Shown: in pieces, positions 1 to 64,000 of the stretch
Position numbering within the stretch: the first letter of the stretch is position 1
How the letters are laid out: the number at the start of each line of letters is the position of its first letter
Translations under genes and position numbers: made by a program
Origin: a virus
Length of the DNA: 64,000 bases
IMG/VR virus record: IMGVR_UViG_3300046673_000306
Span: 42,546-106,545 of that record
Reading direction: 5' to 3' (one strand)
Notes under the pieces: model-generated
The model's database searches: none
Told to the model about the DNA's origin: nothing
Seen by the model: the letters and a program-made list of their open reading frames with translations, nothing else

Positions 1-639
1 GCGGCCCTGCCCATCGAGACCCAGGGTCCCGGGGCATCGCCCCTGGTCAAGGTCGAGAACATGATCTTGGCCAAGCTCGACGCTGGGCCGTGGCCCTGGT
101 ACGACCGGGTCTCGACCGACATCCTGACCCAGATCGTGGAGCGCCTGAACGTCAGGGCCTGGGTCTGCGGCTGGGCCATGGACAAGGCCTGGTCCTGGGT
201 AGAGGCCTGGCGACCGCACCGCAACACCGGGACCGCGACCATGACCGAGACTTTCGATGGTCCCTCAAACGGGGAGGTGACGAGGAAGGCGGCGGAGCGC
301 TGGGGGATAAACGTCCGGGACGCGTTCGACGCCCTACACCTGGCGGCCCAGTACGAGGCCCTGCGGAGGTGGCTGATCCTGCCGGAGCCCAGGCCCGTGC
401 CGTTCACGGCCCACGTCAGCTACCTCGCGGGAAAGCTGCTGGTCGGGGAGGGAGATAGGGAATGGATCGTAAAAAAATGGGAAGAAAATTTTCCCTGGCG
501 CAGGCCCGAGGATGGGCCGCTGCACATCCAACGCTACTACCTGCCCCGGAACCAGCAGGAGATGCTGGAAAAGATCGAGCAGGATAAAAAAGGAAAGGCC
601 CCAACCTTTCGATTGGAGCCCCCCTTCGCTGGCCTCTAG
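1..639 (+). CDS. hypothetical protein, probably 5'-truncated by the window edge
   Basis: Frame of ORF 61..639 stays open back to position 1; no recognised motif. Confidence 0.6.
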   Translation, partial: AALPIETQGPGASPLVKVENMILAKLDAGPWPWYDRVSTDILTQIVERLNVRAWVCGWAMDKAWSWVEAWRPHRNTGTATMTETFDGPSNGEVTRKAAERWGINVRDAFDALHLAAQYEALRRWLILPEPRPVPFTAHVSYLAGKLLVGEGDREWIVKKWEENFPWRRPEDGPLHIQRYYLPRNQQEMLEKIEQDKKGKAPTFRLEPPFAGL

Positions 640-658
640 GTCGCAGGGAGCTACCCTC

Positions 659-681
659 GGGACTCAGGATGGGTGAGTCCC
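659..681. terminator. hairpin between convergent genes, possible terminator
   Basis: GGGACTCA-ggatggg-TGAGTCCC between the stops at 639 (+) and 706 (-); weak U tract. Confidence 0.35.
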
Positions 682-705
682 TATTGTAGCATGACTTCCC
701 TCCGA

Positions 706-1017
706 TTACAACCGGCCCAGGCGCCGGTCCTGCTCCCTCTTGAACGCGAGTATCGACCGCAGGCCCTCCTCGTCCCAGAACCGGGGCCGCATCCGCTTGT
801 GGTCCTTGCCCTTGGCTCCCTGGGGCTTGCCCATGCGCCTGCCCTTGGGGAAGGCTGGGTCAGTCTTGTCCAGGCGAATGACGTAGCTCTGGCTCCAGCC
901 CACGATCCTGGCGACGTCGCCCGAGGAGTAGAGCTTTGTCTGCGGCTCCGGTTCCTCGGTCTTGGCGATCGCCTGCGCCAGGACCTGGCGGGAGACCGGC
1001 CTCACTTTGTTTTCCAT
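706..1017 (-). CDS. MerR/excisionase/AlpA-like helix-turn-helix DNA-binding protein
   Basis: LYSSGDVARIVGWSQSYVIRL..PAFPKGRR..RFWDEEGL matches the winged-HTH pattern; GGAGG RBS. Confidence 0.6.
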   Translation of the reverse strand: MENKVRPVSRQVLAQAIAKTEEPEPQTKLYSSGDVARIVGWSQSYVIRLDKTDPAFPKGRRMGKPQGAKGKDHKRMRPRFWDEEGLRSILAFKREQDRRLGRL

Positions 1018-1029
1018 GGTACCTCCAGA

Positions 1030-1203
1030 TCAGGCTTCGATTTCTTCACGGTCCTGGACCATTAAGAACCCATCACAGCATTCGAGTCCGCAGGGACAGG
1101 CGGTCGCCCGCAGCCCAGCTTGTCGCATTTGAACCCTGGACAGCCTGCTCTTTTTAGAGAACTTGTCCAGGAATTGCTCCTTCGTCATCTTCGGCGACCA
1201 CAT
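1030..1203 (-). CDS. small Cys-rich hypothetical protein
   Basis: CPCGLECCDG motif; packed in the leftward operon; start uncertain. Confidence 0.5.
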   Translation of the reverse strand: MWSPKMTKEQFLDKFSKKSRLSRVQMRQAGLRATACPCGLECCDGFLMVQDREEIEA

Positions 1204-1230
1204 ATCACTGTCCCTCCTCGTCACCTATTA

Positions 1231-2007
1231 TCAGGATTTGCTCTCCGGACCCGGAAGCATCAGGACCGACTTGTGCTTGGCGATCGTCAGGGCGAGACGA
1301 TCCGGCGTCTTCGTGAAGTCCTGGATACGGCGGTTCAGCTCGGCCATAGCCATCATCAGGCCGTGGAAAAAGAGTGCGGCCTCGTCCGAGTATGGCATCT
1401 CCTTGGCGTCCTCGGGGAGGCTGAACGACACCCAGGAATTGAGGCGTTCTGCGGGGTTGTCGTGGCCGTGGTGGTCTCCGCCCTCCCCATAGTAGCTCTC
1501 GTAGGTGACCTCGGACTGGTCTCCCCAGGTCGTGGTGACCTTGAGGGAGGCCTCAGCCCCCACGGTGAGTGAGAAGCCTCCCTTCGATCGGTGGCTGGCG
1601 CAGTGTCCCCCGTAGGTCTTGTCTCCTATGCCATCCCTCCACTCGGCGCCGGGGTACCTAGCGTTGGGGAAGATGCGCCCTTCCTTATCCGTGGCGAAGG
1701 AGACGTGGGACTCGATGTTGTAGCGGATCACGGGGTCCTTAGTGACGGTCGGCTCCATGAAGGCCTCATGGGCCTTCTTCACGGCGTCCTCCAGCTCCTT
1801 GAAGGTCTCCATCCCAACCGTCTTAAAGAACCCCTCGCGGCACCGCCGCCGATTGTCGATTTTCCTCTCAGGGAAGGAGACCTTCAGCTTGTTTGGGACG
1901 TGGGCGTAGAAGGCTCCGGTGGCGCTGATCTCCACCGAGACCTTGAACTTGTCGACGGCCCCGGCGTCGTTCTTCGCGACGAACTCGACGTCCTTGAACT
2001 TGGGCAT
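1231..2007 (-). CDS. hypothetical phage protein
   Basis: 258-aa ORF, GC3-rich codons, operon packing. Confidence 0.75.
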   Translation of the reverse strand: MPKFKDVEFVAKNDAGAVDKFKVSVEISATGAFYAHVPNKLKVSFPERKIDNRRRCREGFFKTVGMETFKELEDAVKKAHEAFMEPTVTKDPVIRYNIESHVSFATDKEGRIFPNARYPGAEWRDGIGDKTYGGHCASHRSKGGFSLTVGAEASLKVTTTWGDQSEVTYESYYGEGGDHHGHDNPAERLNSWVSFSLPEDAKEMPYSDEAALFFHGLMMAMAELNRRIQDFTKTPDRLALTIAKHKSVLMLPGPESKS

Positions 2008-2010
2008 GGT

Positions 2011-2163
2011 CTACTCCGTCCTTTTTTCCTTGGCGATTAAAATATCCAATGGGTCCATCTGGTCTTTAGATAAGATTTTTTCAATTCTGCTCGTAATGAG
2101 TCTTGGTGCTCGGTACTCGGACCAGCCATCGATCCAGATGCCAAACTCTGGGTTCTCGAACAT
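2011..2163 (-). CDS. small hypothetical protein (MFENPEFG...)
   Basis: ATG at 2163 just after the stop of the upstream gene; fills the operon gap. Confidence 0.5.
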   Translation of the reverse strand: MFENPEFGIWIDGWSEYRAPRLITSRIEKILSKDQMDPLDILIAKEKRTE

Positions 2164-2167
2164 GTTC

Positions 2168-2476
2168 CTACTCTTTCGACCACCCCGCCTGCACCAGCCT
2201 GATCCCCAGGTTGAGGACCCACATCGATGTTGGGCAGATCGTCCCGGGTTGCAGGCCATTGAGGTCGCGGACCATGGCCTCGGCCCAGCGCTCCTTCTGG
2301 TCGCGCTCATTGAGCCCCGCCCAGTGGCGCCACCCCTTCTTGTAGAGATCGATGATGAGGTCCTTCGCCCAGAAGGGCACCGTGCAGCCCTTGAAGCCCA
2401 TGTCGTGGCCCATCGCTTGGATGGCCTCCTGTAACTCCGCCCTGGTGGGCCCCGCCTTGATCTTGATGCGGTCCAT
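2168..2476 (-). CDS. hypothetical protein
   Basis: GGGAGG RBS, 102-aa ORF. Confidence 0.7.
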   Translation of the reverse strand: MDRIKIKAGPTRAELQEAIQAMGHDMGFKGCTVPFWAKDLIIDLYKKGWRHWAGLNERDQKERWAEAMVRDLNGLQPGTICPTSMWVLNLGIRLVQAGWSKE

Positions 2477-2496
2477 GGTCGCCTCCCTAGCGCCTC

Positions 2497-3072
2497 CTAC
2501 AACCCGGCCTCGCGCAGCGCCTTGCTGATCTCCTTGTTCTGCTCATCGGTGTAGCCCGTGAAGGTCTTCTGGTCTCGCTTCCATCCTCTGGACTTGACGA
2601 ACTCGTCCTTGAAGGCCTGGTACTTGGCCACGCGCTCGATGCGCTCCTGCTCGGCCCGCTGTTCAGCCGCGATCTCGGCGCAGACCTCGCGCTTGATCAT
2701 GAGGGGGTCGAGGCCCATGAACTTCATGAGGTGGTGGAGGGTCCCCAGGATCGTCCTGGCGTCGTCCTTGCCCACGAGGTTGTAGAGGTAGGCCTCGCTG
2801 AAGAAGGGCTGGTCCTCATCGCCCTTGCTGTAGCCGTCGGCGCTCTTGAACCCGCGCAGCGGCGGGGCCTCCAGCTTCAGGCGGAGGAGTTTCCTGAAGT
2901 AGGCCTTGGCGTCCTCGACCTCGGGGACGTACTCGGCGTGGGTGACGACGGCCTCCTTCGGGAGCGACCTCTCTACGCGCCGGGTGTCGTGGTTTAGGGC
3001 CGGATAGAACTCGCCGGGCTTCTCCCCCTCCATGGGGGGCAGCGGGACTTCGACGGTCAGTCTCATCTTCAT
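2497..3072 (-). CDS. hypothetical protein
   Basis: 191-aa ORF with ATGA overlap to the upstream gene. Confidence 0.75.
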   Translation of the reverse strand: MKMRLTVEVPLPPMEGEKPGEFYPALNHDTRRVERSLPKEAVVTHAEYVPEVEDAKAYFRKLLRLKLEAPPLRGFKSADGYSKGDEDQPFFSEAYLYNLVGKDDARTILGTLHHLMKFMGLDPLMIKREVCAEIAAEQRAEQERIERVAKYQAFKDEFVKSRGWKRDQKTFTGYTDEQNKEISKALREAGL

Positions 3073-3746
3073 GGTTTGGGTTCCTCTTTGTGCTCCAGCA
3101 GCCCCTGGGCGTGCTGGCGCAGCTGCTCCAGGCCGGTGCGGCGAACGGCGGCCTCGATGAAGCCGCTGACCTCAGCCTTGGACTCGGCCACGATCTCGTC
3201 GGCGCTGTCGTTGAACTGGTCCATGAGGAAGGTCATGTGACTCTTCATCTTCAGGGCGATCTCCGCCGTCAGATCGATGATCCTCTTCTTGTCGGCGGCG
3301 AGAAGGGACTTCTTCTTCATCAGGGTCTCGACCTCGGCGCCCATGGCGTCAAACTGCTTCTTCCACTTGGCCATGTCGGCGGCGAAGGTCTGCCTGATCT
3401 TCTCCGCGCGCATCGGGACGTTGGGTAGCGGCTCCACGGGCTTGCCCGCGAGAGCCCGGATCGTGCAGGGGGTCCCGGGACCGCTGTTCATGGTCGTGAT
3501 CATGGACGCGAACTGGGACTCGCTCATCATGACCTCGATGATGTGGTCGCGCTCGAAGTAGTGGTCATCGCCCAGATCGTGGACGACCTCGCACCGGCTG
3601 ATCTCCAGGCTGATCCCGCTGTGGTTGTCTACAGAGGACCCGAAAAGCCGGTAGGCGCCGCGAACCCTGGTTCCGCCAGCCGTCCAGCGGGCGATGCTGA
3701 TGAGGCCGTAGGCGGGGTGCGTCTCCGGCTTAGCGTTTGGGTCCAT
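3069..3746 (-). CDS. hypothetical phage protein with C-terminal coiled coil
   Basis: 225-aa ORF (ETHPAYGLISIAR..LFGS..GPGTPCTI); TAATG coupling. Confidence 0.75.
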   Translation of the reverse strand: MDPNAKPETHPAYGLISIARWTAGGTRVRGAYRLFGSSVDNHSGISLEISRCEVVHDLGDDHYFERDHIIEVMMSESQFASMITTMNSGPGTPCTIRALAGKPVEPLPNVPMRAEKIRQTFAADMAKWKKQFDAMGAEVETLMKKKSLLAADKKRIIDLTAEIALKMKSHMTFLMDQFNDSADEIVAESKAEVSGFIEAAVRRTGLEQLRQHAQGLLEHKEEPKP

Positions 3747-4093
3747 TACAGTGTCCTCCCATGAACTTTATCCCAACGTCTGACAACGGCAATCGCCCTC
3801 CGGGCCATTTCCTCACACGCGTCGTTGTCTGGACCAAGGTCCCGGCGCAGGGAGTCGACGACTAGGTCAGTGAGTGATTTTTTGATCCGCATTTTACTAT
3901 GAGCCTGGGCCCCCTCCGGATACTTCAGCAGTCCAAGACTCCTGAGGCACATCCGGCACGTGACCTTGCTCAGGTCTGTGGTCAGATACGGCGGGTTCAC
4001 CACGGATTGAAAACGATACTGCCACAGCCCACATGTGGGGACAAAGAGCTTAGGATTCGGGTGCTCGTATTTGAAGTGGATAGCATGGGTCAT
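3746..4093 (-). CDS. hypothetical protein with possible Zn site (C..VTCRMC)
   Basis: ATG at 4093 with GGAGG RBS and ATGA overlap. Confidence 0.6.
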   Translation of the reverse strand: MTHAIHFKYEHPNPKLFVPTCGLWQYRFQSVVNPPYLTTDLSKVTCRMCLRSLGLLKYPEGAQAHSKMRIKKSLTDLVVDSLRRDLGPDNDACEEMARRAIAVVRRWDKVHGRTL

Positions 4094-4389
4094 CGCCGCC
4101 TCCGTCCGTACTCCAGAATTTCTGGGCTGGCTTCCTTGATCCACTGATCGAGCGCGCGCTTGTTCGGGAATGTGCAGAAATTGGTGTGCACATAGTCGAT
4201 GCCGTTGAACCGCGAGGTCGTGGCCGATCCATTTAGGCGCATGATATCACGGATTAGGGAACCATCGGGGTCGGGCTGCACGACCTCGACCTGCCACTTC
4301 CTCTCGTAGTGGCGGGTCTTGCCCCAGAAGTCGACGCCGTTCTTGTTCGGTACGAGTTTGATCGCGGCGTGGCGGACGATGATTTTCAT
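4090..4389 (-). CDS. hypothetical protein
   Basis: 99-aa ORF with ATGA overlaps at both ends. Confidence 0.65.
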   Translation of the reverse strand: MKIIVRHAAIKLVPNKNGVDFWGKTRHYERKWQVEVVQPDPDGSLIRDIMRLNGSATTSRFNGIDYVHTNFCTFPNKRALDQWIKEASPEILEYGRRRR

Positions 4390-4541
4390 GATCTCTCTTG
4401 GGCGTCCCTGGCGTCACGCTCTGCTCCAACCTCAGAGAAGTAGGGGCCGTGCCACGGCTCGGATTCGGTCGGAGATATCGGCCTCCAGAACCATCCTCTT
4501 TCATCGTTAAGGAATTCAGCCCAGGCCTCGATCTTTAGCAT
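4386..4541 (-). CDS. small hypothetical protein, 51 aa (MLKIEAWAEF...HGPYFSE...)
   Basis: Read by hand, below the ORF-track cutoff; coupled by TGATG and ATGA overlaps to both neighbours. Confidence 0.55.
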   Translation of the reverse strand: MLKIEAWAEFLNDERGWFWRPISPTESEPWHGPYFSEVGAERDARDAQERS

Positions 4542-4963
4542 CACACCCTCTCCCTAGCGATCGCCATGGCCAGCCCGTCTCTGGCCGGTCCCGTGATCCC
4601 GCACGCGTCCATGGTCACCAGGGCCTCGACGGCGGCCTGGAGCAGGGTCGGGACCTCTTGGCGAACGGTCGCGACGGCCACGGTCATGGGCGCGACGCCG
4701 GGCGCCTGGAGTTCTGGCAGGGCCCCGGGGACTGGGCGCCCAAGGTCGATGAAGTCGAAAACCTTCTCCACGTTCTGGAATTGGCAGCAGCCCTTGGTCC
4801 CGCGCTCGTCCAGGTACCAGACATAATTCCCGAATTGCGAGGCAGAGAAATTATATCTGTAGAATGAAGTCCCGCGCATGACCGGCGTCAGGCCCTGGGC
4901 GATCCGATCCTGGATCAGGCTCAGGGCCTCGTCGGCGCTCTCGATCTCGGGTTCCGTATTCAT
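4541..4963 (-). CDS. hypothetical early protein, leaderless (MNTEPEIES...)
   Basis: ATG lies 6 nt after a TACAAT -10 box. Confidence 0.7.
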   Translation of the reverse strand: MNTEPEIESADEALSLIQDRIAQGLTPVMRGTSFYRYNFSASQFGNYVWYLDERGTKGCCQFQNVEKVFDFIDLGRPVPGALPELQAPGVAPMTVAVATVRQEVPTLLQAAVEALVTMDACGITGPARDGLAMAIARERV

Positions 4964-5003
4964 AGTGGTATTGTACCAGGTAATACTGATGCTGTCAAGA
5001 CCC
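4964..5003 (-). promoter_or_regulatory. sigma70-type promoter P1 (leftward)
   Basis: GGGTC-TTGACA(4998-4993)-17 nt-TACAAT(4975-4970)-ACCACT-ATG. Confidence 0.85.
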
Positions 5004-5052
5004 GGGCCAGAATCTGGGCCCCGATCCGGTTGAGGTCCCATGTCCAGTTTTT

Positions 5053-5092
5053 GGGTCTTGACAAGATCAGTTCAACCTGGTACAATACTAAT
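5053..5092 (+). promoter_or_regulatory. sigma70-type promoter P2 (rightward)
   Basis: GGGTC-TTGACA(5058-5063)-17 nt-TACAAT(5081-5086)-ACTAAT-ATG. Confidence 0.85.
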
Positions 5093-5335
5093 ATGACTGA
5101 AACCAAGATCGACCTGGATCAGGACGAAGCCTACCTGATGAACGACGAGCTGTCCCGCCTCAGCGAGGACTACCATAGGGACGAGTCCGTCAAAGCAGCG
5201 GCCAAGGACTTACTGGCGGCCCTGAAGGGCCTCCTCTCGGACAAGTACTTGGCCGACCCGATCAACGCCGACAGAATGACCGCCGCCCGCCTCGCCGTGG
5301 ACAAGGCCGAGCCGTGGAGGAAACCGAGATCATGA
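5093..5335 (+). CDS. hypothetical early protein, leaderless (MTETKIDL...)
   Basis: ATG at the predicted +1 of P2; contains an AAAKDLLAALKGLL helix. Confidence 0.7.
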   Translation: MTETKIDLDQDEAYLMNDELSRLSEDYHRDESVKAAAKDLLAALKGLLSDKYLADPINADRMTAARLAVDKAEPWRKPRS

Positions 5336-5343
5336 TTCCGTCT

Positions 5344-5383
5344 GGGTCTTGACAAGCTGAGTTCAACCTGGTATAATACTATC
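5344..5383 (+). promoter_or_regulatory. sigma70-type promoter P3 (rightward), perfect consensus
   Basis: GGGTC-TTGACA(5349-5354)-17 nt-TATAAT(5372-5377)-ACTATC-ATG. Confidence 0.9.
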
Positions 5384-5506
5384 ATGACCATGAAACTGAT
5401 GACCAAGGAAATCCGAAACCGCATTCGCATGGGCCTGGGAATCGAGCGCGACCTGAGCTTCCGGCCCACGCCTCTGTCCAAGATCAAGTCCGGGGAGGTC
5501 AGATGA
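5384..5506 (+). CDS. 40-aa basic leaderless peptide (MTMKLMTKEIRNRIR...)
   Basis: Starts at P3 +1; stop overlaps the next ATG (ATGA); not in the ORF track. Confidence 0.55.
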   Translation: MTMKLMTKEIRNRIRMGLGIERDLSFRPTPLSKIKSGEVR

Positions 5507-6243
5507 ACATGGATGGCCAGCCGGTCCTGCCGGGCATGGAACCACTGCGCTACCAGATCGAGGACGCCGAGCACCGCCGGGACTACGTCCCGGTCCGGTG
5601 CGCGATCTGCGAGAAGGAGATGACGTACGACGAACACCAGAACGCGTCCTGCGGTGAGGAGGCCACCCAGTACGAAGGCGATCCGATCTGTGAGACCTGC
5701 TACTGCGAGGATGAGGCCGAGGCCACGTTAAGGGTCTTTGATGCGGATAACCCGGAAGGCGAGGGAGACTATGGAACCTCGATCTTCGAGATCGGGTCCT
5801 GCAAGAACATGACCGCTTGCGACGGCGACATCGGGACCTGGCGGACCAAGTGGGTGAGAACCGATGCCTGGCGCGGCTATATCGACCTGATCCCGCCCAA
5901 GGACTGGGCTCAGTTTCACTCCGACTGCTCGCTCATGGCCTCCGAGGACTCGGCGATGCTGGAAAAGTACGACGCCGCAGTACGCAAGGCCTTCATCGCG
6001 AAGGGCGTGCGGCTGATCCGGGCTGCGCTCAGGACCTCGAACTGCTGCTCCACTGGGGTCGATTACTTCGTCGAGAAGAAGTTCCTGAAGTGGGCGACTG
6101 CGGCGTCGCGCAAGCTCGCCGACGTCTTCCGGGACCCGGTCCGGTTCAATATGACGGCGATCACGGGCAAGGACCCGGCGAGCGCCGGGGTCGACGACTA
6201 CGTCGTGGCCGCGCTCGGGGCCAAGCTCCTGGGAGGGAAATAG
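5503..6243 (+). CDS. hypothetical protein with N-terminal Zn finger (CAIC...CETC)
   Basis: 246-aa ORF, GGGGAGG RBS, CxxC pairs. Confidence 0.75.
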   Translation: MNMDGQPVLPGMEPLRYQIEDAEHRRDYVPVRCAICEKEMTYDEHQNASCGEEATQYEGDPICETCYCEDEAEATLRVFDADNPEGEGDYGTSIFEIGSCKNMTACDGDIGTWRTKWVRTDAWRGYIDLIPPKDWAQFHSDCSLMASEDSAMLEKYDAAVRKAFIAKGVRLIRAALRTSNCCSTGVDYFVEKKFLKWATAASRKLADVFRDPVRFNMTAITGKDPASAGVDDYVVAALGAKLLGGK

Positions 6244-6244
6244 C

Positions 6245-6409
6245 GTGTTCAAGATAAAAATCGATACTGATTGCATCGCTGCCGATGACCGGGAGCAGGA
6301 AATCCACAGGATTCTCCAGCGCGTGGCCGTCAGGGTCTGCGCCGGAGAAACGTCTGGGAAGTGCATGGATATCAATGGAAATTCCATTGGGGACTGGGAA
6401 CTACAATGA
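6245..6409 (+). CDS. small phage protein (MFKIKIDTD...EIHRIL...DINGNSIGDW)
   Basis: Read by hand; GTG start with GGAGGG RBS; ATGA overlap with the next gene; DxNGNxxGxW ending seen in small phage proteins. Confidence 0.6.
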   Translation: MFKIKIDTDCIAADDREQEIHRILQRVAVRVCAGETSGKCMDINGNSIGDWELQ

Positions 6410-6933
6410 GCGGAATCGCGAGCAAGCCGATCATTGTAACGTCCAAGGTTTACGCCAAGATCAAGGAGTGGGCAGACGCCGGTCGCGTCGTCAACCACTT
6501 CCTGTGCCAGGACCTCTCGTGCCTGACAACGTACTTCTCCCCGAACCCCGAGTGCTGCTGCCCCAACCACGCCTGGGCCTGCCCCGGGAAGATCGAGGCC
6601 GCAGACGTCAAGCTCGCGGACCTCAAGGTCGAGGCCGTGGTCGCTCAGCCCGTGGCCTTCAAGGACTTGGTGATCTACTGGAGAGAGTCGAACCAGATGT
6701 CGATCGTCCTGGAGATTCCCGGACACTGGCGCCCGATCAAGGCCGTGTCCTTCGGCTATATCGGCGGGATCATGGGCATGGACCGGGCCACCCGCGCCGA
6801 GATCAAGCGCGAGCACGGCCAGAAGAAGCCGACGAAGTGGCTCAAGGCCGCGCGTGAGGACGGGTCCCTGGAGGATATCCTGAACCGGTTCGGCTACACG
6901 CTGAACGCCGAGCCCAAGGTCCTGGAGGCCTGA
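6406..6933 (+). CDS. hypothetical protein (MSGIASK...)
   Basis: Open frame, phage-like codon use, coupled start. Confidence 0.7.
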   Translation: MSGIASKPIIVTSKVYAKIKEWADAGRVVNHFLCQDLSCLTTYFSPNPECCCPNHAWACPGKIEAADVKLADLKVEAVVAQPVAFKDLVIYWRESNQMSIVLEIPGHWRPIKAVSFGYIGGIMGMDRATRAEIKREHGQKKPTKWLKAAREDGSLEDILNRFGYTLNAEPKVLEA

Positions 6934-6935
6934 CC

Positions 6936-7178
6936 ATGGAATTGTTCCGAGTCACGTCCGGGGCCTTCCTCGGGAGATGGATAATCGAGAAGTGGGGGTA
7001 TGCCCTGATCCTGGAGTGGTGGCGCAGAGCTGCCCCGGGGATCGGCGCCCACGGCTACGTCCATCCAATCGCCGACGGAGACTGGGCCGTGGACTTAACC
7101 GTAATGATGTGGCGCCGAGACCTGAGGAGCCAATTCGTCAATCACAACCCAGGCTTCAGGTACCGGCAGGGGGAATGA
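6936..7178 (+). CDS. Trp-rich small hypothetical protein
   Basis: 80-aa ORF, GGAGG RBS. Confidence 0.55.
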   Translation: MELFRVTSGAFLGRWIIEKWGYALILEWWRRAAPGIGAHGYVHPIADGDWAVDLTVMMWRRDLRSQFVNHNPGFRYRQGE

Positions 7179-7513
7179 TCATGCCCAAGAACAAGTGGTA
7201 CTGCGTCAAGAAGGCCTTCTGGTTCACCTCGAAGAAGGCGGAGAAGAAGTACGACCGCATCGTCGAGGCCCTGTCCGAGGCCAACGAGGAGGCCGTCGTC
7301 TACCACGGCTACGAGATGGCCCTCGTGGGGATAGCCCACCGCTTTGGAATGGAGCCGGTCGCGGCGTACGACCGCTCGACGTGCATCGCCATCCTCATGG
7401 ACCGCGATGAGATGACCCACGAGGACGCCGAGGACTACTTCGGCTACAACACCCTAGGGACCGGAGTTGATAATGCCCCGATCTTCGTGGAGATGGCGGA
7501 AGACATACCGTGA
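7175..7513 (+). CDS. conserved-type phage hypothetical protein
   Basis: GYEMALVG..VAAYD..CIAILM.RDEMT.EDAEDYFGYN..G..PIF pattern typical of a common phage family; start 7175 or 7181. Confidence 0.7.
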   Translation: MIMPKNKWYCVKKAFWFTSKKAEKKYDRIVEALSEANEEAVVYHGYEMALVGIAHRFGMEPVAAYDRSTCIAILMDRDEMTHEDAEDYFGYNTLGTGVDNAPIFVEMAEDIP

Positions 7514-7523
7514 GGAGGATATT

Positions 7524-8774
7524 ATGGTTATGAAGATTGTTGATTCCAGCGGCTCCTCTGGCAGGGGTTCATTCAGGGATGACCTCGTCAAGCTGATGAA
7601 GAAGCTGGAGCCGGGAGAAGGCGTCCAGGTCCCCCGGTCTGATCTACCGCGCAACTACGGCCAGCTTGTCGTCGACCTCATGCGCGATCCCCTTCCGTTC
7701 CCGTGGCACCTGAACGAGGAATCAGATGAGTCCGTCACCTTCTATAGGGACGCCGCCAAACCCAAGTTTGAGCCAGCTGCGAAGCCAGCTCATCAGGCTC
7801 CAGACAAGCTTCTGACTCCGCCAGCCCCAGAACCAAAGCCCGATTCTCCCGTTTACGACACCGACCGGGGCAGCATCAACAGGATCATCGAGGAGGTCAA
7901 GGTCAGGGGTGGGAGTTTCCCAGTCCCGAAGACGCTGTTCCGCGACGCGATCTCCCGATCCTTTTGTATGGGAGAACTGAGGCATCTAGGGTACAGGGTC
8001 GATAAGGGCATCAATTTCGACGTGATCATCGCTCCCGAACCTGTCCCGTGTCCGAAGGTCGAGAATGGTAAGAAGAACCAGGCCCCCAAGGATATTACCC
8101 ATCGTTCGCCCTTGGTCAAGGTCCCGATGCGGGAGCGCATCCTTACCTCTATCAAGAAAAATCCCGGCATAGCTCACAGCGCACTCAGGAAGAAATTCAC
8201 ACGGAGCACCGAGGAGGGCAAAAAGTTCGATAATGCTATTGGCGACCTGCTCGTGGAGAACTTAGTTGTCTCCACTTCAGTGAAATGGACAGGACCATAT
8301 GGTCTGAAGACGACCTATAGGATCGTTGGTGCCAAGGCAGCCGCGACCGAAGTCGCACCGGTCCACGGTCAACACCCGGCCAAGACAGTGGTTCTTGGAG
8401 TGGAGGCCGCACCCAAGCCTGTTCTTTCCCCGGCGCCGCCCGTGGTAACGCCCGCGCTGCCCAAGACGGAGCCCCAGCCGAAGCCCGAGCCGAAGCCCGA
8501 GCCGAAGCCCCAGCCGAAGCCCGAGGCCAAGCCCATCACCAGAGAAGAGGTCGCGGCTGTCCAGAAGATGATCAAGCCCGAGAAGTTCCCGACCGGGAAC
8601 AGGTGCTTCGCCTGCGTGGACGAGGACCATGTCCGGGTCTGCGGCGAGACCGCGTCCGTGACCTACAAGCAGGTCCGGCTCTGCCGCACCCACATGAACA
8701 GGCTGTTTTATGCCCGGAAGCTCTACGTCCGGACTTCGTTGAAGCACAATCCGATACTGCTCAAGAAGACATAG
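7524..8774 (+). CDS. hypothetical protein: winged-helix-like segment, Pro-Lys-rich linker, C-terminal Cys/His Zn finger
   Basis: GAGGAGG RBS before ATG 7524; RERILTSIKKNPGIAHSALRKKF; CFAC..VC..LCRTH. Confidence 0.65.
   Translation: MVMKIVDSSGSSGRGSFRDDLVKLMKKLEPGEGVQVPRSDLPRNYGQLVVDLMRDPLPFPWHLNEESDESVTFYRDAAKPKFEPAAKPAHQAPDKLLTPPAPEPKPDSPVYDTDRGSINRIIEEVKVRGGSFPVPKTLFRDAISRSFCMGELRHLGYRVDKGINFDVIIAPEPVPCPKVENGKKNQAPKDITHRSPLVKVPMRERILTSIKKNPGIAHSALRKKFTRSTEEGKKFDNAIGDLLVENLVVSTSVKWTGPYGLKTTYRIVGAKAAATEVAPVHGQHPAKTVVLGVEAAPKPVLSPAPPVVTPALPKTEPQPKPEPKPEPKPQPKPEAKPITREEVAAVQKMIKPEKFPTGNRCFACVDEDHVRVCGETASVTYKQVRLCRTHMNRLFYARKLYVRTSLKHNPILLKKT
8471..8534 (+). repeat. 12-bp tandem repeat encoding PKP(E/Q)
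   Basis: About five copies of GCCGAAGCCC(G/C)A. Confidence 0.8.
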
Positions 8775-8787
8775 GGAGGAGACCACA

Positions 8788-9378
8788 ATGACCGAGGAGA
8801 AGAAGGCCGAGATGTGGCTGAAGCGCCACACGTCTTACGACTGCGCGATCTGCGGCGTGGCCCACGAGCCCGCCCAGCGCCCGAAGGTGGAATATGGCAA
8901 GCTGACCAAGGCCCAGCGCCTGCTCTGGGACGTGGCCTCCACTTACGAGTACCACTCCCGCTTCGTGGTCGGGTCCGAGGAGGGTGAGGCCGTGAAGCGG
9001 ATCAAGGCCTGGCTGAAGCCCGGAGACACCGTCTACACCGTGCTCCGGCGCCGGTCGTCGTCCGGGACGTGTAGCCACATCTCGACCCTGGGGATAGAGG
9101 TCGAGGGCGGTAAGCCCCGGATCGTGGACTACACCTGGAACGTGGCCAAGATCGTGGGCTGGAAGATGGACCGCGACACCGGCGGGATCGTGATCAGCGG
9201 CGGCGGCATGGACATGGGCTTTCACCTGGTTTATACCCTGAGCCGGATCGTCTTCGCCAAGTTCCCGTGCATCGGCGGAGCCTGCCCGAGCAACGACCAC
9301 GTAAACGGCGACCGGAACCACGAGGTCGGCCACCTGCACAGCGATGGGGGCTACGCGCTGAAGCGCCAGTGGATGTAG
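8788..9378 (+). CDS. conserved-type phage hypothetical protein
   Basis: LKPGDTVYTVLR..S.SG and GGGMDMGFHLVYTLSR motifs; GGAGGAG RBS. Confidence 0.75.
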   Translation: MTEEKKAEMWLKRHTSYDCAICGVAHEPAQRPKVEYGKLTKAQRLLWDVASTYEYHSRFVVGSEEGEAVKRIKAWLKPGDTVYTVLRRRSSSGTCSHISTLGIEVEGGKPRIVDYTWNVAKIVGWKMDRDTGGIVISGGGMDMGFHLVYTLSRIVFAKFPCIGGACPSNDHVNGDRNHEVGHLHSDGGYALKRQWM

Positions 9379-9388
9379 GAGGGGGACA

Positions 9389-9610
9389 ATGAAGCTACGC
9401 TATGTCAGGGCATCGGGGGTCAGAAGTTTCTTTAAGGAACGTGGCTTGCGTACATCGGCTGGGTTCCTAGAATCCCTAGATCGCGAGGTCTGCGAGATGC
9501 TGGTCAAGTACCAGGTCATGGCCAAGGCGGACCGGCGCAGGACTGTGCTGGCCTGCGATATTTCCCTTCCTGGGGTGATCGCTAAACTCAGTCGGGGGAT
9601 GCGCCGATAA
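9389..9610 (+). CDS. bacterial-type histone-fold protein (Bd0055-like)
   Basis: YVRASGVRSFFKERGLRTSAGFLESLDREVCEMLVKYQVMAKADRRRTVLACDI aligns by eye to Bd0055-type histones, including the R-T-x4-D L2/alpha3 signature; GGAGG RBS. Confidence 0.8.
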   Translation: MKLRYVRASGVRSFFKERGLRTSAGFLESLDREVCEMLVKYQVMAKADRRRTVLACDISLPGVIAKLSRGMRR

Positions 9611-9671
9611 TCGTCGATACAATATAAAATTGCCCCATTTCTGGACTTATTACCCCATTACCGACAGAATC

Positions 9672-10430
9672 TCAGGCTGCGGGGGCCCTGTCGGGCTCCC
9701 CGATCTGATCCTGGCAGTAGTTCCTGAAAATTCCAGCGAAAACGCCCCTGGATATCAGCTCCCGATACCAGGCCTTCCTCAGCAGGTCCGTGGACGCGGG
9801 GTCAAAGGCGCTCCCGCAGTCCAGGATCGCGACCGGGACCTTGAGACCGGCGTAGGCCTGCTCGTCCTCCATGAGACCGGCCACAGGCTTGGGCTTGCGC
9901 CGGGTCCGCTTCGAGACCTCTCGGATCACGCCGTCGGCCAGCTCCGCAGCACCTCCGACGCCGTTGTGCCTGATCTCCAGGCCGTCGTCCTCGACGTAGT
10001 TCGTGATGTTGATCGCGACCACGATATCGGCGCGGATGTGCCTGGCGAAGTTGATCCTGGCGTTCTGATCCTGCTCCAGGCACGTCTTCCCCTGCCCCCA
10101 GACGTCCTGCGACAGGTGCTCCTCCGTGGGGTTGGGCCTGAGGCTGGGCCTCATCCTGGCGTAGCGCAGGTAGTGGCTCGCGCTCTCGTGGAACAGCGGG
10201 TACTGGGACTTCCCGATCTCCGAGTGCGACCGCCTCATGCACCGGGTCGCGAAGATGTCGGCGCCGATGATCCTGAGGAGGTCGTAGACGGTGGAGGAAA
10301 TCTCTGACGTGATGATGTCTCCTGGAACCCCGACTACGGGCTTCCTTTGGTAGCGCCATTCGGCCTTGTCGTCCCGATAGAGCCCACCGAGGGGGTCGAG
10401 CAGGATTCTGCGTCCTCTGATGTCGTTCAT
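9672..10430 (-). CDS. N-acetylmuramoyl-L-alanine amidase (Amidase_3)-fold protein with degenerate active site
   Basis: RILLDPLGG / ATR / ARINFAR..ADIVVAIN / PVAILDCG follow the Amidase_3 motif order, but the His/Glu ligands are substituted. Confidence 0.65.
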   Translation of the reverse strand: MNDIRGRRILLDPLGGLYRDDKAEWRYQRKPVVGVPGDIITSEISSTVYDLLRIIGADIFATRCMRRSHSEIGKSQYPLFHESASHYLRYARMRPSLRPNPTEEHLSQDVWGQGKTCLEQDQNARINFARHIRADIVVAINITNYVEDDGLEIRHNGVGGAAELADGVIREVSKRTRRKPKPVAGLMEDEQAYAGLKVPVAILDCGSAFDPASTDLLRKAWYRELISRGVFAGIFRNYCQDQIGEPDRAPAA

Positions 10431-10435
10431 CTTTG

Positions 10436-11170
10436 TCACCAATTCGTCCTGAGGATGATGCCGCCGCCCCAACCACCGGTCCATCCGGGGCCACCGCTGA
10501 CCCCAACCTCGGTGTTGTCCATGTGCATAAACTTCGGGGTGAAGTCGTCGACGTGTCGTGTGAGTTCCAGACCCGGGTAGAAGAGATTGGCCTGGACCAG
10601 CCCAGACCAGCGGTGCCAATAGTAGTATTTCCAGTCCAGGACTGGGCTGATCGGGAGGTCGAGGCCGCCGCCGCTGCTGACGCGGTAGTGGATCACGTGC
10701 CCGGGGCTGGTGACCAGGCCGAAGCCGAAGCGCGAGGTGAAGCCGTGATCCTGGACCGTGATCTGGGGCAGGGCCTCGGCCATCTGCGCGGTGGCGCTGC
10801 TGATCTGGGCCTCGATCTTGGCCGTATCCGACGAGGTCCTGGCGCCGTGGAGTTCGGCGAGGAGGGCCTGGTACTTGGCCTCCAGCTCAGACTGCTTCTT
10901 GACCACGATCTGGAGCCCGCCCTCGCTGGGGACGTACTGGGTCTGGACCACGGTCTTGCCCTGGGCGTCGCGCACGAGCTGGACCAGTTGGTTCTGCTTC
11001 AGCATGTACTTGGCGAGGACGTCCGGGGGTAGGCCCTGCTGCGCGAGCCTCATCGTGTCCTGGACCGCCACCTCCTTGTCGTGAAGGTGGATGAAGAAGA
11101 CGGCGACGCATACGGCTAGGGCCAGGGCTATGTGTTCGATACGCCGGACCCAGAGTTGTATCTCATCCAT
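10436..11170 (-). CDS. putative spanin-like lysis protein: N-terminal TM, coiled coil, C-terminal beta-strand domain
   Basis: Hydrophobic ALALAVCVAVFF, heptads, Gly/aromatic amphipathic strands, terminal Trp; follows holin and endolysin. Confidence 0.5.
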   Translation of the reverse strand: MDEIQLWVRRIEHIALALAVCVAVFFIHLHDKEVAVQDTMRLAQQGLPPDVLAKYMLKQNQLVQLVRDAQGKTVVQTQYVPSEGGLQIVVKKQSELEAKYQALLAELHGARTSSDTAKIEAQISSATAQMAEALPQITVQDHGFTSRFGFGLVTSPGHVIHYRVSSGGGLDLPISPVLDWKYYYWHRWSGLVQANLFYPGLELTRHVDDFTPKFMHMDNTEVGVSGGPGWTGGWGGGIILRTNW

Positions 11171-11585
11171 TGTCGTCGCCTCCCGCCGCCGGGGTGTCCG
11201 AGTCCGGAGCCGTGTCGTCCTTCGGGGATTCTAAGGCAACCACGGGGTTGTCGGCGTCTCCTACCGGGGCCTGGGCTTGATCACCCGCCCACCCTGAGGT
11301 CCCCGGGATTGGGAACGCGTTCGCCGAATGCTTGTCCATCTGTCCGCTCCACACGTAGTGGACGAACACCCACCCCGCGAGGCTGCCAGTGGTCGTGATC
11401 GCGGTCGTGATGCAGTCGTGGCCGTAGTGAACTACGCCGTAGACGATGATCCACGTGTAGAGCGCTAGGAACAAATAGTTCCAGAGCGCCCTGAGCGATC
11501 CCAGGTCGTGGATGAACTTCTGCACCAGGTTTATCCTAGTGAATTTCTTCGCCTTCTTGGCGAGGAAGTTGAATATCTTCTTCAT
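11163..11585 (-). CDS. putative holin (2 TM)
   Basis: Basic N-terminus, two hydrophobic segments, acidic tail; directly after the endolysin. Confidence 0.55.
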   Translation of the reverse strand: MKKIFNFLAKKAKKFTRINLVQKFIHDLGSLRALWNYLFLALYTWIIVYGVVHYGHDCITTAITTTGSLAGWVFVHYVWSGQMDKHSANAFPIPGTSGWAGDQAQAPVGDADNPVVALESPKDDTAPDSDTPAAGGDDNG

Positions 11586-11601
11586 TTTGCCTCCCAGGTC
11601 T

Positions 11602-12252
11602 TCAGACCTTTCCGATCATCGTATAGACCCCGTTCTGCATCCTCAGGACCTGACCACACCGCTTCGGGTCCCGGTAGGGTGCCCCGAGGCTCAGGTGTAG
11701 CCAGAAAACGCGGCCATACGATCTCTGCGCAGTCTCGACGATCAACTGCCCGAACAAGAATTTTTTGAGGCGACCGAACTTCCACAGCTTCTGGAATGCG
11801 TCCTCGACTCCTGCGGCTGTGTCTGCCGATCCGTCTTCATGGACGTCGGCGGCCTCGCATAGCATGTGCTGGGAATGCGTCGCCGATCCCGGGGTAACGC
11901 CATTGAGTTCGGGACAGCGGTAGCCGCTGTTGGCCACCAGCCTCTTACCGATCAGGTCCTCGGCGCGGCACAGCAGGGTGTCGACCGCCAGGAGCTTGTC
12001 GATCTGCTCCGGGGTCAGCATCCGGTTCTTGGCCTGGAGCGCGGCGTTGCTGGTCACGGTCAGCTGGTACAGCGTGCGCCGCATCAGCTTCCGGTCCGGG
12101 GCCACGATCGCTGGCCTCGGCGCGGGCGCCAGCGCCGGGATCGCCGGGGGCCTGGCCCTGGGCATCGCGCCCTGGGGGATGTAGCCCTCTCCCGAGGTCC
12201 CGGTTAGGACCCGGAAGATTCCAATGAGTAGTTCCACGAGTTTAGCCCACAT
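11602..12252 (-). CDS. endolysin, peptidase M15 (Zn D,D/L,D-peptidase)
   Basis: SGYRC.ELN..GS..SQHMLCEAAD...WLHLS motifs; GAGGAGG RBS before ATG 12252. Confidence 0.85.
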   Translation of the reverse strand: MWAKLVELLIGIFRVLTGTSGEGYIPQGAMPRARPPAIPALAPAPRPAIVAPDRKLMRRTLYQLTVTSNAALQAKNRMLTPEQIDKLLAVDTLLCRAEDLIGKRLVANSGYRCPELNGVTPGSATHSQHMLCEAADVHEDGSADTAAGVEDAFQKLWKFGRLKKFLFGQLIVETAQRSYGRVFWLHLSLGAPYRDPKRCGQVLRMQNGVYTMIGKV

Positions 12253-12287
12253 AGCGCCTCCTCTCGTCTCGGACGAAGCGGACTCGC

Positions 12288-12473
12288 CTACGCCAGCGTC
12301 CCGAAGTAGCCGACGTTTCCGCTGTACGTCTTCCCGGCAGGGACCGACTCGTCGCACAGGGTGGTGGCCACGGTACCGTCGGAGTTGAGCACCTGTATGA
12401 CGATGCGCTGCCCCGGAGTCAACCCCGAGACCTCGAACGCTTTTGTGGTTTGGCTCAATGTCATGTCAGTCAT
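12288..12473 (-). CDS. small tail-fibre-associated protein (paralog of 13212-13400)
   Basis: L.PGQ....V.N.DG.VA.TL..E..PAGKT....Y.G.L shared with 13212-13400. Confidence 0.7.
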   Translation of the reverse strand: MTDMTLSQTTKAFEVSGLTPGQRIVIQVLNSDGTVATTLCDESVPAGKTYSGNVGYFGTLA

Positions 12474-12485
12474 TTTTATTCTCCT

Positions 12486-13028
12486 TTAAGTTCTGATGAT
12501 TGGGGTGTAGGCGCGGCATGGCTGGATGTTATTGTGAGACCCGTCGCCTCCGGTGCTGCTAGAATCCTGCGACCCATAATTGGTGTTATAATTCGAGCCC
12601 CCACCTTGGTTCGGAGTATACGCGTTCAGCGCGTAGGTGGAGTGGGTGTGCGCTGGCATCTCTGCGATGGTTAGAGTATGGAGTTCTTCCCCGTATGCTC
12701 CATAGAGGGTCTTCGCCGTCAGCCCTCCGGCTATTGACGGTTCAGTTCCTAGCCCCCGGTCGAAATCGACGGCCTCGCATTTCGGGTGCTGTGAAGTCGA
12801 ACTGTGGCCGGGCAAGACCCCGTTGAGGGCGTCGCACCGGTACGCGCTATGGACGCGCATGGGGCCGACGAGCGGACGAGCTCCGCCTTCGAGCCACCCG
12901 GCAAGCATGGTGAGCTTTCCGACTTGGTCGTCGGTAACGTCGCGGTTCGCGTCCTGGAGCTTGGCGTTGTCCGTGCGCGTCATCTCATAGAGAGAGAAGT
13001 GCGTGGACAGGGATTGGTCGTCACGCAT
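12486..13028 (-). CDS. chimera: truncated M15 endolysin N-half fused to a tail-fibre tip (post-collar) segment
   Basis: LSTHFSLYEM..SAYRC.ALN..SQH..EAVD, then GEELHTLTIAEMPAHTH..STGG..HNNIQP..IIRT. Confidence 0.75.
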   Translation of the reverse strand: MRDDQSLSTHFSLYEMTRTDNAKLQDANRDVTDDQVGKLTMLAGWLEGGARPLVGPMRVHSAYRCDALNGVLPGHSSTSQHPKCEAVDFDRGLGTEPSIAGGLTAKTLYGAYGEELHTLTIAEMPAHTHSTYALNAYTPNQGGGSNYNTNYGSQDSSSTGGDGSHNNIQPCRAYTPIIRT

Positions 13029-13215
13029 TGCGCTTCCTCCTCTTCTTCTTGTAGTGGTCCTTACCTCGGCCTATCGCCTTGCGGCAATGGTCTCGGACTT
13101 CGGTCATGACCTTGACCAAGAGCTCCCGGATGTCGGCCAGGGCGCGGACGACTTCCATTGCGGAGCCGCCCACCACCACCAGGAGCTTGATGGTTTCTAT
13201 GAGCAGGTGAATCAA
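13021..13215 (-). CDS. small membrane/holin-like protein
   Basis: TTG start overlapping the upstream TGA; hydrophobic N-half and very basic tail. Confidence 0.45.
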   Translation of the reverse strand: MIHLLIETIKLLVVVGGSAMEVVRALADIRELLVKVMTEVRDHCRKAIGRGKDHYKKKRRKRNA

Positions 13216-13400
13216 CCGAGTCTCCCACCGTAGTTGAGGCTGGCGGTCAGGGTCTTGCCTCCTGCCGGGTCGCATTGGTCGTTGATTAGAGTCAAAGCGA
13301 CGCTCCCGTCGGCGTTCTTGACGACGGCGTAGAGCGACTGGCCCGGGGCCAGGGTGAAATCGACGTTTTCAGCGACGGATTTTGGGACGATGATGGCCAT
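13212..13400 (-). CDS. small tail-fibre-associated (chaperone-like) protein
   Basis: Directly after the tail fibre; GGAGG RBS; paralog of 12288-12473. Confidence 0.7.
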   Translation of the reverse strand: MAIIVPKSVAENVDFTLAPGQSLYAVVKNADGSVALTLINDQCDPAGGKTLTASLNYGGRLG

Positions 13401-13408
13401 GAGACCTC

Positions 13409-16400
13409 CTATTGATACCTGATGATGAACATGACGTTGGCGTTCTTCGGGCGGGACTCTTGGTTCCCACCAGTCGGGCTGTCGATGATGTTACCCGTGT
13501 TAGCGGCCTGCGGGTACGGCCAGTATGCTCCCGCGCCGCCGCTCAGATTTCCGGAGGCGGGATTCATCGGGTGGAGATGACCTCGGTCCACGTCCATCTC
13601 GTAGGAGCCCACAGTGTTGCCGCTCCGGCCGCCAGGCAGACGGTTGAAGCGAGATGCGGCATCGGGGTCGGTGAGAGAGTCGGTAGAGTCGTGGCTCCAA
13701 CCTCTAGGGAAGCACCCGCGCATGTCCGGGAGGTTGAAGTGGGTCCCGTCCGGGGTGCCCCACCGGTCTCCGATGACCGCGTAGAGGTCGGGATACGAGA
13801 CCGTGAGCAGGCTCGTCCCGTCGCACTCCATCCATCCCGCAGGCGCGTTCGGCCCGCAGAACATGGTCATCGAGCCGACCGGGACCGAGGCGAGGGTCGT
13901 CCACGCTGCGGAGGACGGGCTGGTGGCCACCGGTACCTGGCCGACCGTCGGGGTCCCGGTCACGGGTATCGACAACGACCTAAGGAAGGGCCTGACGTCC
14001 TTGATATTCCCCTGGGTCACGATCGGAGATGATCCGTTGTTGTAGACGCAGACGACCTCGGCCAGGACCAGACCCGGCGTCGGGTATGGCGGAGGCGTCG
14101 ACGGAGTCAAGAGCGAGTATCCGGCAGAATTCTCGGGTACGGTGTTTAGGTTCCCGGAATCATCCAGATAAACCAGGCCCACGTAGCTGTTGGCGGCCAG
14201 GGCCAGAGGCACGGACGGGAGAGCGATGCTGCCTCCAGAGCACTGGACCTTGTTCGCACCGTCACTAGCAACGAAGTAGGGACCAGTTGCGACGTTCAGG
14301 TTGATATCCGGTGTCGCCGAGGCGTATGGCCGCAGCTGGTCGAGGCCGACCTCGGAGATGAAACCGTTGGTGCTCATGGCCGCGTTCATCCCGATCTCGA
14401 TCTGCTGAAGCGCTCCCTGGACGGTAGTGGACGTTATCTGGAAGTTGTTGGGGTTGCTCCCGGTGACCGGTTGGATTCCGACTAGGGACGCGCCTTCATC
14501 AGGCCCGACTGCCGCCAGCGTGGTATAGCTCACGAACCCGCTCTCCAGAGCCACTAGGGAGATGTTCGGGCTGTACATGGCCACCGTGGTCGCAGCCGGT
14601 GACGGGGTATTGATCCCGTAGCTCAGCTGAGACCCGACCACGCCGTTTATAAAGTAGGATGGGAGCAGGGTCTTCGGCGCCTGGAAGAAGCAGCCCGTTA
14701 CCGTGGGGTTGCTGGCGATCGGGGTCGGCAGCGTTACTCCGTCGAGGATGTTGATCGCCGCAGATGCCGAGCCCGGACCCATAATGAATGTGGTGTCGAT
14801 GATCAGGGGATTGGATATATTCGTTATGTCGATGATATCGACTGCCGCCGGTGTCCCGGAGGTGCAGTCCGCCGAGCTGAAGGTGCAGTTTGAGATCACT
14901 GGGTTCGATCCGTTCGCGACCACGGCGTTGTTCCCGTTGTTGGTGCACGAAGTGATGCTGCAAAGGGCACCCGACTTCACTACTAGACCCAGGCTCGCGG
15001 CGTTATTGCCAACGGGGGTGTCTGCGGCGTCACCGGTTCCGCCTAGGATCAGGCAGGCCGTGAACGTGGCGTTCACCGAGAGTCCGGTCATGACCACGGT
15101 CGTCACCGTGCAGTCGGAGAAGGCGGAGGTTGATGTCCCGGAGATGAACATGCAAGCCCCGACCACGACGTCGGTCCAGGTCAAGGACGTGCCCGAGACC
15201 ACGATCTGGTTGATCGTCGAGGTGATGTCGCTGCTGGTCAGGGTATTCACCGAACCGCTGAGGCTAACGCAGTCCGTGGCCGTCCCCGCCACTGGGCTAG
15301 ACAAGGACGTGATCGGGGCGATGTTAAAGTCCATGTCCACGGCAGTGAACGACTCGCTGCTATACAGGGCCCGATCATTGGATGTCACCGAGCACCCGCT
15401 GGCGATCATCGTCCCGTTGTTGACCACGGCTCCGATCCCGGGGTTCGGGCCCGTGCTGAAGGCGGTTACTTCGGTGTCGGTAATGGTCACGGTCGCGGTC
15501 GTGTTCACGACGCCCGCCGCCGAGGTCGCCCCGACCCAGTTCCCGCACCAGATATAGGAATCTTGGATCGTGAGCGTCGACCCGATATTGGCCAGGACCC
15601 CGACGGTTCCGAGGGCGCCAACAGGAGCCGTGGCCTGGCTCTCGCCGTATATCTTTTGGCCGATCAGGCAGTTGCTGATCGTAGCCGACAGGACCGACGC
15701 CCCGACGCTGACGATGACGTCGTTCCCGGTTAGGCCGACGCCGATATCCAGGCCTAGATTCGAGACCGTGACATTGTTAGCCGAGATCGTGAGCGCGTTG
15801 AAGTTCCCGCCAACGATGGGCGCGACCCTGATCGTGGTCGTCGTCGGATCAAGGCCCGTTAGCGTGACGTAGGGATTGACCATCGTTATCGGGAACTCGC
15901 TGACGTAGGTCCCGGGCTCGACCAGGACCACGTACTGGTTCGCGTATCCTACGGCGGTCGGCCCAGACATCGGTATGCTGTTTAGGGCCTCCTGGACGCT
16001 GGTGAACTGGCCCCCGGTCTGAGACACGGTAATGAGGTTGTTTGGGGAGAAGTTCTTGGACAGGGCCGCGATCGGCCTCACGTCAATCACGTCTGAGGCG
16101 TTGATCGCGGTCTGGGCCGTGTATCGGTTCACCATCGCTAAGGGGAAGGTCCAGGACCCGGTCGGGACCGCAGGGGCCAAGGGGTTGTTGACGTTGACGG
16201 ATTGCGCTATGTTGATGGAGTACTGTACCTGCTCGCGGTAGGCGCCTGGGCCAAGGGTCGGGTCCTCGATATTGGGGTACTGGGTCGCGGTGACGTCCGC
16301 TATCGAGACCGTGAGGTAGATCAAGTCTGTCCTGGGTGCGGTCGGGACACCGACAGGCATGTTGTAGATGAACTGCGGGGGCGCGCCTATGGCCTGGTGC

Positions 16401-16669
16401 AGGCCATCGGGGAGGATTAGCCGCTGGCCCTGGGTGTAGATCGCGCCCAGGGTGATGTTCACGGCATTGTCCAGGCCGCTGGCGACGACGAGGAAGCCCT
16501 CGCCCAGGGCTCCGTCAGTGATCAGGTTCTCGATGAACCGCTGCCTCTCGTTGTTCTGGATGTCCTGGAGTTCGACCATCTCGAAGTCGGCGGGGTGAGT
16601 CCCCTCCTGGAAGACCACGGTCTCGAAGCGGTTGGCTTCGTCGAAGGTTCTCTTGCTCAGCTCTGGCAT
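13409..16669 (-). CDS. tail fibre/spike with pectin-lyase-like beta-helix and C-terminal tail collar domain
   Basis: GGQFTSVQEALN..VLVEPGTY beta-helix cap; VPVGSMTMF..APAGWMECDG..YPDLYAVIG..FNLPDMRG collar; ESRPKN..FIIRY ending. Confidence 0.85.
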   Translation of the reverse strand: MPELSKRTFDEANRFETVVFQEGTHPADFEMVELQDIQNNERQRFIENLITDGALGEGFLVVASGLDNAVNITLGAIYTQGQRLILPDGLHQAIGAPPQFIYNMPVGVPTAPRTDLIYLTVSIADVTATQYPNIEDPTLGPGAYREQVQYSINIAQSVNVNNPLAPAVPTGSWTFPLAMVNRYTAQTAINASDVIDVRPIAALSKNFSPNNLITVSQTGGQFTSVQEALNSIPMSGPTAVGYANQYVVLVEPGTYVSEFPITMVNPYVTLTGLDPTTTTIRVAPIVGGNFNALTISANNVTVSNLGLDIGVGLTGNDVIVSVGASVLSATISNCLIGQKIYGESQATAPVGALGTVGVLANIGSTLTIQDSYIWCGNWVGATSAAGVVNTTATVTITDTEVTAFSTGPNPGIGAVVNNGTMIASGCSVTSNDRALYSSESFTAVDMDFNIAPITSLSSPVAGTATDCVSLSGSVNTLTSSDITSTINQIVVSGTSLTWTDVVVGACMFISGTSTSAFSDCTVTTVVMTGLSVNATFTACLILGGTGDAADTPVGNNAASLGLVVKSGALCSITSCTNNGNNAVVANGSNPVISNCTFSSADCTSGTPAAVDIIDITNISNPLIIDTTFIMGPGSASAAINILDGVTLPTPIASNPTVTGCFFQAPKTLLPSYFINGVVGSQLSYGINTPSPAATTVAMYSPNISLVALESGFVSYTTLAAVGPDEGASLVGIQPVTGSNPNNFQITSTTVQGALQQIEIGMNAAMSTNGFISEVGLDQLRPYASATPDINLNVATGPYFVASDGANKVQCSGGSIALPSVPLALAANSYVGLVYLDDSGNLNTVPENSAGYSLLTPSTPPPYPTPGLVLAEVVCVYNNGSSPIVTQGNIKDVRPFLRSLSIPVTGTPTVGQVPVATSPSSAAWTTLASVPVGSMTMFCGPNAPAGWMECDGTSLLTVSYPDLYAVIGDRWGTPDGTHFNLPDMRGCFPRGWSHDSTDSLTDPDAASRFNRLPGGRSGNTVGSYEMDVDRGHLHPMNPASGNLSGGAGAYWPYPQAANTGNIIDSPTGGNQESRPKNANVMFIIRYQ

Positions 16670-16682
16670 GGTAATGGCTCCT

Positions 16683-17828
16683 TTAGAACGCTATTGCCCA
16701 GCGAATGAAAACGCCCTGGCCCGTGGTTATGTTCGTGAACGTCGGCACGCCCCAGGCCAGTATTTTCGTGCCCGCGTTCCCTATGATGGCGATCTCCCTG
16801 ATGGTGTCGTTTATCCCGAGGTTGAACTGGGCCCGGACCAGAAGGTTCGGGTTCGGCTGATCGGAGACGTCGAGCAGGTTCGGTTGCAGGAGTTCGAGCG
16901 CAACCGGTCCATTGATGGCGCGGTCGCCCAGGAACGATACCTGGGACGGGGAGACCCTGCCAAGCTCGTGGAACATCCGCGTGGGGTTGTAGAAGGTCCT
17001 GGCCCCGATGTCGCACTCCACGTACCCGATGTACACGATCGTCCCGTTCGGAGGCGTCGGCGGCGTCGTCTTTCCCAGCGATGGCATGTTCTGGACCTCG
17101 CCGATGCCGTAGGCTCCGGACATGGTCCCGGTGTCTATGAGGAACAGATGGTTGAAGCAGTCCTGCTGCAAGCAGTTCGGCCCCGTGGCGCTGTTCCCGA
17201 AGCTCAGGGCCAAGTCGTGGGAGGTGTTGGCGACCTCGATGAAGTAGAAGGTGTTAGGGAACCCATTCGGACCGAAATTGTACACGGGGAAGTCGTTGTG
17301 GAGGATGACCGGGTCTATCCCGGTCATCTCGAAGTTGTTCCCGAGGCGGGGGTTGGTCCCGAACGAGGAGTAGGCGCCCCCGACGCCGGAGCCGACCGCG
17401 ACGTGTGATATCCCGGCGAGGGCGCTCTCCGGGGTCTGGCCCATGTCAAACAGGGTCAAAGACGTGGTGTTCCCAATGAGGCCCAGATCATACGTTGGGT
17501 TCCCGGATACGGTGCGGTAGACGTTGTAGCTCAGGGCCCCGGCCACCGCTGACCATGAGATCGAGTTGTAGTTTGCTGACCCTAGGCCAGCGTTGCCCGT
17601 CGCCGTCGTCGCGATAGAGAACGGCAGGCCTTGGCCGTAGGCGGTAACGGACTTTATCACATATGCCCACGTCGAGGAACCGGCGGCTCCGACGTTGGCC
17701 ACCGCCGATGACCCCGGAGCCGGGATCGAGAAGTCTGTAAGCTGCTGCTCGGCGGTACCGGCCATGAGCTGGGAGATCAGGGTCCTTCCGTCTCTGCTCA
17801 TCTGTTGCTGCGTGCTGAGTCCGCTCAT
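16683..17828 (-). CDS. baseplate/tail structural protein with FN3-like insert
   Basis: Position between the FN3-rich protein and the fibre; IREIAI..IRWAIAF C-terminus. Confidence 0.6.
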   Translation of the reverse strand: MSGLSTQQQMSRDGRTLISQLMAGTAEQQLTDFSIPAPGSSAVANVGAAGSSTWAYVIKSVTAYGQGLPFSIATTATGNAGLGSANYNSISWSAVAGALSYNVYRTVSGNPTYDLGLIGNTTSLTLFDMGQTPESALAGISHVAVGSGVGGAYSSFGTNPRLGNNFEMTGIDPVILHNDFPVYNFGPNGFPNTFYFIEVANTSHDLALSFGNSATGPNCLQQDCFNHLFLIDTGTMSGAYGIGEVQNMPSLGKTTPPTPPNGTIVYIGYVECDIGARTFYNPTRMFHELGRVSPSQVSFLGDRAINGPVALELLQPNLLDVSDQPNPNLLVRAQFNLGINDTIREIAIIGNAGTKILAWGVPTFTNITTGQGVFIRWAIAF

Positions 17829-17838
17829 GATATTTCCC

Positions 17839-20800
17839 CTATATTCCTGCGTTGAATCGGAAGAGTTTGGCCGTGTCCAGCGAGCGCCCATAGAAGAAGA
17901 CCCCGCCGTCGAAGGCCAGGCCCTGCACCCGCTCGTTCACGACGTAGGTCTTGGTCAAGACCAGGGTCTGACCCAGGGTGATCGGCGGATTCGGGATCGA
18001 GAAGACATGGACCGTGGTCGAGGTCCCGTTATACAGGGCCGTGGCCACCAGCGAGCCGCCCCCAAGTTCGATCGAGATCGAGCCCGTGGCGAGGTTGATG
18101 AGGTCTCCTGGGTGCCCCACCGGGTCCTCAGTCACCGTGGGAGGCACGTACACCGACGGCAGGGGTATGCTCCCGACCACGGCCCCGATCGGCAGGGGGT
18201 TGTAGCCCAGGTACCCGGCGCTGGCGCTGGGCGGGACGAGGCTCATGTCCACCAGCCAGATTTTCCCGGCCAGGTCCACGATCAGGACCTTGGAGACGGC
18301 GTCCGAGACGAAGTCCAGGACGTAGTTCTGGATGTTGAATATCTCCACTGCCTGATTCGTGCTGCGCTGGACCTGGAACAGCGTAGTGTTGTAGGACGTG
18401 GTCGAGCCTGAGCTGTCGGTCTGGAGGACCATGCACAGGCCGTTGCCTCCAGCAGCCTCGATGCGCAGGGGCTGCGCTGAGGCTCCGACCTCTCCCAGGA
18501 AGGGGAGGGATATGAAGGGCTCAATCGGGTGCGTGATCGCCAGGGTCCTGTCCCAGTTCTGGAACTCGGTCGGGGCCGAGTCCCAGGGTGCGATGCCGCT
18601 GACCCCCGCGCCTTCCTGGGTCGCGAAGGTCCAGCCATCGTAGATTCCCAGGCCAAGCGCGCCCCAGGACTGCGAGTTTCCGGAGAACCCCGCACCTTGA
18701 CCCGCGATCCCGACGTCGAACAGGCCGCTGTCGTTGCTGGCCCCAGACCAGGCCAGGGTACTGATGGGGGCGACCACGCGCGCCAGGGTCACCGCGTCTA
18801 TGAGGTACATGGAGTCCCCGGCCCCGGCGGCGACCACCCTCGTCAGGTCCCCGCTCTGGATCGACGCGGTCCCGGCGTAGTCCGAGGAGGACGCGAGGAG
18901 GATCGGCTCGTAGCCCACGGGGTTGTTCGTGACCTTGACGATGCCGTTAGCGCACCCCGCGAACACGCCGTTTCCGTTCTCGGTCAGGGCATCCCTAGAG
19001 CCGAAGGTCCTGACGACGTTGACCATGCCCAGGGGCATGAAAACGGCGTCGTACAGGGTCTGATGCACCGTCACCGAGTTCGGGCCCGACTCGATCGCGG
19101 AGAACATCGACGCCGAGTAGCTGAGGACGTCGCCGATGTTCCCGGGGGCGACCAGGGCGTTGTCGACGTACGTCATGGGGGAGGCCGAGGCCGGTATCGT
19201 GGCGATGGCGCTCATGGCCGAGCCATTGACGCTGCGGCTGATCAAGACTTGATCGCCAGCGGCGTAGGCGTACCCCGCCGGGGGCGTGATCGTGAGCGTG
19301 ACCTGGGTTCTGTTCGTCTGCGACGTAGTGATAACGGGCGCGCCCATTCGGCAGGTGAAGACGGCGATGTTTGATTGCGGAGAGGTGTTGTCCGCGTCCA
19401 CGGCGTAGACCCAGTACTGCACGGTGTCGCCCATGTTCATCGGGTATGTGTCCCGGTAGCTCCTCAGCGCCGGGTTCGCGTCGTTGCAGACCAGGATCGG
19501 GGCCTCGTACGAGGTGGGGGACCCGGTCACGAACTTCTGGCGCCAGACCTCGAAGCCGGTGGCCAGGGTATTGGCGTCGGACCAGGTCACTAGGTTCTGG
19601 GTCGACAGGGGCCTAGTCACCGCGACCCCGGTGGGGGCGGACAAGGCCAGGTCGGTCGAGACCGTTAGGGAATAGGCCCCGAGGTTCTTGGGCACCGCGA
19701 CGTCGCTGAGTATGAGGTAGGCCTGCTTGATCTCCCTGACCCTGAACGAGACTAGGGCCCCGGGGGCGCCGTTGACGGCGACCGTGACCGTCGTCTGCCC
19801 AGGGGGCACGCGCGCGACCTCCACGAACGTGCCGTTGTTCGAGAACGCGGTCTCGATCGCGGTGTAGTCCATGTAGAGGTTGTTCGTGGTCCAGGTCAGG
19901 GTCGCCATGTTATCCGGAGTCCCCACGACCTGGAGGTCCTGCGGGGGGTCGAACGGGGTCGTGACGATGATCGGGATTGAGGCCGGACCCTGCTCCTGGT
20001 TGTCGAAGTTCTGGACGGAGTAGGCGTAGACCGCCCCGGAGATGATCGGGGCGTCGTCGACGAACTCCGTGACCGAGGCCGCGACGCTGGCGATAAGGGT
20101 CAGCGGGGCTCCGTCCATGGACTTGTAGACCAGGGTCCCGCGCACGAACGGGCTTATGTTCTGCCAGGACACGTTGATGACCCCGGCCCCGGTGATCGCC
20201 ACTGAGACGTTGTCTGGCGCAACCAGCTCCTGGACGATGATGATCTGGATAGAGTTCGACCAGGGGCTGACCGCCGTCGCGTTATCGGCCCGAACCCGGT
20301 ACGAGACGAAGGTCCCTACAGGGTAGTCGAAGACGTCGGTGAAGGAAGTGGTCCCCCCCGGGACCGTGATCAGGGGTCCGATCACGGGCAAGAACGCGGG
20401 AGCCTCCATGATCGTGCGCTGGATCGAGTACGATGTCTCCAGGTCCTCGTTGATGACCAGGTTCGTGTCGGTCCAGGTCAGGATCGCGCCGATGTCTGCG
20501 GCGGGGACCACGGAGACGAGGACGGGCGCGTTCAGGGGCGCTGTGACGCTGAATGCCGCTGACGTCGGCCCCGCGAAGTCCTGGTTGAAGGCCTCGACCT
20601 TGAAGGTGTATATCTGTCCAGGCACTATGACCACGGAGTAGACGTAGGTCAGCGTCCCCGGGGCAACGACGGCGACCTGGTCGAAGACCGTGGTGCTGCC
20701 GACGTCCAGGTACACGCGGACCCCCTTCTCGTCGGACACTGCCGGGTAGTTGGGGTCGGTCCAGACCAAGGTGATCTGGGTCCCTCCTCCGATGGTCGCG

Positions 20801-21765
20801 GAGGTGATGACCGGGGCCGCCATAGTCTGCGGCACGACCACGCTCTGGGCTGCGGAGAATGGTCCGACGTCGCCCGTGGACGGCGACACCGCCCTGACCC
20901 TGTAGGTGTAGGTCCCCGGGACCATGCCCAGGTACCCGAAGGCGTCGTCGTAGGCCCCGGTTGGGGCTGGCCCAGCGGCCATGGTCATCGAGGACAGGAG
21001 CAGGAACGGTCCGGCTCCGACGCTCCTCCAGACTTCGACCTGGTCACCGGCGCCGTAGGTGTTGGGGTCGGTCCAGGCCAGGGCAATGAGCCCGACCTTG
21101 ATCGCGGGGATGGCCAGCGGCGGGGAGATCGTGAAGTCCGGGGTGTAGATCGGGACCGCCAGGGTCTGCGCCGAGAACGAGGATGGGACGGTGATGGAGG
21201 ACGGGGCGCTGAGCGTCGTGGTCTGGTACTTGTTCGTGACCTGGACTTCGTAGGAGTAGGTGTGTCCGGGGGGAGGCGCGGAGGCCGCGATGGTCGCCCC
21301 CGGCAGTATGGTCATCCCGGGGGTTCCCGCCGTGACCGTGACGGCCCCGGAATCGGTGGCCGCCGCCGTATCCAGAGACATGATCACGGGAGTGGGTGAG
21401 GCGAGGACCCCGGCGGGGATCACTGCGTCGGAAAATGCGTAGGAGATTCCCGAGAAAGTGTACCCCTCTTCGGTCCCGGCTCCGGCGGACACGGTGTAGA
21501 AGTACTGGGTCAGGGACGACTCCACGGCTCCGGTATCGATCCTGTGACCATCGTTGCCGTTATCCGGGTTTCCATCCACGTAGTATTTCAGGAAGTAGGA
21601 GTACCGAGTCAGGTCCGCCCCGGAATTGGGGTCGCTGAGACCCAGGATCAGGGACGTCCCCGAGGCGGAAATCCCGGTGATCGACACCGGTTGGAGGGGG
21701 ACGAAGGTATCGACCTCGAACAGCTCGAAGAAGTTGCCGCTGCGTACGGGTCTGATGACGCTCAT
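17839..21765 (-). CDS. large fibronectin type III-repeat tail/baseplate protein
   Basis: About 7-8 units of L.WTD..V.RS..Y.D..Y.YRVRA; ATG 21765 overlaps the upstream stop. Confidence 0.8.
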   Translation of the reverse strand: MSVIRPVRSGNFFELFEVDTFVPLQPVSITGISASGTSLILGLSDPNSGADLTRYSYFLKYYVDGNPDNGNDGHRIDTGAVESSLTQYFYTVSAGAGTEEGYTFSGISYAFSDAVIPAGVLASPTPVIMSLDTAAATDSGAVTVTAGTPGMTILPGATIAASAPPPGHTYSYEVQVTNKYQTTTLSAPSSITVPSSFSAQTLAVPIYTPDFTISPPLAIPAIKVGLIALAWTDPNTYGAGDQVEVWRSVGAGPFLLLSSMTMAAGPAPTGAYDDAFGYLGMVPGTYTYRVRAVSPSTGDVGPFSAAQSVVVPQTMAAPVITSATIGGGTQITLVWTDPNYPAVSDEKGVRVYLDVGSTTVFDQVAVVAPGTLTYVYSVVIVPGQIYTFKVEAFNQDFAGPTSAAFSVTAPLNAPVLVSVVPAADIGAILTWTDTNLVINEDLETSYSIQRTIMEAPAFLPVIGPLITVPGGTTSFTDVFDYPVGTFVSYRVRADNATAVSPWSNSIQIIIVQELVAPDNVSVAITGAGVINVSWQNISPFVRGTLVYKSMDGAPLTLIASVAASVTEFVDDAPIISGAVYAYSVQNFDNQEQGPASIPIIVTTPFDPPQDLQVVGTPDNMATLTWTTNNLYMDYTAIETAFSNNGTFVEVARVPPGQTTVTVAVNGAPGALVSFRVREIKQAYLILSDVAVPKNLGAYSLTVSTDLALSAPTGVAVTRPLSTQNLVTWSDANTLATGFEVWRQKFVTGSPTSYEAPILVCNDANPALRSYRDTYPMNMGDTVQYWVYAVDADNTSPQSNIAVFTCRMGAPVITTSQTNRTQVTLTITPPAGYAYAAGDQVLISRSVNGSAMSAIATIPASASPMTYVDNALVAPGNIGDVLSYSASMFSAIESGPNSVTVHQTLYDAVFMPLGMVNVVRTFGSRDALTENGNGVFAGCANGIVKVTNNPVGYEPILLASSSDYAGTASIQSGDLTRVVAAGAGDSMYLIDAVTLARVVAPISTLAWSGASNDSGLFDVGIAGQGAGFSGNSQSWGALGLGIYDGWTFATQEGAGVSGIAPWDSAPTEFQNWDRTLAITHPIEPFISLPFLGEVGASAQPLRIEAAGGNGLCMVLQTDSSGSTTSYNTTLFQVQRSTNQAVEIFNIQNYVLDFVSDAVSKVLIVDLAGKIWLVDMSLVPPSASAGYLGYNPLPIGAVVGSIPLPSVYVPPTVTEDPVGHPGDLINLATGSISIELGGGSLVATALYNGTSTTVHVFSIPNPPITLGQTLVLTKTYVVNERVQGLAFDGGVFFYGRSLDTAKLFRFNAGI

Positions 21766-22391
21766 GGGCCAGGTATCTCCTGCTGGGATATGAGGGCGAT
21801 GAACTGGTGCGCGGGCGTGACGAAGGCCAGGGCAGGCGGGACGAAGGTGAGCATCCTTATATCCGCAGTATTGGCGACGCTCACGACCTGGACCTGGGTC
21901 CCGAACGGGTCGAATCCAAGGCTCCTGAGGAGCACGCCCGGCATCCACTCGGCCAAGGGGTTGTTCCAGGTATTGTTGGGCAGGGGGCTGTTCAGGATAA
22001 AGAACTGGGTCGGGTCCGGGGGCACGCCGGGGCCGATGAACCTGGCCGCGTCATTGAAGTAGTCCCGGATCACGACCGTGGCCGATGGTGCGTAGGCGTG
22101 AACCATGTCGATCAGGCACTGCTTGAACGGGGCCTCCAGGCGGGACTTGATAGTGCCTAGGAGGATGTTCCGGTACTGCTCCGTGGTGAAGCTGGGATCG
22201 AACGCCACCTGTAGGAGCGTGCCCCAGTTCGGTTGCAGGGTGTCGGGCCTGGCCGTGGCGATGTTCCGGTCGGAATTGACGCTGTTGATCTCGGCGTCCG
22301 CCGCGTTCATCTGGTCAGCCTGGAGCCAGATCGTGAGCAGGATGTTCGACGAGGTCAGCGACACCGGTACGAAGTTTATTGGGGTTGGCAT
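21762..22391 (-). CDS. baseplate wedge protein (gpI/gp7-like)
   Basis: TA.PDTL..NWG.LL....EQYR; follows baseplate J. Confidence 0.55.
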   Translation of the reverse strand: MPTPINFVPVSLTSSNILLTIWLQADQMNAADAEINSVNSDRNIATARPDTLQPNWGTLLQVAFDPSFTTEQYRNILLGTIKSRLEAPFKQCLIDMVHAYAPSATVVIRDYFNDAARFIGPGVPPDPTQFFILNSPLPNNTWNNPLAEWMPGVLLRSLGFDPFGTQVQVVSVANTADIRMLTFVPPALAFVTPAHQFIALISQQEIPGP

Positions 22392-22394
22392 GTT

Positions 22395-22751
22395 CTAGGG
22401 CACGTAGTACTGGGCCCGGATCAGGCTCGGGCCGGGGTTGAGCACGATCGTGGTGGACCAGCCCCCGGTCGCATCCGCGACGATGCTCGTGGTCGGAGAC
22501 TGGTTGATGTTGTTGACGAGGACGATGATCGTGGACCCTGGGGTGGCCGTGCCCCTTACCGCTACGGACTCGATCTCCGGGACCGTGAAATCCGTCGAGG
22601 AGTTGTAGACGTAGTATGGGATAAGCTGGGCCATGGCCACGAAGAACTTGTTCGAGGCCTCAGGGAGGACCACGATCATGTCGATGATCGGCGTCGGCCC
22701 CACGGGGACCTCGATGCTTACCTGCGACGGCAGAGACTGGACTATCGGCAT
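22395..22751 (-). CDS. small Ig-like baseplate protein
   Basis: VRGTATPGSTI.V..ADATGGWS..I.L.PG Big-domain pattern. Confidence 0.55.
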   Translation of the reverse strand: MPIVQSLPSQVSIEVPVGPTPIIDMIVVLPEASNKFFVAMAQLIPYYVYNSSTDFTVPEIESVAVRGTATPGSTIIVLVNNINQSPTTSIVADATGGWSTTIVLNPGPSLIRAQYYVP

Positions 22752-22758
22752 AGGTTTC

Positions 22759-24384
22759 TCAGCTCGCGATGTAGATCGTTATATCCCCGGCCAGCGGATA
22801 CTGATCCCGGCCCAGGACGATGGTCGAGGCCGTGGCCTGGCCCCTGATCGCCAGCAGCGCCAGGGGCTCGGTATCGTTGACCCCCGCGACGCTGTCGATC
22901 AGATCGAAGCTGGTGCTGTACTTGATTGTGGCCCCGAGCGTCAACCCCCCGATGTACTCGGCGATGTTCGATTGAATCTGGGCCACGGTCGCGACGGGAT
23001 CGGCGCCGGGCACGAGCGTGATCGTATCCGTTACGTCGATGAAGACCTCGATCGCGGACCTGGGCAACAAATTCCTGGCCGGGACCGCGTTCATGTTCTG
23101 GTTCATGAAGAAGTCGAGGGCGTTCTGCAACACGCCGTTGTACTGGTAGGTCACGGTCAGGACGTCGCCACCGCTGACCCCGGAGATCACGACCAGAGAA
23201 TCGGTGGAACTCGTGCTCTCGGAGACGTCGCTGACGTCCTTGGCCAGCAAATACTGGGTCGGGGGCAGGGTCACGGATGTCGTGGTGTCGTAGACGCTTG
23301 TGATCGAGAGCACGGGCTGTAGGCTGAGGACCATCGGGGTTCCGACTAAGGTCGGGACCGTGATGGTGTCGACCTGAGTCAGACCTATGTTTGCCTCGGC
23401 CTGGATGTAGAGGTCGACGTAGCCTCCCGCGCCCTCGGCCCTGGTCAGCAGAGGGTCACCGGCGCCGACGACCAGGGCATCAATTACGTTTGGAAGCGTC
23501 AGGGCCAGGCGCCGGATGCCACGGAAGGTCACGGCGTCATTGGCCAAGAACGTGGCCTGTATCCTGGCCGCGAAGTCGGCGGCGGACTCGGAGTCGGTTC
23601 CGCCCGTGGTCGCGTTCTGGTTATAGACCGTGGACACGCCCGTGATCGTTGACCCCAGGAGCGTGATCGTCCCGGGGCCGACATTGCCCGCCGCGCCCGC
23701 GACCTGGGCCTGGATCGGGATCGTGACGCTGGATTGCCCCGGGTAAATGGTCCCGCTCTCGGTCGTGATGAAACCCAGTGACGTCTGGGCCGTGGTCGAG
23801 AGCGTGGACACCACCTCTCCCAGGGGCACGACGATCGGAATCGTCGTGATCTGAGGCGCACTGAACGTAGCGAACCCGGTGCTGAACGTTGGCCCGCCAG
23901 GGGTCAGATTGAAGTTGGCGCCGTAGTCGGCGAGTTCGGTGCCCTGAAACTCGTCGACGTTGGAGAGGGAGTAGATGTCGGCCACGCGTTGGATCGAGGA
24001 GTAGAGGTTGGCCAGGCTCGTGCTCGGGAGGTCGCAGAACAGGTTCATGGTCACGGACCCGTCCTGGGTCGAGGCCAGAGGCTGGAGCGCCCCGAGGTTG
24101 GTCTGCATCTCGGTCCTGACCGTGACGAAGTCCTTGAACGACGAGTCCCCCTGGAAGGTGTAGGTCGCGTAGTAGGCAACGCCGGTGGCGGGCTGCTTGC
24201 CCGGCAGCGACCAGTCCACGCCTCCGCTTGTCAGCTGATAGTCGACGCCAAGGGTGAAGTCGGCCTCGGACGCGGAGTACCCGACGTTGACTAGGGATAG
24301 GGCGGTGAAGGCCAGGGCGTCGATCCCCCCGGGATCGCCCTTGAACACCCGCTCTGTTATCTGGTTAATAAGAGGGATTGCCAT
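22759..24384 (-). CDS. baseplate J-like protein
   Basis: AQVAGAAGNVGPGTI..V.N..ATTGGTDSES.ADF.ARI motif. Confidence 0.85.
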   Translation of the reverse strand: MAIPLINQITERVFKGDPGGIDALAFTALSLVNVGYSASEADFTLGVDYQLTSGGVDWSLPGKQPATGVAYYATYTFQGDSSFKDFVTVRTEMQTNLGALQPLASTQDGSVTMNLFCDLPSTSLANLYSSIQRVADIYSLSNVDEFQGTELADYGANFNLTPGGPTFSTGFATFSAPQITTIPIVVPLGEVVSTLSTTAQTSLGFITTESGTIYPGQSSVTIPIQAQVAGAAGNVGPGTITLLGSTITGVSTVYNQNATTGGTDSESAADFAARIQATFLANDAVTFRGIRRLALTLPNVIDALVVGAGDPLLTRAEGAGGYVDLYIQAEANIGLTQVDTITVPTLVGTPMVLSLQPVLSITSVYDTTTSVTLPPTQYLLAKDVSDVSESTSSTDSLVVISGVSGGDVLTVTYQYNGVLQNALDFFMNQNMNAVPARNLLPRSAIEVFIDVTDTITLVPGADPVATVAQIQSNIAEYIGGLTLGATIKYSTSFDLIDSVAGVNDTEPLALLAIRGQATASTIVLGRDQYPLAGDITIYIAS

Positions 24385-24396
24385 GGTTTTTCCTTG

Positions 24397-24831
24397 CTAT
24401 TGGGTTTGCCCTTGACCTGCGAGCTGCTGGGCGAAGACCAGGCGCTCCCCGGCCTGGCTCACGATCGCGATCTGGACCTCGATGCCGGTGTTCGAGGTCG
24501 GGATCACGGCGATGGCGTCGACGTGGTCGATCAGCTCCGAGTAGGTCATGGTCTGGATCGTGGTCTGGGTCGCTTGCAGGGATTGGAGCAGGGACAAGGC
24601 CTGCGAGCAGGTGTTGGCCACGATCCCCTGCACCGTCGAGAAATCCATGGGTTTGCCCATCAGGCCTCTCAGCTTCGTCCCGTACTGGACGTTCCCGGGG
24701 TCGGAGCCGAGTGGGGTCAGCATGATCTTTGACACGTCCTGGGCCAGCTTCGCCGTGTTCTGGACGATCATGGGGTTGCCGTCAGAGCCGAAGGAGATGT
24801 CGCCGTTGAGGAGCTGGAGGTCGTAGCTCAT
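24397..24831 (-). CDS. gp25/gpW-like baseplate wedge (sheath initiator)
   Basis: GDI.F..DG....KL.QDV.KI.LTPLGS.P...YGT.L motif. Confidence 0.8.
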   Translation of the reverse strand: MSYDLQLLNGDISFGSDGNPMIVQNTAKLAQDVSKIMLTPLGSDPGNVQYGTKLRGLMGKPMDFSTVQGIVANTCSQALSLLQSLQATQTTIQTMTYSELIDHVDAIAVIPTSNTGIEVQIAIVSQAGERLVFAQQLAGQGQTQ

Positions 24832-26348
24832 GCGAGTACCGTTATGTTTCCTGTGGTTATTTTTGAAGTCAAGGACGACGGCGCCAGATTCACCGCCGCC
24901 GCCGCCGCCGCAATCGATCCGGACAGGGCGCCGGGGGGAAGCACAGACGGGGCTTCAGATATGAATAAATTCAGGAACGCGGTTAGGGCCTGGACGAAGG
25001 GCCAAAATTTTGGGTCCGATGCCACATCGGACACCACGGTGTCATTGATTCTGGAAATACCTTGTCCGGTATATCCCATTGACGCAGGTATTGTTGGGGG
25101 GCCTGCCCAGCTGTTCAACACGATCTGGTTCCCGGACAGGTTCAGGGTTCCGGTGGCGGCGGCGATGCTAATGTGGCCTTTGAGTGCTATTAACTCGTAG
25201 TCCCCGGTCGCGAGCGTGGTGCTGATGTCTCCGGTGATCTCCACCGTGGAGTCCCCGTAGACGTTCCGGAACTCGTTTCCATATAGGATCATCTGATCCG
25301 GAACCGATCCAGTCGCGGTCCCGATCTGAGTGACTCTCCCGTTGCCCAGGGGATCGCCACTGATAAACACCGTCGCCGACGCGGCCTCGTATGAATCGGA
25401 ATTGTCTATGCTCAGGTACCTGTCGGACATGCTTAGATTCGCGGGCCCGGTCAGCGTCTCATTCAGGCTATACGAATTTAGATTTATGCTGTTGTCGGCG
25501 TTGATCGTTCGGTCCTGGGAGCCCTCGACCAGGGACTGATTCGTGTCGAAGCTCTTGTTCTGAGTCATCTCCGTCACGGCGTTATCGGCCTTGACCATGT
25601 AATTCTGGCACTGGACCGAGAACGTGCCATTTGATTCAAAACTGACGTCCCCGGCGTTGGCGAATGTGACCTCTCCGGTCTTCCCATTTATGTAGAGCTG
25701 GAACAAGCTGGTCTTATCTCCCGCAGACTGATCCATGAGGTTGTCGGCCATGTAGCTGAGTTCAGCCTGGTTGGTCATGTACAGAGTCGATCCCAAAAGT
25801 TGCTTGTTGATCGAGGCCGGGAGCGGCAACTGCGTGACTGGGTCCATCAGGAAAGCCGGAGCATGGCAGTTCGGGCATTGCTCGATCAATGTCGTGGCGT
25901 TGATATTCGCTTCCCAGGCGGTCAACAAGGACGTTACGCCGCAGGTAAGGCACTTGGCGGAATCCCCGCGAACTCGAATATATACCTCTCCCTCTTGCAG
26001 GTCCTCAGGCATACCATAGACCTGCTTGTACATCTGGTAGTATGAGTCCGGGGCCATGGTGTTAAGGGGATAGTAGCCGAGGACCAGGGGCATCTGCATC
26101 GGTCTGATCCCGACCACGACATGTGTCCCCACCGTGGGAACGGCGAATATCCCTCCGCCGGGGTAGGCCATGGGCATAGGGATCGGGACCGTGGTCCTCG
26201 TGCTGGTCTTATCCAAGATGTTCAGGCTGCACATCATATTCACGGTGTCAACGCTCGTGATCTGGGCGAGCCTCAGGTACTTCACTTCCTCGACCGCCTG
26301 CCGGTTGCCCTGGTTAAAGAATAGGTCAGATAAATTATTTTTGATCAT
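24828..26348 (-). CDS. baseplate central spike (gp5/gpV-like) with Zn-ribbon insert
   Basis: OB-fold start (P.VGTHVVVG..P.VLGY), beta-helix repeats, CLTC..CPNC insert. Confidence 0.7.
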   Translation of the reverse strand: MIKNNLSDLFFNQGNRQAVEEVKYLRLAQITSVDTVNMMCSLNILDKTSTRTTVPIPMPMAYPGGGIFAVPTVGTHVVVGIRPMQMPLVLGYYPLNTMAPDSYYQMYKQVYGMPEDLQEGEVYIRVRGDSAKCLTCGVTSLLTAWEANINATTLIEQCPNCHAPAFLMDPVTQLPLPASINKQLLGSTLYMTNQAELSYMADNLMDQSAGDKTSLFQLYINGKTGEVTFANAGDVSFESNGTFSVQCQNYMVKADNAVTEMTQNKSFDTNQSLVEGSQDRTINADNSINLNSYSLNETLTGPANLSMSDRYLSIDNSDSYEAASATVFISGDPLGNGRVTQIGTATGSVPDQMILYGNEFRNVYGDSTVEITGDISTTLATGDYELIALKGHISIAAATGTLNLSGNQIVLNSWAGPPTIPASMGYTGQGISRINDTVVSDVASDPKFWPFVQALTAFLNLFISEAPSVLPPGALSGSIAAAAAAVNLAPSSLTSKITTGNITVLA

Positions 26349-26349
26349 A

Positions 26350-29300
26350 TCAGCACTTTGGATCGATGTATGCGATCGCCAGTCCCATTATGTAATACTG
26401 CTGCGTCAGCTGGTTGGACGGGGTCACGGTCAGGCTTAGATTTTTCTGCACGGAGCCTGAGGAGTTGGTCGCGATGATCGTAAAATTAATGGTGTTGGTC
26501 TGCCCGCTCATGACCGTGCTCGTCGTAATTGCTGCACTCGGACCGACTGGGGCGGAGTACGTTGTTGTGGTGGGTACAGACCTCGCCGCTGGGGCAGAAC
26601 TTGAGGTCAGGACACCGGATATTTCTCCTGTATATTTATTTATCGATAATCCCTCGGGGAGACCGAGAGCGTTATATGAGGTGGGGTTGTTCAGAGCCAC
26701 GATCGCGTACGTGAACGGGACCCCAACTTTTGCAGACGCCGACAGTTGACTGGTTATGACAGGAGCGGGCAACCGGGAGGAACCTGGAGCGGCAGAAGAC
26801 GGAGCCGCTCCCAAAAAAGAGCTTAGCATAGAGGTAAAAGATGGTGGCACCGAGGCCGGAGGCGCGGATGGGGTAGATATGCTGACGTGGTTCCTGTCTA
26901 TCGCACTGGGCAGGAATGAGTTAGTGTTGATCCAGATCGTGGGGACGCCCTTTATCGTATTCCCCAGAAATTCTGGGAGGTCGGCAATGATTGCTTGGGC
27001 CGCTACGACTTCCAGGGCGTGGCCCAGGCTGTAGGGGGACTGGGCTACATAGATATATGCCGCGATCGGGAATTTGAACGATATTATTGGCGTAGTGTCG
27101 ATCCCGGCCTGCTGCAATGGCGCGAGGAAGGCGGAGGCCCCAGTTTTTTGCAGGATGTCCCCGGTTGGGAACGTCTCCCTGAGTACGAACTTTATCTTTG
27201 AACTCCCTAGATAGGCCTTGAATGCCAGTACCTCGGGGTTCGCGATCAGGGCCGCAAGCTCTTGTTCGGCGGAATTTATTTCCTTCCCTATGAAATTATT
27301 CAACTTAGTTAAGTAAGCCGCGACCAGCTCCGGGCCTTTGTTTTTTACATCTTTGAGGAAATTCCATATCTTACCCGGGGCGTTCTCGATGTCGGTCACG
27401 GCATTATTATACGCTGTTACCACCGAAGACCAGGCTTGAGATCGGGCCGCTACGATTCTGGGCTTTGACTGCTTCGGGTTCTTCTTCTTGCTTTGCTTGT
27501 TGCAGAGTGCGGATCGGATCACCGAGGTCGAGAGCACTGCTGAAATCTTGGTTATGAACGTTCTCGTGGCTGAGGCCTTCACCGGTTGACAGGTGAATCC
27601 GAACTGACTTGAGGTACCGGGGTTTAACGCTGCGGGATTTCCCGTCGCGATGAAGTTCAACTTGGCGCTGGCAACGCTCACGAAATTAGTGGCGTTCACC
27701 GCCGCGTTCCCCTGGCCGTAAAAGTTACACATGCTGGTGTACGTTTCGTCCGTCTGTGGTCCGGACGTCCCATATCCCACGCTACCGCTGGGAAGCGCGT
27801 CTGTCCAATGCCGACCATGGGTGAGCCCTAGGGTTGTGGTAAAATCCTTGCCCTGCGTGTAGCTGTGGTTAATGGTTGATATGTAGTAGACGAGCATCTG
27901 CTGCAACGACGTGAGAGTGCTGTTCGGGGTCGTGGTCGAGGGTGCCGTCGACGTAGACGTGGCCGTCGAGACCGTGGAGTTGGCGGGCAAGGACACTCCT
28001 GGAGCCGAGGTCGCAAACGGGTTTAGGCTCACCGATTGCAGGGCGCCCCCCAGGTTTCCGACAAAGGCTACGGTGTTGCACAGCCTCAGCTCGGGAGTCC
28101 CGTTTATGGTCACGGTCGCCGACTTCAGCTCGGCGTTGCGTCGGTTCAGGAGCGCGCGACAGTAACTGGCGCGGCCCTGATCGACATTATACTGGTCACC
28201 TTGGTTGGCCTGGCTCGGACCAACCTGCCCAGACGGGGGCGGGGTCGTGCCACTGAAAATTGGCGATGATTTTTTCTGGTACCTGACCGCGTACCTCTGG
28301 AGGACTGGGGTTGAAGTCTGGACAAAGGACCTGCCCTGGATAATAGGATCGATCGTGCTACCGTTTGCGAAGAAGCTCGGTTGCGTGTCGAGTTCCATCA
28401 CGGTTACCACCGCCTTCTCGTCCACGGAGTGAGCTTCGGAAATAATGTCGATGTCCTCGATGTAGTACTGGGGGGCGAACGGGTTCAGATAGTAGAGCGG
28501 CGGATGATAGTTGAGGACCCCCATGTTGTCGGCGTACCACTCGAATTCTTGGACCTCGGCGATCTGGGCGCAGACCTCCCATTTTGTTAGTTCATCCGTC
28601 TCCCACATCCTGAACGCGTCCCGGAGCTGAGTCGCGTACGGTGGCCAGTTATTGGCCAGATCATTGAAGATGTTGACCTTGATGTCCTTAAAATCCCAGG
28701 CCAAGTTCACGACCTGGTTCCCGATGCTCACGGTTGATGTAGTTGTGCTCTTAGTCGCCGCCGCATTGGTCGCGGTCGATGTCGCGGCGGTGGACGCGGT
28801 TGGAGTCGTCCCGGGGATGGCAAGTACTGGCGCTGGAGTAGTCGCTTGATTGGACAAAGCGGTCGCGGAAGCCGAAGTCGATGTCGCGGTCATGACCGTG
28901 GCTGGCATGTATCCGGGGCCGCTTTGAACATTGACCGTCGTAGCCACGAACGTGGCGTTGGACATTCCCAGGATGGAGCCCGTCTGACCCTGGATTACGC
29001 TCTGCACCATTTCGCCGCCGGTAAGATTATTGGGCTGGTTCTCGGCGGCGATCAGGCTGCTTCCAAAGACCGTGGTCTGTAGGCCGAGGCTGTTCAGGGT
29101 CGTATCCAACTGGGGGTCGATGTTTATCCTGGCGAGGCGCACCATCCTCCCGACATCCTCGCCATCGACCTTTACGGCCACGGTGCTGCCTGAGTAGGAA
29201 ACGCTAGTTTTAGTCACGAATCCGGTGAAAATGGGGTAGTAATCGGTGGGGAAGTTAGCGCTCACAGAGTAGCGCCTCCTGGCCCAAATCTGAATCATGT

Positions 29301-30438
29301 CGAAGGGCGCGATCGTGGTTTCCCGCATGTTCGCGGTTAAGATGCTCAGGGTCCGAGCCGGGATCGCCGACCCGCGCGTGGTCGTTGATCCGCTAGACAC
29401 CTGCTTCTCAAGGTTCGCCATGTTAAAGACGTCATTGACCTGGAGCCCGAAGAAGAGGTCTGGAACCTGACCGTTGGCTGCCAGGGGCAAGTGGAAGGTA
29501 ACGGACCCGGTGCCGGGCTGTCCCTTCCTGTTCATCGAGGTCTGCATCGAGTAGGGGCCGAGCAGGCAGTCGAGCAGGATCGGATCGTAGAAGGGTTGGA
29601 GCGCTGAGGACTTTTTCAGGACCGAGAGGTTGCTCTTGGCGTCGTTCAGCTGAGTGTTCAGGATCGCAATCTGTTGCTGGAGGTCTATTGCGAGTCCGAG
29701 TTTGTCGGTGGAAACCCCGACCAGATTTTGGAGGGCATTCAAGTTGGTGATCAAATTGCTGAGCAGCGTCCCCGTGGTCTGCTGTCCGGGGATTGCCGAG
29801 GTCCCGATGCTATTAATAAAGGCACTGGCGACGTTGTTCTTGATCAGAGTCGTGAGCGCATCCTCTATGGCTGTACATGTGTTCTGGATGTCGGCCATCG
29901 GCAATGGTATGGTGTTTGATATTGAAGTCACGTTGTTTAAGGTCGTCTGGAAATTTGAAGAGGCCTGGGAAAGAGGGGACGGTGCAGTCGGGCTACTCGG
30001 AATCGAGTTGAAATTATTTATGTTCGTAACCAACTTCGGGTAGAATGCGAGGTCGGTCTGGAGCTGGTTCTGCTGCGCCGTGCTGAGGCTGAACTCGGAG
30101 GGGTTTATTGATAGGCCAGCCAACTCATTTTTGAAACTGGTTAACTGGGCGCTCAGGCTCGCCACGTTCGCGATTGCCTTTGCGAGGTTGTCCTCGAATT
30201 CGGTGGCCACGGACCTAGCCTTGATCGTGACCTGCTTATTAAACTGCGTTGGCTGATACGATGCAAAGGCCTGTTTTATCTGCTTATCCGAGGGCATCGT
30301 CACGTCCTGGGAATAGGCCGAACCCGTGATCTGGCTCGGGGCGAGCGTAACGCCAGGAACATAGGTCAGCTCTCCGGGGACCAGGAGCCTCCGGAAGAAG
30401 ACCTTGATGTCCGGTTGCGGCGTGATCACGTTCGGCAT
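26350..30438 (-). CDS. baseplate hub protein (gp27/gpD-like) with C-terminal putative Ig domain
   Basis: PIFTGFVT; FEWYAD.MG.L.YHPPLY; ATVTINGTPELR; YYISTINHSY..FTTTLGL; GLPEGLSIN..TGEISG. Confidence 0.75.
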   Translation of the reverse strand: MPNVITPQPDIKVFFRRLLVPGELTYVPGVTLAPSQITGSAYSQDVTMPSDKQIKQAFASYQPTQFNKQVTIKARSVATEFEDNLAKAIANVASLSAQLTSFKNELAGLSINPSEFSLSTAQQNQLQTDLAFYPKLVTNINNFNSIPSSPTAPSPLSQASSNFQTTLNNVTSISNTIPLPMADIQNTCTAIEDALTTLIKNNVASAFINSIGTSAIPGQQTTGTLLSNLITNLNALQNLVGVSTDKLGLAIDLQQQIAILNTQLNDAKSNLSVLKKSSALQPFYDPILLDCLLGPYSMQTSMNRKGQPGTGSVTFHLPLAANGQVPDLFFGLQVNDVFNMANLEKQVSSGSTTTRGSAIPARTLSILTANMRETTIAPFDMIQIWARRRYSVSANFPTDYYPIFTGFVTKTSVSYSGSTVAVKVDGEDVGRMVRLARINIDPQLDTTLNSLGLQTTVFGSSLIAAENQPNNLTGGEMVQSVIQGQTGSILGMSNATFVATTVNVQSGPGYMPATVMTATSTSASATALSNQATTPAPVLAIPGTTPTASTAATSTATNAAATKSTTTSTVSIGNQVVNLAWDFKDIKVNIFNDLANNWPPYATQLRDAFRMWETDELTKWEVCAQIAEVQEFEWYADNMGVLNYHPPLYYLNPFAPQYYIEDIDIISEAHSVDEKAVVTVMELDTQPSFFANGSTIDPIIQGRSFVQTSTPVLQRYAVRYQKKSSPIFSGTTPPPSGQVGPSQANQGDQYNVDQGRASYCRALLNRRNAELKSATVTINGTPELRLCNTVAFVGNLGGALQSVSLNPFATSAPGVSLPANSTVSTATSTSTAPSTTTPNSTLTSLQQMLVYYISTINHSYTQGKDFTTTLGLTHGRHWTDALPSGSVGYGTSGPQTDETYTSMCNFYGQGNAAVNATNFVSVASAKLNFIATGNPAALNPGTSSQFGFTCQPVKASATRTFITKISAVLSTSVIRSALCNKQSKKKNPKQSKPRIVAARSQAWSSVVTAYNNAVTDIENAPGKIWNFLKDVKNKGPELVAAYLTKLNNFIGKEINSAEQELAALIANPEVLAFKAYLGSSKIKFVLRETFPTGDILQKTGASAFLAPLQQAGIDTTPIISFKFPIAAYIYVAQSPYSLGHALEVVAAQAIIADLPEFLGNTIKGVPTIWINTNSFLPSAIDRNHVSISTPSAPPASVPPSFTSMLSSFLGAAPSSAAPGSSRLPAPVITSQLSASAKVGVPFTYAIVALNNPTSYNALGLPEGLSINKYTGEISGVLTSSSAPAARSVPTTTTYSAPVGPSAAITTSTVMSGQTNTINFTIIATNSSGSVQKNLSLTVTPSNQLTQQYYIMGLAIAYIDPKC

Positions 30439-30439
30439 A

Positions 30440-31180
30440 TTAGAAGAGCTGGACCCCCCAGCCGCTGCCGTACTGAACGGGAGACGCTGCGATCGCGCTT
30501 ATGTTAGTTTTATTGATGTTGCCGAGCTTGTTCATGTTGATGAGATTCGCTGCCGTCGTCGCGATGTTGCTGCTGAGGACAGAAGTCACGTTCTTGGTCA
30601 CGGTAAACGTGAAGCTATAGGTAAACTGGTACGGGACGTCGGCGCTAAGGCTATAGGAAAAATCGTTGAAGTACCCGTTCAGGACCTGACTCTCGTATAG
30701 CATGGAAAGGATCGGGTTACCGAGGAATGGCTGGGCATCGTTGAATCGGCTCTGGTAGCACTGGCGCTTGAGCAGCTCGAACGCGGCCAGAGGTTGCTTG
30801 CTGACCTGGAAGTAGGCGGTGGCCGCCGTCACGGTTATGATCTCAAGGTCGTGGCCCCAAAACTGGACGACGAAGCCGCCGCGCGTTGGTTTCTTGTCCA
30901 GGAGTACGTTCTTCTTTACCTCTATCGTCTTCGGGTTCAGGTAGAGTTGGACCACGGGGTTCTGGACCTGCCCCAGCAAGAAGTCTGCGGAGTTGAAATT
31001 TGCGGTCAGGCTGCTGAAGTTCTTCAGCTGGCTGGCGCTGGGGACGGCGGCCTTCAGGAAATTGGTGGCATTCTGCCCGACCTGGGCCGTCAAGCCGTTG
31101 GCTCCTAGGGTCGCGACCACGAGGTCGGTGAACGCCATCTTCGTCACGTGGAGGCTGGATGCTGTCGGGATTATGGCCAT
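30440..31180 (-). CDS. tail tube initiator/baseplate protein
   Basis: LYLNP..I......TRGGFVVQFWG..GYF..FSY..YSFTF; follows the tape measure. Confidence 0.65.
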   Translation of the reverse strand: MAIIPTASSLHVTKMAFTDLVVATLGANGLTAQVGQNATNFLKAAVPSASQLKNFSSLTANFNSADFLLGQVQNPVVQLYLNPKTIEVKKNVLLDKKPTRGGFVVQFWGHDLEIITVTAATAYFQVSKQPLAAFELLKRQCYQSRFNDAQPFLGNPILSMLYESQVLNGYFNDFSYSLSADVPYQFTYSFTFTVTKNVTSVLSSNIATTAANLINMNKLGNINKTNISAIAASPVQYGSGWGVQLF

Positions 31181-31182
31181 AT

Positions 31183-33114
31183 CTATACCGAGTAGATGGC
31201 TCTGCTGGCTTGTTCTGTTATTTTATCTGCCAGCTCGGAACACGCTAGTTTTATGTCGTCGCCTATTTCCCGACGACTCGCACCCACCGTGACATGAGCT
31301 TGAACATGTATGGTGGTGGTCGACGATCCGGCTTCTTCCTTGATATACCCAACAGGAGAGCGTGGCATTGGTTTTCTGGTACCGAATTTCTTATCCGGAT
31401 TCGGATCACTGGTAAATATCATCGGTTCCCAACTTCCTTCCGGATGTTCTTTCCTTTCTTTTTGTTCGCGGGCCGCTTCATTCCATCCGTTCTTGAATCC
31501 CTCTCCGAAAGAAGTGGTACCGATACCTGTGTTGGGAACCATTTTCTTTGGATTTTCAGCAAAATCCCCTGCTTTTTTCATGGCCGATACTAACCCTTCC
31601 CTACCAAGTATCCCAAGTTCCCTATCTATTTCCAGTATCCTATCCGATAATTTCCTGGCAGAATCAGCAGCTTTTTCACCAGCTGTTGAAAGATTTTTTA
31701 GTGCGACTGTGGAAGCATCGCGCTGCTTATCCATGGTGTCGGCTACGGATTCTTTTCTGGTTAGATCGAGTTTTTCTGGATGCTCAAATTGCTTCTGATA
31801 TTCTTCCGGGCTTGCCAGAGGGGAGCCCGAGAAAAGGTCATAGAGTTTTTGGAATACCAGCAGTTGATTTTGCCCGCCCATTTCCTTGGCCATGGTCTGG
31901 GCTAATCCGGCAGCCCCCCCAGATGCTTCGTAGGCCGATTTCCCACGATCGCTCATCATTGTGTGCAGAATCTCGTCCATGGACATGCCTTGACGCAGGC
32001 CCATCTTGGCGGCCATGTCCGGAGAATGTTGCATTATCATCGTGGCGCGCTCGATCATTTTGTCAAAGCCACCGGCTTCCGTCGAGTATCCTGCTGCAAG
32101 TTGCTGAGCAGTCACCGTGCCACGCTGAAGTTGCTTAGCGAATGTTGACGTCAATGCCGACGCCTCATCTGCCGATCCCCCAAGGGTCTTTATGGAATCT
32201 GATACGGAATCGAACTCCTTTGAGAATACAGTGATCCCGACACCGGCCTTGTGCGCTCCGGTCACGAACGACGCATAGGCGCTATCCATGGCTGGTCCAG
32301 ATAGCTGGAATTGAGTTCCGAGTCTCGACACTATCTCAGTGCTTCTGCCTAGTTCTAATCCATTGGCAGAGTGCATCAGGGCTGCCAATCCAACAGAATG
32401 GGCAAGAGCATCGGTCGCCGCCTGACCGCGAGACATGCTTGACGTTGTGGCCCCAACAGCTATTCCGGCCTCAGAGAAAGATTGAGCCATCTTTGCCGCT
32501 TGTTCCTGTTCTATGTTGAGCTGGGTTCCAGCTGATATCATGCTATCAGCCATCGTCTTAAACCCAAGTCCGGTTTCTTCGGCGGAGCCGCCCATTGCCA
32601 GAACAGATTCCCCGGCTGCTCTTTGAGCCATAGTCGCGTCATCAGCTGCCCTGACCTGGGCGGTCAAGGCATTAGCGGCTGCGGCAGCTATTGTCGCAAG
32701 GGGCGCCATCTCAGGAACTAATGCGCTGATGGTTGTCGCCAGACCATTCGCCACATTATCTATAGCGTTTCCCAAATTCCTGGTTAAGGCTGTTCCTGTT
32801 GTTACCGTGACCGCATTGATCACCGACGAGATTGTGTTCAGAGCCGACTCGGTGGCAGAGACTGCTGTTGCCAGTTGCCGCAGCTTCTTGTCTGACTCCT
32901 CCCTAGTTTTCCTCTCGGCATCGGTAGCATGGAGCATCTTCCCTAGGGACTCCGAGACCTTGTCCATGGCATCGGCAGCCCGGCCCATCGCGTCCGAGGC
33001 CTTCCCCGTATTCTCGGAAGCGCTCTCCACGGATTTGATGTAGTCTTCCAGTTTTGGGTTCGAGGGCATCAGCGACCCCGGCCCCGGCATATTCGGCACT
33101 TCCGGATCAGCCAC
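31183..33114 (-). CDS. tape measure protein
   Basis: Ala/Gly-rich helical 643-aa ORF directly after the tail chaperones; lower GC. Confidence 0.75.
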   Translation of the reverse strand: MADPEVPNMPGPGSLMPSNPKLEDYIKSVESASENTGKASDAMGRAADAMDKVSESLGKMLHATDAERKTREESDKKLRQLATAVSATESALNTISSVINAVTVTTGTALTRNLGNAIDNVANGLATTISALVPEMAPLATIAAAAANALTAQVRAADDATMAQRAAGESVLAMGGSAEETGLGFKTMADSMISAGTQLNIEQEQAAKMAQSFSEAGIAVGATTSSMSRGQAATDALAHSVGLAALMHSANGLELGRSTEIVSRLGTQFQLSGPAMDSAYASFVTGAHKAGVGITVFSKEFDSVSDSIKTLGGSADEASALTSTFAKQLQRGTVTAQQLAAGYSTEAGGFDKMIERATMIMQHSPDMAAKMGLRQGMSMDEILHTMMSDRGKSAYEASGGAAGLAQTMAKEMGGQNQLLVFQKLYDLFSGSPLASPEEYQKQFEHPEKLDLTRKESVADTMDKQRDASTVALKNLSTAGEKAADSARKLSDRILEIDRELGILGREGLVSAMKKAGDFAENPKKMVPNTGIGTTSFGEGFKNGWNEAAREQKERKEHPEGSWEPMIFTSDPNPDKKFGTRKPMPRSPVGYIKEEAGSSTTTIHVQAHVTVGASRREIGDDIKLACSELADKITEQASRAIYSV

Positions 33115-33532
33115 GTTCAGCCTCCTCTGCCCACTTCTTCCTCAGCTTCGCCAGGGCCACAGGGCCCTCGGCGTCGACCTTTCTTCCGTTCGTGATCAGC
33201 TCCTGTACCCGGCGCTCATGATCGAAGTCCACTATCTTTTTTACCTTCACCTGCGTGCTGCCCGCAGCCGTCTTCGACATCGACGAGGTCTCCGTCACCG
33301 GCTTCTCCGGGGTCGGGTCATCGTCGCTACCGCCCCCGCACATGATCCTGGAGATGGCCTCTACGACTTGCCTGGCCTTCTCCCACTCCCGGTGATCCTC
33401 CATGATAGCGCACCGGATGTACATGCGTCTCTGCCACTGCGGCAGCCGGTAGAACTGGTCGAAACCTCCGAGACCCAGCGCCCCGACTACTTTCCAGCAC
33501 CAGTAGAGGTAGTCGGGGTCGGTGCGTTTTTT
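33107..33532 (-). CDS. tail assembly chaperone C-terminal extension (G-T type, reached by -1 frameshift)
   Basis: The -1 frame from the slippery site reads RTDPDYLYWCWKVVG..QWQRRMYIRC into ORF 33107..33424. Confidence 0.75.
   Translation of the reverse strand, partial: KKRTDPDYLYWCWKVVGALGLGGFDQFYRLPQWQRRMYIRCAIMEDHREWEKARQVVEAISRIMCGGGSDDDPTPEKPVTETSSMSKTAAGSTQVKVKKIVDFDHERRVQELITNGRKVDAEGPVALAKLRKKWAEEAERG
33481..33532 (-). promoter_or_regulatory. programmed -1 ribosomal frameshift signal
   Basis: A AAA AAC (33532-33526), 7-nt spacer, 10-bp stem CCCCGACTAC/GTAGTCGGGG. Confidence 0.8.
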
Positions 33533-33894
33533 TCGAGCGCCGCGACGGCCTGGTCCCTCTTGGCCTCCAACTTAACCAATTCCTCGTATACCCGGTTGAT
33601 CACCGGTGGGTGCCACTTATAGATCAGCTTCCTGGCCTTGCCCAGCTCCGTCAGGTTCTGGGACTTCTCCTCTTCCGTCACGGAAAAAGGCACGCCGTCG
33701 ATCGTGCTGATCGCGCGTGCCAATTTCTCGATCTTGAGGACGTGCTCTTTGGCCTTGTCCGCGAAGGGCGTGGCAGCGGCATGGGCCATGACCTCCGCGT
33801 CCGAGTCCAGCGTCTGCATCGCGAACTTGTGCCCGAGTACGGTCGGCGCGTCCTTGACGCTTCCGATTGCGGCCAATTCTTCTGCGGGAATCAT
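33487..33894 (-). CDS. tail assembly chaperone (gpG-like)
   Basis: Between tube and tape measure; ends at the slippery EKN codons. Confidence 0.8.
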   Translation of the reverse strand: MIPAEELAAIGSVKDAPTVLGHKFAMQTLDSDAEVMAHAAATPFADKAKEHVLKIEKLARAISTIDGVPFSVTEEEKSQNLTELGKARKLIYKWHPPVINRVYEELVKLEAKRDQAVAALEKNAPTPTTSTGAGK

Positions 33895-33956
33895 TAGATT
33901 TCCCTCCTTATTCTGTCGTAACTAGCCCTTTTAGGCTCCCGGCAACCGCCCACTGT

Positions 33957-34559
33957 TTAGTAGGCGATCTGATTCTGGGTCACGGTCACCTTCGACTGCG
34001 CCGTCGACGTGTTCTGCGCGCTGATGTCCATGGTCTCGACGACCAGGAGGTCCCCCGTGGCCTTGATCGGCCTGGTGTAGCGCGTGATCCAGCAGTTGTT
34101 GTAGGTCGTGATCTGCTGCGCGGTGGGGTCGACCGGGCTCTGCTCGTAGACCTTGGCCGTGAAGCCGATGGGCATGTGCGCCAGGTCGAAGATGCTGTCC
34201 ATGGTCGTGCCCTGGGCCTGTAGCCATGTCGTCAGGGCCGTCACGGTCTGAGCCATGGTCAGGCCCGCTGCGGCGCTGATCCCGGCCAGGTTCCCGCTGT
34301 CGATCGCTAGCGCCACGATATTGATCATCGTCGCGCCGTAGATCGCGATGTGCTCCAGGGCCAGGGTCACCGGCTTCGGCTGCCCCGGCGCCATCTCCAC
34401 GACGCCGACGCTCCCGATCTCGTAGATCGGGGTCACTTCTCGGGACTGAGTCTCGGTTGCTTGCCTGGCGTAGCCGATCGTGAACTGGCCGATGGCCAGC
34501 TGCACGTTCGGGCTGAGGACTGCGTTCGTTATTGCGTGGTTTCCGGTCACGTCTGCCAT
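33957..34559 (-). CDS. tail tube protein
   Basis: IG.....E.QSR.V.PIYEIG..E..PG; TYNNCWI..Y...I; follows the sheath. Confidence 0.8.
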   Translation of the reverse strand: MADVTGNHAITNAVLSPNVQLAIGQFTIGYARQATETQSREVTPIYEIGSVGVVEMAPGQPKPVTLALEHIAIYGATMINIVALAIDSGNLAGISAAAGLTMAQTVTALTTWLQAQGTTMDSIFDLAHMPIGFTAKVYEQSPVDPTAQQITTYNNCWITRYTRPIKATGDLLVVETMDISAQNTSTAQSKVTVTQNQIAY

Positions 34560-34588
34560 GGTACTCCTCCTCTCTCAAAGATGACGGC

Positions 34589-36295
34589 TTAGGCCAGGCT
34601 CAGGTCGATCGTGAAGTTGATGAGGATGTCCAGGACCTCGCCAGCGGGCTTGTACGAGAACGACACCGTGTACTTGGTGATCGATCCCGGGTTCAGGAAC
34701 GCGGACGACGGAGCAAAGGCCAAGATATCGCCGGAGGCGATCCTGGTCGTCAGGTACAAGTCCGTGATGTCCTCGATCTCGGACGGGACCGTGGGGCTGC
34801 CGCGTTGGCCCAGGACCTGGCGCCGCAGCTCGTTGCGCAGACCCGAGATCATGTCGTCCCTAGTCTCCACCGTGGGGATGCTCTTCTCGATGTCGCTGGA
34901 GATGTCGACGGTGACGTCGTTGGCCGTGGTTACGACCCCGCTGAAGCTCTCCAGGACCATGCCGCCGTTGTCGTCCATGGTGTCCATCTGCACGGGGTTG
35001 AACACGGTCACGAAGTCGTCGAAGACGGGGATGATCACGTTGAGTTCGGTCAGCGACACCTGCTGCGTGCTCCGGTACGCCGCGAGGGCAACGGCCACGT
35101 ACGAGCCGTCGAGCGTGAGTTCCAACGCCGCGTTGTTGGACACGATCGACAGCTGCGGGTCGTAGTTGCAGGCGATGGTCAAGCGGCAGTTGTTGATGGC
35201 GTTGAAGCCCTGAAGCGCGGAGATCAGGGAGTTGTACGTGGAGTTGTTCTTGAGACCGGCGTAGCACCGGCGCTCGGACAGGAACTGCGGGTCCGCCATC
35301 TGGATGCAGTGCGCGAAGCACGCGGCGATCACGGGGTTCACGGACCCGTCCGCGAGGTTCCCGATCAGGGGCACGATGTAGTAGGGCTTGATCCCGGCCA
35401 CCGGCTGCTGGAGCTTGAGCAGCGCCGCCTGGAAGTCGGCCAGGGTCGGGGCGCCGGGGGTCGCGGGCGTGATCTGGCACAAGATCAACTGGCTGGCGCC
35501 GATCCCGGGGTCCATCGCGATCTGGGCGGCCATGGACAGCTGCGAGGCTGGGTCCAAGGTCCCGGGGCTGATCACGGACGTGATGGGTCCGTACTGGGAT
35601 ATGATCGGACCGAGGTTTCCTCCGGAGAAGTACATCGGGACGTAGTCGGAGGCGACCTTGGCATAGGTGTAGGTTGTCCAATACACGGCATCCGCCGCCG
35701 GTCCGTGACCCGCGATCCAGACGATGCCGGTGGGCCCCAGGACGTAGTCAGTGCCCAGGGCGTAGTCGGTCGTGGTCTGGAAGTTGCCGACGCGGGTGAT
35801 CACCAGCGGGGGGTGAGCCAGGGTATCGGTGCTGCCGACGGGCACGGGGTCCGTCGCCACGATCCCGGTGTCGCTGAAGGTCAGGCCCGTTACTTGACCG
35901 ATCAGGCCGAGGCCGAGGGTCGCGGGGGAGTCGCCCTCGACCGTGCGGTAGACGTTGTAGCCGATGGCGCCGGGGATCGCGGTCCAGGACAGGGCATTGT
36001 AGTTCGTTTTGCTGAGCACGGCGTTGCCCGAGGACGTGGTCGCGCCTGCGGAGGCCACGCTCTCTCCGCCGGGGTTGGCGGCGGTGATGACGTAGGTCCA
36101 GGTCGCGGTTCCGGCAGTGCCCATGACCGTCAGGGTCTGAGACGCGGGGGGCAGGAGTCCGAAGCGAGTGTCCTCCTCCGTGACCGTGAACGTGGTCGAC
36201 CCCTCTCCGATGATGGCCAGGACCCTCTGGGAAGCCGAGGTCGGGGCTCCGGTCGGGGACGGCGTGTACTGACTCGTGACTCTAGGCAATGCCAT
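34589..36295 (-). CDS. tail sheath protein
   Basis: 568 aa; HC..M.....ERR; sheath C-terminus V.F.YKP..V..I.I.F; precedes the tube. Confidence 0.8.
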   Translation of the reverse strand: MALPRVTSQYTPSPTGAPTSASQRVLAIIGEGSTTFTVTEEDTRFGLLPPASQTLTVMGTAGTATWTYVITAANPGGESVASAGATTSSGNAVLSKTNYNALSWTAIPGAIGYNVYRTVEGDSPATLGLGLIGQVTGLTFSDTGIVATDPVPVGSTDTLAHPPLVITRVGNFQTTTDYALGTDYVLGPTGIVWIAGHGPAADAVYWTTYTYAKVASDYVPMYFSGGNLGPIISQYGPITSVISPGTLDPASQLSMAAQIAMDPGIGASQLILCQITPATPGAPTLADFQAALLKLQQPVAGIKPYYIVPLIGNLADGSVNPVIAACFAHCIQMADPQFLSERRCYAGLKNNSTYNSLISALQGFNAINNCRLTIACNYDPQLSIVSNNAALELTLDGSYVAVALAAYRSTQQVSLTELNVIIPVFDDFVTVFNPVQMDTMDDNGGMVLESFSGVVTTANDVTVDISSDIEKSIPTVETRDDMISGLRNELRRQVLGQRGSPTVPSEIEDITDLYLTTRIASGDILAFAPSSAFLNPGSITKYTVSFSYKPAGEVLDILINFTIDLSLA

Positions 36296-37136
36296 GGTAA
36301 TCCTCCTGTGGTTTTTTGATCAGTGAATGCTCAGCCTTCCCCGATACGGATATCTCTGAAACGGTTTCCAGGTACTGGGCGGCTGCCGCCCACTCAATGG
36401 CGACGGAGACGCTGAGCTTGGACTGGTAGATTTGGTCGGCCCCGTACGGGGCCTGGGCGAATCCGGCGTGGGCGACGTCCAGGACTATGACCCCGTGCTT
36501 GCGCAGCTCCCGCTTCTTCTCGATCCACATTATGGCCATGGCCCGATCCGTGAGCAGGTCCCGGGCCTGCGTGTTCCGGGCCGAGGCCGTGACCTCCATG
36601 GTCATGTCGTAGAAGCCGCCGAAGACCATACCCGTGGGATGATGCGGGGAGGAGGCCCGGAAATTCTTGGCCGGGAACTCCTCGGGGCCGATCCTAGTCC
36701 CGAGCAGGGTCACGAAGTGGATGACCTTCCCCTCCGCCCTCTTCTCCTCGACTTTGAGCGAAAACTTGGGCCTCGGCTCCATCGCGGAGTGGTCACCGGC
36801 GTAGCCGAGGACTATGTCGTCTCCCGGGGTCGTGATCAGGGGCAGGTCGAAGACCCTCCTCGTGGCCGTGCCCCCGGGCTCCTCGACCAGGGCCAGCCCG
36901 AAGTAGTTTCCCATGGCGTCCCCGATGCCCATGCGCCGGAACTTGCCCGGCTTCCCGGTGACGGTCAGGCACGGGAAGTCCCGGACCTGATAGCCCCAGG
37001 CGTCGAGGACGATCGACTCCTCTGACCGCGACGGGCCCGTCTTGTCGGGCTGGAACAGGGCGTCGGAGGACAGGGCCCGGCGCAGGGTCGAGATCACGAT
37101 CCTGGTCGCCGCGAAGGAGAGGTGGATTTCAGCCAT
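36282..37136 (-). CDS. tail completion/terminator-like protein
   Basis: FP.LTV and V.ASARN...RD.L.D patterns; directly before the sheath. Confidence 0.55.
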   Translation of the reverse strand: MAEIHLSFAATRIVISTLRRALSSDALFQPDKTGPSRSEESIVLDAWGYQVRDFPCLTVTGKPGKFRRMGIGDAMGNYFGLALVEEPGGTATRRVFDLPLITTPGDDIVLGYAGDHSAMEPRPKFSLKVEEKRAEGKVIHFVTLLGTRIGPEEFPAKNFRASSPHHPTGMVFGGFYDMTMEVTASARNTQARDLLTDRAMAIMWIEKKRELRKHGVIVLDVAHAGFAQAPYGADQIYQSKLSVSVAIEWAAAAQYLETVSEISVSGKAEHSLIKKPQEDYHGIA

Positions 37137-37137
37137 G

Positions 37138-38595
37138 TTAGCCCAGGAAATCCTTGGGATTGACGAATATCGTGCCGTTTACGTTCTGAGGGTCGGTGAC
37201 TAGCCCCGATTCCTTTCCCTGCAAGACGCGGAGCCTGTTGAGGTCACCGGCTTGGACGTCCAGGGGCGCGCCCAGGTCGAAGATCGACTCCACGCCGTAA
37301 ATGGGGTGGGTTTGATCCATGAGTTCGACGTTGGCCTCTTGGATGATCATGACGCCCTGGACCCGGTACGGGGATACCGAACCTATCTGGTACCGGAGCG
37401 TGGCGTTGATGGCGGCCTCGTAGCTGACGTAATAGGTCGAGGACTTCTGGGGTCGGCGGCCCTCCGGGAGCCAGAGGATGCCGCTTCCGACGATGGTCGC
37501 GATGAAGCCCGAGGCCGGGAACTTGTCTTGGTCCGATATCCCGGAGCCGTAGCCGCCGTCTAAGGTCACGATGAAGAACCCGGCGTCGGCCATAGTCCCC
37601 TTCCGGAGGGTGGCGGTCACGCGCTTGCGCTTGGCCGCCTGGCAGAAGACGCTGACGGTCAGGCCCGGGGCGAAGCCAGCGTCAGCGTAGAGCGTGACCT
37701 TGGGCTGCGTCACCCCCAGGAGGTTGTCGTGCGCCGGTGGGTCCAGGGGCGCGACCTTGCCCAGGACACGGAGGACCCGGGAATCCGGGTCCGGGGGCGG
37801 GGTCAGGGCGTCGGCGACCGCGAGTTCGCCGCCGGTCAGGATGTAGTCGACGCCGTCGACGAAGTCCTCACCACCGCCGACCTGGGGAGGCACGTCGTAG
37901 CCGTTGTCCGGCGTCGAGATCGGGGCGGGGTTGGGGACGGATAGGGTGGAGCCGTCACGGGTCCTACTGATCTTGAGGACCTTCCGCGCGTTCAGCTTCA
38001 ATAGGGGATCGACGTTGGGGTCCAGGGCGCCCCGGATCACGGGCTCGGCCTGGAACCTGACGCAGTCCGTGACCGGGGCCCGGGATAGGGAGACGACGAA
38101 GTCCCGGTCCCGAAGCGGGAAGTTTGGCATCAGCGTCAGCATCGGCTTCTGCTCAAGGGTGATCCCCAGCTCCGTCAGCTTCCTGGCCATGGGGTTGGGG
38201 CCGATGGTTCCTACGCTGCGGCCCATGAAGTCGTAGCCGCCCACGAACCTTGTGTTCCAGCAGATGCGGCAGCCGTCCTGGGCCTGATTCGTGACGGGGT
38301 CGACGCAGGCGCAGGTCTCGCCGAAGCGCTTCTGGCGGTAGATCAGCAGGTCCTCACCCACGGCCTTGAGCGCCAGCACCCGCGTGTTCAGGGCCTGATT
38401 CACGACCAAGTCCATGGCCATGATCTGGTCAGGCTGATCCTGGTAGGGCCCCAGGGGGTCGGGGAACGCCGACGCCGGGTCCACGGCCCCGGGGACGGGC
38501 GGGCGCCAGCCGGACTCGGGGGGAGCGACCGGGCTGAAGGCCTGGTCCGCAGGACCCCCGACGCTGCCGAACGGCTTCTCGAATTTTCCGTTCAT
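37138..38595 (-). CDS. neck/head-closure protein with Zn-binding CxC...CxxC
   Basis: GETCAC..GCRICWNTRFVGGY; synteny. Confidence 0.6.
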   Translation of the reverse strand: MNGKFEKPFGSVGGPADQAFSPVAPPESGWRPPVPGAVDPASAFPDPLGPYQDQPDQIMAMDLVVNQALNTRVLALKAVGEDLLIYRQKRFGETCACVDPVTNQAQDGCRICWNTRFVGGYDFMGRSVGTIGPNPMARKLTELGITLEQKPMLTLMPNFPLRDRDFVVSLSRAPVTDCVRFQAEPVIRGALDPNVDPLLKLNARKVLKISRTRDGSTLSVPNPAPISTPDNGYDVPPQVGGGEDFVDGVDYILTGGELAVADALTPPPDPDSRVLRVLGKVAPLDPPAHDNLLGVTQPKVTLYADAGFAPGLTVSVFCQAAKRKRVTATLRKGTMADAGFFIVTLDGGYGSGISDQDKFPASGFIATIVGSGILWLPEGRRPQKSSTYYVSYEAAINATLRYQIGSVSPYRVQGVMIIQEANVELMDQTHPIYGVESIFDLGAPLDVQAGDLNRLRVLQGKESGLVTDPQNVNGTIFVNPKDFLG

Positions 38596-38599
38596 CTTC

Positions 38600-39931
38600 C
38601 TATCGAATCCTCATTTGTCTTGGCGCGTATACCCTTATACGGAAAGAGAGCGGGCTCGTGAGGATTCCCTCGCCGTGGACGAAGCGCATCGTGCAGTAGA
38701 GCTTGATGGATTTGAGTTCTGTGGCGAAGGCCGACTCCTCGGCCTGGACCATGTTGTTGTAGAGCATGGTCCGGTTGATGCTGATCGTGGTCCCGCCAGC
38801 CCCGAGGTTGAACTCCTTAGCGGCCTCAAGCGCGGCCTGAGACCTCAGAGCGGCCAGGCGCGCGGCCACGAGGATGTAGTTGAAGAAATCCTTCGGTGCA
38901 GTCTCAAGGTTGAAGTCCGTGACCATGGGTATGGCGTTGACGCGGCTGAGACCCATGCTGATCGCCAGCCAGAGGTCGTCGTCGGACCAGCGCCTGACCC
39001 TGGGGTCCGGGGGGTTGTCCTTGAGCAGGGCCCGGAGGTTGACGATGTACCTCTCCGCCTGCGGCGAGAAGTTGCAGATGGACTCGGAGGGGGCGCTGCA
39101 CCGGCCCGACCTGTCCATGGACGTGACGAAGTAAGTGTAGTAGTCGGGGAAGAACTCGACGCCGCCGCCGACAGAGTCGTCGCAGAACTCCAGGCGCTCG
39201 CAGGCCCTGACGCAGCCGATCCTGTGCTCGTTGCGCCAGACCTCGTAGAGCACGATCTCGGGTATGGCCGCGACCGCGCTCCACGTCAGCTTGATCCGGT
39301 GCTTGTTCCGGTCCAGGGGGTTGGAGGTGTAGACGGCTTGGAGCGCCGTGGGCGGAGGCACCGGCTTCTCGGGCTCGCACTCGCGGCGATCGCCGCAGGG
39401 GCTGGGCTCGCCGTCGCAGCGGTGATACTCGCCGTCACGGTACCTGAAGAGGGCGTTGTCGTGGTCCCGCCACCACCAGGTCCAGTCATAGAGGTAGCAC
39501 CAGCGGTGCCGGTAGGGGTCGTACCACCAGAAGCAGTCGTTGTAGTAGACCGTCCAGGTATAGACGTCGCGGAAGTAGAACCCCCAGCGGTGGTACGATC
39601 CATCGAAATGGTGGCAGAGTTCGTGCTCGGACCAGTGCCGCCAGTGGTAGCCCCGGTCGTTGATGTCCCAGGATATGTCCTCGGCCCTGATCCTATCCTC
39701 GACCTCGCGGTCCATCATGGGCCTGAGCCGGATTTCCTCAGGAGCGATCAGCCTGTGGTCGTCGCGCTCGATGGGCTTCTGGCAGATGGGCCTGCCCTGG
39801 GGTCCCGTCGCGGGGTACTGGATGCTGCCGGGAGAGCCGTGCTCGACCATGCGGTCGCCGACAGGCCTGCGGCGCCAGTGCTCCTGGCGCGGGTGCTGGT
39901 CCTGGTGGGGGTCGGGGATAGGATCGCCCAC
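38600..39931 (-). CDS. head-tail adaptor-like protein with Trp/Tyr/His-rich N-domain and FN3 domain
   Basis: C-terminal LR.LLKD..RWSDDDL..A.S.VN..P connector pattern; FN3 L.WS..YEVWR..YTYFV. Confidence 0.6.
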   Translation of the reverse strand: MGDPIPDPHQDQHPRQEHWRRRPVGDRMVEHGSPGSIQYPATGPQGRPICQKPIERDDHRLIAPEEIRLRPMMDREVEDRIRAEDISWDINDRGYHWRHWSEHELCHHFDGSYHRWGFYFRDVYTWTVYYNDCFWWYDPYRHRWCYLYDWTWWWRDHDNALFRYRDGEYHRCDGEPSPCGDRRECEPEKPVPPPTALQAVYTSNPLDRNKHRIKLTWSAVAAIPEIVLYEVWRNEHRIGCVRACERLEFCDDSVGGGVEFFPDYYTYFVTSMDRSGRCSAPSESICNFSPQAERYIVNLRALLKDNPPDPRVRRWSDDDLWLAISMGLSRVNAIPMVTDFNLETAPKDFFNYILVAARLAALRSQAALEAAKEFNLGAGGTTISINRTMLYNNMVQAEESAFATELKSIKLYCTMRFVHGEGILTSPLSFRIRVYAPRQMRIR

Positions 39932-40015
39932 TTAGCTGACCCCCATGATCGTCGGCGCTGAGATCGGGGCTGCCGAGCGCGTGAACGTACCGACGGTCAC
40001 TGATTGGTTGGCCAT
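39932..40015 (-). CDS. 27-aa ORF in frame with, and abutting, the adaptor gene
   Basis: ATG 40015, TAA 39934-39932 followed directly by the GTG start at 39931. Confidence 0.35.
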   Translation of the reverse strand: MANQSVTVGTFTRSAAPISAPTIMGVS

Positions 40016-40021
40016 ATCACA

Positions 40022-43000
40022 CTACCGCCAAACTGAAACACGGACAACTGCACCTGCACCTTGAGCCGAGGTCCAAGTCACGTCCAGGAAGTCGCTGATC
40101 TGATTGGCGAATCCCACGATGATCGTCGGGACTGCCCCCGGAACCTTGTACGCCACGGTCATTATGGTATCTGAAGTCAAAAGACCCGCTAACGACATGG
40201 TTTCGGTCGCGGTAGCACCGGTACCCGGTGCACTATCGATGACTACGATTCCCTTCGGTACCGTAGGCTCCCATTGGGAATCGGTGGCACTATAAGTTAA
40301 AACCTGGCCATCGGTTGGGGTGGCCTCTGTTACTGGGGTGTTTCGGATACCTGCGACTGTGGGATTAGGTAATGTCCCTGAGAGGTCTCCGCCAAGAGCG
40401 GACGACCCACCAAATAATAGCGAGCCTCCTACATTGATACTACCGTTCACGTCAAGAGGATGTGCCGGAGATGATGTGTTTATGCCGACCTGGCCCGTAG
40501 AGTTGACAAAGATCGACGATGCTGGCGCCGCATGGTCCAGGTGGAACACAGCTGCACCGTTAAATCCATTACTGCCGGTAAGAGACTTTAGTTCAAAAGC
40601 TCCACCGGTATTTCTGGCCACAACCTGCCACCTAGTAGTCGCCAAGGTGTATGGGGTAAGGGTCAAGGAGCCGTCTAGGATTTGCCCATATGTTGCGTTA
40701 CCGCTAGAGCTGATACTAGCTCCATTAACGGCATCGACCTGAAACACGAGGCCCACGGAATGGCCGTAATGCCCGAGCTGAACTGTGAACACACCGCAGC
40801 CACCAGTGCCTGGGATGGTCTCTACACCACCGTTGGCTACGCCGAGCTTAAGGCTCGCCGCGACATCCAGGCCAGAGAGGCCAGTAGTCACGACCAGGGA
40901 AGCATTGTACTTATTGAAGGCGTCTCCGGGAGTGGTAAGCGTATATATTGTGTTCGTAAAACTCGCCGTGAACGATGCGTAAGAATGCGAGTACGCACCC
41001 CCCGTGGGGTGCGTCGAAGGAACTGGCGCTGTCTGAGCATGACTTGGGTCACCACTCACCGCAACGCCAACCAAAATCGCGGCGGCGGGGTATGACAAAA
41101 CTGCCACCATGACCTGCGCTGCCGTCGAGACCCCCGATGCTATCTGGACATGTATGGCCGCCGAGGATACTGTCACGACCTCTGAACCTGCGGTGCCGCC
41201 GGTTTGGTAAGAGATTGCGATGGCACGTCCCGCAAGCCCAGTCGAAATAGAAGTATACGTGAGGTCCTGTATGACTACGCTCGATACACTATCCACGGAA
41301 GCCGGAGTAGAGGCGCGCACGGCGCTCTGGATGGCTGCTGCAATATTGGCCCCACCGGTTATAGCAGATGAACCCAGGTTAATGGTCAATGGGGATTCCC
41401 CATTGATAGTCATCGTCAACGTGGAGTTCGCCGCCACCGAAGTCGCGGCTCCAGATCCCCCTACGGACTGCCACCCAAAGATAGATCCCGTCCAGAGAGA
41501 CAAACCGCCACCAGTCGCCCCTGCTGACCCAGAAAGAATATTAACAGACCCGCCATTATAATCGGAGTCGCCTGCGAGCGCGTATATAGCACCGCCCCCA
41601 AGCGAGCCGCTAGTCCCATAAGCTCTGCCGCCAATAAGTATAATTCCATCCCCAGCACTGCCTGGAGCCACTGCTCCAGAGGGGCCCATTATTTCAACCG
41701 GAGACAAGTACCCACTGGCATTTATAGACGGCACAAGGATAGCGCCTGGTGAATTTAATGGATTGCTGGATTTGAGATTAACCCCTGAGATGGCCGCACC
41801 ATATCCAGGTCCAAAAATAGTTGGCAGAAACGCCGGACCCACTGGAGACCAATTGAAGATTGGCATTGAATTGTTCGTGTCGCTAGAGAAGGTCTCACCC
41901 TGAATAGCGTGAACGGAAGTCACCGAAGGATTCGGGTATTCCCCGGATAAATCACCGCCTGCATAGCCGGTTGGGGTGGCCTCTGTGATTGGGGCCGGTA
42001 GATTAGTTGGCTCCCATTGGGAATCGGTGGCACTATAAGTTAAAACCTGGCCATCGGTTGGGGTGGCCTCTGTTACTGGGGTGTTTCGGATACCTGCGAC
42101 TGTGGGATTAGGTAATGTCCCTGAGAGGTCTCCGCCAAGAGCGGACGACCCACCAAATAATAGCGAGCCTCCTACATTGATACTACCGTTCACGTCAAGA
42201 GGATGTGCCGGAGATGATGTGTTTATGCCGACCTGCTCGGAGGAATTGACGAATAGTGCTGGTGGGACTCCAAAACCGGAACCGGAACCAGCTTTATATA
42301 ACCCGAAAGAACCATCGGAATCCGAATGTTCAAGAACCCACATTCCTGATCTATTGGCGGCATGAAGAAACACTCTTGCGTTAGGATTCTGACCCGAATT
42401 CGAACCTCCGAATATATTTAGACCATCCCCATCCCAATAACCGATCGTAGATGTCCCCGGACTACCGCTCCCTGCGATGAAGTGAAATCCACCAGTGCCT
42501 CCCACGCCTCCGAAATACTCTTGCCCACCATTATCAATTCCTAATTGCAGAGCTGCCGCCACGTCTGGACTAGACAAACCAGTGCTGACCACGAGACTGG
42601 CTTGCATGTGGGTTAGAACATCCCCTGGGGCCACCATCTGGTACGCGCCTCCAGAAAATTGACACTGGAATCCAGAATACGAGATTTGATTCGTGGGAGT
42701 CGCGGCAGTCAAGGCCTGAACCTTGGCTTGGATATCAGCCGCAATCGCAATCCCCGTGCTATTGGCGGCCAGGACAATAGTCTGCGCAGCTTCACCATCG
42801 ATAGACATGGTCAATGTCGCGCCCGCAGAGACCGAGGTTGCGGGGCTATCGCCGCTATCGGATTCCCATCCGAGCACATTGCCTGAGAAGAAAGTCATGC
42901 CGCCGCCTGAGGTGCCTCCACTGATACCAGCCGCGATGTTCATCCCGCCGCCGCTGAAGTCAGGGGAACCAGCAGAAATGAAAGCGTTGCCCCCGGATTG

Positions 43001-43639
43001 AGTGAAGTTCGTTCCGAAGACAGGCGCCCCCGAAATCCATGCCCCGCCGCTTAATCCGAGAGCACTAGGATTGTTTTGACCCATGGAAGGAGCCATCACC
43101 GCCGGATACGAGTATCCATCGGCATCCACGTCGGGGGCCAGGAAACCGCCTGCAAAGTATCCCTTTGGATTGGGCGACAAGAGCGTGGCCCCGTACATAG
43201 CCGCGCCACTGGCGGGGAATGGCGGCGCCGGGAATGATGCGGCGGTTATAACCGGAGTCGCATCCGACGACACCGACTCGCCATTCGGCATGAGCACGGA
43301 CTGCGCAACGACGGCCTGCCATGTCGCGGTCGTGGCTGACGTCGCAATCAGGGCCTGCCCCGGGGCCGGTGGCGCGGCTGCGCTTACGACGACCGGGGAA
43401 CCAGTAGTGGCCAAGCTCGTAGCTGCCCCACCTCCCCCGCTACCCGGGGCCCAGGACGTCCCGTTAAAGACCAGGGCCTGCCCCGTAGTCGGTGCCGTTG
43501 GCGACAGCGGGGTACCGGCCAGCATCAGCGCCGCAGTGTCGATCGCGGTGAAGTTGGCGTTGATCTTGGCCCCAAACAGGTCGTAGGCGCTGATCGGGGG
43601 CAGGTCTAGGTTCAGGTTCGGGGTGAATGTATCGGGCAT
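40022..43639 (-). CDS. Gly/Ser-rich fibre protein (head or neck whisker) with internal duplication
   Basis: TPNLNLDLP..INANF..ID fibre N-terminus; GGDLSGT.PNPTV and GQVL..W.P motifs; VGINTSSP..LDVNG. Confidence 0.75.
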   Translation of the reverse strand: MPDTFTPNLNLDLPPISAYDLFGAKINANFTAIDTAALMLAGTPLSPTAPTTGQALVFNGTSWAPGSGGGGAATSLATTGSPVVVSAAAPPAPGQALIATSATTATWQAVVAQSVLMPNGESVSSDATPVITAASFPAPPFPASGAAMYGATLLSPNPKGYFAGGFLAPDVDADGYSYPAVMAPSMGQNNPSALGLSGGAWISGAPVFGTNFTQSGGNAFISAGSPDFSGGGMNIAAGISGGTSGGGMTFFSGNVLGWESDSGDSPATSVSAGATLTMSIDGEAAQTIVLAANSTGIAIAADIQAKVQALTAATPTNQISYSGFQCQFSGGAYQMVAPGDVLTHMQASLVVSTGLSSPDVAAALQLGIDNGGQEYFGGVGGTGGFHFIAGSGSPGTSTIGYWDGDGLNIFGGSNSGQNPNARVFLHAANRSGMWVLEHSDSDGSFGLYKAGSGSGFGVPPALFVNSSEQVGINTSSPAHPLDVNGSINVGGSLLFGGSSALGGDLSGTLPNPTVAGIRNTPVTEATPTDGQVLTYSATDSQWEPTNLPAPITEATPTGYAGGDLSGEYPNPSVTSVHAIQGETFSSDTNNSMPIFNWSPVGPAFLPTIFGPGYGAAISGVNLKSSNPLNSPGAILVPSINASGYLSPVEIMGPSGAVAPGSAGDGIILIGGRAYGTSGSLGGGAIYALAGDSDYNGGSVNILSGSAGATGGGLSLWTGSIFGWQSVGGSGAATSVAANSTLTMTINGESPLTINLGSSAITGGANIAAAIQSAVRASTPASVDSVSSVVIQDLTYTSISTGLAGRAIAISYQTGGTAGSEVVTVSSAAIHVQIASGVSTAAQVMVAVLSYPAAAILVGVAVSGDPSHAQTAPVPSTHPTGGAYSHSYASFTASFTNTIYTLTTPGDAFNKYNASLVVTTGLSGLDVAASLKLGVANGGVETIPGTGGCGVFTVQLGHYGHSVGLVFQVDAVNGASISSSGNATYGQILDGSLTLTPYTLATTRWQVVARNTGGAFELKSLTGSNGFNGAAVFHLDHAAPASSIFVNSTGQVGINTSSPAHPLDVNGSINVGGSLLFGGSSALGGDLSGTLPNPTVAGIRNTPVTEATPTDGQVLTYSATDSQWEPTVPKGIVVIDSAPGTGATATETMSLAGLLTSDTIMTVAYKVPGAVPTIIVGFANQISDFLDVTWTSAQGAGAVVRVSVWR
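40266..40492. repeat. 227-bp direct repeat, copy 1
   Basis: Identical by eye to 42009-42235. Confidence 0.9.
42009..42235. repeat. 227-bp direct repeat, copy 2
   Basis: Identical by eye to 40266-40492; offset 1743 bp (in frame). Confidence 0.9.
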
Positions 43640-43642
43640 AGA

Positions 43643-43996
43643 TCAGACTCCGTAGGGGACCTCGGCGTTGGCTGGTGGGGCTGCGGCCTCGCCGTATGGA
43701 CGCGCGCCGTAGTCCGTGCACTCGACGGCGACCAGGGTATAGTAGACGTCCTGCCCGAAGATGGGGTCGTCGACGTCGACGTCGGTGTAGGACGTGGCCC
43801 TCGGGCCCAGGTCAAACTCACTGGCGATCATGGGCCCGGGGGCGCTGACAACCGGGCTCCGAAAGAGCCGGTACCCGATCACGTGGTGGCCTGCGGCGTC
43901 GGCGGGCGCGTACGGGGACCAGGATAGCAGGACGCTATTGCGGTTGGGCAGTAGCGTCGCGCTCAGTCCCGGGGGAGCGATCAGTTCATAGGCCAT
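43643..43996 (-). CDS. single FN3-like domain virion protein
   Basis: PPGL.A..V.LSW..GYRLFRS..SYTD..YYTLVAV. Confidence 0.7.
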   Translation of the reverse strand: MAYELIAPPGLSATLLPNRNSVLLSWSPYAPADAAGHHVIGYRLFRSPVVSAPGPMIASEFDLGPRATSYTDVDVDDPIFGQDVYYTLVAVECTDYGARPYGEAAAPPANAEVPYGV

Positions 43997-43999
43997 GTC

Positions 44000-45394
44000 T
44001 CAGCTGCTCAACACATTGAGAATGTTGGTGACCGAGGTCACGTCCTGATGCCGGTAGACCCCGATGTCCGGGTAGCCGACCGGGGTGGTCTGGCCGGGCA
44101 TGACGCTAGGGAACCCGGCGTTCTTCAGTTCCAGGCCCCCGACGGCGGCGGAGTTCAGGGAGAAGTCGTTGCCTCCGGGGTTGTTGAAGGGGGACGCTGA
44201 CATCGCGATGCTGTTGGGTCCGGTGTTCAGGTTATTGGTATCCCCCAGGGTATTGCTGTAGTACCCGTTGTAATTGATGGATGCGGAAACGGGGTGAGCC
44301 TGGGCCGTCACGACGTTGATCCCGTACCCGCTGCTGTTGCTGATGATGTTGTTAACGATTATGTTGGTTGAGATAGAGACGGTGGCTGACAACCTGATCC
44401 CATCCCTTCCGCTCCCGTAGATCGTGTTCCCGACGATGGTGGCGACCCCGAGGTTGGTGGCATAAATGATTCCGTCGGAGGAGGCTCCGGTGCAGTTCGT
44501 GATCAGGCAGTCTATGACCTGATTCTGCGCGTTAGTGCCGCCTAGGTATATCCCGACGCAGGTGTTGTCGTGGACCCAGCACCCCATGATGCAGTTGTTT
44601 CCTCCGGAGTTGCTGGAAATCCCGACTATGGTGCAGCCCATGACCTCGGTGTTGTAGACGTAGCCGGTGTTGGTGGTGACGATCCCGGACGCGAACCCTG
44701 TGACCTTGCAATTCGATATCTGGGTACCGTCCGAGCCCACGGAGATTCCGATGACGCCGCCCGAGGTGCTGCTGAAGATAAGGTTCTGCAAGCACCAGCC
44801 GGTGGCCGCCGAAAACGTGATCCCGTTTATGGCGTTGGACCCGGTCGAGATCAGGGGCCGATTCGAGCCCGTAGGGATCGTGCTGTGGTTGGTGACATAG
44901 CCTATGAGGCTGTTCTGGTAGTTACCGGCGGTCACCGAGGGGGCCAGCGCTGAGGTTATGTTGTAGGTACCGGACGCGACGTAGATGGTCTGATCGGGAA
45001 CAGTCATGGCGGCTATCCCCTGGGCTATGGTCAGGAACCCGCCGCCCATCCTCCCGGTCATGCCCGTGGCCCCGGTGGTGCAGCAGATGGCGTTCACGCT
45101 CCATGTATTGACGGACGTGTTGACGGTCGTGACCTCGTATCTCCCGGGGGTAAAGCCAGTGCCGCCCGTGATATTGACGATGTTCCCGACGTCGGTTGCG
45201 GCCACGGTGTAGCCCGTGACCGTGAAGGATGAGCCTGTCTTGTAGGTGGCGGTGATGGTCGAGCCGTCAAAGACGACTTGGGCGGCATTCTGCTGGCTGT
45301 GGTCAGTGCCCCCGGCACCGACGGTGTATCCGCCACCGTTGGAGTCGCTGCCCCCGGTCCTGACCTCCCACGCCACCGCGCTGGTGAGTGCCAT
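44000..45394 (-). CDS. right-handed beta-helix (pectin-lyase-like) virion protein
   Basis: TIAQGIAA..IYVASGTY; repeated I.NC.I.N..GI coils. Confidence 0.75.
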   Translation of the reverse strand: MALTSAVAWEVRTGGSDSNGGGYTVGAGGTDHSQQNAAQVVFDGSTITATYKTGSSFTVTGYTVAATDVGNIVNITGGTGFTPGRYEVTTVNTSVNTWSVNAICCTTGATGMTGRMGGGFLTIAQGIAAMTVPDQTIYVASGTYNITSALAPSVTAGNYQNSLIGYVTNHSTIPTGSNRPLISTGSNAINGITFSAATGWCLQNLIFSSTSGGVIGISVGSDGTQISNCKVTGFASGIVTTNTGYVYNTEVMGCTIVGISSNSGGNNCIMGCWVHDNTCVGIYLGGTNAQNQVIDCLITNCTGASSDGIIYATNLGVATIVGNTIYGSGRDGIRLSATVSISTNIIVNNIISNSSGYGINVVTAQAHPVSASINYNGYYSNTLGDTNNLNTGPNSIAMSASPFNNPGGNDFSLNSAAVGGLELKNAGFPSVMPGQTTPVGYPDIGVYRHQDVTSVTNILNVLSS

Positions 45395-45395
45395 C

Positions 45396-45563
45396 TCAGT
45401 TCACCGGTTGGAAGAATTGGGGATTTCCGGTCACGAAGTTGCAGGCGACGTAGACGCCGAGATTGCTCATGTCCTGGAACGGGGCGACGCCGTCTCCCTG
45501 CAACGCGTCTCCGACGGATACCCCGTCCTGGCCCGGGTCGGCGATGACCTTGTACTGGATCAT
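45396..45563 (-). CDS. small hypothetical protein (MIQYKVIADPG...)
   Basis: ATG overlaps the upstream TGA; GGAGG RBS. Confidence 0.55.
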   Translation of the reverse strand: MIQYKVIADPGQDGVSVGDALQGDGVAPFQDMSNLGVYVACNFVTGNPQFFQPVN

Positions 45564-46924
45564 CAGATGGCCTCCTCTGAGTAGGCGACGCTCTGGTTCG
45601 GGGTCGCGACACCGTAGATCGCGCCCGTGCAGTAGAGGGCGAGTGGGTACCCAGCCAGGCCCTGTAGGAGCTGGCCCGTGGTCGTGGTGACGGCGCTGCC
45701 CCCGATGAAGACATTGGTGGTCCCGAGGTTGGTGATGACGATGCGCTTGCGGCTGGTGTTCGCGGCGATGATAAGCGTCGGCGTGTTCCCGACCGAGACC
45801 TGGTTCGTGTTCAGAGTCGAGGCCCGCTGCGTCGTCACGACCGCAGCCGGGTCCGTCGCCGCCGCTGGCGTGCTCGCGGGCTTGATGACCATGGTCTGGA
45901 CCGCCAGCGGGTTCGAGGTGTCGCATAACCTCAGGGGGTTGGCGATGTAGAAGAGCGTGGGGTTGCTCGAGACCAGGCAGGATACGGTCGCGGTCCCGGT
46001 TATGGCGGCGATGGCCCTGACCCGGATATAGGACTTGCCCCCGACATTGGCCGCACCGAAGATGTTGGCCGTGAACGAGGACGCGAATATCGCGGTCCCA
46101 CCGACGTGGAGGGATCGGGTGACCCAGGTCGTGCCATCCCCTGAGACTTCCACTTGCAGGGTCCCGGTCCAGGTCCCCGTGATCTCCAATTGAGTGGTTT
46201 CGCACGAGGGCATCGCGAATGTGGCCGCGCTCCCCGCAGTTGGGGTCCCGGAGTACCAGGTCTGGCCGTCCGCGACTACGGTCGAGGTCGACCCCGTGTC
46301 CTGGACCGTTATAGTCTGCGAAGCCAGGGCGACGTCGGCCTGGGTATTCGCTGTCACCGTCCCCGAGACCGGCTGACTGGCCGGGAAATTAGAGACTGCC
46401 ACGGTCCCAGACACGGGCAGTGCCGTCTGATTAGAGGCAATAACCACGGGCAGGGACGCGGCCATCGCGGCCTGGCCCAGGGCTATGGGAGCGCCACCGA
46501 CCTCTGCCAGGTTCTCGCTGACGTCGAACGAGCCTCCGGCGATCGTGACCGGGATCGCGGCCTGCGTCGCGCTGACGGTCACGACCTGGGCGTTCACGGC
46601 GCCCACGGGGATGATCGATCCCAGGGTTCCGCTCGCCCCGTCCTTCAGGGTGACGGCCCCGACCGAGATCGAGCCGCTGAATGTGGCGTCGACCGAGAGC
46701 TGACCGTCGACCCAGTTTACGGGCTTGAACTGGCTGCTCAGGGGGTCGTAGGCGAAGACCTGCACGTGCTTGGGGTTGTCTGAGCCCTCAGGCAGGGGCA
46801 GGGGCACGTTGGGGGTGTTCACATTGGACGGGGCCGTCGGGGTGAACTGCGTCGGCACCTGTTTGGGAACGCCGTCGTAGTCCCCGGGTGCGAAGAACGG
46901 TGCTGGCAGCGAATCCGTAGGCAT
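45563..46924 (-). CDS. virion structural/fibre-like protein (MPTDSLP...)
   Basis: GQAAMAASLPVVIASNQ; LEITGTWTGTLQVEVSGDG..W; C-terminal RKRIVITNLG...FIG jelly-roll. Confidence 0.7.
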   Translation of the reverse strand: MPTDSLPAPFFAPGDYDGVPKQVPTQFTPTAPSNVNTPNVPLPLPEGSDNPKHVQVFAYDPLSSQFKPVNWVDGQLSVDATFSGSISVGAVTLKDGASGTLGSIIPVGAVNAQVVTVSATQAAIPVTIAGGSFDVSENLAEVGGAPIALGQAAMAASLPVVIASNQTALPVSGTVAVSNFPASQPVSGTVTANTQADVALASQTITVQDTGSTSTVVADGQTWYSGTPTAGSAATFAMPSCETTQLEITGTWTGTLQVEVSGDGTTWVTRSLHVGGTAIFASSFTANIFGAANVGGKSYIRVRAIAAITGTATVSCLVSSNPTLFYIANPLRLCDTSNPLAVQTMVIKPASTPAAATDPAAVVTTQRASTLNTNQVSVGNTPTLIIAANTSRKRIVITNLGTTNVFIGGSAVTTTTGQLLQGLAGYPLALYCTGAIYGVATPNQSVAYSEEAI

Positions 46925-46943
46925 GTGAACACCCCCTATGCGT

Positions 46944-47546
46944 CTATTCGATGATCCCGGACTCGACTCCGGCCCTGCGGACGATCCCGGCCCCGACTGT
47001 GGCTGTGGCCGTGGCCGCCTCAGGCGCGCCGTTGACACTGCCGCTGCGGATCAGCTCCGTCGGCTTCGCCGAGGTCTCCTCGGAACCAGGGATCAGCTCC
47101 CCGGAGTCCGTGCGGTTTCCCAGGAGGATGTCGGCGCGGAGCTTGGCCGCCTTCGCGATCTCCGGGTCCTTGTTGGCCATCCAGTCTTCCAGAGCGCTCA
47201 TGCTCGATGAGTCGCTGATGTCGCGGATCAGGTTCTGCCTGATCCGGTCCTGCATCTCGGCCTGGGTCGGCATACCGGTGTTCACCGGCGCCGGGCCCTT
47301 GGCCGCTCCTTCCCCGATGTCCAGGAGATGGCCCGTCCTGATCAGGGACGCGATCTCGTGCGCAGCGTCCACGACCTGGGATTTGCGGAAAGCCGTCCTC
47401 AAATCCAGAACCTGCCCGGGTCCTATCTCGATGCCGTTGAGCATCGACAGAACGATCTTCGAGTTCCTCGTCGCGTTCTTGATCACCGTATAGACCCGGC
47501 CCTCGTTGTCCCAACCGTCCGATCCCGCTGATGTCGGCATGTTCAT
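46944..47546 (-). CDS. hypothetical virion-associated protein
   Basis: AAGGAGG RBS; first gene after the capsid gene. Confidence 0.7.
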   Translation of the reverse strand: MNMPTSAGSDGWDNEGRVYTVIKNATRNSKIVLSMLNGIEIGPGQVLDLRTAFRKSQVVDAAHEIASLIRTGHLLDIGEGAAKGPAPVNTGMPTQAEMQDRIRQNLIRDISDSSSMSALEDWMANKDPEIAKAAKLRADILLGNRTDSGELIPGSEETSAKPTELIRSGSVNGAPEAATATATVGAGIVRRAGVESGIIE

Positions 47547-47626
47547 GCCCTCCTTGAATTTTTTTGTTGTAAGTTGACTTTCGCCGGGGTGTCTCCCCTA
47601 TCCACTGCCTCACGTTTGCGGACTTT

Positions 47627-47658
47627 GCCCGGGGCCCCTCGCGGGGCCCCGGGCTTTT
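47627..47658. terminator. 12-bp GC hairpin after the major capsid gene
   Basis: GCCCGGGGCCCC-tcgc-GGGGCCCCGGGC; T tract only on the + strand. Confidence 0.55.
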
Positions 47659-47671
47659 CAACCGCCCTCGT

Positions 47672-48553
47672 TTAGAACGGAACGAAGGTGGGTTTGCCCG
47701 TGACGTTGATCCGGGAGCAGGCGCGGGGGTTGACCACCGCGATTCCCAGTTCCTCGTACACGACCCAGCCCAGGCGCAGGCGCTCGGGCTTGTCCGCAGG
47801 GATGACGTTGACGTCCTGGCGGATCGGGATCACGCCCGTGAACTCGGGCTCGGCGATGACCCAGATGGTCCCGCGCGGCACGATCTTGGAGACCAGGATA
47901 TCCAGGGTCCAGAGGTGGCCGACGAGGCCGGTCTGGAGGACTTCCCGCTGGGTCACGGGATCGAACTGATCCCGCCCGAACTTCATGAGGTCGGAGTACT
48001 CGGAGAAGTTCATGACGAACTTCCCGGGCACGAGGTCCCATTTCCCGATCTCAGCGAGGCCGCTGACCAGAGCGTCTCGGGTCAACTGGTTGGCCACGGT
48101 CGTCTCGGGGTTCAGCAGGTTGCTGGACCGATCGATGGCGTTGAAGACGTTCCGGTCTTCCTCGGCCATCAGATCGAGCTTCGCGCGCTGCTGGGCGCGG
48201 TCGATCAGGTTGTAGCGGCGCTCCTTGACCTGACTGAACCGCACCTGGGGGTAAGACACGATCTCCCAGGTCCCGACGGTGATGCGCTCGCCCTCCACGA
48301 TCGAGTCCGGCGCGGAGCCGCGCTTGGAGACCACGATCACGGGGATTTTCACGTCCTTGTCGTAAACCGGCAAGGCGCCCTGAGGCAGGGGGTCCACGAC
48401 GAGGAGCTTCCGTCCGATGCCTTGATAGTCCAAGGACAAGCGGATCGGGTTGGCCATGCTGCTGGCCAGCGCCATGCGACCGGCTTCGGTCTTCAGCGCT
48501 TCCTCGATCAGGAACTCCTTCTGCTCGGGGGTCATCGTTGCTTGTGCGTTCAT
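47672..48553 (-). CDS. major capsid protein (HK97 fold)
   Basis: MANPIR..LDYQGIGRKLLVVDPLPQGALPVYDKD; EEDR..F; GWVVYEELGIAVVNPR; AAGGAGGAGG RBS; synteny. Confidence 0.85.
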   Translation of the reverse strand: MNAQATMTPEQKEFLIEEALKTEAGRMALASSMANPIRLSLDYQGIGRKLLVVDPLPQGALPVYDKDVKIPVIVVSKRGSAPDSIVEGERITVGTWEIVSYPQVRFSQVKERRYNLIDRAQQRAKLDLMAEEDRNVFNAIDRSSNLLNPETTVANQLTRDALVSGLAEIGKWDLVPGKFVMNFSEYSDLMKFGRDQFDPVTQREVLQTGLVGHLWTLDILVSKIVPRGTIWVIAEPEFTGVIPIRQDVNVIPADKPERLRLGWVVYEELGIAVVNPRACSRINVTGKPTFVPF

Positions 48554-48649
48554 GCTGACCTCCTCCTTCGATGCGCGGGCCACTGGCCGTCCGGGCCCGT
48601 CGCGGTGCGACGTCTGCGTCTGCGGCGTGAGACTCGTCTCAGGTCAGCT

Positions 48650-49207
48650 CTAGCTGACCTGCCAGTGGAATCCCAGGAGCACGCCGTTGGCCAGGTCCGG
48701 GACCTGGAAGACGTGCCCGACCCTCTTCCCCGTGCTGGTGATCGGGGGTCCGGCGCTGTAGCCTGCGGCCTTGGTCAGGTCGATGGTCAGCAGACCCCGC
48801 ACCGGATCGGCGACGCCGGAGCCAGCCACGACGTAGAGGTCCATGCCCACGAGGTACGGAGCGTTGGCCGGAGTCAGGTCGAACTGGTCCGTGAAGTAGT
48901 CCCCGAAGAAGGCGTAGTACGTCACCTTCCCGGACTTCAGCGTGTCGATGAAGGAATCCGCGAAGATTCCCTCGGGCTGCGTGCCATCGGAGATGGTCAC
49001 AGCCAAAGTCCCGTCGGTCTCGGCCACGAGCTGGGCGATCTTGCCCGCCGCGAAGCCGAGTTCCTGCTCGCCGTAGGGCTTCTGCAAGCCCAGGGCCGAG
49101 GCCCCGAGCAGCTCGGCGGTCACGCCGCCGAACGCAGCTTCCACTCCGGAGAACAGCTTCTTGTCACCGATCGGAACGCCCTCGTACATCCCTTGCGTTC
49201 TGAGCAT
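48650..49207 (-). CDS. capsid decoration/cement protein
   Basis: SGKVT.Y..G.Y.TDQFD..Y.VG..LY..GLLT pattern; between scaffold and capsid. Confidence 0.65.
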   Translation of the reverse strand: MLRTQGMYEGVPIGDKKLFSGVEAAFGGVTAELLGASALGLQKPYGEQELGFAAGKIAQLVAETDGTLAVTISDGTQPEGIFADSFIDTLKSGKVTYYAFFGDYFTDQFDLTPANAPYLVGMDLYVVAGSGVADPVRGLLTIDLTKAAGYSAGPPITSTGKRVGHVFQVPDLANGVLLGFHWQVS

Positions 49208-49276
49208 TTCCGTTCCTCCTTACTCAGGCGTTGCCGCGCACTGTGCCGTCGGCGGCTTCCGCCCTATATCTCTCGC

Positions 49277-52231
49277 TTACGCCTCTGCCTTGGGAGTCGG
49301 CGGCACGCGCCACAGCGATCCCAGCTGCTCCTGCAACCCGCCGGTGCTGACGCTGCTGGCGGGGAGCACGGTCGCGGTCTTGAGGCCGCCACCGGCGGCG
49401 GCCATGCGGATCAGGTCCCGGGCCGTGGTCTTGCCCGCCTCCTTCTTCTCGCCGTCCTTGCCCTCCTCCTTCTTGTCCTCGGGCTTGGGCGCCGCAACCT
49501 TGTTCATGTTCTGCACGATCTCCGCCGTGGCCGAGAACGAGGTCTCGTCCCCGACCATGAGCTTGTCGATGAACGAGGCCTTCTTGTCCTCGTTGAGCAG
49601 GCCCTTGTCGATGGCGACGTCGGCCAGGGCCAGGGCCCTGGTCGCCTTCGCCCGCATCTCCATGTCCTTCTGGAGCGCGTCGCTGCGGTGCTCCTGGGCG
49701 GCCACGGTCTTCTTGAGCGCGGCCAACTCCTTGGCCATCGCCTGCCGCTGCTCGTACTGCTTCACCAGCTCCCGGGCGAACTCGGCGCTGCCGTAGGCCT
49801 TGGTGTAGAAGGCCAGTAGGTCCTTGCCCTCCAGACCGGGGTTGTCCGCCGGTCCCGAGGTCAGGGCCTTCTCCGGGGCAGCGGGGCGCGAGGTCTGGTA
49901 CTCGTTGAAGGCGCCGGAGGAACCGGCAGCCTGCCGGACCATGGGCGAGACCCCGAGGAGCCTCGCGGTCTTGGCCAGGCCCTCGTACTTGACCGAGGCC
50001 AGCAGCTTCTTGCCGTAATCCCGGGTCGCGAACCAGGCGAAGGCTTCCGCCTGCTTCTGGGCGGTCTTTACCGGGTACGCGTCCGCAGCGCAGAGCTTGA
50101 GCACGGTCTCGCCGTTGCGCAGGACCTCCCAGTAGGAGGCCAGGACGTCGGCCTTGGCGGAGTCGGCCTTGGACGCGACCTTGAGGAACTGGGCCTTCCA
50201 CTCGGAGCCCTTGCGGAGTTCGTTGATCTGGGCGCGCCGAGTCCCGGCGTCGAGCTTGGTGTTGCTCGCGATCATCTCCACGGCCTCGTCCTCGGCCCCG
50301 AAGTCCATCGGGCCCTTGGCCCCGGGCAGACCCTCTCCAACCTCGGGCTTGGACGGGCCCTTCTTGTCCTCGGCTTCGGCCCCGCCCTCGGCCTTCTCCT
50401 CCGCCTTCTCGCCCTTCTCCTTCTTCTTCGCGAGTTCGGGGTGGCCCATCTCCTTGAGGAGCTTGATGATGGTCTGCTCCATGTCTTCGACGGTCTCGCC
50501 CAGGGCCTCAAGGAGGTCCAGGGTCTGATCGGCGGCGCCGGTGCCGTGGGGCTTGTCCTTGGACGACTTCACCTCCTCGTGGGAGTCCTCGGCCATCTCA
50601 TTGATGTCGGGGAGGACGGCGGCGATGACGGCGAGGCGGTCCAGGGTATTGGCCATGGCCTCGGCGAAGGGCAGGCCCGTGCGGACGCCGGAGGCCTTGG
50701 CCAGCTCCTTCTCCCCCTTCTCGATCTGGGAGTTGAGGTTGTTCAGCTTCTCCTCGGAGCCCTTGTCCTCGGAGGTGATGCCTTTTAGCGCGGTCTTCCA
50801 CTCGTTGACCTGCTTCCGGAGTTCGTCCCGGCCCTCGGCCTTCTGGAGCTTGCCCTCGTAGCCGGTGTCGGCGGCGGTCTTGACGGGACCGTACGCGGCC
50901 CAGAGGCGGCTCATCATCGGGCTGAACGGGTGCGTATCGTTCTTACGCTGGGCGTGCTCGGTGCTGATCTCGCCCTTGGTCTTCCCCGCCGCGCCCGCGA
51001 AGTCCATGTCGCTGGCCTCGTCCTTGTTGTAGTGGCGGCGCTTCAGGTGCAGCCGCAGCGCGACGTCGTCGGAGGCGATGACGTCCTGGAGCGCGGCGAC
51101 GCGGGTGATGAGTTCGCGCTTCATCAGCGCGAGCGTCGGCAGCTTCTCCTGGAGTTCCTTGTTGATGGGGCGGTCCGTCGCGGGCTCCTTCTCGAAGCGG
51201 CGCTCGTCGGCCTTGTTCTTCTTCCAGTAGGACTCGGCCTCCTCGTCGCGGTTGTCCTCGTCGCGCTTGTAGCGCTGCTTGTTCTCGGGCATCGGCGCCA
51301 CGGGCCGGTCCTTCTTCTCGGCGGTGACGGCGGCGGCCTTCTCCGTGCCGCCGTCGCCCATGGAGGCTGCGCCTTCCTTGGGGTCCTGGGCCGCGCCGTC
51401 ACCGGCGGGGTCGATCAGGGCGCCCTCGACTTTGGCGCGCCGGGACATCTCGGCCTTGATCGCGGCGACCACGTCCCTGCGCGAGGTCCTGCCGGAGAGG
51501 GACGCGCCCTTCTCGGCGCCGCCGTCGCCCAGGGTCTTGGCCGACTGCTGGGGGTTCTTGGCCGGGTCTCCGGAGACCTTGCCCTGGCCGCCGTCCTCGG
51601 TCTTGCCCGCACCGGGGTGCTCGCCGACTTCGGTCGCGGCCTTCCTGATCTTCTCGGCTCCGGAGAGCACGGCCTGGGCCCGGGCCACGATCTGGTCGAC
51701 CTCGGCGCTGGCGTGCAGGGACTTGTAGGGGTCGGTGGTCCCGACCTGGGACTCGACCTGGGTCTCGACCGCCTTCTCGATGGCGGGGTGCTGCTTGCTG
51801 CTCAGCATCTCGGCCTGGGTCTTCTCGACGCTGCCCAGGGCTCCATCATTGGACTTGTCCTGGGAGACTTCCTGGCCGGGGAGGCCCTCGACGGCGGCGG
51901 TCACGGCCCCGGCGATCGTCGCGGGGATCGCGGAGTCCCCGTTGTGGGGGTCGTTGGCGCGGGCCAGCGCCATGAGATCGGTTGCGGGCACGTCCTGCCG
52001 GGCCGCAGCGGCGGCCATCGCCTTCACGTCCACGAGCTTCCCGTCCCGGACTTCTCCGGGAGCGTTCGAGGCCTGGCTTCGCGTCACTTTCATGGTGTTG
52101 TCCCCCACAGTATTTTCTTGGCCGCTGGCTGCGGTCGCATCGGGGTTGCCCCCAAATTTGGCCTGGATGATCTTGTTGAGCATCCCGGACTTTTCGGCGA
52201 TGACCTGGTGCAGCGGCTTCTCGTCCTTCAT
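49277..52231 (-). CDS. scaffolding/head core protein
   Basis: Highly charged, coiled-coil ORF between protease and capsid; GAGGGAGGAG RBS before ATG 52231. Confidence 0.7.
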   Translation of the reverse strand: MKDEKPLHQVIAEKSGMLNKIIQAKFGGNPDATAASGQENTVGDNTMKVTRSQASNAPGEVRDGKLVDVKAMAAAAARQDVPATDLMALARANDPHNGDSAIPATIAGAVTAAVEGLPGQEVSQDKSNDGALGSVEKTQAEMLSSKQHPAIEKAVETQVESQVGTTDPYKSLHASAEVDQIVARAQAVLSGAEKIRKAATEVGEHPGAGKTEDGGQGKVSGDPAKNPQQSAKTLGDGGAEKGASLSGRTSRRDVVAAIKAEMSRRAKVEGALIDPAGDGAAQDPKEGAASMGDGGTEKAAAVTAEKKDRPVAPMPENKQRYKRDEDNRDEEAESYWKKNKADERRFEKEPATDRPINKELQEKLPTLALMKRELITRVAALQDVIASDDVALRLHLKRRHYNKDEASDMDFAGAAGKTKGEISTEHAQRKNDTHPFSPMMSRLWAAYGPVKTAADTGYEGKLQKAEGRDELRKQVNEWKTALKGITSEDKGSEEKLNNLNSQIEKGEKELAKASGVRTGLPFAEAMANTLDRLAVIAAVLPDINEMAEDSHEEVKSSKDKPHGTGAADQTLDLLEALGETVEDMEQTIIKLLKEMGHPELAKKKEKGEKAEEKAEGGAEAEDKKGPSKPEVGEGLPGAKGPMDFGAEDEAVEMIASNTKLDAGTRRAQINELRKGSEWKAQFLKVASKADSAKADVLASYWEVLRNGETVLKLCAADAYPVKTAQKQAEAFAWFATRDYGKKLLASVKYEGLAKTARLLGVSPMVRQAAGSSGAFNEYQTSRPAAPEKALTSGPADNPGLEGKDLLAFYTKAYGSAEFARELVKQYEQRQAMAKELAALKKTVAAQEHRSDALQKDMEMRAKATRALALADVAIDKGLLNEDKKASFIDKLMVGDETSFSATAEIVQNMNKVAAPKPEDKKEEGKDGEKKEAGKTTARDLIRMAAAGGGLKTATVLPASSVSTGGLQEQLGSLWRVPPTPKAEA

Positions 52232-52244
52232 CTGCTCCTCCCTC

Positions 52245-52282
52245 AAAACAAAAAGCCAGCAACCTTGCGTGGTTGCTGGCTT
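52245..52282 (-). terminator. intrinsic terminator directly upstream of the scaffold RBS
   Basis: AAGCCAGCAACC-acgcaa-GGTTGCTGGCTT followed by TTTGTTTT. Confidence 0.75.
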
Positions 52283-52373
52283 GCTGGCTTGCTGGCTTGA
52301 CCTTTCGGTCTCGCGCGCTCGCTGACTCGCTCGCGGGCGCCCTTGCCTAAGGGGCTACGACGGCGGTGTCATC

Positions 52374-52535
52374 TTACATAGCTTTGTTCAGGTATAGACC
52401 GCTGGTCTTCGGCGCAAAATTCATGGTGTAGACCTTGGACTCCCCGTTGGGGAGCCGCAGCGTTATCGTCTTCGGCAGATCGTAGATGTTGAGCACGATC
52501 TCGGTATTTTGGTCCTTGGCCACTTCCTCTGCCAT
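52374..52535 (-). CDS. 53-aa hypothetical protein (MAEEVAKDQ...SGLYLNKAM)
   Basis: Read by hand; open frame filling the protease-scaffold gap. Confidence 0.55.
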   Translation of the reverse strand: MAEEVAKDQNTEIVLNIYDLPKTITLRLPNGESKVYTMNFAPKTSGLYLNKAM

Positions 52536-52564
52536 ATTATGTATCAAGTCCTCAATTTAGTCAA
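52536..52564 (-). promoter_or_regulatory. candidate sigma70-type promoter for the capsid genes
   Basis: TTGACT-17 nt-CATAAT in an AT-rich patch. Confidence 0.5.
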
Positions 52565-52565
52565 G

Positions 52566-54701
52566 CTACGCCAGGATGGCCTGCGCGATCCCCATGTCCA
52601 GGAGGTTGCTCACCTTCTGCCAGTCGCAGAGGCAGTTCTTGTTCAGCTCGGACTCGGCCTCGGCCAATATCTCGGCCATGCGCGCCTGGCCCTTGACCTT
52701 GCGCAGCGCCGCGATCTTCTCCAGGTGCTTGGCCTTGGTGTCGGCGCCGACGGTGACCCACGACTCCTCGATGAACTCGACGCCGCGATTGTCCTCGGCG
52801 GCGAGCACGTTCTTCCACCCGGTCTCGGGGCCGCTGTACTGCTGCCCCTTCCAGTTCTTGACATGGGGGCAGTACTCGGCCTCGTTGTGGGCGACGTTCG
52901 CGCAGATCGTGCAGATGGAGTAGGCGACGCGGCAGTTGTGGACGGCCATGCCGTTGGCCACGAAGGACTCGTCGCCTTCCACTTGAAGGTCGACGACTGG
53001 TCCGTAGTACTTGACGATCTCTTTGGACTTGATCGGTGTCCAGATGCACCCGTCCTGGATGAATTTGTTGTGGTGCGGCCTCTTGGGCTCCACTATGGAA
53101 ACCTTAGAGACCGAAGAGAGCTTCTGGGAATAGGTGCATCCCACGGCGACCTGGAACTCCACGGTGTCCTTCCTCACGACGGAGTTCTTGGAGGGCTTGT
53201 GCTTCAAGACCTGGATGTTCGCGATGATCCCGCAGCGCGCGAAGATGGACTGGGCCTGACGCGCTAGGACCTCGGAGGAGGTTGAGTAATAGACCATCCC
53301 CGTCTTGGTCTGGAAGCCGTCGCCATTGATCATGGCTCCGAGCATCTCCATCTGGACGGAGGGGTCCCAGAGGGTGACCTCGTTGGACAGTGACTTGGTC
53401 TTGGCGCCCCGGCCCGCATGGTCCGTGAAGACCTTGGGCCAAACGCGATCGTGGACCTCCAGGTAGAGGCCGTTCCGTTCCTCGCAGACTCTGGCGTGGG
53501 CCTCTTTGCCCATGACCTTCTTGCAGAGGTTGGCGATCTCCTCGGCGATCTTCCCCTCATTGATGTTGAGGGCGAACCCCACCCCGGACATCTTCCCGTC
53601 CTGGGTGATGATCCAGCCCTCGGAGATGTAGTAGCCCAGGAGGCGCGCGAAATCCTTGTTGGAGAAGGTGCTGGGCTTCACCTCGGTGGGGAAGGGGATG
53701 CCCACGTAGTCGCCCACCTTTATGTCTGCGGCAGAGACGAAATTCGGGGAAACTTCGCGGGGCTCCAAGAGAGCGGTCCTATTCCTTTGGCGCTCGTACC
53801 CCGATTCCTCCATCCGCTTCAAGTGGCGCTGGTGGCTCATGCGGGAGCGCCACATGTTCTGCTCTTTCCTTCTCTGGGCCGAGATGGACCAGATGGGGTG
53901 GTCCCCCGTGAAGACCGTGGCGGTGAGGCCCTCGGCCTTGATCGAGACGACGGTGCCCTCGATCTGGGAGACCTGCACCGCCTTGACGATCTTGGGGCGA
54001 CCGCAGTGGGTGACGACCTCGACCCCGGGGATCATGTGCCCGGCCATCACGGTCTCCCCGGAGGCCAAGAGAACGAGGGATTCGGGGTGGACGGCGCCCA
54101 TCGATACGTCTGTGATGTATCCGCTGTCGATGCCCCGGACCAGCATCGGGTCCTTGGTCCGGTCCACGGCGAGCAGGAGTTCGACGCCCTTAACCCGATG
54201 GTTCGGTACCGCGTCGAGGATGATGCCGACGGCGTCAGCGACCTTGGAGTTGTTGTGGTCCTTATAGTTGCCTTTCCCGACGAAGGTCTGGTACACGCTC
54301 TTCCCCACCATACTGCCCTCTCGGATCAGGCGCAGGAGTTCGGGCTCGTTGGCGTCGTCCTTGGAGCCCCAGCGGAAGAGGTCGCCGTTCGTGTTCGGCC
54401 AGTCCCCGTGCAGGCCCATGACCCGGTAGAAGCTGAACTCGGGGTTCATCGGGGCCACGCGCTGGACGTTGATCGCCTTCTTGTAGTCGTCGAGCAGGGC
54501 CGCGTACTTCTGCGGGGCCTCGGCGATCTTCAGACCGAAAGCGGTGCGCTCCACGAAGTGGTGCTCGCACCGGGGCCGGACAACGCCCGCCGTCCGGAAG
54601 AGGGCGCACTCGGGGCAGGAGCCGTCGGCGCGCTCCACGACCTTGCCGCCGAAGGACGCGTACTTCAGCCAACCGCCGCTGGGGAGCGCGATCTGGTTCA
54701 T
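52566..54701 (-). CDS. prohead protease (with intein)
   Basis: PNTNGDLF..TFVGKGNYKDH..AVGIILDA..VELL..VD..ITDVSMG|CRVAYSICTIC..YCPH..FIEESWV..GAD..A. Confidence 0.8.
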   Translation of the reverse strand: MNQIALPSGGWLKYASFGGKVVERADGSCPECALFRTAGVVRPRCEHHFVERTAFGLKIAEAPQKYAALLDDYKKAINVQRVAPMNPEFSFYRVMGLHGDWPNTNGDLFRWGSKDDANEPELLRLIREGSMVGKSVYQTFVGKGNYKDHNNSKVADAVGIILDAVPNHRVKGVELLLAVDRTKDPMLVRGIDSGYITDVSMGAVHPESLVLLASGETVMAGHMIPGVEVVTHCGRPKIVKAVQVSQIEGTVVSIKAEGLTATVFTGDHPIWSISAQRRKEQNMWRSRMSHQRHLKRMEESGYERQRNRTALLEPREVSPNFVSAADIKVGDYVGIPFPTEVKPSTFSNKDFARLLGYYISEGWIITQDGKMSGVGFALNINEGKIAEEIANLCKKVMGKEAHARVCEERNGLYLEVHDRVWPKVFTDHAGRGAKTKSLSNEVTLWDPSVQMEMLGAMINGDGFQTKTGMVYYSTSSEVLARQAQSIFARCGIIANIQVLKHKPSKNSVVRKDTVEFQVAVGCTYSQKLSSVSKVSIVEPKRPHHNKFIQDGCIWTPIKSKEIVKYYGPVVDLQVEGDESFVANGMAVHNCRVAYSICTICANVAHNEAEYCPHVKNWKGQQYSGPETGWKNVLAAEDNRGVEFIEESWVTVGADTKAKHLEKIAALRKVKGQARMAEILAEAESELNKNCLCDWQKVSNLLDMGIAQAILA
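52935..54095 (-). mobile_element. intein with LAGLIDADG endonuclease, Ala at position 1 (387 aa)
   Basis: AVHPESLVLLASG; FTGDHPIW; LLGYYISEG; MINGDG; VVDLQV..SFVANGMAVHN|C. Confidence 0.85.
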
Positions 54702-54928
54702 AGGGGTTTCCTCTCGTTGGTGCTGCTGGGATTTATGATCATCCCGCACTTCGGGCAGAAGACGGTGCCGTCGGCGCTGGCCTGGGCCAGGACGCGGCAG
54801 TTCGGGCACGAGACGTTCAGTTCTGGGATCATAGGCTGGGCCTTGGACTTGGGGTCGACCCAGCCCGCCGCCGGATCGAAGCCCAGTACCTTTGACTCCT
54901 TCGGTGCTCCTTGCTTGATCATGCTCAT
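54698..54928 (-). CDS. small Zn-ribbon protein
   Basis: CPNC...CPKC; overlap-coupled to its neighbours. Confidence 0.6.
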   Translation of the reverse strand: MSMIKQGAPKESKVLGFDPAAGWVDPKSKAQPMIPELNVSCPNCRVLAQASADGTVFCPKCGMIINPSSTNERKPL

Positions 54929-54929
54929 A

Positions 54930-56693
54930 TCATTGCAGACCGTGGCGCTTAACCCACTCCTCGTGGGGCACGAACTCGCCGGTGTCCTGGTCCAGGAGCC
55001 AGGGGCTGGTCTCTCCCTCCATGAAGGTCTTGAGCGGGACGAACTCGTTGCGCTTCGGGTCCCACTTCCACTCGATGTCCGTCCACTGGTTCTCCTGCTC
55101 GGGCAGGCCCAGGCCGGGGCGCTGGCCCTCCGGGACGTCTCCGAGGTCCACCGGCGCCTCGGTCAGGCCGGGGTCGATGTCGCCGGGGGCGACCGTGACC
55201 TTCTCCGAGAAGTCCAGCATCTCCTCGGTCCGGTTGATCCGGAAGAGGCGGCACTCGCAGTTGTGCACCGCGATCCTGTTGGCGATGTAACTCTGCGACC
55301 CCGCGACGGAGATATTGTGGACCATGCCAGAATACGGAACCCTGCCCACTGACCTAAGCATTGAGACCACGCTGTTGGCCGCGACCAGGACTCTGGAGTT
55401 GGTGTGCGGGGGCTTACCGACCCGGTCCCACGACCACCTGTTGAAGTGGATCAGATAGTGGGGGAACTTTTTAGTTGATCCGGCCAAGCGATCCTGAGGT
55501 CCGGTGGGGGTCATGGTCTCGTTCATTAACACCGGGACGTGCAGGCGATCCAGCATCACGTACAGTTGGTTCGCCAACTGCTTGGAGTGAGTGGTGATGT
55601 ATATCCTCTGGGTCCTCCCGAGATATTTGTCCGAGAAATTCCGGTTGGATATGTGCCCGTCTCCCCGAATGAAGGCGTTGAGAAAAATTCTCTGTTTATC
55701 GATGGGCCACCTCATGGCCTCGGGTGCCATCTTCTTTTCACGCGCGCCGAGCCCGCCCAGTCCCATGAATATCTTGGTCCATTTTTTAGATGACCAGTAG
55801 ACCACCGTGGCGTGCCCGTTCTTCCTGATCGAGAGATGGCTATCTTGCTCCAGGCGGGAACACAGAGCCCCTATCCTATTCGCGAAATCCATCTCATGCT
55901 GGCCTATGGTGAAGATCAGGGCTATCCTCTCTCCGGTGCCCCTGTTGAGCCTCGTGCAACCCTCGGCCATCCAGTACCCAAATAGTTCCACCTGCTCGTC
56001 CGTTAGATCGCACCCAGAATTTCCTGACACCGTTGGGAAATAGACCTTGTCGGATACACCCCTTTTTCTCCGAACGCCTGCTTCGAGGTCATCGGCTGGG
56101 ACAAAATCCCAATCCGAGAACACAGTCCCGCCGGAATTAGCGTACTTCAAGTGGCCCTTCTGAGCGTAGACGCGATGGTTCGGTGTCAGCAATAGTTCCT
56201 TTCCGTCCCACGACAATAGGCTGACCAGGTCGCCCACGTATTTCCTCTTCGTCGTCCCCGTCACGAGGTGGGCCTCTCCGTCATGCCCAAGGACCGCGTC
56301 CCCTTTCCTGATGCTCTCTATCAAGCGAACAGAACCATCCGACATCATGATCTCCGTCCCCGGGGGCAAACAGTTGACGTGGCTCATCGTGTACTTCGGC
56401 GCGTTGTGCGTCATGTTCTGGAGCAGCCAGTCGATCTTGAAGCGCTGGCCGTCCAGGGCGAAGCACACGGGACAGACGCTACCCATCTCCTGCCAGAGCT
56501 TCTCATTCTGCCAGGGCTCGAAGCCGTAGCGCCACTCCACCTCGCGGAAACCGGCCTTGAGGAAGTCCTGGAGCACGAACGCGCTCATGTCGTCGCGGGC
56601 GGTCGCCAGCTTCCGGACCAGCACGGACTCGGGGAGCGCGAGCCGGATCGGCGCGCGCTCGACTGCCCTGTGCGGGTAGATGATCGGGTTCAC
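54930..56693 (-). CDS. head morphogenesis protein (Mu gpF/SPP1 gp7-like motif) with intein
   Basis: VCPVC.ALDG..F and SHVN|CECR (HPNCRC-like) exteins. Confidence 0.75.
   Translation of the reverse strand: MNPIIYPHRAVERAPIRLALPESVLVRKLATARDDMSAFVLQDFLKAGFREVEWRYGFEPWQNEKLWQEMGSVCPVCFALDGQRFKIDWLLQNMTHNAPKYTMSHVNCLPPGTEIMMSDGSVRLIESIRKGDAVLGHDGEAHLVTGTTKRKYVGDLVSLLSWDGKELLLTPNHRVYAQKGHLKYANSGGTVFSDWDFVPADDLEAGVRRKRGVSDKVYFPTVSGNSGCDLTDEQVELFGYWMAEGCTRLNRGTGERIALIFTIGQHEMDFANRIGALCSRLEQDSHLSIRKNGHATVVYWSSKKWTKIFMGLGGLGAREKKMAPEAMRWPIDKQRIFLNAFIRGDGHISNRNFSDKYLGRTQRIYITTHSKQLANQLYVMLDRLHVPVLMNETMTPTGPQDRLAGSTKKFPHYLIHFNRWSWDRVGKPPHTNSRVLVAANSVVSMLRSVGRVPYSGMVHNISVAGSQSYIANRIAVHNCECRLFRINRTEEMLDFSEKVTVAPGDIDPGLTEAPVDLGDVPEGQRPGLGLPEQENQWTDIEWKWDPKRNEFVPLKTFMEGETSPWLLDQDTGEFVPHEEWVKRHGLQ
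55260..56372 (-). mobile_element. intein with LAGLIDADG endonuclease (371 aa)
   Basis: CLPPGTEI.MSDG; LTPNHRV; GYWMAEG; FIRGDG; VHNISV..SYIAN.IAVHN|C. Confidence 0.9.
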
Positions 56694-57130
56694 TTGGCTG
56701 GGGGTTCCTGCTGCGGGGGCTGCTCCTGCCCGCCCTTGACCCCGGAGAGGTAGTCCATCAGGGCCTTGCCGTCCAGAATCTTCTCCACGTCCCAGGCCGC
56801 CGGGTCCTGGAGCACGCGGTTGATCAGGTCCTCGAACCAGGTCCGCATCCTGCGGTCAACCTCTGCGGCGTCGACCTGGGACCCGCGCTGGCTCAGGTAG
56901 TTGACCAGGGCCTGATACCGCTGTCCTGCGGCGTGGTCCGCCGGGGCCTTGGCGGTCTTGGCCTTGGCCATGCGGCCCAAGGACGCCATCTGGAGCTTGC
57001 GGTAGTCGAGGTCGGGGAGGTGGGTCTTCTCCGACATGAGGCCGGGGCGCAGGGCCACGTCCTCTGGGGAGCCGGTGCGCACGTCCTTGCGGTCTCCCGC
57101 GCCACGGTAGTTCTTGGGGTCGAAGCTCAT
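56690..57130 (-). CDS. hypothetical head-region protein
   Basis: 146 aa; ATGA/GTGA overlaps. Confidence 0.7.
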   Translation of the reverse strand: MSFDPKNYRGAGDRKDVRTGSPEDVALRPGLMSEKTHLPDLDYRKLQMASLGRMAKAKTAKAPADHAAGQRYQALVNYLSQRGSQVDAAEVDRRMRTWFEDLINRVLQDPAAWDVEKILDGKALMDYLSGVKGGQEQPPQQEPPAK

Positions 57131-60060
57131 GCCGCCTCCGGGAGTCCCTGACCGGCGCCCGCGCCAGGTATGGTCTCCGCCGCAGGCATGGGCGTGCCCG
57201 GGGTCGGGACCGTGGCCGCAGTCTCGCCCTCGCCGGGGACCGGTCCCTCACCGCCGCCGCTGTCCCCGCCGCCGCCGCCACCCATGGGCGGAGGGGCCCC
57301 GGCGCCGCCCGCCCCGGGCTTGCCTCCGGGCTTCATCCCCTGCATCGCGGCCTTCTTCTCCTCGGCCCTCTCCCGCTCGATCTGGCGCTTCTCCTTGCGG
57401 TAGTCCAGGCCCAAGTACGTGTAGAAGGTTTGCTTCGAGATCAGGCCGGTTTTGGCCATCTCCTTCATCAGGCCCTTCATCTGGACGTCGTCCTTGAGCT
57501 TCATGAACTCGAACTCGATGTCGGGGACGATGTACTCGTCCTCCCCGAGTTCGTTGCGGCGCCGGAAGTCCTGGGCGATGGCCACGGGCCGGAAGATCGT
57601 GTCCTTGATCCAGCGCGCCAGCATCTCCTGGCAGCGCATGTAGCGGTTGATCAGGACCTGGAGGCCGATCGACCCGGCGGCAAAGTTCGGGCCGGTGCCG
57701 CCGATCATGGCCTCGGAGCCCATGAGCGCGGCCATGATCTCCTCCCTGATCCACTTCGACTCCTGGTCGAAGGGGTGAATCTTCCCGGCGCTGGACACGT
57801 ACTCGACCGAGATCGCGTGGTGGTAGACGAACCAGGCGCTCAGGTCCTGGCTCAGCTCGTCGAAGGCCTCGCGCACCTGCGTCACGGCCTGCGGGTTCGC
57901 GGGCATGGTGTCAGTGCCGACCTTCACGAGCTTGATCGGGGTGATGTGGCGCTCGTACACCGCCTGCTGGACCCGGCGCACCAGGTCCTTGAAGATCAGG
58001 GGCTTGAAGGCCCGGAACATGATCGGGGTCCCCACGCTCTCGTACGGGCTCATCTTGTAGGCGAGGTGGCTGACCCGGAACTTGTTCAGGGGTATCTTCT
58101 CGCCGCGCGCGACGAGGTTGACCAGCTGCCCGTTCTCGATCTTGGCCAGGGCCTCGTAGAGTTCCTTGGGCTGGCGGCTGGCGACGATCCGCTTGAGGTT
58201 GTCGTCGGGGTCGAGCTTGAGGATCGGCTCACCGACCAGGGATGACTTCTCGACCTCGACGAAGTCGGGGTTGAGGAGGTTGAAGCCTGTCCAGATGCCA
58301 CGGTCGTCGTCCCACTCCCCGAAGGGGAAGACGTTGCCCAGCTTCCACCACTCGTGGCTGACGTCGCCGATAAGGTTGAGGCCCTTGATCACGTCGAAGA
58401 ACAGAATCTCGAAGAAGAGTTTCACCTTCTCGTCGTCGCAGACCAGGTGGGCTCCGGTCATCGGGAGGTCCGAATTGTGGACCACGATCGGGGCGCAGAA
58501 CGATCCGTCTTCGGTAGTTATGTCGTAGACGGTTCCGGAGAACTTTTTCTTCCGGACATCCCTGACCTTGACCAGGAATCCTCCGGGGGCCTCATGATAC
58601 GTCTTCCTAGGGGATCGAGCAGACTCATGCGCGATTCCGTAGACCTTGGGGAGCACCTCGGTCTTGGATGCGCGCATGTAATAGATAGGCTTTCTCTTCT
58701 GCCCGTCTTTCCTGGAGGTGATGGTCTTAATGGAGAACAGAAAACCCAGCCGCGCGGCCAGGACCTCCATTTGGTAGGCGAGAGTCCGCGACACCGTGTT
58801 GGACTTAACGCAGAATTCATCGGCCATGCAGCCGTCCCCATTGAGGTATCCGATCAAAAATTTCCTCATCCAGGACGATTCCCCATCCATGATCCACTGA
58901 GGCACTCGCTTGTTCTGTGCCCCGAGTCCAAATTCCGAGCAGAACCACTTGGACAGGAGACGCGAACAGACATAGACCTTCGCGCCGTGGGTCTCCTTGG
59001 TGATCATGACCTTCGGCTCCATCTTAAAAACCTTTCGGATCAATTCCGAGACCCTGGCGATATTATTGGGCTCGTGGGTACCTAGGCAGAAATAAATCGC
59101 GCCACCGTCGGAGTAGCCCTCGGCGGCCCACCACCCTCCCAACTCGCAGAGATCGTCATCGGCGATCACCTTACGAGGTATCCTGGACCCTGATTTTATA
59201 GACAAGATCGTGTCGCCCTGGACCTCCATCAGGCTCACCTTGTGAGACCTATCGGTTTGAGGGAAACCTACCCCTGTCTGATTGCGTATGGTCATGTCAT
59301 ATTTGACCGAGCGCTCCCGAATAAACTTGGAGAGGTCGAACTCCACCGCCTTATTGGTAGGAATTCGCTTGGGGAAGAACAGATAGTCTCCGGGCCTGAC
59401 ATCCTCGGCCCTAACCCAGGATGGTCCCCCGTCCGGCATCCATCTCCCGCAGTCGTTCCTGATCTTGCCGCACTTGTCCAAACGCGGCATGTGGTCCATA
59501 TAGCGACCGTGCACGACCCATAGCCCTTCGTTGTGGGTGACCTTCAACTCAGGTAGACAGAATGGCTTCACGGTGTAGAGAGTCCCGTCGTAGTGGTGGG
59601 ACTCCGCGTGCTTGACAACCTTGGCCCTGCCGTCCAAACCAGGTACCGAATCGCCCTCTTTCACGTCCTCAATGTTCACGACGTCGTTCATCGTATACAC
59701 TGCGGAACCGGCGGCGAAGCAGTGCATATCTATCACGGTCCCGACATAGCCATCCGTTTTATAAAAATGTCTCGCCCACTGGTCAATTTCCCGTGTCTTC
59801 GTCGGAAGCTGTAGGTTCAGCGCCTCGAACAGAGGGTGGTAGAACGACGGCGCCTGCCGGTGTAGGCCCGGCCTCATGTTCCCGAACTGCGACGCCATCT
59901 TCTTCATGCGCGCGCGGGGAATGTCCACGAGGGCGCTGCCGGTCAGCCCCGGGCTCACCGCGTTCTTGATCATCTTGAACTCGGCGTCCAAGTTGGACGT
60001 GACGAGACCCGACCCTTCAGGGGCGGGCACGCTCGCGGTCTTGTCGTTGGCGTCAGCCAT
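57127..60060 (-). CDS. portal protein (with intein)
   Basis: W.RHFY..V..VID.H|SDLP; EWWKLGNVFPF; LLNPDFVEV; V.HL..K.SPY..GTP; Gly/Pro C-tail; synteny. Confidence 0.8.
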   Translation of the reverse strand: MADANDKTASVPAPEGSGLVTSNLDAEFKMIKNAVSPGLTGSALVDIPRARMKKMASQFGNMRPGLHRQAPSFYHPLFEALNLQLPTKTREIDQWARHFYKTDGYVGTVIDMHCFAAGSAVYTMNDVVNIEDVKEGDSVPGLDGRAKVVKHAESHHYDGTLYTVKPFCLPELKVTHNEGLWVVHGRYMDHMPRLDKCGKIRNDCGRWMPDGGPSWVRAEDVRPGDYLFFPKRIPTNKAVEFDLSKFIRERSVKYDMTIRNQTGVGFPQTDRSHKVSLMEVQGDTILSIKSGSRIPRKVIADDDLCELGGWWAAEGYSDGGAIYFCLGTHEPNNIARVSELIRKVFKMEPKVMITKETHGAKVYVCSRLLSKWFCSEFGLGAQNKRVPQWIMDGESSWMRKFLIGYLNGDGCMADEFCVKSNTVSRTLAYQMEVLAARLGFLFSIKTITSRKDGQKRKPIYYMRASKTEVLPKVYGIAHESARSPRKTYHEAPGGFLVKVRDVRKKKFSGTVYDITTEDGSFCAPIVVHNSDLPMTGAHLVCDDEKVKLFFEILFFDVIKGLNLIGDVSHEWWKLGNVFPFGEWDDDRGIWTGFNLLNPDFVEVEKSSLVGEPILKLDPDDNLKRIVASRQPKELYEALAKIENGQLVNLVARGEKIPLNKFRVSHLAYKMSPYESVGTPIMFRAFKPLIFKDLVRRVQQAVYERHITPIKLVKVGTDTMPANPQAVTQVREAFDELSQDLSAWFVYHHAISVEYVSSAGKIHPFDQESKWIREEIMAALMGSEAMIGGTGPNFAAGSIGLQVLINRYMRCQEMLARWIKDTIFRPVAIAQDFRRRNELGEDEYIVPDIEFEFMKLKDDVQMKGLMKEMAKTGLISKQTFYTYLGLDYRKEKRQIERERAEEKKAAMQGMKPGGKPGAGGAGAPPPMGGGGGGDSGGGEGPVPGEGETAATVPTPGTPMPAAETIPGAGAGQGLPEAA
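58474..59721 (-). mobile_element. intein with LAGLIDADG endonuclease (416 aa)
   Basis: CFAAGSAV; GWWAAEG; FLIGYLNGDG; VYDITTEDGSF..VVHN|S. Confidence 0.9.
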
Positions 60061-60069
60061 AGAGATATT

Positions 60070-60504
60070 TTACCTCGCCTGCATGTCGTAAAAACTCTGC
60101 TGTATCGCGTCTCCGGGGTTCCCCGTCGTGGTCTGCCCCTCTTCCTGGGGGTCCCCCTCCTTCACCGCGTTAGGCATCGTCTCCTCTACCAGCGTTCGAC
60201 GTCTCTTCCGGTTCGCGAGCATGATCGAGGATGGGGACCCGGTGTCAGGCTGATTCTCCGTCCCGTACCCCTTCTCGACGTTGCGGTAGCCCGCCGGGCC
60301 CTCGAAGAACTCGGGCTCTTGACCTTCGAGGCCCTGCGGAGGGCGGAAGCGCACGCGCTGGCGCGGGCGGATAGGTCCACGAAGGCCCGGACCATCCTTC
60401 TGGTTCTTCTGATCGAGCGGTTGATCGACTTCAACAAGGTTGAGATTCTCCGGACCCTGGCCGCCAATTCCGGAGTCCGGGCCCCGGACATCGGCGACGT
60501 GGTC
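60070..60504 (-). CDS. C-terminal extension (144 aa) of the 62650-60503 protein, reached by +1 frameshift
   Basis: Open frame starting GAC at 60504 (DHVADVRGPDSG...) to the TAA just before the portal ATG; contains ORF 60070..60354; no ATG at its 5' end. Confidence 0.7.
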   Translation of the reverse strand, partial: DHVADVRGPDSGIGGQGPENLNLVEVDQPLDQKNQKDGPGLRGPIRPRQRVRFRPPQGLEGQEPEFFEGPAGYRNVEKGYGTENQPDTGSPSSIMLANRKRRRTLVEETMPNAVKEGDPQEEGQTTTGNPGDAIQQSFYDMQAR

Positions 60505-60517
60505 AAAGCGACCCCCT
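60502..60517 (-). promoter_or_regulatory. prfB/RF2-type +1 programmed frameshift signal
   Basis: AGG GGG TCG CTT TGA C versus E. coli prfB AGG GGG TAT CTT TGA C. Confidence 0.8.
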
Positions 60518-62650
60518 GGAAGTGAGGGTTCCGACCACGCCAGCGCTCGCCTGGGGCATCCCGTTGACGCTGGTGACCGCGACGTCCGCCCCTCCGGGGG
60601 GCACGTCCATGGTCGCCACCTGCTTCCCCGGCCCGGGGCCGACGATGCGCTTGACGCGCTCCTCCGGGGTCTCGGGAGTGCAAGGGGTGTCCAGGGCGTG
60701 CTCCTGGCCGCACTTATGGCAGACCGAGAACGCCTCGCCAGCCCCCAGCTCGGGGCTGTCCGACGGCCACATCGCGTCTGCCAGGCAGAGGCTGCCGCTG
60801 AGACTGGCCTCGGTCTTCGCCGGGATATTCGCGTGCTGCTTGTCCTGCTCCTCCTGCTGCGTCTTCTTCCGCTCTTCCCGGTCCTCGCGCCGCTTCTGCT
60901 TGCGCTCCTTGTCCTTGTCCACGCGCTCGTGTAGGGCCTCGATCGCGTCGTGGAGCTGCTTGATCTTGACCGGGTCCTTCTCCGAGTCGAGCTGGTGCCG
61001 AAGTTCCTTGATCTTCGCGCGCTCGCCCTTGGCCTCCTGGGACAGTCCGTCCACGGGGTAGGCGATGATGAGGTTTCCGTCCTTCGAGGGTCTCGCCATC
61101 GTGATCCCGGTCAGGCTCTCGATCTCGGAGGTGACAGCGCGCGCCATCGTCCCCATCTGGCTGGCGATCAGGGGGTGGCGGAAGGCTTCGATGAAGGAGT
61201 GGCCCAAGGCCATAGCCGACACTTGGTATGGCACAAATTTATCGCACGGACAAGTGCCATATTTCAGACTCGGGTCCTGATATGCGCATGATCCCTCAGG
61301 CCCTGCTATATATGGAACTCTGTCTCTGCGAGCCTTCTCGGTATGCCACCCCAGATCATGACCACATTCTCTGCACAGGTTCTTGTCTCCGAACTCCGCC
61401 ACGATCTCGCGCGCGATCGACTGCGCCCGATCCGGCTGTGCCTGGCGCAGGGTCAGCGTGTCTCTGACCGAGAGCCGGACGTGCTCGGACTCGCCCTCGT
61501 ACTGGGGCGCCCAGATCACCATCTGCTGGGCCTTGGGCCACCAGTGGTTGGCGATGCCGCCGAGCTTGGCGTGCTCGCAGCCCCTGCACTTGTCGCGGTA
61601 GGTCTCGTGCGTGACGTCGGACTCGAACCAGACGCAGTCCCGGCACTTGTTGATGTCCTTGTAGATCGAGTTGCCGGGCTCGGAGTCGCCGGGGTCGCCG
61701 GAGGCGGCGGTCTTCACCGTCCCGTCCAGACCGGCCTCGGCGCCCTTCGCCGCCGCCTGCTCCTCCGACTCCTCGCGCATGGCCTCCGGGGTGTCCGGAC
61801 CCGGAAGCTCCGTGGTCGGGGGCATCCCGTCCCCGGGCATCCCCGGGGTCATCATCGTGTTGACGTTGAGGTCGGCGATGATCTCGTTGAGCATGGACTC
61901 GATCAGGAGCATCTTCGTGTGGACGCAGCGCATGTCGTCGTAGGCCTCGTCCATGGCCTTGCGGACCATGGCCGGGATGTGCCCCGCGATCGCCGACGCC
62001 GGGCTCGGGGTCTCCTCCGAGGGCGGCATCTCCGGGAGGCCGCCGTCCATGAGTTCGATCTCGGGCATGGCCGGGGACGAGGCGGGCTCGACCGCCCCCT
62101 TCTTCCCGAGGTAGTTGGCGGCGTCGTTGATCAGGAGGAAGGCGTTGGAGATGGCCTCGGCCTGGGCCACGGACATGTCCGAGGCCTTATCCCTCAGCTG
62201 CGTCACGGCACCGATCACGGCGTCGGCCTTGGCCGTGATCTCGCCGCAGAGGTCCGCGACCTTCTGGTCGCCTCCGCAGGCGCCGACCGAGCCCTTGACG
62301 CCCTCGGCCTGGTCCGCGATCCGGCTGAGGAAGTCCACGGCCTTGACGCGCTCGGCCTGGCTCAGCTGGGCCTCGGCGCGGCGGTGCATGTCGATGATGC
62401 GGTCGAACACGGACTCGGCCAGGTGCTGCGGCGCCGAGACCTTGGTCAGTCCCGCGACCTTGACCATGCCCTGCCGGATCGGGGCCTTGCCCTGAGTCTG
62501 GATGCCGTCGGAGAGGCGCTGGACCCGGAGGTCATCGGCGGAGGCCTGCTTGAGATTCGGAGCCCGGAGCCCCAGCTTGTTGGCGAGGGTATGCCAGAAG
62601 CTGCTGGCCTTGTCGTCGCGGCCTTCGGGGTTTTGGTAGGGGGTGATCAT
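60503..62650 (-). CDS. large head-region protein with Cys clusters and coiled coil
   Basis: 715 aa from ATG 62650; CRDC..CRGC, CRECGH..H..CPC, CHKC motifs; directly upstream of portal. Confidence 0.75.
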   Translation of the reverse strand: MITPYQNPEGRDDKASSFWHTLANKLGLRAPNLKQASADDLRVQRLSDGIQTQGKAPIRQGMVKVAGLTKVSAPQHLAESVFDRIIDMHRRAEAQLSQAERVKAVDFLSRIADQAEGVKGSVGACGGDQKVADLCGEITAKADAVIGAVTQLRDKASDMSVAQAEAISNAFLLINDAANYLGKKGAVEPASSPAMPEIELMDGGLPEMPPSEETPSPASAIAGHIPAMVRKAMDEAYDDMRCVHTKMLLIESMLNEIIADLNVNTMMTPGMPGDGMPPTTELPGPDTPEAMREESEEQAAAKGAEAGLDGTVKTAASGDPGDSEPGNSIYKDINKCRDCVWFESDVTHETYRDKCRGCEHAKLGGIANHWWPKAQQMVIWAPQYEGESEHVRLSVRDTLTLRQAQPDRAQSIAREIVAEFGDKNLCRECGHDLGWHTEKARRDRVPYIAGPEGSCAYQDPSLKYGTCPCDKFVPYQVSAMALGHSFIEAFRHPLIASQMGTMARAVTSEIESLTGITMARPSKDGNLIIAYPVDGLSQEAKGERAKIKELRHQLDSEKDPVKIKQLHDAIEALHERVDKDKERKQKRREDREERKKTQQEEQDKQHANIPAKTEASLSGSLCLADAMWPSDSPELGAGEAFSVCHKCGQEHALDTPCTPETPEERVKRIVGPGPGKQVATMDVPPGGADVAVTSVNGMPQASAGVVGTLTSRGSL

Positions 62651-62664
62651 CTTGGTTCTCCTCT

Positions 62665-63978
62665 CTATGGAACGTATATCGGGTCGCCCTGGTCTCCGCC
62701 GCACATCATCTGGCTGTCCTTGGGCACGTTTCCGCCGACGTAGCTCACGTCCGTCTTCGAGACGTCGACCTGGTCCTTGTTATAGTCGTCGATAGTGAGC
62801 CAGTCCTTCCTCGGGTGCGGCGACTTCCGGGTCTGGCCGAGGGGGGGCACCGACTGCCCCGGGAAGTGCTGGGGCTCCGAGGTCGGGACGGCGGCCAGAG
62901 CCATGAACTTGACCCCGGCAGTGACCGTGGGCTCGGGACCGCCGCGCACGGTGCGGACGGCGTTCTCCAGGGCGTCGAAGCCCATGGTGAAGAAGCGGTG
63001 GATGGAGGCGACGCTGTCCAGGCCGTGGGCGTGGACCAGGCGTATGAAGGTGTCGTACACGGACTCGTCGTTAACCGGGAGACCGATCTTGCCCAGGACC
63101 GCGCGGAGGACGCGGGCGACGCCGAGGTCCCAGAACGCGCGGTCGACCACGCCCTCGACCCCGCTGGCTCCGGCGCTGACACTGGCCCGGTACTTCAGCT
63201 TCTGGAACAGGGGCGCCGCCTCCTCTTGCTCTTCGTGGATGGCCTCGTACTCGTCCAGCACTTCCTGACCGAAGACGACGATCTTGTCCTTGCCCGTGTT
63301 CTTGCCCACGACCAGGGCGAAGTGGGCCTCGATGGGCCGCTTGCCGATTCCGACCGTAGCGCTGTGCCCCGTCTTGTCCCTATATATTCTACGGATTCCC
63401 TCGATCGTGTCAATGTCCAGGGGCAGGGTGAAGAGCATGTTGTCGCCGCCATCGAAGATCAGGCGACCGCCGTGCTCCTTGACCACGTCCCCGATCTCGT
63501 CGTGGGCGTCGTGGATCGAGCGCGAGATCGCGGATGCGGCCTCGGGGTCGTCGGTGAGCAGCGTCTCCTCGACCAGGCTCCCGATGTTGTCGCCGTCGAT
63601 GCCGACGAAGACCTGGGGCTCGGAGTCGTCGGAGAGTTCGGGCCCGGAATCGTCGTCGTCCGCCGCCGCGTCCTTGTCCATGCCCGGAGCCTGGCCGTAG
63701 TTCTTGTCATACCACTCCCGGGTGTGGATGGGACTGCGCTCGCTCACGCCGGTGGTGCGCTGGAGGGACTTATCGACGATGTACTGCGAGACCAGGTTCT
63801 GCATGGTCTCAGTCAACGTCTCCTTCGTGTCTTGCTCGCTTACGTAGCCCGCGATCCTCTCCGTGAGCCAGTAGGTGGCGACCCCGATTTCGCGCTTGGT
63901 GAGGTTGAGGCCGCTGCGGACCAGGAGGCTCTGGACCTGGGTCTTCAGCTGGTTCCAGGAGACCTCGGTCTTGAACAT
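62665..63978 (-). CDS. protein containing a minimal CRISPR polymerase (mCpol; Cas10/GGDEF-like palm) domain; may extend beyond the window
   Basis: FVGIDGDNIG..S..I....GG.LIFDGGDNML..SATVGIG....AH.AL..GK..GKD at about 63612-63272; frame open to the window end. Confidence 0.75.
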   Translation of the reverse strand: MFKTEVSWNQLKTQVQSLLVRSGLNLTKREIGVATYWLTERIAGYVSEQDTKETLTETMQNLVSQYIVDKSLQRTTGVSERSPIHTREWYDKNYGQAPGMDKDAAADDDDSGPELSDDSEPQVFVGIDGDNIGSLVEETLLTDDPEAASAISRSIHDAHDEIGDVVKEHGGRLIFDGGDNMLFTLPLDIDTIEGIRRIYRDKTGHSATVGIGKRPIEAHFALVVGKNTGKDKIVVFGQEVLDEYEAIHEEQEEAAPLFQKLKYRASVSAGASGVEGVVDRAFWDLGVARVLRAVLGKIGLPVNDESVYDTFIRLVHAHGLDSVASIHRFFTMGFDALENAVRTVRGGPEPTVTAGVKFMALAAVPTSEPQHFPGQSVPPLGQTRKSPHPRKDWLTIDDYNKDQVDVSKTDVSYVGGNVPKDSQMMCGGDQGDPIYVP

Positions 63979-64000
63979 GGGTTCGTCCCTGGACTCGTCG

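What the first reader, a model, noticed from the sequence alone, without database searches (positions are those of the whole stretch)
9389..9610. Bacterial-type histone encoded by the phage at the end of an early operon
Seen: a 73-aa basic protein with three predicted helices and AKADRRRTVLACDI. Established: Bdellovibrio Bd0055-type histones have the same layout (V..SKVK..IKEKG.MNTS...L...A..AKADGRKTVMARD), with the R-T-x4-D L2 signature; such histones occur in a limited set of phyla, including Bdellovibrionota, Elusimicrobiota, Planctomycetota and Leptospira. Inference: it may coat phage DNA against nucleases, or heterodimerise with and subvert a host histone. It also hints at the host lineage. 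The extra C-terminal tail (LPGVIAKLSRGMRR) is unusual.
Basis: partly seen in the sequence, partly recalled or inferred. Interest (0 to 1): 0.75.

Follow-up and report, generated by a model that had tools for sequence, protein, structure and literature searches.

The report
Phage-encoded Bdellovibrio-type miniature histone
An uncultured tailed phage of roughly 170 kb carries a real, conserved 73-codon gene for a very basic miniature histone of the Bdellovibrio (HBb/Bd0055) type, probably made early to bind and bend DNA; a 2025 survey already catalogued such phage histones by computer, so this is a well-supported new example, not a new kind.

Summary
The ORF at 9389-9610 (+) is real: 73 aa, pI 10.9, net charge +10, with a GGAGG ribosome-binding site.

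What supports the histone reading:
- It matches the solved Bdellovibrio histone HBb (E 3e-4 alone, 1.4e-9 as a family profile).
- Its model has alpha1-L1-alpha2-L2 topology, and its best structural matches are HLp, HBb and HTkC.
- It is predicted to form a handshake homodimer (score 0.51, best control 0.01).

It belongs to a small family of about 26 clusters, all about 74 aa. I found these only in one clade of large myovirus-like phages, always between the early region and the lysis/tail module. The "unusual" C-terminal tail is conserved across the family (L60, P61, I64, L67, S68, R69, R73). [quoted passage not shown] 2025).

Early expression is inferred. Near-consensus sigma-70 promoters lie upstream, and relatives carry their own conserved extended -10 box.

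The host-lineage hint is not supported. The phage clade is monophyletic on a long branch with an unresolved sister group, and I found no close cellular relative. Nuclease protection and host-histone poisoning remain untested.

This scan has met phage Bd0055-type histones in at least 15 other genomes.

Verdict: new member of a known kind.

The parts
9389..9610 (+). Histone-fold gene, 73 codons plus TAA stop
   Evidence: ORF list and sequence. Matches to HBb. Family alignment.
9378..9385 (+). Shine-Dalgarno GGAGGGGG. The GGAGG core lies 6 nt before the ATG and overlaps the stop codon of the upstream gene.
   Evidence: Read from the sequence.
9410..9439 (+). Codons 8-17: helix alpha1, with DNA-contact equivalents S9, R12 and K16
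   Evidence: AF2 model. Mapping to HBb contact residues.
9458..9529 (+). Codons 24-47: central helix alpha2, 24 residues (short, as in alpha3-type histones). It forms the core of the predicted dimer interface.
   Evidence: AF2 model. Dimer contacts 34:34, 38:14 and 42:15.
9530..9565 (+). Codons 48-59: loop L2 and the one-turn alpha3. Carries D48, R49, the R50...D57 'RD clamp', and R51-T52 (the K-T DNA-contact pair of HBb).
   Evidence: HMMER alignment to HBb. Column counts. HBb residue roles from PMC11317129.
9566..9607 (+). Codons 60-73: family-conserved amphipathic, basic C-terminal helix (LP..IA.LSR.L.R)
   Evidence: AF2 helix 60-70 at low confidence. Conservation of L60, P61, I64, L67, S68, R69 and R73.
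5349..5377 (+). Sigma-70-type promoter, 12 of 12 matches with TG extension. Likely start of the + strand block that ends with the histone gene.
5058..5086 (+). Second sigma-70-type promoter, 11 of 12 matches with TG extension
4970..4998 (-). Divergent sigma-70-type promoter, 11 of 12 matches with TG extension, for the leftward block
5503..9378 (+). Five upstream co-oriented genes of unknown function (5503-6243, 6361-6933, 7181-7513, 7524-8774, 8788-9378). They are not conserved in relatives.
9672..10430 (-). Convergent conserved gene, first of the lysis/tail module. It marks the end of the histone transcription unit. The 61-nt spacer (9611-9671) has no hairpin terminator.

Best explanation
The gene encodes an alpha3-truncated histone-fold protein of the HBb (Bd0055) 'bacterial dimer' type. 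[quoted passage not shown] Two chains most likely interlock through antiparallel alpha2 helices (the histone handshake). The dimer would contact the DNA backbone without sequence specificity. Contacts would come from the start of alpha1 (S9, R12, K16), loop L1 (R21, T22, S23) and the R51-T52 pair of loop L2 held by the R50-D57 clamp. It would bend or compact DNA as HBb does. At net charge +10 it should bind more tightly than HBb. The conserved amphipathic basic C-terminal helix either adds DNA contacts or links dimers. The gene is transcribed by the host RNA polymerase early in infection. The protein would then act as the phage's own nucleoid-associated protein, on replicating phage DNA, on the host nucleoid, or on both. 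Shown here: gene reality, homology, fold, conservation, phage context. Inferred: dimerisation (a model), DNA binding and bending (by homology), early timing (from promoters), and the in vivo target.
For: Homology. HBb chains 8fvx and 8cmp match at E 2.8e-4 and 3.1e-4 with the single sequence. They match at 1.4e-9 with a profile of 22 phage-family members only. HTkC follows at 1.6e-6 and HLp at 0.024.
Fold. AF2 with the alignment gives helices 8-17 and 24-47 at pLDDT 81-96. The Foldseek top six are HLp and HBb chains (probability 0.97-1.00, TM by target 0.73-0.80), and HTkC ranks 11th (TM by target 0.75). VIA-align gives Z 5.3-5.6 over 53-56 residues, against 4.1 or less for other histone folds. 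The ESM Atlas structure neighbours are Spirochaetota, Planctomycetota and Bdellovibrionota histone clusters, TM 0.70-0.72.
Dimer. Score 0.51 against a best control of 0.01. That mark was reached by 20 of 30 proteins solved as pairs and 1 of 23 solved as single chains. Runs agree in at least 98% of contacts, and partner pLDDT is 70-71. The interface uses 10-11, 29-30, 33-35 and 37-38, the equivalents of HBb V11, L31, I35 and L38. It includes an alpha2-alpha2 crossing at 34:34 and brings L1 (18-23) against the C-terminal end of alpha2 in the partner chain (20:42, 18:42); L2 residues 50-55 are also in the interface. HBb dimers are solved, so this pass may reflect likeness to them.
DNA-contact positions across 22 family members: S9 in 16, K10 in 17, K/R12 in 22, K/R21 in 22, S23 in 20, D48 in 22, K/R51 in 19, T52 in 22. 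Net charge is +7 to +11.
Selection. All 11 differences between L002 and L012 are synonymous.
Phage context. Baseplate J, sheath, tail fibre, portal and an M15 endolysin lie in the window. The record is an IMG/VR virus record.
Early timing. Nine sites with at most one mismatch to TTGACA-N16-18-TATAAT occur in 106 kb, where I estimate about 0.2 by composition. Three lie at 4970-5377. In four related lineages the gene has its own conserved TCTG(T/C)TATACT extended -10 box 35-60 nt upstream.
Against: Nothing was measured: no binding, bending or expression data exist for any member. This copy has lost three of HBb's contact residues (T8 to A, K10 to G, R57 to C). Six of 22 family members have His in place of the clamp Asp. 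The C-terminal helix is modelled at pLDDT around 50 and does not appear in the confident dimer interface, so its role is a guess. No Pfam or PHROG model recognises the protein. Histone folds also serve as pure protein-protein modules, as in TAFs, and Schwab et al. note that not every 'histone' organises a genome.
Confidence: 0.78

Rival explanations
1. Higher-order phage chromatin. The conserved C-terminal helix joins HBb-like dimers into tetramers or filaments. These bridge or coat phage DNA and shield it from restriction or CRISPR nucleases. This is.
For: The C-terminal helix is conserved, with a hydrophobic stripe (L60, I64, L67, L/M71) and basic residues on the other face. Net charge is very high, +7 to +11. 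The gene is a conserved core gene of the phage clade. Schwab's separate 'phage histone' class is predicted to tetramerise through a C-terminal helix.
Against: Liu et al. report only dimers, not tetramers, for the Bd0055-like viral class. The helix is short (11-14 residues), modelled at low confidence, and absent from the confident interface. No oligomer larger than a dimer was modelled here. There is no evidence of any kind for nuclease protection.
Confidence: 0.12
2. Host take-over factor. The protein targets the host nucleoid or a host histone or other nucleoid protein. It would act by heterodimerising or competing, to shut off host transcription, rather than organising phage DNA.
For: Early-type promoters. 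Phages are known to encode early proteins that act on host nucleoid proteins, for example T7 gp5.5 and LUZ24 gp4 (titles, and my own knowledge).
Against: The host is unknown. No close cellular relative of the family was found. The family sits on a long separate branch, so heterodimerisation with a host histone has no support. The conserved positions are the DNA-backbone contacts.
Confidence: 0.07
3. A non-DNA-binding histone-fold adaptor, or a sequence-specific regulator of phage gene expression.
For: Histone folds can act as protein-interaction modules. In four related lineages the gene is paired with, and in L003 overlaps, a gene for an HExxH protein that could be a partner.
Against: The K/R-T pair, the RD clamp and the basic alpha1 and L1 positions are conserved, and the positive charge is extreme. 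Both fit backbone binding. The partner gene is absent from the 106 kb held for this phage.
Confidence: 0.03

Closest known systems
[quoted passage not shown]
   Same: Encoded by Caudoviricetes contigs from IMG/VR. Structurally like Bd0055. Predicted dimer rather than tetramer. The C-terminus forms a helix instead of HBb's loop. All four features hold for this protein.
   Different: I could not confirm that this exact family is in their set, because no supplementary lists are held. New here: the family marks one phage clade at a fixed genome position, has its own early-type promoter in relatives, and is often followed by an HExxH gene.
HBb (Bd0055) of Bdellovibrio bacteriovorus, the 'bacterial dimer' alpha3 histone (PDB 8fvx, 8cmp, 9ezz, 9f0e; PMC11317129)
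   Same: About 33-36% identity over 55 residues. Shared features: short alpha2, one-turn alpha3, D-x-R-K/R-T-V-x3-D motif with RD clamp, hydrophobic dimer core, and the alpha1/L1/L2 backbone-contact positions.
   Different: It is phage-encoded, not an essential cellular gene. Net charge is +10. It has an extra conserved 14-residue C-terminal helix, Arg where HBb has G50, and Val/Ile/Cys where HBb has the DNA-contact R57. It lies on a long separate branch.
Face-to-face alpha3 histones HTkC (PDB 9f2c) and HLp (PDB 9qt0)
   Same: Same miniature fold, Z 5.3-5.6. Profile matches at 1.6e-6 and 0.024.
   Different: The sequence match is weaker than to HBb. The Asp before the R-K-T motif (D48) is shared with HBb but not with HLp, and is Glu in HTkC. 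I did not test the face-to-face tetramer.
'Phage histones' of Schwab et al. 2024 (PMC11390915), for example A0A2E7QIQ9
   Same: A phage-borne alpha3 histone fold followed by a C-terminal helix.
   Different: That class lacks the RxTxxxD motif and is predicted to tetramerise through its C-terminal domain. This family keeps R-K/R-T-x4-D and is closer in sequence to HBb.
Phage-encoded HU-type protein TF1 of Bacillus phage SPO1 (my own knowledge, not checked here)
   Same: A functional analogy: a small phage-encoded dimer that bends DNA and acts on phage DNA during infection. HBb bends DNA like HU/IHF.
   Different: The fold is unrelated (HU versus histone). No HU-family gene was found in this phage record.

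Membership tests
alpha3-truncated histone superfamily (Schwab et al. 2024) | Histone-fold order alpha1-L1-alpha2-L2-alpha3, with structural similarity to solved members | tested here: met
   AF2 helices 8-17 and 24-47. Top Foldseek and VIA hits are HLp, HBb and HTkC, with TM by target 0.73-0.80 and Z 5.3-5.6.
alpha3-truncated histone superfamily (Schwab et al. 2024) | alpha2 is 4-5 residues shorter than in nucleosomal histones, and alpha3 is only 3-4 residues | tested here: inconclusive
   alpha2 is 24 residues. The D57-I-S-L60 turn is followed by Pro61 in 15 of 22 members, which fits a truncated alpha3 plus a new helix. But residues 53-73 are modelled at pLDDT around 50, so a kinked longer alpha3 is not excluded.
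alpha3-truncated histone superfamily (Schwab et al. 2024) | Handshake homodimer | tested here: met
   Prediction only: score 0.51, best control 0.01, with alpha2-alpha2 crossing and L1 packed against the partner's alpha2 end. The pass may reflect likeness to solved HBb dimers.
Bacterial dimer (HBb/Bd0055-like) histones | Significant sequence similarity to HBb (the category was defined by sequence clustering) | tested here: met
   E 2.8e-4 with the single sequence and 1.4e-9 with the family profile. HBb is the best PDB match.
Bacterial dimer (HBb/Bd0055-like) histones | RKTxxxD motif (RD clamp plus K-T pair) | tested here: met
   The window protein has R50-R51-T52-V-L-A-C-D57. In the family: R50 16/22, K/R51 19/22, T52 22/22, D57 16/22 with His in 6.
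Bacterial dimer (HBb/Bd0055-like) histones | Conserved lysines on alpha1 (HBb K10, K12, K16) | tested here: met
   The window protein has G10, R12, K16, so 2 of 3. In the family: K10 17/22, K/R12 22/22, K/R16 12/22.
Bacterial dimer (HBb/Bd0055-like) histones | Exclusive to bacteria, and ends just after the one-turn alpha3 | tested here: not met
   The gene is encoded by tailed phages. It carries a conserved 14-residue C-terminal helix. It is therefore a viral offshoot, not a member in the strict sense.
Bacterial dimer (HBb/Bd0055-like) histones | Lacks the face-to-face tetramer residues (R48, N52 of the FtF profile) | not tested
   The FtF profile numbering was not available, and no tetramer was modelled.
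[quoted passage not shown] 2025) | Virus-encoded (IMG/VR Caudoviricetes) | tested here: met
   IMG/VR virus record with tail, baseplate and portal genes.
[quoted passage not shown] 2025) | Matches the Schwab bacterial_dimer HMM at E < 0.001 | not testable with these tools
   That HMM is not on hand. The proxy is the HBb match at 2.8e-4 (single) and 1.4e-9 (profile).
[quoted passage not shown] 2025) | Predicted dimer with a C-terminal helix in place of HBb's loop | tested here: met
   Dimer prediction. Helix 60-70 in the AF2 model, at low confidence. The sequence is conserved.
Schwab 'phage histones' | Histone domain lacks RxTxxxD | tested here: not met
   The motif is present, so it is not filed here.

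The most novel reading that the evidence does not exclude
One clade of roughly 170-kb phages keeps, as a core early gene, a super-basic HBb-like histone. Its conserved C-terminal amphipathic helix would link dimers into a DNA-coating or bridging polymer, a phage 'chromatin'. This would organise or shield replicating phage DNA. In most lineages it might be regulated or removed by the co-transcribed HExxH (weakly SprT-like) protease encoded next to it.
Probability: 0.12. Interest if true: 0.7.

Novelty: new member of a known kind. Interest (0 to 1): 0.4.

Why it matters
Bacterial histones were recognised only in 2023-2024. No paper I found reports a bench test of a phage copy. This family offers a clean test case. 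It is a single small gene that is strongly conserved and confined to one phage clade at a fixed position. It has an early-type promoter and one clear structural novelty relative to HBb, the C-terminal helix. Showing what it binds, and whether the helix changes dimer behaviour, would tell whether phages use histones as architectural proteins for their own DNA or as weapons against the host nucleoid. It does not open a new category.

Tried and rejected
- Pfam and PHROGs gave no match for the protein. Scanning all 22 family members against Pfam gave only one weak hit each to CBFD_NFYB_HMF (0.0049) and DUF1931 (0.01).
- tblastn against 50,697 cultured or deposited phage records found no match.
- The word-indexed protein search with the single sequence found only a 99% identical copy. 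The exhaustive HMMER search of 1.84 billion representatives gave 8 hits, one of them (P0005) a repetitive artefact.
- AF2 without an alignment gave a useless model, pLDDT 48.
A3 found no relative. The scan with the short P0009 group found only Micrarchaeota MAGs, which says nothing about the host.
- Host inference failed. There are no tRNAs in the 106 kb. The portal is at most 33% identical to phages of unrelated hosts.
- There is no intrinsic terminator in the 61-nt spacer after the gene.
- There is no HU-family gene in the record.
- The HExxH neighbour seen in relatives has no real counterpart in this record. The E 0.16 tblastn hit lies on the wrong strand of an Rrf2-like gene.
- No supplementary lists of Liu et al. 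are held, so I could not check for the related contig identifiers in their set.

Full report
**Observation.** GGAGGGGG at 9378-9385 gives a strong ribosome-binding site, and it overlaps the stop of the upstream gene (8788-9378). The product has 17 Lys+Arg against 7 Asp+Glu and a pI of 10.9. The only ORFs on the opposite strand here are 41 and 48 codons long.

**What the DNA is.** The window is the last 64 kb of a 106,545-bp IMG/VR virus record. CheckV rates the record 64% complete, which implies a genome near 166 kb. On the minus strand it carries genes for:
- a tail-fibre protein with a collar domain (13409-16669);
- baseplate J (22759-24384);
- a tape-measure-like protein;
- a tail sheath (34589-36295);
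- a portal (57127-60060);
- two Peptidase_M15 endolysin-like proteins (11602-12357 and 12486-13028).

It is therefore a contractile-tailed phage of a peptidoglycan-bearing bacterium. The portal is at most 33% identical to that of any deposited phage.

**Identity of the protein.**
- Sequence. Pfam and PHROGs do not recognise it. phmmer against all PDB chains finds the Bdellovibrio histone HBb/Bd0055 (8fvx at E 2.8e-4, 8cmp at 3.1e-4) over residues 7-60. An exhaustive HMMER search of 1.84 billion representatives gave only eight hits. A profile search then gave 26 clusters, nearly all 73-77 aa, and JGI labels some of them 'histone H3/H4'.
- Profile. A profile of the 22 phage-type members alone hits HBb at 1.4e-9, the archaeal face-to-face histone HTkC at 1.6e-6 and Leptospira HLp at 0.024.
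- Structure. AF2 with an alignment gives alpha1 (8-17) and alpha2 (24-47) at pLDDT 81-96, a low-confidence L2 region, and a helix at 60-70. The Foldseek top six are HLp and HBb chains (TM by target 0.73-0.80), with HTkC at rank 11. VIA-align gives Z 5.3-5.6 over 53-56 residues, above other histone folds at 4.1 or less. The ESM Atlas gives the same picture. It also lists two mainly viral clusters of 52 and 136 members as nearest by features.

**Dimer.** A two-copy prediction scored 0.51 against a best control of 0.01. That mark was reached by 20 of 30 proteins solved as pairs and 1 of 23 solved as single chains. Runs agreed in at least 98% of contacts, with pLDDT 70-71. The contacts show handshake geometry: an alpha2-alpha2 crossing at 34:34, alpha1 (14, 15) against alpha2' (38, 42), and L1 (18-23) against the C-terminal end of alpha2' (42), with L2 residues 50-55 also in the interface. 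They use the equivalents of HBb's V11, L31, I35 and L38. Because HBb dimers are solved, this shows likeness and is not independent proof.

**Conserved residues.** I mapped the protein onto HBb with the HMMER alignment and took residue roles from Hu et al. (PMC11317129). The family keeps these positions:

| Position (window numbering) | Members of 22 |
|---|---|
| S9 | 16 |
| K10 | 17 |
| K/R12 | 22 |
| K/R21 | 22 |
| S23 | 20 |
| D48 | 22 |
| R50 | 16 |
| K/R51 | 19 |
| T52 | 22 |
| V53 | 22 |
| D57 | 16 (His in 6) |

HBb's R57 is replaced by Val, Ile or Cys. This particular copy also has A8 and G10 where HBb has T8 and K10. The C-terminal segment is conserved too: L60 in 21, P61 in 15, I64 in 19, L67 in 22, S68 in 18, R69 in 18 and R73 in 19. 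It has a hydrophobic stripe at 60/64/67/71 with basic residues around it. Net charge across the family is +7 to +11. The 'unusual tail' is therefore the family's hallmark.

**Selection and distribution.** I examined the flanking genes of all ten loci (L002, L003, L007-L013 and the window) that encode a relative. Nine encode a full family member. Eight of those nine share other genes with this phage. The exception, L008, is a 1-kb fragment that shows only a weak match to one short ORF. The shared genes are the p2497, p3069 and p4541 homologues on one side, and the conserved 250-aa gene, membrane gene, endolysin and tail fibre on the other. Those that extend past the histone gene have the same order there. 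The tenth locus, L013, is discussed under 'Origin and host'. The five genes just upstream in the window are not conserved, but the histone gene is. L002 and L012 differ at 11 of 168 nt in the gene, all at third positions and all synonymous. L007's copy is identical while its flanks are about 97% identical. A pattern scan of one genome from each of 185,579 prokaryote species found no close relative.

**Timing.** In the 106-kb record, nine sites match TTGACA-N16-18-TATAAT with at most one mismatch, and eight of the nine have a TG extension. From base composition I estimate about 0.2 such sites by chance. Three form a divergent promoter cluster at 4970-5377, and the rightward block from there ends with the histone gene. 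In the L002/L010/L012, L003/L011, L008 and L009 lineages the gene instead has its own conserved TCTG(T/C)TATACT extended -10 box 35-60 nt upstream. In L003 this sits in an 11/12 promoter, back to back with a 12/12 promoter. Early transcription by the host polymerase is therefore a reasonable inference, but it has not been observed. Downstream, a 61-nt spacer without a hairpin terminator separates the gene from the convergent lysis/tail module.

**Origin and host.** I built a maximum-likelihood tree on 73 columns. It held 22 phage members, 9 short relatives, the two halves of a bacterial doublet, and HBb, HTkC and HLp fragments as printed. The phage family forms one clade (99/99) on a long stem of 1.08 changes per column. 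Its sister group is unresolved. The short relatives (the P0009 group) turned out to lie in Micrarchaeota MAGs. L013 is a low-GC bacterial contig with a two-domain HBb-like protein. With the host unknown, heterodimerisation with a host histone cannot be assessed.

**Comparison with the literature.** Schwab et al. 2024 define the alpha3 family, the 'bacterial dimer' category (RKTxxxD motif, alpha1 lysines, dimers only) and a separate 'phage histone' category. That last category lacks the motif and tetramerises through a C-terminal helix. Liu et al. [quoted passage not shown] These are predicted dimers whose C-terminus forms a helix instead of HBb's loop. The present protein has every feature they list. 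No supplementary lists are held, so I could not check whether this family is in their set. My two literature searches found no bench test of a phage histone of this type. Earlier follow-ups in this scan reached the same verdict for Bd0055-type histones in other phage genomes. The finding is thus a new, well-characterised member of a known, computationally described kind.

**Mechanism and odds.**
- About 0.78: an early-made handshake dimer that binds the DNA backbone non-specifically and bends or compacts DNA like HBb. The extra basic helix would strengthen binding or add inter-dimer contacts, and the protein would serve as the phage's own nucleoid-associated protein.
- About 0.12: helix-mediated oligomers that coat or bridge phage DNA, which would cover the nuclease-shield idea.
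- About 0.07: action on the host nucleoid or on host proteins.
- About 0.03: a role that does not involve DNA binding.

All functional steps are inferred from homology and context.

I therefore could not examine the source samples or expression.

Noticed in passing
L002:8223-8894, L003:8216-8863, L009:3848-4495, start in L008:899-1006: In four related phage lineages a 215-223-aa gene immediately follows the histone gene; in L003 the two overlap by 4 nt. The product has an HEIAHVYDW...GNGH motif and a very basic coiled C-terminal half. Pfam SprT-like matches only weakly (E 8e-4 and 0.026, below the cut-off). PHROGs and PDB give no match. The gene is absent from the 106 kb held for the window's phage.
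   Followed up: partly
window 4970-5377; also G000 positions 9220, 19988, 20168, 24625, 33186, 105958: Nine near-perfect TTGACA-N16-18-TATAAT sites occur in a 62% GC phage record, eight of them with a TG extension. I estimate about 0.2 by composition. Three form a divergent early promoter cluster.
   Followed up: partly
L013:5746-6186: A low-GC bacterial metagenome contig encodes a 146-aa two-domain (pseudodimeric) HBb-like histone next to a beta-ketoacyl-ACP synthase-like gene. Its second half groups with HBb in the tree (96/84).
   Followed up: partly
L004, L005, L006 (Micrarchaeota MAGs), match at about 5001-5195 in each: Short (55-66 aa) alpha3 histones ending in RQTVMAQD are the nearest non-phage sequence relatives picked up by the searches. 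They lie in DPANN archaeal genomes.
   Followed up: no
window 9389-9610 compared with neighbours: The histone gene has lower GC (57%) and GC3 (0.66) than neighbouring genes (GC3 0.73-0.92). This could reflect foreign origin or different codon selection.
   Followed up: no
window 9672-10430 (-): A conserved roughly 250-aa gene, convergent with the histone gene, is 59-60% identical in relatives. Pfam gives no hit at E <= 0.1. Another first-stage note reads it as a degenerate Amidase_3.
   Followed up: partly
window 12486-13028 (-): A 180-aa ORF joins a Peptidase_M15_3 N-terminal part to a C-terminal part that matches tail-fibre/tail-protein PHROGs. It lies next to a second M15 endolysin-like gene at 11602-12357.
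   Followed up: no
G001 and G002 (records of L002 and L003): IMG/VR classes these related records as proviruses. Yet near-identical sequence lies on a 170,218-bp metagenome contig (CXWL01002872.1), close to the genome size implied by CheckV. The lifestyle is therefore unclear.
   Followed up: no

Follow-up and report, generated by a model that had tools for sequence, protein, structure and literature searches.

All CUU-stop +1 frameshift sites recorded in RECODE were prfB (PMC10885494). In this bacterial gene, the signal combines an internal Shine-Dalgarno (SD)-like AGGGGG, a 3-nt spacer, CUU_U, UGA and a following C (10.1101/2024.09.24.614795; PMC3711429). The prfB site lies near codon 26, its termination product is a short peptide that is degraded, and the whole arrangement forms an autoregulatory loop. 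A cassette of this type requires a stop codon read by release factor 2 (RF2), which is UGA, rarely UAA and never UAG.

Among phages, the closest described cases are the tsh genes (major tail protein) of the Listeria phages PSA, A118 and A500, in which a +1 slip at the last sense codon before UGA gives a C-terminally extended product of the virion module (PMC5009743, citing Zimmer 2003 and Dorscht 2009). The slip site there is CCC_UGA, and the passages that describe it name a proline codon plus stop, with a pseudoknot for the capsid gene, and mention no upstream SD-like stimulator. These phages are low in GC and grow on cultured hosts, and the extended product has been confirmed by experiment. 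In the lambda gpG/gpGT tail chaperones and the T7 gene 10A/10B capsid proteins, one gene of the structural module yields, at a fixed ratio, a short form and a longer one with a C-terminal extension (PMC5009743). These two rely on a -1 shift at heptanucleotide slippery sites, with the stop codon and release factor outside the signal.

Here we analyze a 64,000-nucleotide stretch of DNA (the window) from an uncultured phage that is present in the peat samples of runs X1-X9. An earlier note had claimed an AGGGGG-TCG-CTT-TGA-C motif on the stop codon of the 715-aa ORF (P0001) that precedes the portal gene, and the motif is indeed present at 60517-60502 on the minus strand (with the preceding bases, tcc AGG GGG TCG CTT TGA C). 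It equals the prfB consensus AGGGGG-3 nt-CTTTGA-C, which was described from E. coli (10.1101/2024.09.24.614795). Actinobacteria lack this motif and shift poorly on it (10.1101/2024.09.24.614795), which makes them unexpected as hosts. The open +1 frame that had been reported beyond it (P0002) also has the claimed extent, and the features of the locus are collected in Table 1. On comparative sequence evidence, we consider it very probable that this is a programmed +1 ribosomal frameshift of the bacterial prfB type, with predicted forms of 715 and 859 aa.

Table 1. Features of the frameshift locus (window coordinates)
Feature	Position	Strand	Remarks
SD sequence GAGGAG	62658..62663	-	7 nt 5' of the P0001 ATG
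Zero-frame ORF P0001, 715 aa	60503..62650	-	ATG 62650 to stop TGA 60505-60503
Internal SD-like stimulator AGGGGG	60512..60517	-	3 nt 5' of the slip codon; GGGAGG or AGGAGG in relatives
3-nt spacer/E-site codon TCG	60509..60511	-	TCT or TCA in relatives; third base varies freely
Slippery CTT_T	60505..60508	-	P-site Leu codon CTT plus first stop base; CTT invariant
Stop TGA and next base C	60502..60505	-	TGA-T or TGA-G in relatives
+1-frame extension P0002, 144 codons	60070..60504	-	GAC (60504) to stop TAA 60072-60070; conserved disordered C-terminal module, ends ...FYDMQAR
Portal gene (Portal_Mu / phrog_16240), intein-interrupted	57127..60060	-	ATG (60060) 9 nt past the extension stop
P0003, 68-aa ORF	60319-60525	+	Rejected candidate gene
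P0004, +2-frame ORF		-	Start TTG or ATG overlapping the stop; rejected candidate gene

The site shares with prfB its cis elements and their spacing, including the C after the stop in the window, and both are free of a 3' stimulatory structure: in RNA folding, neither the sequence 3' of the slip site nor the surroundings of the portal ATG gave a conserved structure (z -1.7 to +1.1), and Rfam gave no match. The two differ in context. The phage slip site falls at codon 716 of a long ORF, its termination product is a full-size protein, and its predicted outcome is two co-expressed forms; as the gene encodes no release factor, there is no autoregulatory loop. Pfam found no RF domain in P0001 or P0002, and PF00472 had no match in the whole virus record. 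The cassette would work like prfB's signal, and the gene itself is no prfB. Compared with Listeria tsh, the slip codon is CUU, and the site is known from sequence alone.

The complete cassette stands out from its background, and its core does not. A search of the window with the degenerate pattern RGGRGGTCNCTTTGA gives a single match, versus 0 of 100 dinucleotide-preserving shuffles, and plain CTTTGA shows no enrichment there (19 found versus 17.5 expected). CTT makes up 59 of the 1195 Leu codons of the window genes. Ribosome-binding sites of these genes are of the GGAGG type, and an SD motif stands at 24 of 41 starts versus 24% of random positions, which indicates that the host uses SD pairing.

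We compared the cassette DNA in the window and in loci L001, L003, L005, L006, L007 and L008. The conservation check proposed in the earlier note came out in favor of the cassette: RGGRGG-TCN-CTT-TGA is kept in five diverged lineages that are 56-69% identical in the extension. The window and L001 read AGG GGG TCG CTT TGA C; L003, L005 and L007 read GGG AGG TCT CTT TGA T; L006 reads AGG AGG TCT CTT TGA T; and L008 reads GGG AGG TCA CTT TGA G. Across all six loci with DNA, CTT TGA (60508-60503 in the window) is invariant, with RGGRGG exactly 3 nt 5' of CTT. For P0028, the frame GGHF|DH implies xGGxGGxCA-CTT-TGA-C in frame 0, and hence a C after the stop. The base in this position is otherwise C in the window and L001, T in L003, L005, L006 and L007, and G in L008, so that the C typical of prfB is absent from most lineages. 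The stop is TGA, read by RF2, in all loci, though TAG and TGA are equally frequent as stop codons of the phage (TAG 18, TGA 18 and TAA 8 in the window).

This constraint seems to act on nucleotides. CTT accounts for 4-9% of Leu codons and AGG for 2-7% of Arg codons in L003, L005, L006 and L008; that both of these rare codons are kept while the wobble base of the adjacent Ser codon varies points to selection at the nucleotide level. The C-termini of the family proteins follow [RG][RG][SAL]L in 19 of 22 cases (P0014 ends in GRSLR), and a recurring GTLxL motif adjoins this RGSL/GRSL end, which could also be under selection as protein.

The same comparisons bear on a rival view in which the cassette is there by coincidence and the split comes from faulty sequencing or assembly, or from a recent frameshift mutation that inactivated an originally continuous 859-aa gene. 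Runs of T often produce one-base frame changes as an artifact, and the X5 contigs end at 60504 and 60506. However, the same frame layout recurs in at least five diverged lineages, independently assembled from different metagenomes; the downstream frame is under purifying selection; and a search of two large protein collections returned no continuous long form. The check for an indel suggested earlier also came back clean, as contigs of runs X7 (record 16) and X10 (record 2) bridge the site without one (the contig of RNA run X19 spans only 60688-60832 and does not reach the slip site). The ends of the X5 contigs agree with the presence, in the same sample, of a variant strain in which a module of 390 nt separates CTT from TGA, as it does in L001. 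We regard an error or recent mutation as effectively refuted and give it next to no chance.

Downstream of the site, the +1 frame carries the coding signal. Differences at codon positions 1, 2 and 3 of this frame number 33/36/86 between the window and L003, 27/19/66 between L003 and L008, and 3/4/24 in the extension between the window and L001. In the alignment of the latter pair (A2, read by eye), all differences within the first ~100 nt past the stop are synonymous in the +1 frame, including a TCC<->AGC exchange. Translations of the +1 frame share an amino-acid identity of 0.60-0.71, versus 0.33-0.44 for the other two frames, and A-D-x-R-G-P-D is conserved from codon 3-4 past the slip site, with CGG<->AGA exchanges. 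These substitution patterns indicate that the +1 frame is the only downstream coding frame and is under purifying selection from the slip site onward. On the 5' side, the C-terminal modules of the lineages differ, which makes a frame comparison there uninformative.

Codon positions also decide against another gene in the gap, which would make the open +1 frame a by-product of high G+C. Two candidates came into question, the plus-strand P0003 and the minus-strand P0004. In their favor, the window and L003 both leave these frames open, the GC peak at phase 1 across 60340-60519 looks at first sight like a plus-strand GC3 signal, and the +2 frame could plausibly start at SD-5 nt-TTG. That GC peak is accounted for, however, by the many Gly, Asp, Glu, Pro and Arg residues that the sequence encodes, and substitutions hit the first codon position in P0003 and the second in the +2 frame. 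Amino-acid identity reaches only 0.34-0.44 for the +2 frame, neither candidate has a family match, and natural homologues of the +1 product exist in frame, with E values down to 1e-17 and below. The codon-position data refute P0003 and P0004 as the gap gene, and we regard this explanation as very unlikely.

How ribosomes enter the +1 frame is a separate question, as the 144 codons might form a small gene of their own, translated by termination-reinitiation at the TGA or from a start that is non-canonical or confined to some lineages; AGGGGG would be its ribosome-binding site, and no fusion would form. Public gene callers do give short separate ORFs here (P0028-P0034), and distant phages attach the domain to a different protein, so that more than one partner is possible. 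Separate initiation is conceivable in the lineages of L001, L005 and L008, where the +1 frame contains a GTG or ATG 35-53 nt 5' of the stop; L005 and L008 also have Met at extension residue 13. In the window, on the other hand, the gap is start-less, as had been claimed: the 202 open codons upstream contain no ATG, GTG or TTG in the +1 frame, and the first of these codons lies 151 nt past the stop. In L003 and L007 there is none before +325 nt, and the +1 frame of L003 opens only 17 codons ahead of the stop, a stretch in which we found no near-cognate start either (by eye). At SD distance, the TTG within CTTTGA is the sole codon that resembles a start, and it belongs to the +2 frame, which shows no coding signal. 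Conservation with synonymous changes extends to the residues ahead of the optional Met, and a separate gene would leave the invariant rare CTT and the TGA unexplained. We therefore judge a separate gene improbable and favor the frameshift.

The 715-aa protein itself is rich in helix and disorder, with Cys-rich motifs (KCRDCVW...HETYRDKC), and its N-terminus, MITPYQ, is kept in all homologues; the ORF shows a GC3 signature. It had been called a head protein. Support for that name comes from the position of its gene in the head module, immediately 5' of the portal and with the protease and major head protein downstream; searches of Pfam and PHROG gave P0001 no significant match to any family of head, scaffold or packaging proteins. 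AlphaFold gave a model of low confidence (pLDDT 49.8), and Atlas searches returned no usable match.

The extension is an intrinsically disordered tail that carries conserved motifs and has a single helix at its end; its AlphaFold model came out disordered (pLDDT 56, pTM 0.13). Our guess is that it is a candidate binding tail for a partner in head assembly; a complex prediction with the portal (score 0.00, without controls) speaks neither for nor against binding. A profile search with the extension returned 24 matches, among them proteins of 195-445 aa that carry the domain in frame at their C-terminus, one of which is encoded two genes upstream of a phrog_16240 portal. Profile-profile comparison found no homology between the P0001 family and the N-terminal parts of these distant proteins. 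A search of the two large protein collections turned up no in-frame fusion of the extension to a long protein, which fits selection for two products.

Searches further afield returned little. There was no match in viral contigs scanned with P0023 and P0024 (a more distant subfamily), in blastn of the region against cultured phages, in tblastn of P0038 or in two scans of genome contigs. The closest cultured portal is that of Bacillus phage G (gp14, 35.8% identity), and the translations of its gp11-gp13, read by eye, show no extension-like motif and no DMQxR ending. We found no integrase in G000 or G001, no large terminase family in G000, G001 or G002, and no tRNA gene in the window.

The proposal of the earlier note, a prfB-type +1 cassette that gives forms of 715 and about 859 aa, is thus strongly supported by the comparative evidence; we infer the actual occurrence and efficiency of the shift, as well as the role of the tail. 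A ribosome on the 715-aa ORF would come to hold tRNA-Leu on CUU in the P site with UGA in the A site, while the SD-like RGGRGG, 3 nt upstream, would pair with the anti-SD of 16S rRNA. Slow action of RF2 at UGA would allow the peptidyl-tRNA to re-pair from CUU to UUU, after which GAC (Asp) would be decoded and the ribosome would continue for 144 codons in the +1 frame. The predicted products are the 715-aa termination product and the 859-aa form (P0052), which would have the junction ...TSRGSL-DHVADVR... and a disordered tail ending in a short helix. The ratio of short to long form would presumably be set by host RF2, a dependence suggested by the established prfB mechanism together with the invariant TGA.

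The earlier note went further and coupled portal translation to the shift as a gate on head assembly. We found no support for this step: ahead of the portal ATG there is an A-rich leader and a weak SD-like AGG/GAGG, which the conserved terminal Arg codon provides, and folding gave no significant occluding RNA structure there. In a joint reading, the phage would have copied the RF2 autoregulatory signal of its host, the ratio of short to long form of a head-assembly protein would read host RF2 activity, and ribosomes would finish the extension 3-9 nt short of the portal ATG, reinitiate there and tie the portal to the shift, making a viral sensor of termination capacity that controls capsid assembly. 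Host prfB feedback would then clamp the ratio, or move it when termination is perturbed. We consider this joint reading unlikely.

In the literature we found, the complete SD-3 nt-CUU_UGA cassette counts as a hallmark exclusive to prfB, and here it is conserved in a phage gene family. This suggests that the signal is portable and was recruited for making two forms of a protein. It also yields an annotation rule for the 120-150-aa 'orphan' ORFs 5' of the portal in large uncultured phages, which are now mis-called or missed. Finally, the cassette offers a simple, testable system for asking whether the ratio of a viral structural protein's forms responds to the level of RF2.

The cassette read in the window sequence ends the gene for P0001, the zero-frame product, exactly at its stop codon (see the table below). 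This gene's ATG is preceded at 7 nt by a GAGGAG ribosome-binding site, right behind the stop of the mCpol-domain gene, and the gene product has no Pfam or PHROG family that we could find; the low-confidence predicted structure consists of long helices and disorder. The extension stops 9 nt from the portal ATG and shares one frame with the portal. No ATG, GTG or TTG occurs in the +1 frame up to 151 nt past the TGA, nor in the 202 open codons 5' of it. Since the degenerate cassette RGGRGGTCNCTTTGA has one match in the 64-kb window against 0/100 shuffles, and bare CTTTGA occurs at chance level, the earlier note had described the cassette, its position on the stop codon and the start-less +1 frame accurately.

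Features at and around the slip site, in window coordinates
Feature	Position	Strand	Remarks
mCpol / Cas10 palm-domain gene	62665-63978	-	437 aa; Pfam E = 1e-20
P0001 ORF	ATG 62650 to TGA 60505-60503	-	715 aa
Repeated motif in P0001	about 60503-60806	-	copies at residues 615-625 and 703-715
Cassette	60517-60502	-	tcc AGG GGG TCG CTT TGA C
+1-frame extension	GAC CAC GTC... to TAA 60072-60070	-	144 open codons
P0003	60319-60525	+	antisense ORF, 68 aa; open in window and L003
P0004	60186-60482	-	+2-frame ORF from TTG or ATG overlapping the stop; open in window and L003
Portal	57127-60060	-	Portal_Mu / phrog_16240; intein with LAGLIDADG domain; downstream of site
Portal intein	about 58490-59720	-	~410 aa, LAGLIDADG domain
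Head maturation protease			downstream of slip site
Major head protein			downstream of slip site

Related loci indicate that the +1 frame is coding. In L001, a near relative with an identical cassette, the extension differs from that of the window at 3/4/24 sites in codon positions 1/2/3 of the minus-strand +1 frame; in the alignment, read by eye, every difference in the first ~100 nt past the stop is synonymous in that frame (a TCC<->AGC serine switch among them), and an 18-nt indel is in frame. Viral and metagenome collections yielded four more lineages (L003/L006/L007, L005 and L008), with main proteins 39-43% identical to P0001, extensions 56-69% identical, and a homologous +1 frame of 122-148 codons that stops 3-9 nt before the portal ATG. 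Differences by +1-frame codon position are 33/36/86 of 136 between the window and L003, 27/19/66 between L003 and L008, and 29/30/67 between L005 and L008; amino-acid identity is 0.60-0.71 in the +1 frame and 0.33-0.44 in the remaining two sense frames. Both the cassette and the downstream +1 frame are kept in all lineages with DNA.

Two other frames cross the same gap, and a GC-by-phase plot gave an apparent plus-strand gene signal at 60340-60519, which the comparative data overturned. Because the variable site is codon position 1 of P0003 and codon position 2 of P0004, we rejected both as genes; these frames, non-coding by codon-position statistics, could mislead gene callers.

A profile search with the extension among 1.8 billion representative proteins gave 24 matches. 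Several are ordinary proteins of 195-445 aa that carry the extension's motifs in frame at the C-terminus (DNLDLVE..KP.D, RFRNEPGG, G.GSDQ..D.GSPSS, MPNEKMERDP.EEKQT and F.DMQ.R-stop are shared), and the gene of one in-frame carrier lies two genes 5' of a phrog_16240 portal. Because these in-frame homologues end in the same motifs, the extension is a genuine protein module. In lower-GC distant phages, three proteins (P0038, P0040, P0044) have the module fused in frame to UvrB/UvrC (UVR) motif proteins, P0038 with an additional LexA-type winged-helix DNA-binding domain, and at L010:4144-5202 two neighbouring UVR-motif genes lie 5' of the portal. The fusions hint at DNA binding by the module's carrier in some phages.

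A split gene of this kind might also be an assembly error or an inactivating lesion. The same arrangement in independent assemblies, together with bridging contigs, effectively rules out the former; contigs of two other runs span the site without an indel. Purifying selection on the downstream frame speaks against a pseudogene. No continuous long form was found among the 1.8 billion representative proteins with the extension profile, nor among proteins of 472-1504 aa when the extension of the fused 859-aa form (P0052) was the query, which fits a need for both products rather than tolerance of a lesion.

How, then, do ribosomes enter the +1 frame? Across lineages, conservation of the +1 product begins 3-4 codons past the stop, where A-D-x-R-G-P-D is kept despite GCC/GCA, GAT/GAC, CGG/AGA and TCC/AGC/TCT codon exchanges. 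The +1 frame opens only 17 codons 5' of the stop in L003, L006 and L007, and those 17 codons in L003 (read by eye) contain no CTG, ATT, ATC or ATA; in L003 and L007 no ATG, GTG or TTG appears in the frame until +325 nt. Only one start-like codon, the TTG within CTTTGA, lies at SD distance, and it is in the non-coding +2 frame; an upstream +1-frame GTG or ATG is present in L001, L005 and L008, but is not conserved. Given the early conservation, the missing starts in L003 and L007 and the unconserved upstream codons, all lineages share only one route into the +1 frame, from the zero frame at a point no more than a few codons from the stop.

RGGRGG-TCN-CTT-TGA is kept in every lineage, exactly at the required entry point. 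CTT makes up 4-9% of Leu codons in the genes of these lineages, among the Arg codons of L003, L005, L006 and L008 AGG has a share of 2-7%, and TGA serves as 18/44 stops in the window; the wobble base of the adjacent Ser codon varies freely between lineages, so there has been time for turnover at synonymous sites. The C-terminus is RGSL, GRSL, RRSL, GRAL or RGLL in 19/22 family proteins. P0014, available as protein sequence only, ends in GRSLR, with one extra codon between Leu and stop, and has either a differing cassette or a wrongly called ORF. As in prfB, no conserved 3' structure was found after the slip site. An SD motif precedes 24/41 window starts versus 24% of random positions; since the phage genes use strong GGAGG-type sites, the host ribosome should recognise the internal SD-like element.

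A prfB-like +1 shift at CTT_TGA explains these data best. With tRNA-Leu on CUU in the P site and UGA awaiting RF2, close-spaced SD:anti-SD pairing would promote a forward slip, tRNA-Leu would re-pair onto UUU, and decoding would resume at an Asp or Glu codon of an abundant kind (the window's genes use GAC 744 times). This would yield a 715-aa form and an 859-aa form, the latter with the junction ...TSRGSL-DHVADVR..., and the comparative evidence supports the short and long forms that the earlier note had proposed. By analogy with prfB, and given the invariant TGA, we infer that their ratio would depend on RF2. For the tail, structure prediction gives disorder plus a terminal helix (residues 132-143), a profile expected of a tail that folds upon a partner.

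The suggestion that portal translation is coupled to the shift found no support. In each lineage the portal ATG is preceded, at 6-12 nt, by a weak SD-like AGG/GAGG, supplied by a conserved terminal Arg codon and accompanied by an A-rich leader, and RNA folding gave no significant structure occluding the start. With only 3-9 nt between extension stop and portal ATG, reinitiation is possible; independent initiation is equally so.

We also compared L001:8219-8640 (P0006, P0007) with window 60503-60530 (-). An extra ~130-aa module sits exactly between CTT and TGA in L001, with a copy of a 27-nt repeat, GGAACCCTCAC[C/T]TCCAGGGGGTCGCTT, on either side; the repeat includes the SD-like element and slip codon, and CGT rather than TGA comes after its first copy. 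Co-occurrence of both variants would account for the contig ends at 60504 and 60506 in sequencing run X5. P0010 and P0018 also contain a Cys-rich insert behind an internal RGSL. The cassette region resembles a recombination point at which modules are gained and lost.

The window forms the 64-kb end of an IMG/VR virus record of 106.5 kb (~64% complete), and the runs containing it are for the most part peat metagenomes. The closest cultured-phage portal is Bacillus phage G gp14 (35.8% identity). The mCpol gene, whose stop lies 15 nt 5' of the frameshift-gene ATG, is an odd neighbour for a head module. The window's portal intein is inserted behind ...GTVIDMH (Cys1; VVHN then Ser+1); portals of L003, L005, L006 and L007 lack an intein (565-570 aa), and that of L010 has an insert containing an endonuclease. 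The L001 portal (1013 aa) departs from the others earlier, directly behind LQLPTK, and seems to carry an intein at another site.

The prfB consensus is AGGGGG, 3 nt, CTTTGA and C (10.1101/2024.09.24.614795; PMC3711429). The window's cassette matches this arrangement, although its gene is not a release factor and has no autoregulatory loop. In RECODE, every CUU-stop +1 site is prfB (PMC10885494). In tsh of Listeria phages PSA, A118 and A500, a +1 slip on CCC_UGA is known (PMC5009743), likewise at UGA and likewise giving a C-terminally extended second form of a virion-module protein. Our literature search, incomplete in coverage, found no description of this cassette in a phage structural-module gene.

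All family members repeat a motif of the form ~A-S/K-F/L-x-G-T/S-L-C/S-L-A/G 2-4 times per protein; this GTL-type motif sits at apparent module boundaries, often directly before the terminal RGSL/GRSL. Such motifs may be processing sites, e.g., of the prohead protease, and the frameshift tail might then be removed by cleavage once assembly is complete.

Follow-up and report, generated by a model that had tools for sequence, protein, structure and literature searches.

Why would a phage keep an mCpol domain among the genes that build its head? Work on this domain has so far dealt only with its bacterial role, as one half of the Panoptes guard, which is found as type I (OptS-OptE) and type II (mCpol-CARF-TM) systems and in which mCpol is constitutively active (PMC12657218, PMC12657230, PMC13577387). 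In Panoptes, a decoy nucleotide, which may be 2'3'-c-di-AMP, a related dinucleotide or cA3, keeps a 2TM-beta or CARF-TM effector off, and the system makes phage sponges work against the phage itself. The window analysed here is the last 64 kb (64,000 nucleotides) of a 106,545-bp IMG/VR contig, which is about 64% complete and belongs to an uncultured, large, distant relative of Bacillus phage G. An earlier note on the window had reported an mCpol domain in the head-assembly module. Here, we examined the gene, its neighbours and its relatives.

The gene that bears the domain, hereafter called the carrier, had been read as the minus-strand ORF 62665-63978, encoding 437 amino acids from an ATG at 63978. 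The frame and the motifs of that reading are correct, but the start is not. Only 22 nt of the contig lie upstream of this ATG, and the frame remains open up to base 64000, while the carriers of relatives extend at least 34 residues further at the N-terminus; the gene is therefore cut at its 5' end and runs past the end of the contig, and the methionine at 63978 is internal. A 99% identical relative, P0001 (471 amino acids), was used for residue numbering in Table 1. The carrier could be described as composed of an N-terminal helical domain, a linker, the mCpol palm domain, a long helix followed by a small helical bundle, and a C-terminal tail. The DGD and GGDN motifs lie where the earlier note had placed them, and the other two motifs that it had listed, S.TVGIG and AL..GK..GK, are present on the same strand as SATVGIG and ALVVGKNTGK. 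The helix and bundle that follow mCpol are possibly a dimerisation element. The tail, which is also found in relatives that have no mCpol, may serve as a docking or targeting peptide. The idea that the tail or the N-terminal domain is a targeting signal common to several phage proteins was rejected: profile searches of the contig matched the carrier gene only, so that each segment occurs once and no shared signal is evident. Neither segment matched a known fold; for the N-terminal domain and the helical bundle, the lists of the structure searches were filled by the mCpol domain.

Table 1 Features of the carrier gene and of the head module, in positions of the window.
Feature	Position	Strand	Remarks
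mCpol carrier gene, 5'-truncated	62665..64000	-	Full protein of 471 aa in P0001 and L005:10001-11413
Carrier, N-terminal helical domain	63697..64000	-	P0001 residues ~30-128; pLDDT 82-92; family-specific
Carrier, linker	63616..63696	-	P0001 residues 129-155; acidic, disordered, poorly conserved (26% mean pairwise identity)
Carrier, mCpol palm domain	63271..63615	-	Residues 122-236 of the 437-aa reading; P0001 residues 156-270; 62% mean pairwise identity
DGD motif	63589..63597	-	First Asp, D128 (D162 in P0001), aligned with catalytic Asp6 of KpOptS
GGDN hairpin motif	63439..63450	-	Asp D179 (D213 in P0001), aligned with catalytic Asp57 of KpOptS
Carrier, long helix and small helical bundle after mCpol	62938..63270	-	P0001 residues 271-381
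Carrier, C-terminal tail	62668..62868	-	Conserved, predicted disordered; FPGQ..QKSP..DWLT.ED.N..VD..KTD...GGD.G.PIYVP
Partner gene	60503..62650	-	715 aa from ATG at 62650; start 14 nt past the carrier stop
Portal gene with Hint/LAGLIDADG intein	57127..60060	-	Anchors the head module
Head maturation protease, phrog_18299	52566..54809	-	387-aa insertion, probably an intein, relative to L006
Major head protein, phrog_2522	47672..48583	-	61% identical to Bacillus phage G gp27

The carrier holds a genuine, full-length mCpol palm domain. The Pfam mCpol profile PF18182 matched residues 124-236 over its whole length (1-114 of 114) with 74.7 bits, above its cut-off of 26.4, and an E-value of 9.6e-21. 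The NCBIfam mCpol model NF033576 matched with 52.4 bits, against a cut-off of 40, and the PADLOC models CARF_HEPN_mCpol and Cas10 matched in the mCpol part only. The GGDEF profile PF00990 had no match in the carrier protein or in the contig, and the motif present is GGDN. The AlphaFold2 model of the domain has a pLDDT above 90. Its top Foldseek matches were the OptS structures 9pd0, 9mnr and 9nwn, with TM-scores of 0.81-0.85 and root mean square deviations of 1.7-2.6 Å. In VIA-align, OptS (9mnr_A) was again the best match, with a Z-score of 16.6 and a deviation of 1.9 Å over 117 of 119 residues; the next fold scored 13.3, GGDEF structures 12-13 and the palm polymerases Dbh, Pol kappa and Rev1 11-12.6. 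The identification made in the earlier note is thus borne out by both profiles and by a closest structure that is itself a synthase.

Besides the two catalytic aspartates (Table 1), Ser30 of KpOptS (the OptS of Klebsiella), which contacts ATP, has its counterpart in S152. N34 of KpOptS, an ATP-selectivity residue, aligned with H156, a histidine that is conserved in the phage family, and the substrate and product may therefore differ from those of KpOptS. All but one of the 21 family members have the signature D-D-S-H-G-G-D-N, and mCpol is the best-conserved region of the carrier, the mean pairwise identity being 26-45% elsewhere. Judged from these residues, the active site is intact and the enzyme is apparently a working one. 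In a phylogenetic tree, the phage mCpols form a clade of their own, apart from most other mCpol representatives; this clade is one of GGDN-type domains and takes in six of the eight sequences from viral contigs that the tree includes. KpOptS-type sequences were not among the 150 nearest mCpol representatives.

An ordinary Panoptes cassette carried by the phage would be the simplest reading of such a domain, and it was rejected. The gene is located on a viral contig, between a DUF7417 gene and the portal gene, and not in a bacterial or archaeal genome, where Panoptes is often found beside CBASS. In the 106-kb contig, there was no match to the SAVED, Cap15-type, Csx1/Csm6 HEPN and APE2256 families (PF18153, PF18145, PF09455, PF09659 and PF09651), and no 2TM protein. 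The region past the contig end was inspected in relatives (L002/L005, L003/L006 and L007). The neighbours of the carrier in three relatives had no effector match in Pfam, PHROG or PADLOC, and no gene within 10 kb of the carrier in L002 and L003 encodes a transmembrane segment. The earlier note had seen no CARF, SAVED or 2TM effector, which for the families searched holds for the whole 106-kb contig, and it had allowed for one just outside the window; none was found in the relatives that reach 10 kb past the contig end. One apparent CARF effector, a PADLOC 'Csx1' match (PDLC01039, E-value 2.7e-39), was discarded: it falls on two TnpB/Cas12f-like genes, and PDLC01039 matches the same places and the same control genomes as PF07282. 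Since no 2TM, SAVED or Cap15-type effector and none of the CARF/HEPN families searched was found near the carrier or in the 106-kb contig, the locus is not a Panoptes system.

The carrier is instead a fixed member of the head module. The order of this module is DUF7417 protein, carrier, 715-residue partner, portal, protease and major capsid protein, and the order from DUF7417 protein to protease is also found in L006 (49% identical) and L007 (33% identical), so that three phages sharing only 33-49% identity keep the gene in one place. The carrier, portal, protease and major capsid genes lie in one co-directional block, and no terminator-like site of the plus strand was found between the tightly spaced genes of the module. 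Both the head-module position and the placement two genes upstream of the portal, as given in the earlier note, agree with this order: the carrier is followed by the partner gene, read as 715 or 733 residues, and then by the intein-bearing portal gene. An assembly frameshift had been considered as the cause of the broken 733-residue ORF; this was dropped because L002 has the same two-frame layout.

The partner protein looks helical and disordered and contains an invariant cluster of cysteines and histidines. It has no transmembrane segment and no match in Pfam, PHROG or PADLOC, and its AlphaFold2 model (mean pLDDT 51) was too uncertain for a fold search. The ESM Atlas gave no usable match for the partner or for the carrier that lacks mCpol. 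The partner and carrier families occur on the same contigs and are adjacent in every locus seen, and the partner also adjoins the carrier variant without mCpol.

This variant, P0019 in L016, occupies the same slot of the head module, and another relative, P0028, has a degenerate mCpol active site with the same C-terminal tail. The domain is therefore an optional module on the carrier, and whatever the function of the carrier, the enzyme is not needed for it. Elsewhere, related mCpol domains occur in polyvalent proteins (L009, L010, P0030 and P0042). The protein in L009 has 1992 amino acids, joins ligase, mCpol, GGDEF, PrimPol, sigma and phosphoesterase parts, and is encoded beside a minor head protein. 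Other viral contigs encode GNAT-mCpol and HEAT-mCpol proteins, or an mCpol between baseplate-like genes. The whole carrier family is metagenomic. No relatives were found in 50,697 cultured-phage records (tblastn, with the domain alone up to an E-value of 1) or, by a pattern scan with the family motifs, in 185,579 prokaryotic species genomes. A homologue of the carrier in Bacillus phage G was looked for and rejected: the portal, protease and major capsid protein are shared, and phage G has no carrier, tail or mCpol.

Because the carrier is a fixed member of the head operon and also exists without mCpol, we read mCpol as a cargo enzyme, borne by a virion-module protein of a phage-G-like phage, that tampers with the nucleotide signalling of the host. 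We hold this account tentatively, at somewhat less than an even chance. Under it, a family-specific carrier, made of the N-terminal helical domain and the disordered tail, would bear an mCpol that its conserved residues predict to be enzymatically competent. By analogy with OptS, whose active site is formed by a homodimer or tetramer, the domain would probably dimerise and join NTPs, ATP being the likeliest substrate, into a cyclic dinucleotide or oligonucleotide. The carrier would be made late and probably incorporated into the particle, and mCpol would be active in the cell infected next, or towards the end of the current infection. Its target would be the cyclic-nucleotide signalling of the host, most plausibly nucleotide-based immunity. 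The position in the head operon does not by itself prove that the carrier is packaged; the carriers without mCpol in the same slot, together with mCpol in polyvalent and baseplate-adjacent proteins elsewhere, suggest a virion-cargo role indirectly.

The operon position would fit equally well a late enzyme that stays unpackaged in the cytoplasm and there alters host physiology through c-di-AMP- or c-di-GMP-like signals (envelope, lysis timing, receptor display) or excludes superinfecting phages. Such an enzyme is compatible with the constitutive activity of mCpol in Panoptes, and phage interference with c-di-GMP physiology is documented, for example in PMC8085984 and PMC8669472. We consider it rather unlikely, as it leaves unexplained both the invariant disordered tail, which persists in the same slot without mCpol, and the recurrence of mCpol in polyvalent or baseplate-adjacent proteins of unrelated phages. 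The palm fold is also common to polymerases, as the scores of Dbh, Pol kappa and Rev1 recall, and the fusion of mCpol with ligase, PrimPol and phosphoesterase in L009 would suit a domain that is no cyclase at all. Close to the portal, it could then serve in packaging the DNA or processing its ends, either as a nucleotidyltransferase or polymerase that needs no template (of Thg1-like or Y-family-like type) or as a non-catalytic nucleotide-binder. OptS is, however, clearly the best structural match, the GGDN hairpin and the cyclase-type residues are kept, and the protein of L009 also contains GGDEF, polyvalent proteins typically joining unrelated activities; a non-cyclase is thus highly improbable.

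The constant adjacency of carrier and partner raises another reading, in which the product is sensed within the phage, by the 715-residue partner or by a gene of the missing third, as part of an abortive-infection, superinfection-exclusion or assembly-checkpoint module. The incompleteness of the contig leaves room for effectors or sponges in that third, and the poorly modelled partner could be a receptor. Against this, the partner, which lacks transmembrane segments and family matches, has no look of a Rossmann-like or beta-barrel sensor and stays beside the carrier variant without mCpol, and the effector search of the 106 kb, in which the 'Csx1' match proved to be TnpB, argues in the same direction. 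We regard such a pair as very unlikely. A narrower version of our cargo account, which we grade as speculative, makes the domain an anti-Panoptes enzyme: mCpol would supply the decoy nucleotide of the host and keep the guard effector off while sponges or phosphodiesterases deplete the signals. The closest solved structure is OptS, whose catalytic aspartates and Ser30 are kept, the phage copy comes without an effector of the families searched, and Sullivan et al. explicitly foresee an 'anti-anti-anti-defence' in phages; the literature searched describes no phage mCpol or anti-Panoptes factor. However, the sponge Tad2 (PF11195) is absent from the 106-kb contig, the counterpart of N34 is a histidine, the phage domains form their own clade, no KpOptS-type sequence is among the 150 nearest representatives, and a constitutive synthase would have to make the signal faster than the phage depletes it. 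These points make an anti-Panoptes role unlikely. Neither of the two specific roles proposed in the earlier note, a refilling of the Panoptes decoy and a jamming of CBASS/type III signalling, gained support from the results. In a fuller scenario, the tail would load the carrier into the capsid, and the injected mCpol would make the host's Panoptes decoy or a competing ligand, so that guard effectors stay off while immune signals are being depleted by the phage. We consider this distinctly unlikely; if true, both an anti-guard counter-defence and a virion-delivered immune-type cyclase would be seen for the first time.

The phages of this lineage have thus retained an mCpol that is apparently active, as a core and well-conserved part of a protein from the head operon. 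Should the domain be active, phages would themselves be makers of immune-type cyclic nucleotides. This opens the questions of which product is made, whether the enzyme is delivered with the DNA, and whether it silences guards or makes host effectors misfire. Being small, the domain should be easy to express and assay, with no need to culture the phage.

The phage domain is similar to KpOptS in its minimal Cas10-like palm fold of about 115 residues, its catalytic aspartate pair and its ATP-contacting serine, and, as in OptS, NTPs would presumably be condensed to cyclic nucleotides across a dimer interface. However, OptS is a stand-alone protein of about 14 kDa from bacterial defence islands, whereas the phage mCpol is embedded, with extra N- and C-terminal regions, in a 471-residue protein of a head-assembly operon, and it has no 2TM-beta, CARF-TM or SAVED effector as a partner. 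The phage hairpin is a canonical GGDN, while that of OptS is a degenerate AADG, and N34 is replaced by histidine. With Cas10 (Csm1/Cmr2), the domain shares a homologous palm and a GGD-type hairpin (Pfam Cas10-Cmr2_palm2, 39.4 bits). Unlike type III Cas10, it consists of the palm only, with no HD domain, second palm, D2/D4 domains, Cas7/Cas5 partners or regulatory loop L1 context.

Virion-delivered phage enzymes such as the T4 internal proteins and Alt, the N4 vRNAP and MuF-fused polymorphic toxins are encoded among late or structural genes, packed into the capsid, injected, and act before phage gene expression. The likeness of the carrier to the T4 Alt or N4 vRNAP type is one of concept only, and neither a capsid-targeting sequence nor a protease site was seen in it. 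Comparable too are the injected polyvalent proteins of phages and conjugative elements with GGDEF domains or RelA/SpoT synthases, for which interference with host signalling was predicted (Iyer et al. 2017, PMC5512222); GGDEF is listed there and mCpol is not. The carrier differs from these proteins in having one recognisable enzymatic domain and no fusion to MuF, portal or zincin-peptidase parts. It resembles them in that a protein of the virion module, encoded close to the portal, bears a nucleotide-synthase domain, and the predicted logic, an enzyme that enters with the DNA and disturbs host nucleotide signalling, is the same.

The gene under study, here called the carrier, encodes a protein bearing a minimal CRISPR polymerase (mCpol) domain. 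Its open reading frame and the DGD and GGDN motifs lie exactly where the earlier note had placed them (see table), as do the motifs SATVGIG and ALVVGKNTGK. The Pfam mCpol profile (PF18182) matches residues 124-236 over its entire length (E 9.6e-21; 74.7 bits, threshold 26.4), NCBIfam mCpol scores 52.4 bits (threshold 40), and the PADLOC models CARF_HEPN_mCpol and Cas10 match in the mCpol/palm portion only. The assignment to mCpol is upheld by these profiles, which indicate that the domain is no chance resemblance; a PHROGs search returned no family for the protein. The reading frame, correctly located, lacks its 5' end as a gene. The frame is open as far as base 64000, and P0001, a metagenomic homologue of 471 aa (99% identical), and all other relatives extend beyond its N-terminal end. 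The contig end therefore cuts the carrier gene short, the window being the final 64 kb of a 106,545-bp IMG/VR contig (CheckV completeness about 64%), and the region upstream was read in relatives.

The 471-aa protein was modelled with AlphaFold2 from an alignment of 23 sequences. Foldseek against the PDB ranked the Panoptes synthase OptS at the top (9pd0, 9mnr and 9nwn; TM 0.81-0.85, rmsd 1.7-2.6 Å, about 117 residues). A second, independent all-against-all structural alignment gave 9mnr_A a Z of 16.6, compared with 13.3 for GTP cyclohydrolase III and 12-13 for GGDEF domains; class III cyclases and Y-family polymerases were also well below 9mnr_A. The best structural match is thus a synthase and not the non-synthase fold that the earlier note had allowed for. 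The catalytic residues of Klebsiella OptS (KpOptS), Asp6 and Asp57 (PMC12657218), align by phmmer with D128 and D179 of the carrier, and Ser30, which contacts ATP (PMC12657230), aligns with S152; the position of the second selectivity residue, N34, is occupied by His. When 172 mCpol domains were compared, all members of the carrier family but one had retained the signature residues D, D, S, H, G, G, D, N. The mCpol region is the best-conserved part of the carrier, with a mean pairwise identity of 62% versus 26-45% in other regions. Judged from these alignments, the domain is intact and under purifying selection. The OptS fold, the aligned catalytic residues, the retained signature and the high conservation make it very probable that the domain is catalytically active.

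Features of the carrier locus, the carrier model and related contigs
Feature	Position	Strand	Remark
Carrier ORF	62665-63978	-	437 aa counted from ATG at 63978
DGD motif	63597-63589	-	inside mCpol domain of carrier ORF
GGDN motif	63450-63439	-	inside mCpol domain of carrier ORF
+1-frame ORF after partner gene	60070-60532	-	in window; reaches portal start
Portal insertion relative to L006	58470-59740	-	intein (Hint/LAGLIDADG match)
587-aa 'head protein' insertion relative to L006	55262-56369	-	intein (Hint/LAGLIDADG match)
Maturation protease insertion (residues 239-625)	52934-54095	-	inferred by comparison with L006 and L007
TnpB/Cas12f-like genes hit by PDLC01039 ('Csx1')	G000:C1:24760-25842 and 41044-42129		whole-contig positions; latter just ahead of window start
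Phage polyvalent protein, L009 (IMGVR_UViG_3300009503_000022)	7685-13660		1992 aa
Helical N-domain	residues 30-128 of 471-aa protein		AlphaFold2, confident
Acidic linker of carrier	between N-domain and mCpol		AlphaFold2, disordered
mCpol domain	residues 156-270 of 471-aa protein		AlphaFold2, pLDDT above 90
Long helix, then small helical bundle	C-terminal to mCpol		AlphaFold2
C-terminal tail of carrier	protein end		AlphaFold2, disordered

The carrier belongs to a co-directional block in the order carrier, a 715-aa partner gene beginning 14 nt past the carrier stop, portal, a 146-aa gene, a 587-aa 'head protein', maturation protease, a 989-aa protein and the major head protein. The last has 61% identity to gp27 of Bacillus phage G. 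Among cultured phages this is the nearest relative as judged by capsid protein; portal and protease are also common to phage G, in which no carrier counterpart was found. Loci L002 and L005 of close relatives (98-100% identical) continue beyond the contig end, where a 1064-aa DUF7417 protein, preceded by six more unknown genes, ends 2 nt ahead of the carrier start. The order DUF7417, carrier, partner, portal, protease is preserved in the relatives L006 (carrier 49% identical) and L007 (33%), and no terminator-like site was found between the genes of this series on the coding strand. The preserved order makes the carrier a stable core gene of the head module rather than a mobile accessory cassette. 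A sigma-70-like promoter match (TTGACA, 16 nt, TAGAAT; 11 of 12 positions) lies upstream of the partner within the mCpol coding region, at about 63386-63413 (-) (10566-10593 in L002); it may be a chance match in DNA of 62-66% GC, or an internal promoter.

Both the portal gene and the 587-aa gene are interrupted by inteins. L002, elsewhere 94-99% identical, offers no DNA-level match for the intein region of the portal gene, suggesting a different intein allele. An assembly error was dropped as the cause of the frame break in the partner gene, since L002 has the same two-frame layout (an 897-aa ORF ending at 13968 and a +1 ORF at 13931-14383). Its partner gene has extra segments of roughly 130 and 390 nt relative to the window.

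About 26 carrier homologues were found, all metagenomic; several lie on contigs 40-170 kb in length. Most measure about 615 aa and consist of the N-domain, mCpol, a helical stretch and a tail of strong conservation whose last residues are PIYVP. In two homologues, P0019 and P0020, N-domain and tail are present without mCpol, and a third, P0028, keeps the tail and has a palm without the DGD and GGDN residues. These variants indicate that the carrier has a role of its own and that mCpol is an optional module on the protein. In its locus, L016, P0019 occupies the same slot, with the DUF7417 gene on one side and the partner gene on the other. A 1.2-kb insert with no clear forward-strand gene separates DUF7417 from this carrier (Ga0187857_10010741, 1356-2563).

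The earlier note had seen no effector in the window, and profile searches extend this absence to the 106-kb contig. Exactly one mCpol was found there, with no match to a Cap15-type receptor, SAVED, Csx1 or Csm6 HEPN, APE2256, GGDEF or Tad2, no small 2TM protein and no DUF2829-type gene. Beyond the 64 kb, as read in the relatives L002 and L003, no cognate effector was found: genes within 10 kb have no TM-helix-like hydrophobic 19-mer, and Pfam, PHROGs and PADLOC searches of ten neighbours gave no sensor or effector match. A 'Csx1' CARF effector, among the matches listed by contig-wide PADLOC (25 of 75 families), was rejected, as the hits are two TnpB genes. They coincide in place and control genomes with those of PF07282, and the PDLC01039 label is misleading in CARF searches. 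In phage G, gp59 (37334-37606 of its locus L015) is annotated as DUF2829 (Tad2-family, sponge-like), about 17 kb from the capsid gene. With no cognate effector found near the gene or in the contig, a Panoptes system was rejected, and the locus falls outside every known mCpol operon type (PMC12657218). What is present is an intact mCpol carried by a modular protein that is a fixed part of a head operon, and no cognate effector accompanies it.

In IMG/VR, a motif scan picked up mCpol on seven more viral contigs. The polyvalent protein of L009 combines ATP-dependent DNA ligase, mCpol, GGDEF, LigD PrimPol, sigma-70 region 2 and LigD 3'-phosphoesterase, so that one predicted cargo protein bears two different nucleotide cyclase domains; its gene adjoins a 'minor head protein', with a capsid gene about 7 kb away. 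Other viral contigs encode a GNAT-mCpol protein, an mCpol protein adjoining a Nudix/ParB polyvalent protein, and mCpol proteins flanked by baseplate-like genes; metagenomic representatives include mCpol-InPase and mCpol-GGDEF fusions. A quick tree was built from 171 mCpol domains (118 columns); only its starred split is reliable. One side of a branch holds the head family of the carrier, grouped in a well-supported clade with the polyvalent protein and the short forms; the GGDD-type sequences, a second viral group, are placed elsewhere. A pattern scan of 185,579 prokaryote species (one genome each) found no GGDN-type relative. The feature picked out by the earlier note is thus real and was correctly named: an mCpol domain that phages have recruited onto virion-module proteins.

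We infer that the carrier would dimerise, perhaps via the helix following mCpol, and would make a cyclic nucleotide. It would associate with the particle, the invariant disordered tail being the obvious candidate docking peptide, and would then act on host nucleotide signalling. The domain could instead be a non-cyclase nucleotidyltransferase; with OptS as its closest structure, the carrier is probably an active cyclase. Virion association is somewhat short of an even chance, and its rival is a late cytoplasmic enzyme, likewise encoded from the head operon. A phage-internal signalling pair would draw on the co-occurrence of partner and carrier families on the same contigs. However, the partner is helical and disordered in a low-confidence model and remains beside a carrier that lacks mCpol, which argues against a dedicated receptor.

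The proposal of the earlier note that the phage mCpol refills the Panoptes decoy is attractive, and Sullivan et al. anticipated a phage counter-move against Panoptes; one substrate-contact residue differs (N34 to His), and an anti-Panoptes factor specifically is unlikely. The literature searched contained no description of a phage mCpol or of an anti-Panoptes factor. The course sketched above, from particle association to action on host nucleotide signalling, follows the logic that Iyer et al. (PMC5512222) put forward for the GGDEF and RelA/SpoT domains of injected polyvalent proteins, and mCpol is absent from the domains that they list. The likeness is a nucleotide synthase on a predicted injected protein, whereas the synthase is GGDEF or RelA/SpoT in those proteins and mCpol here.
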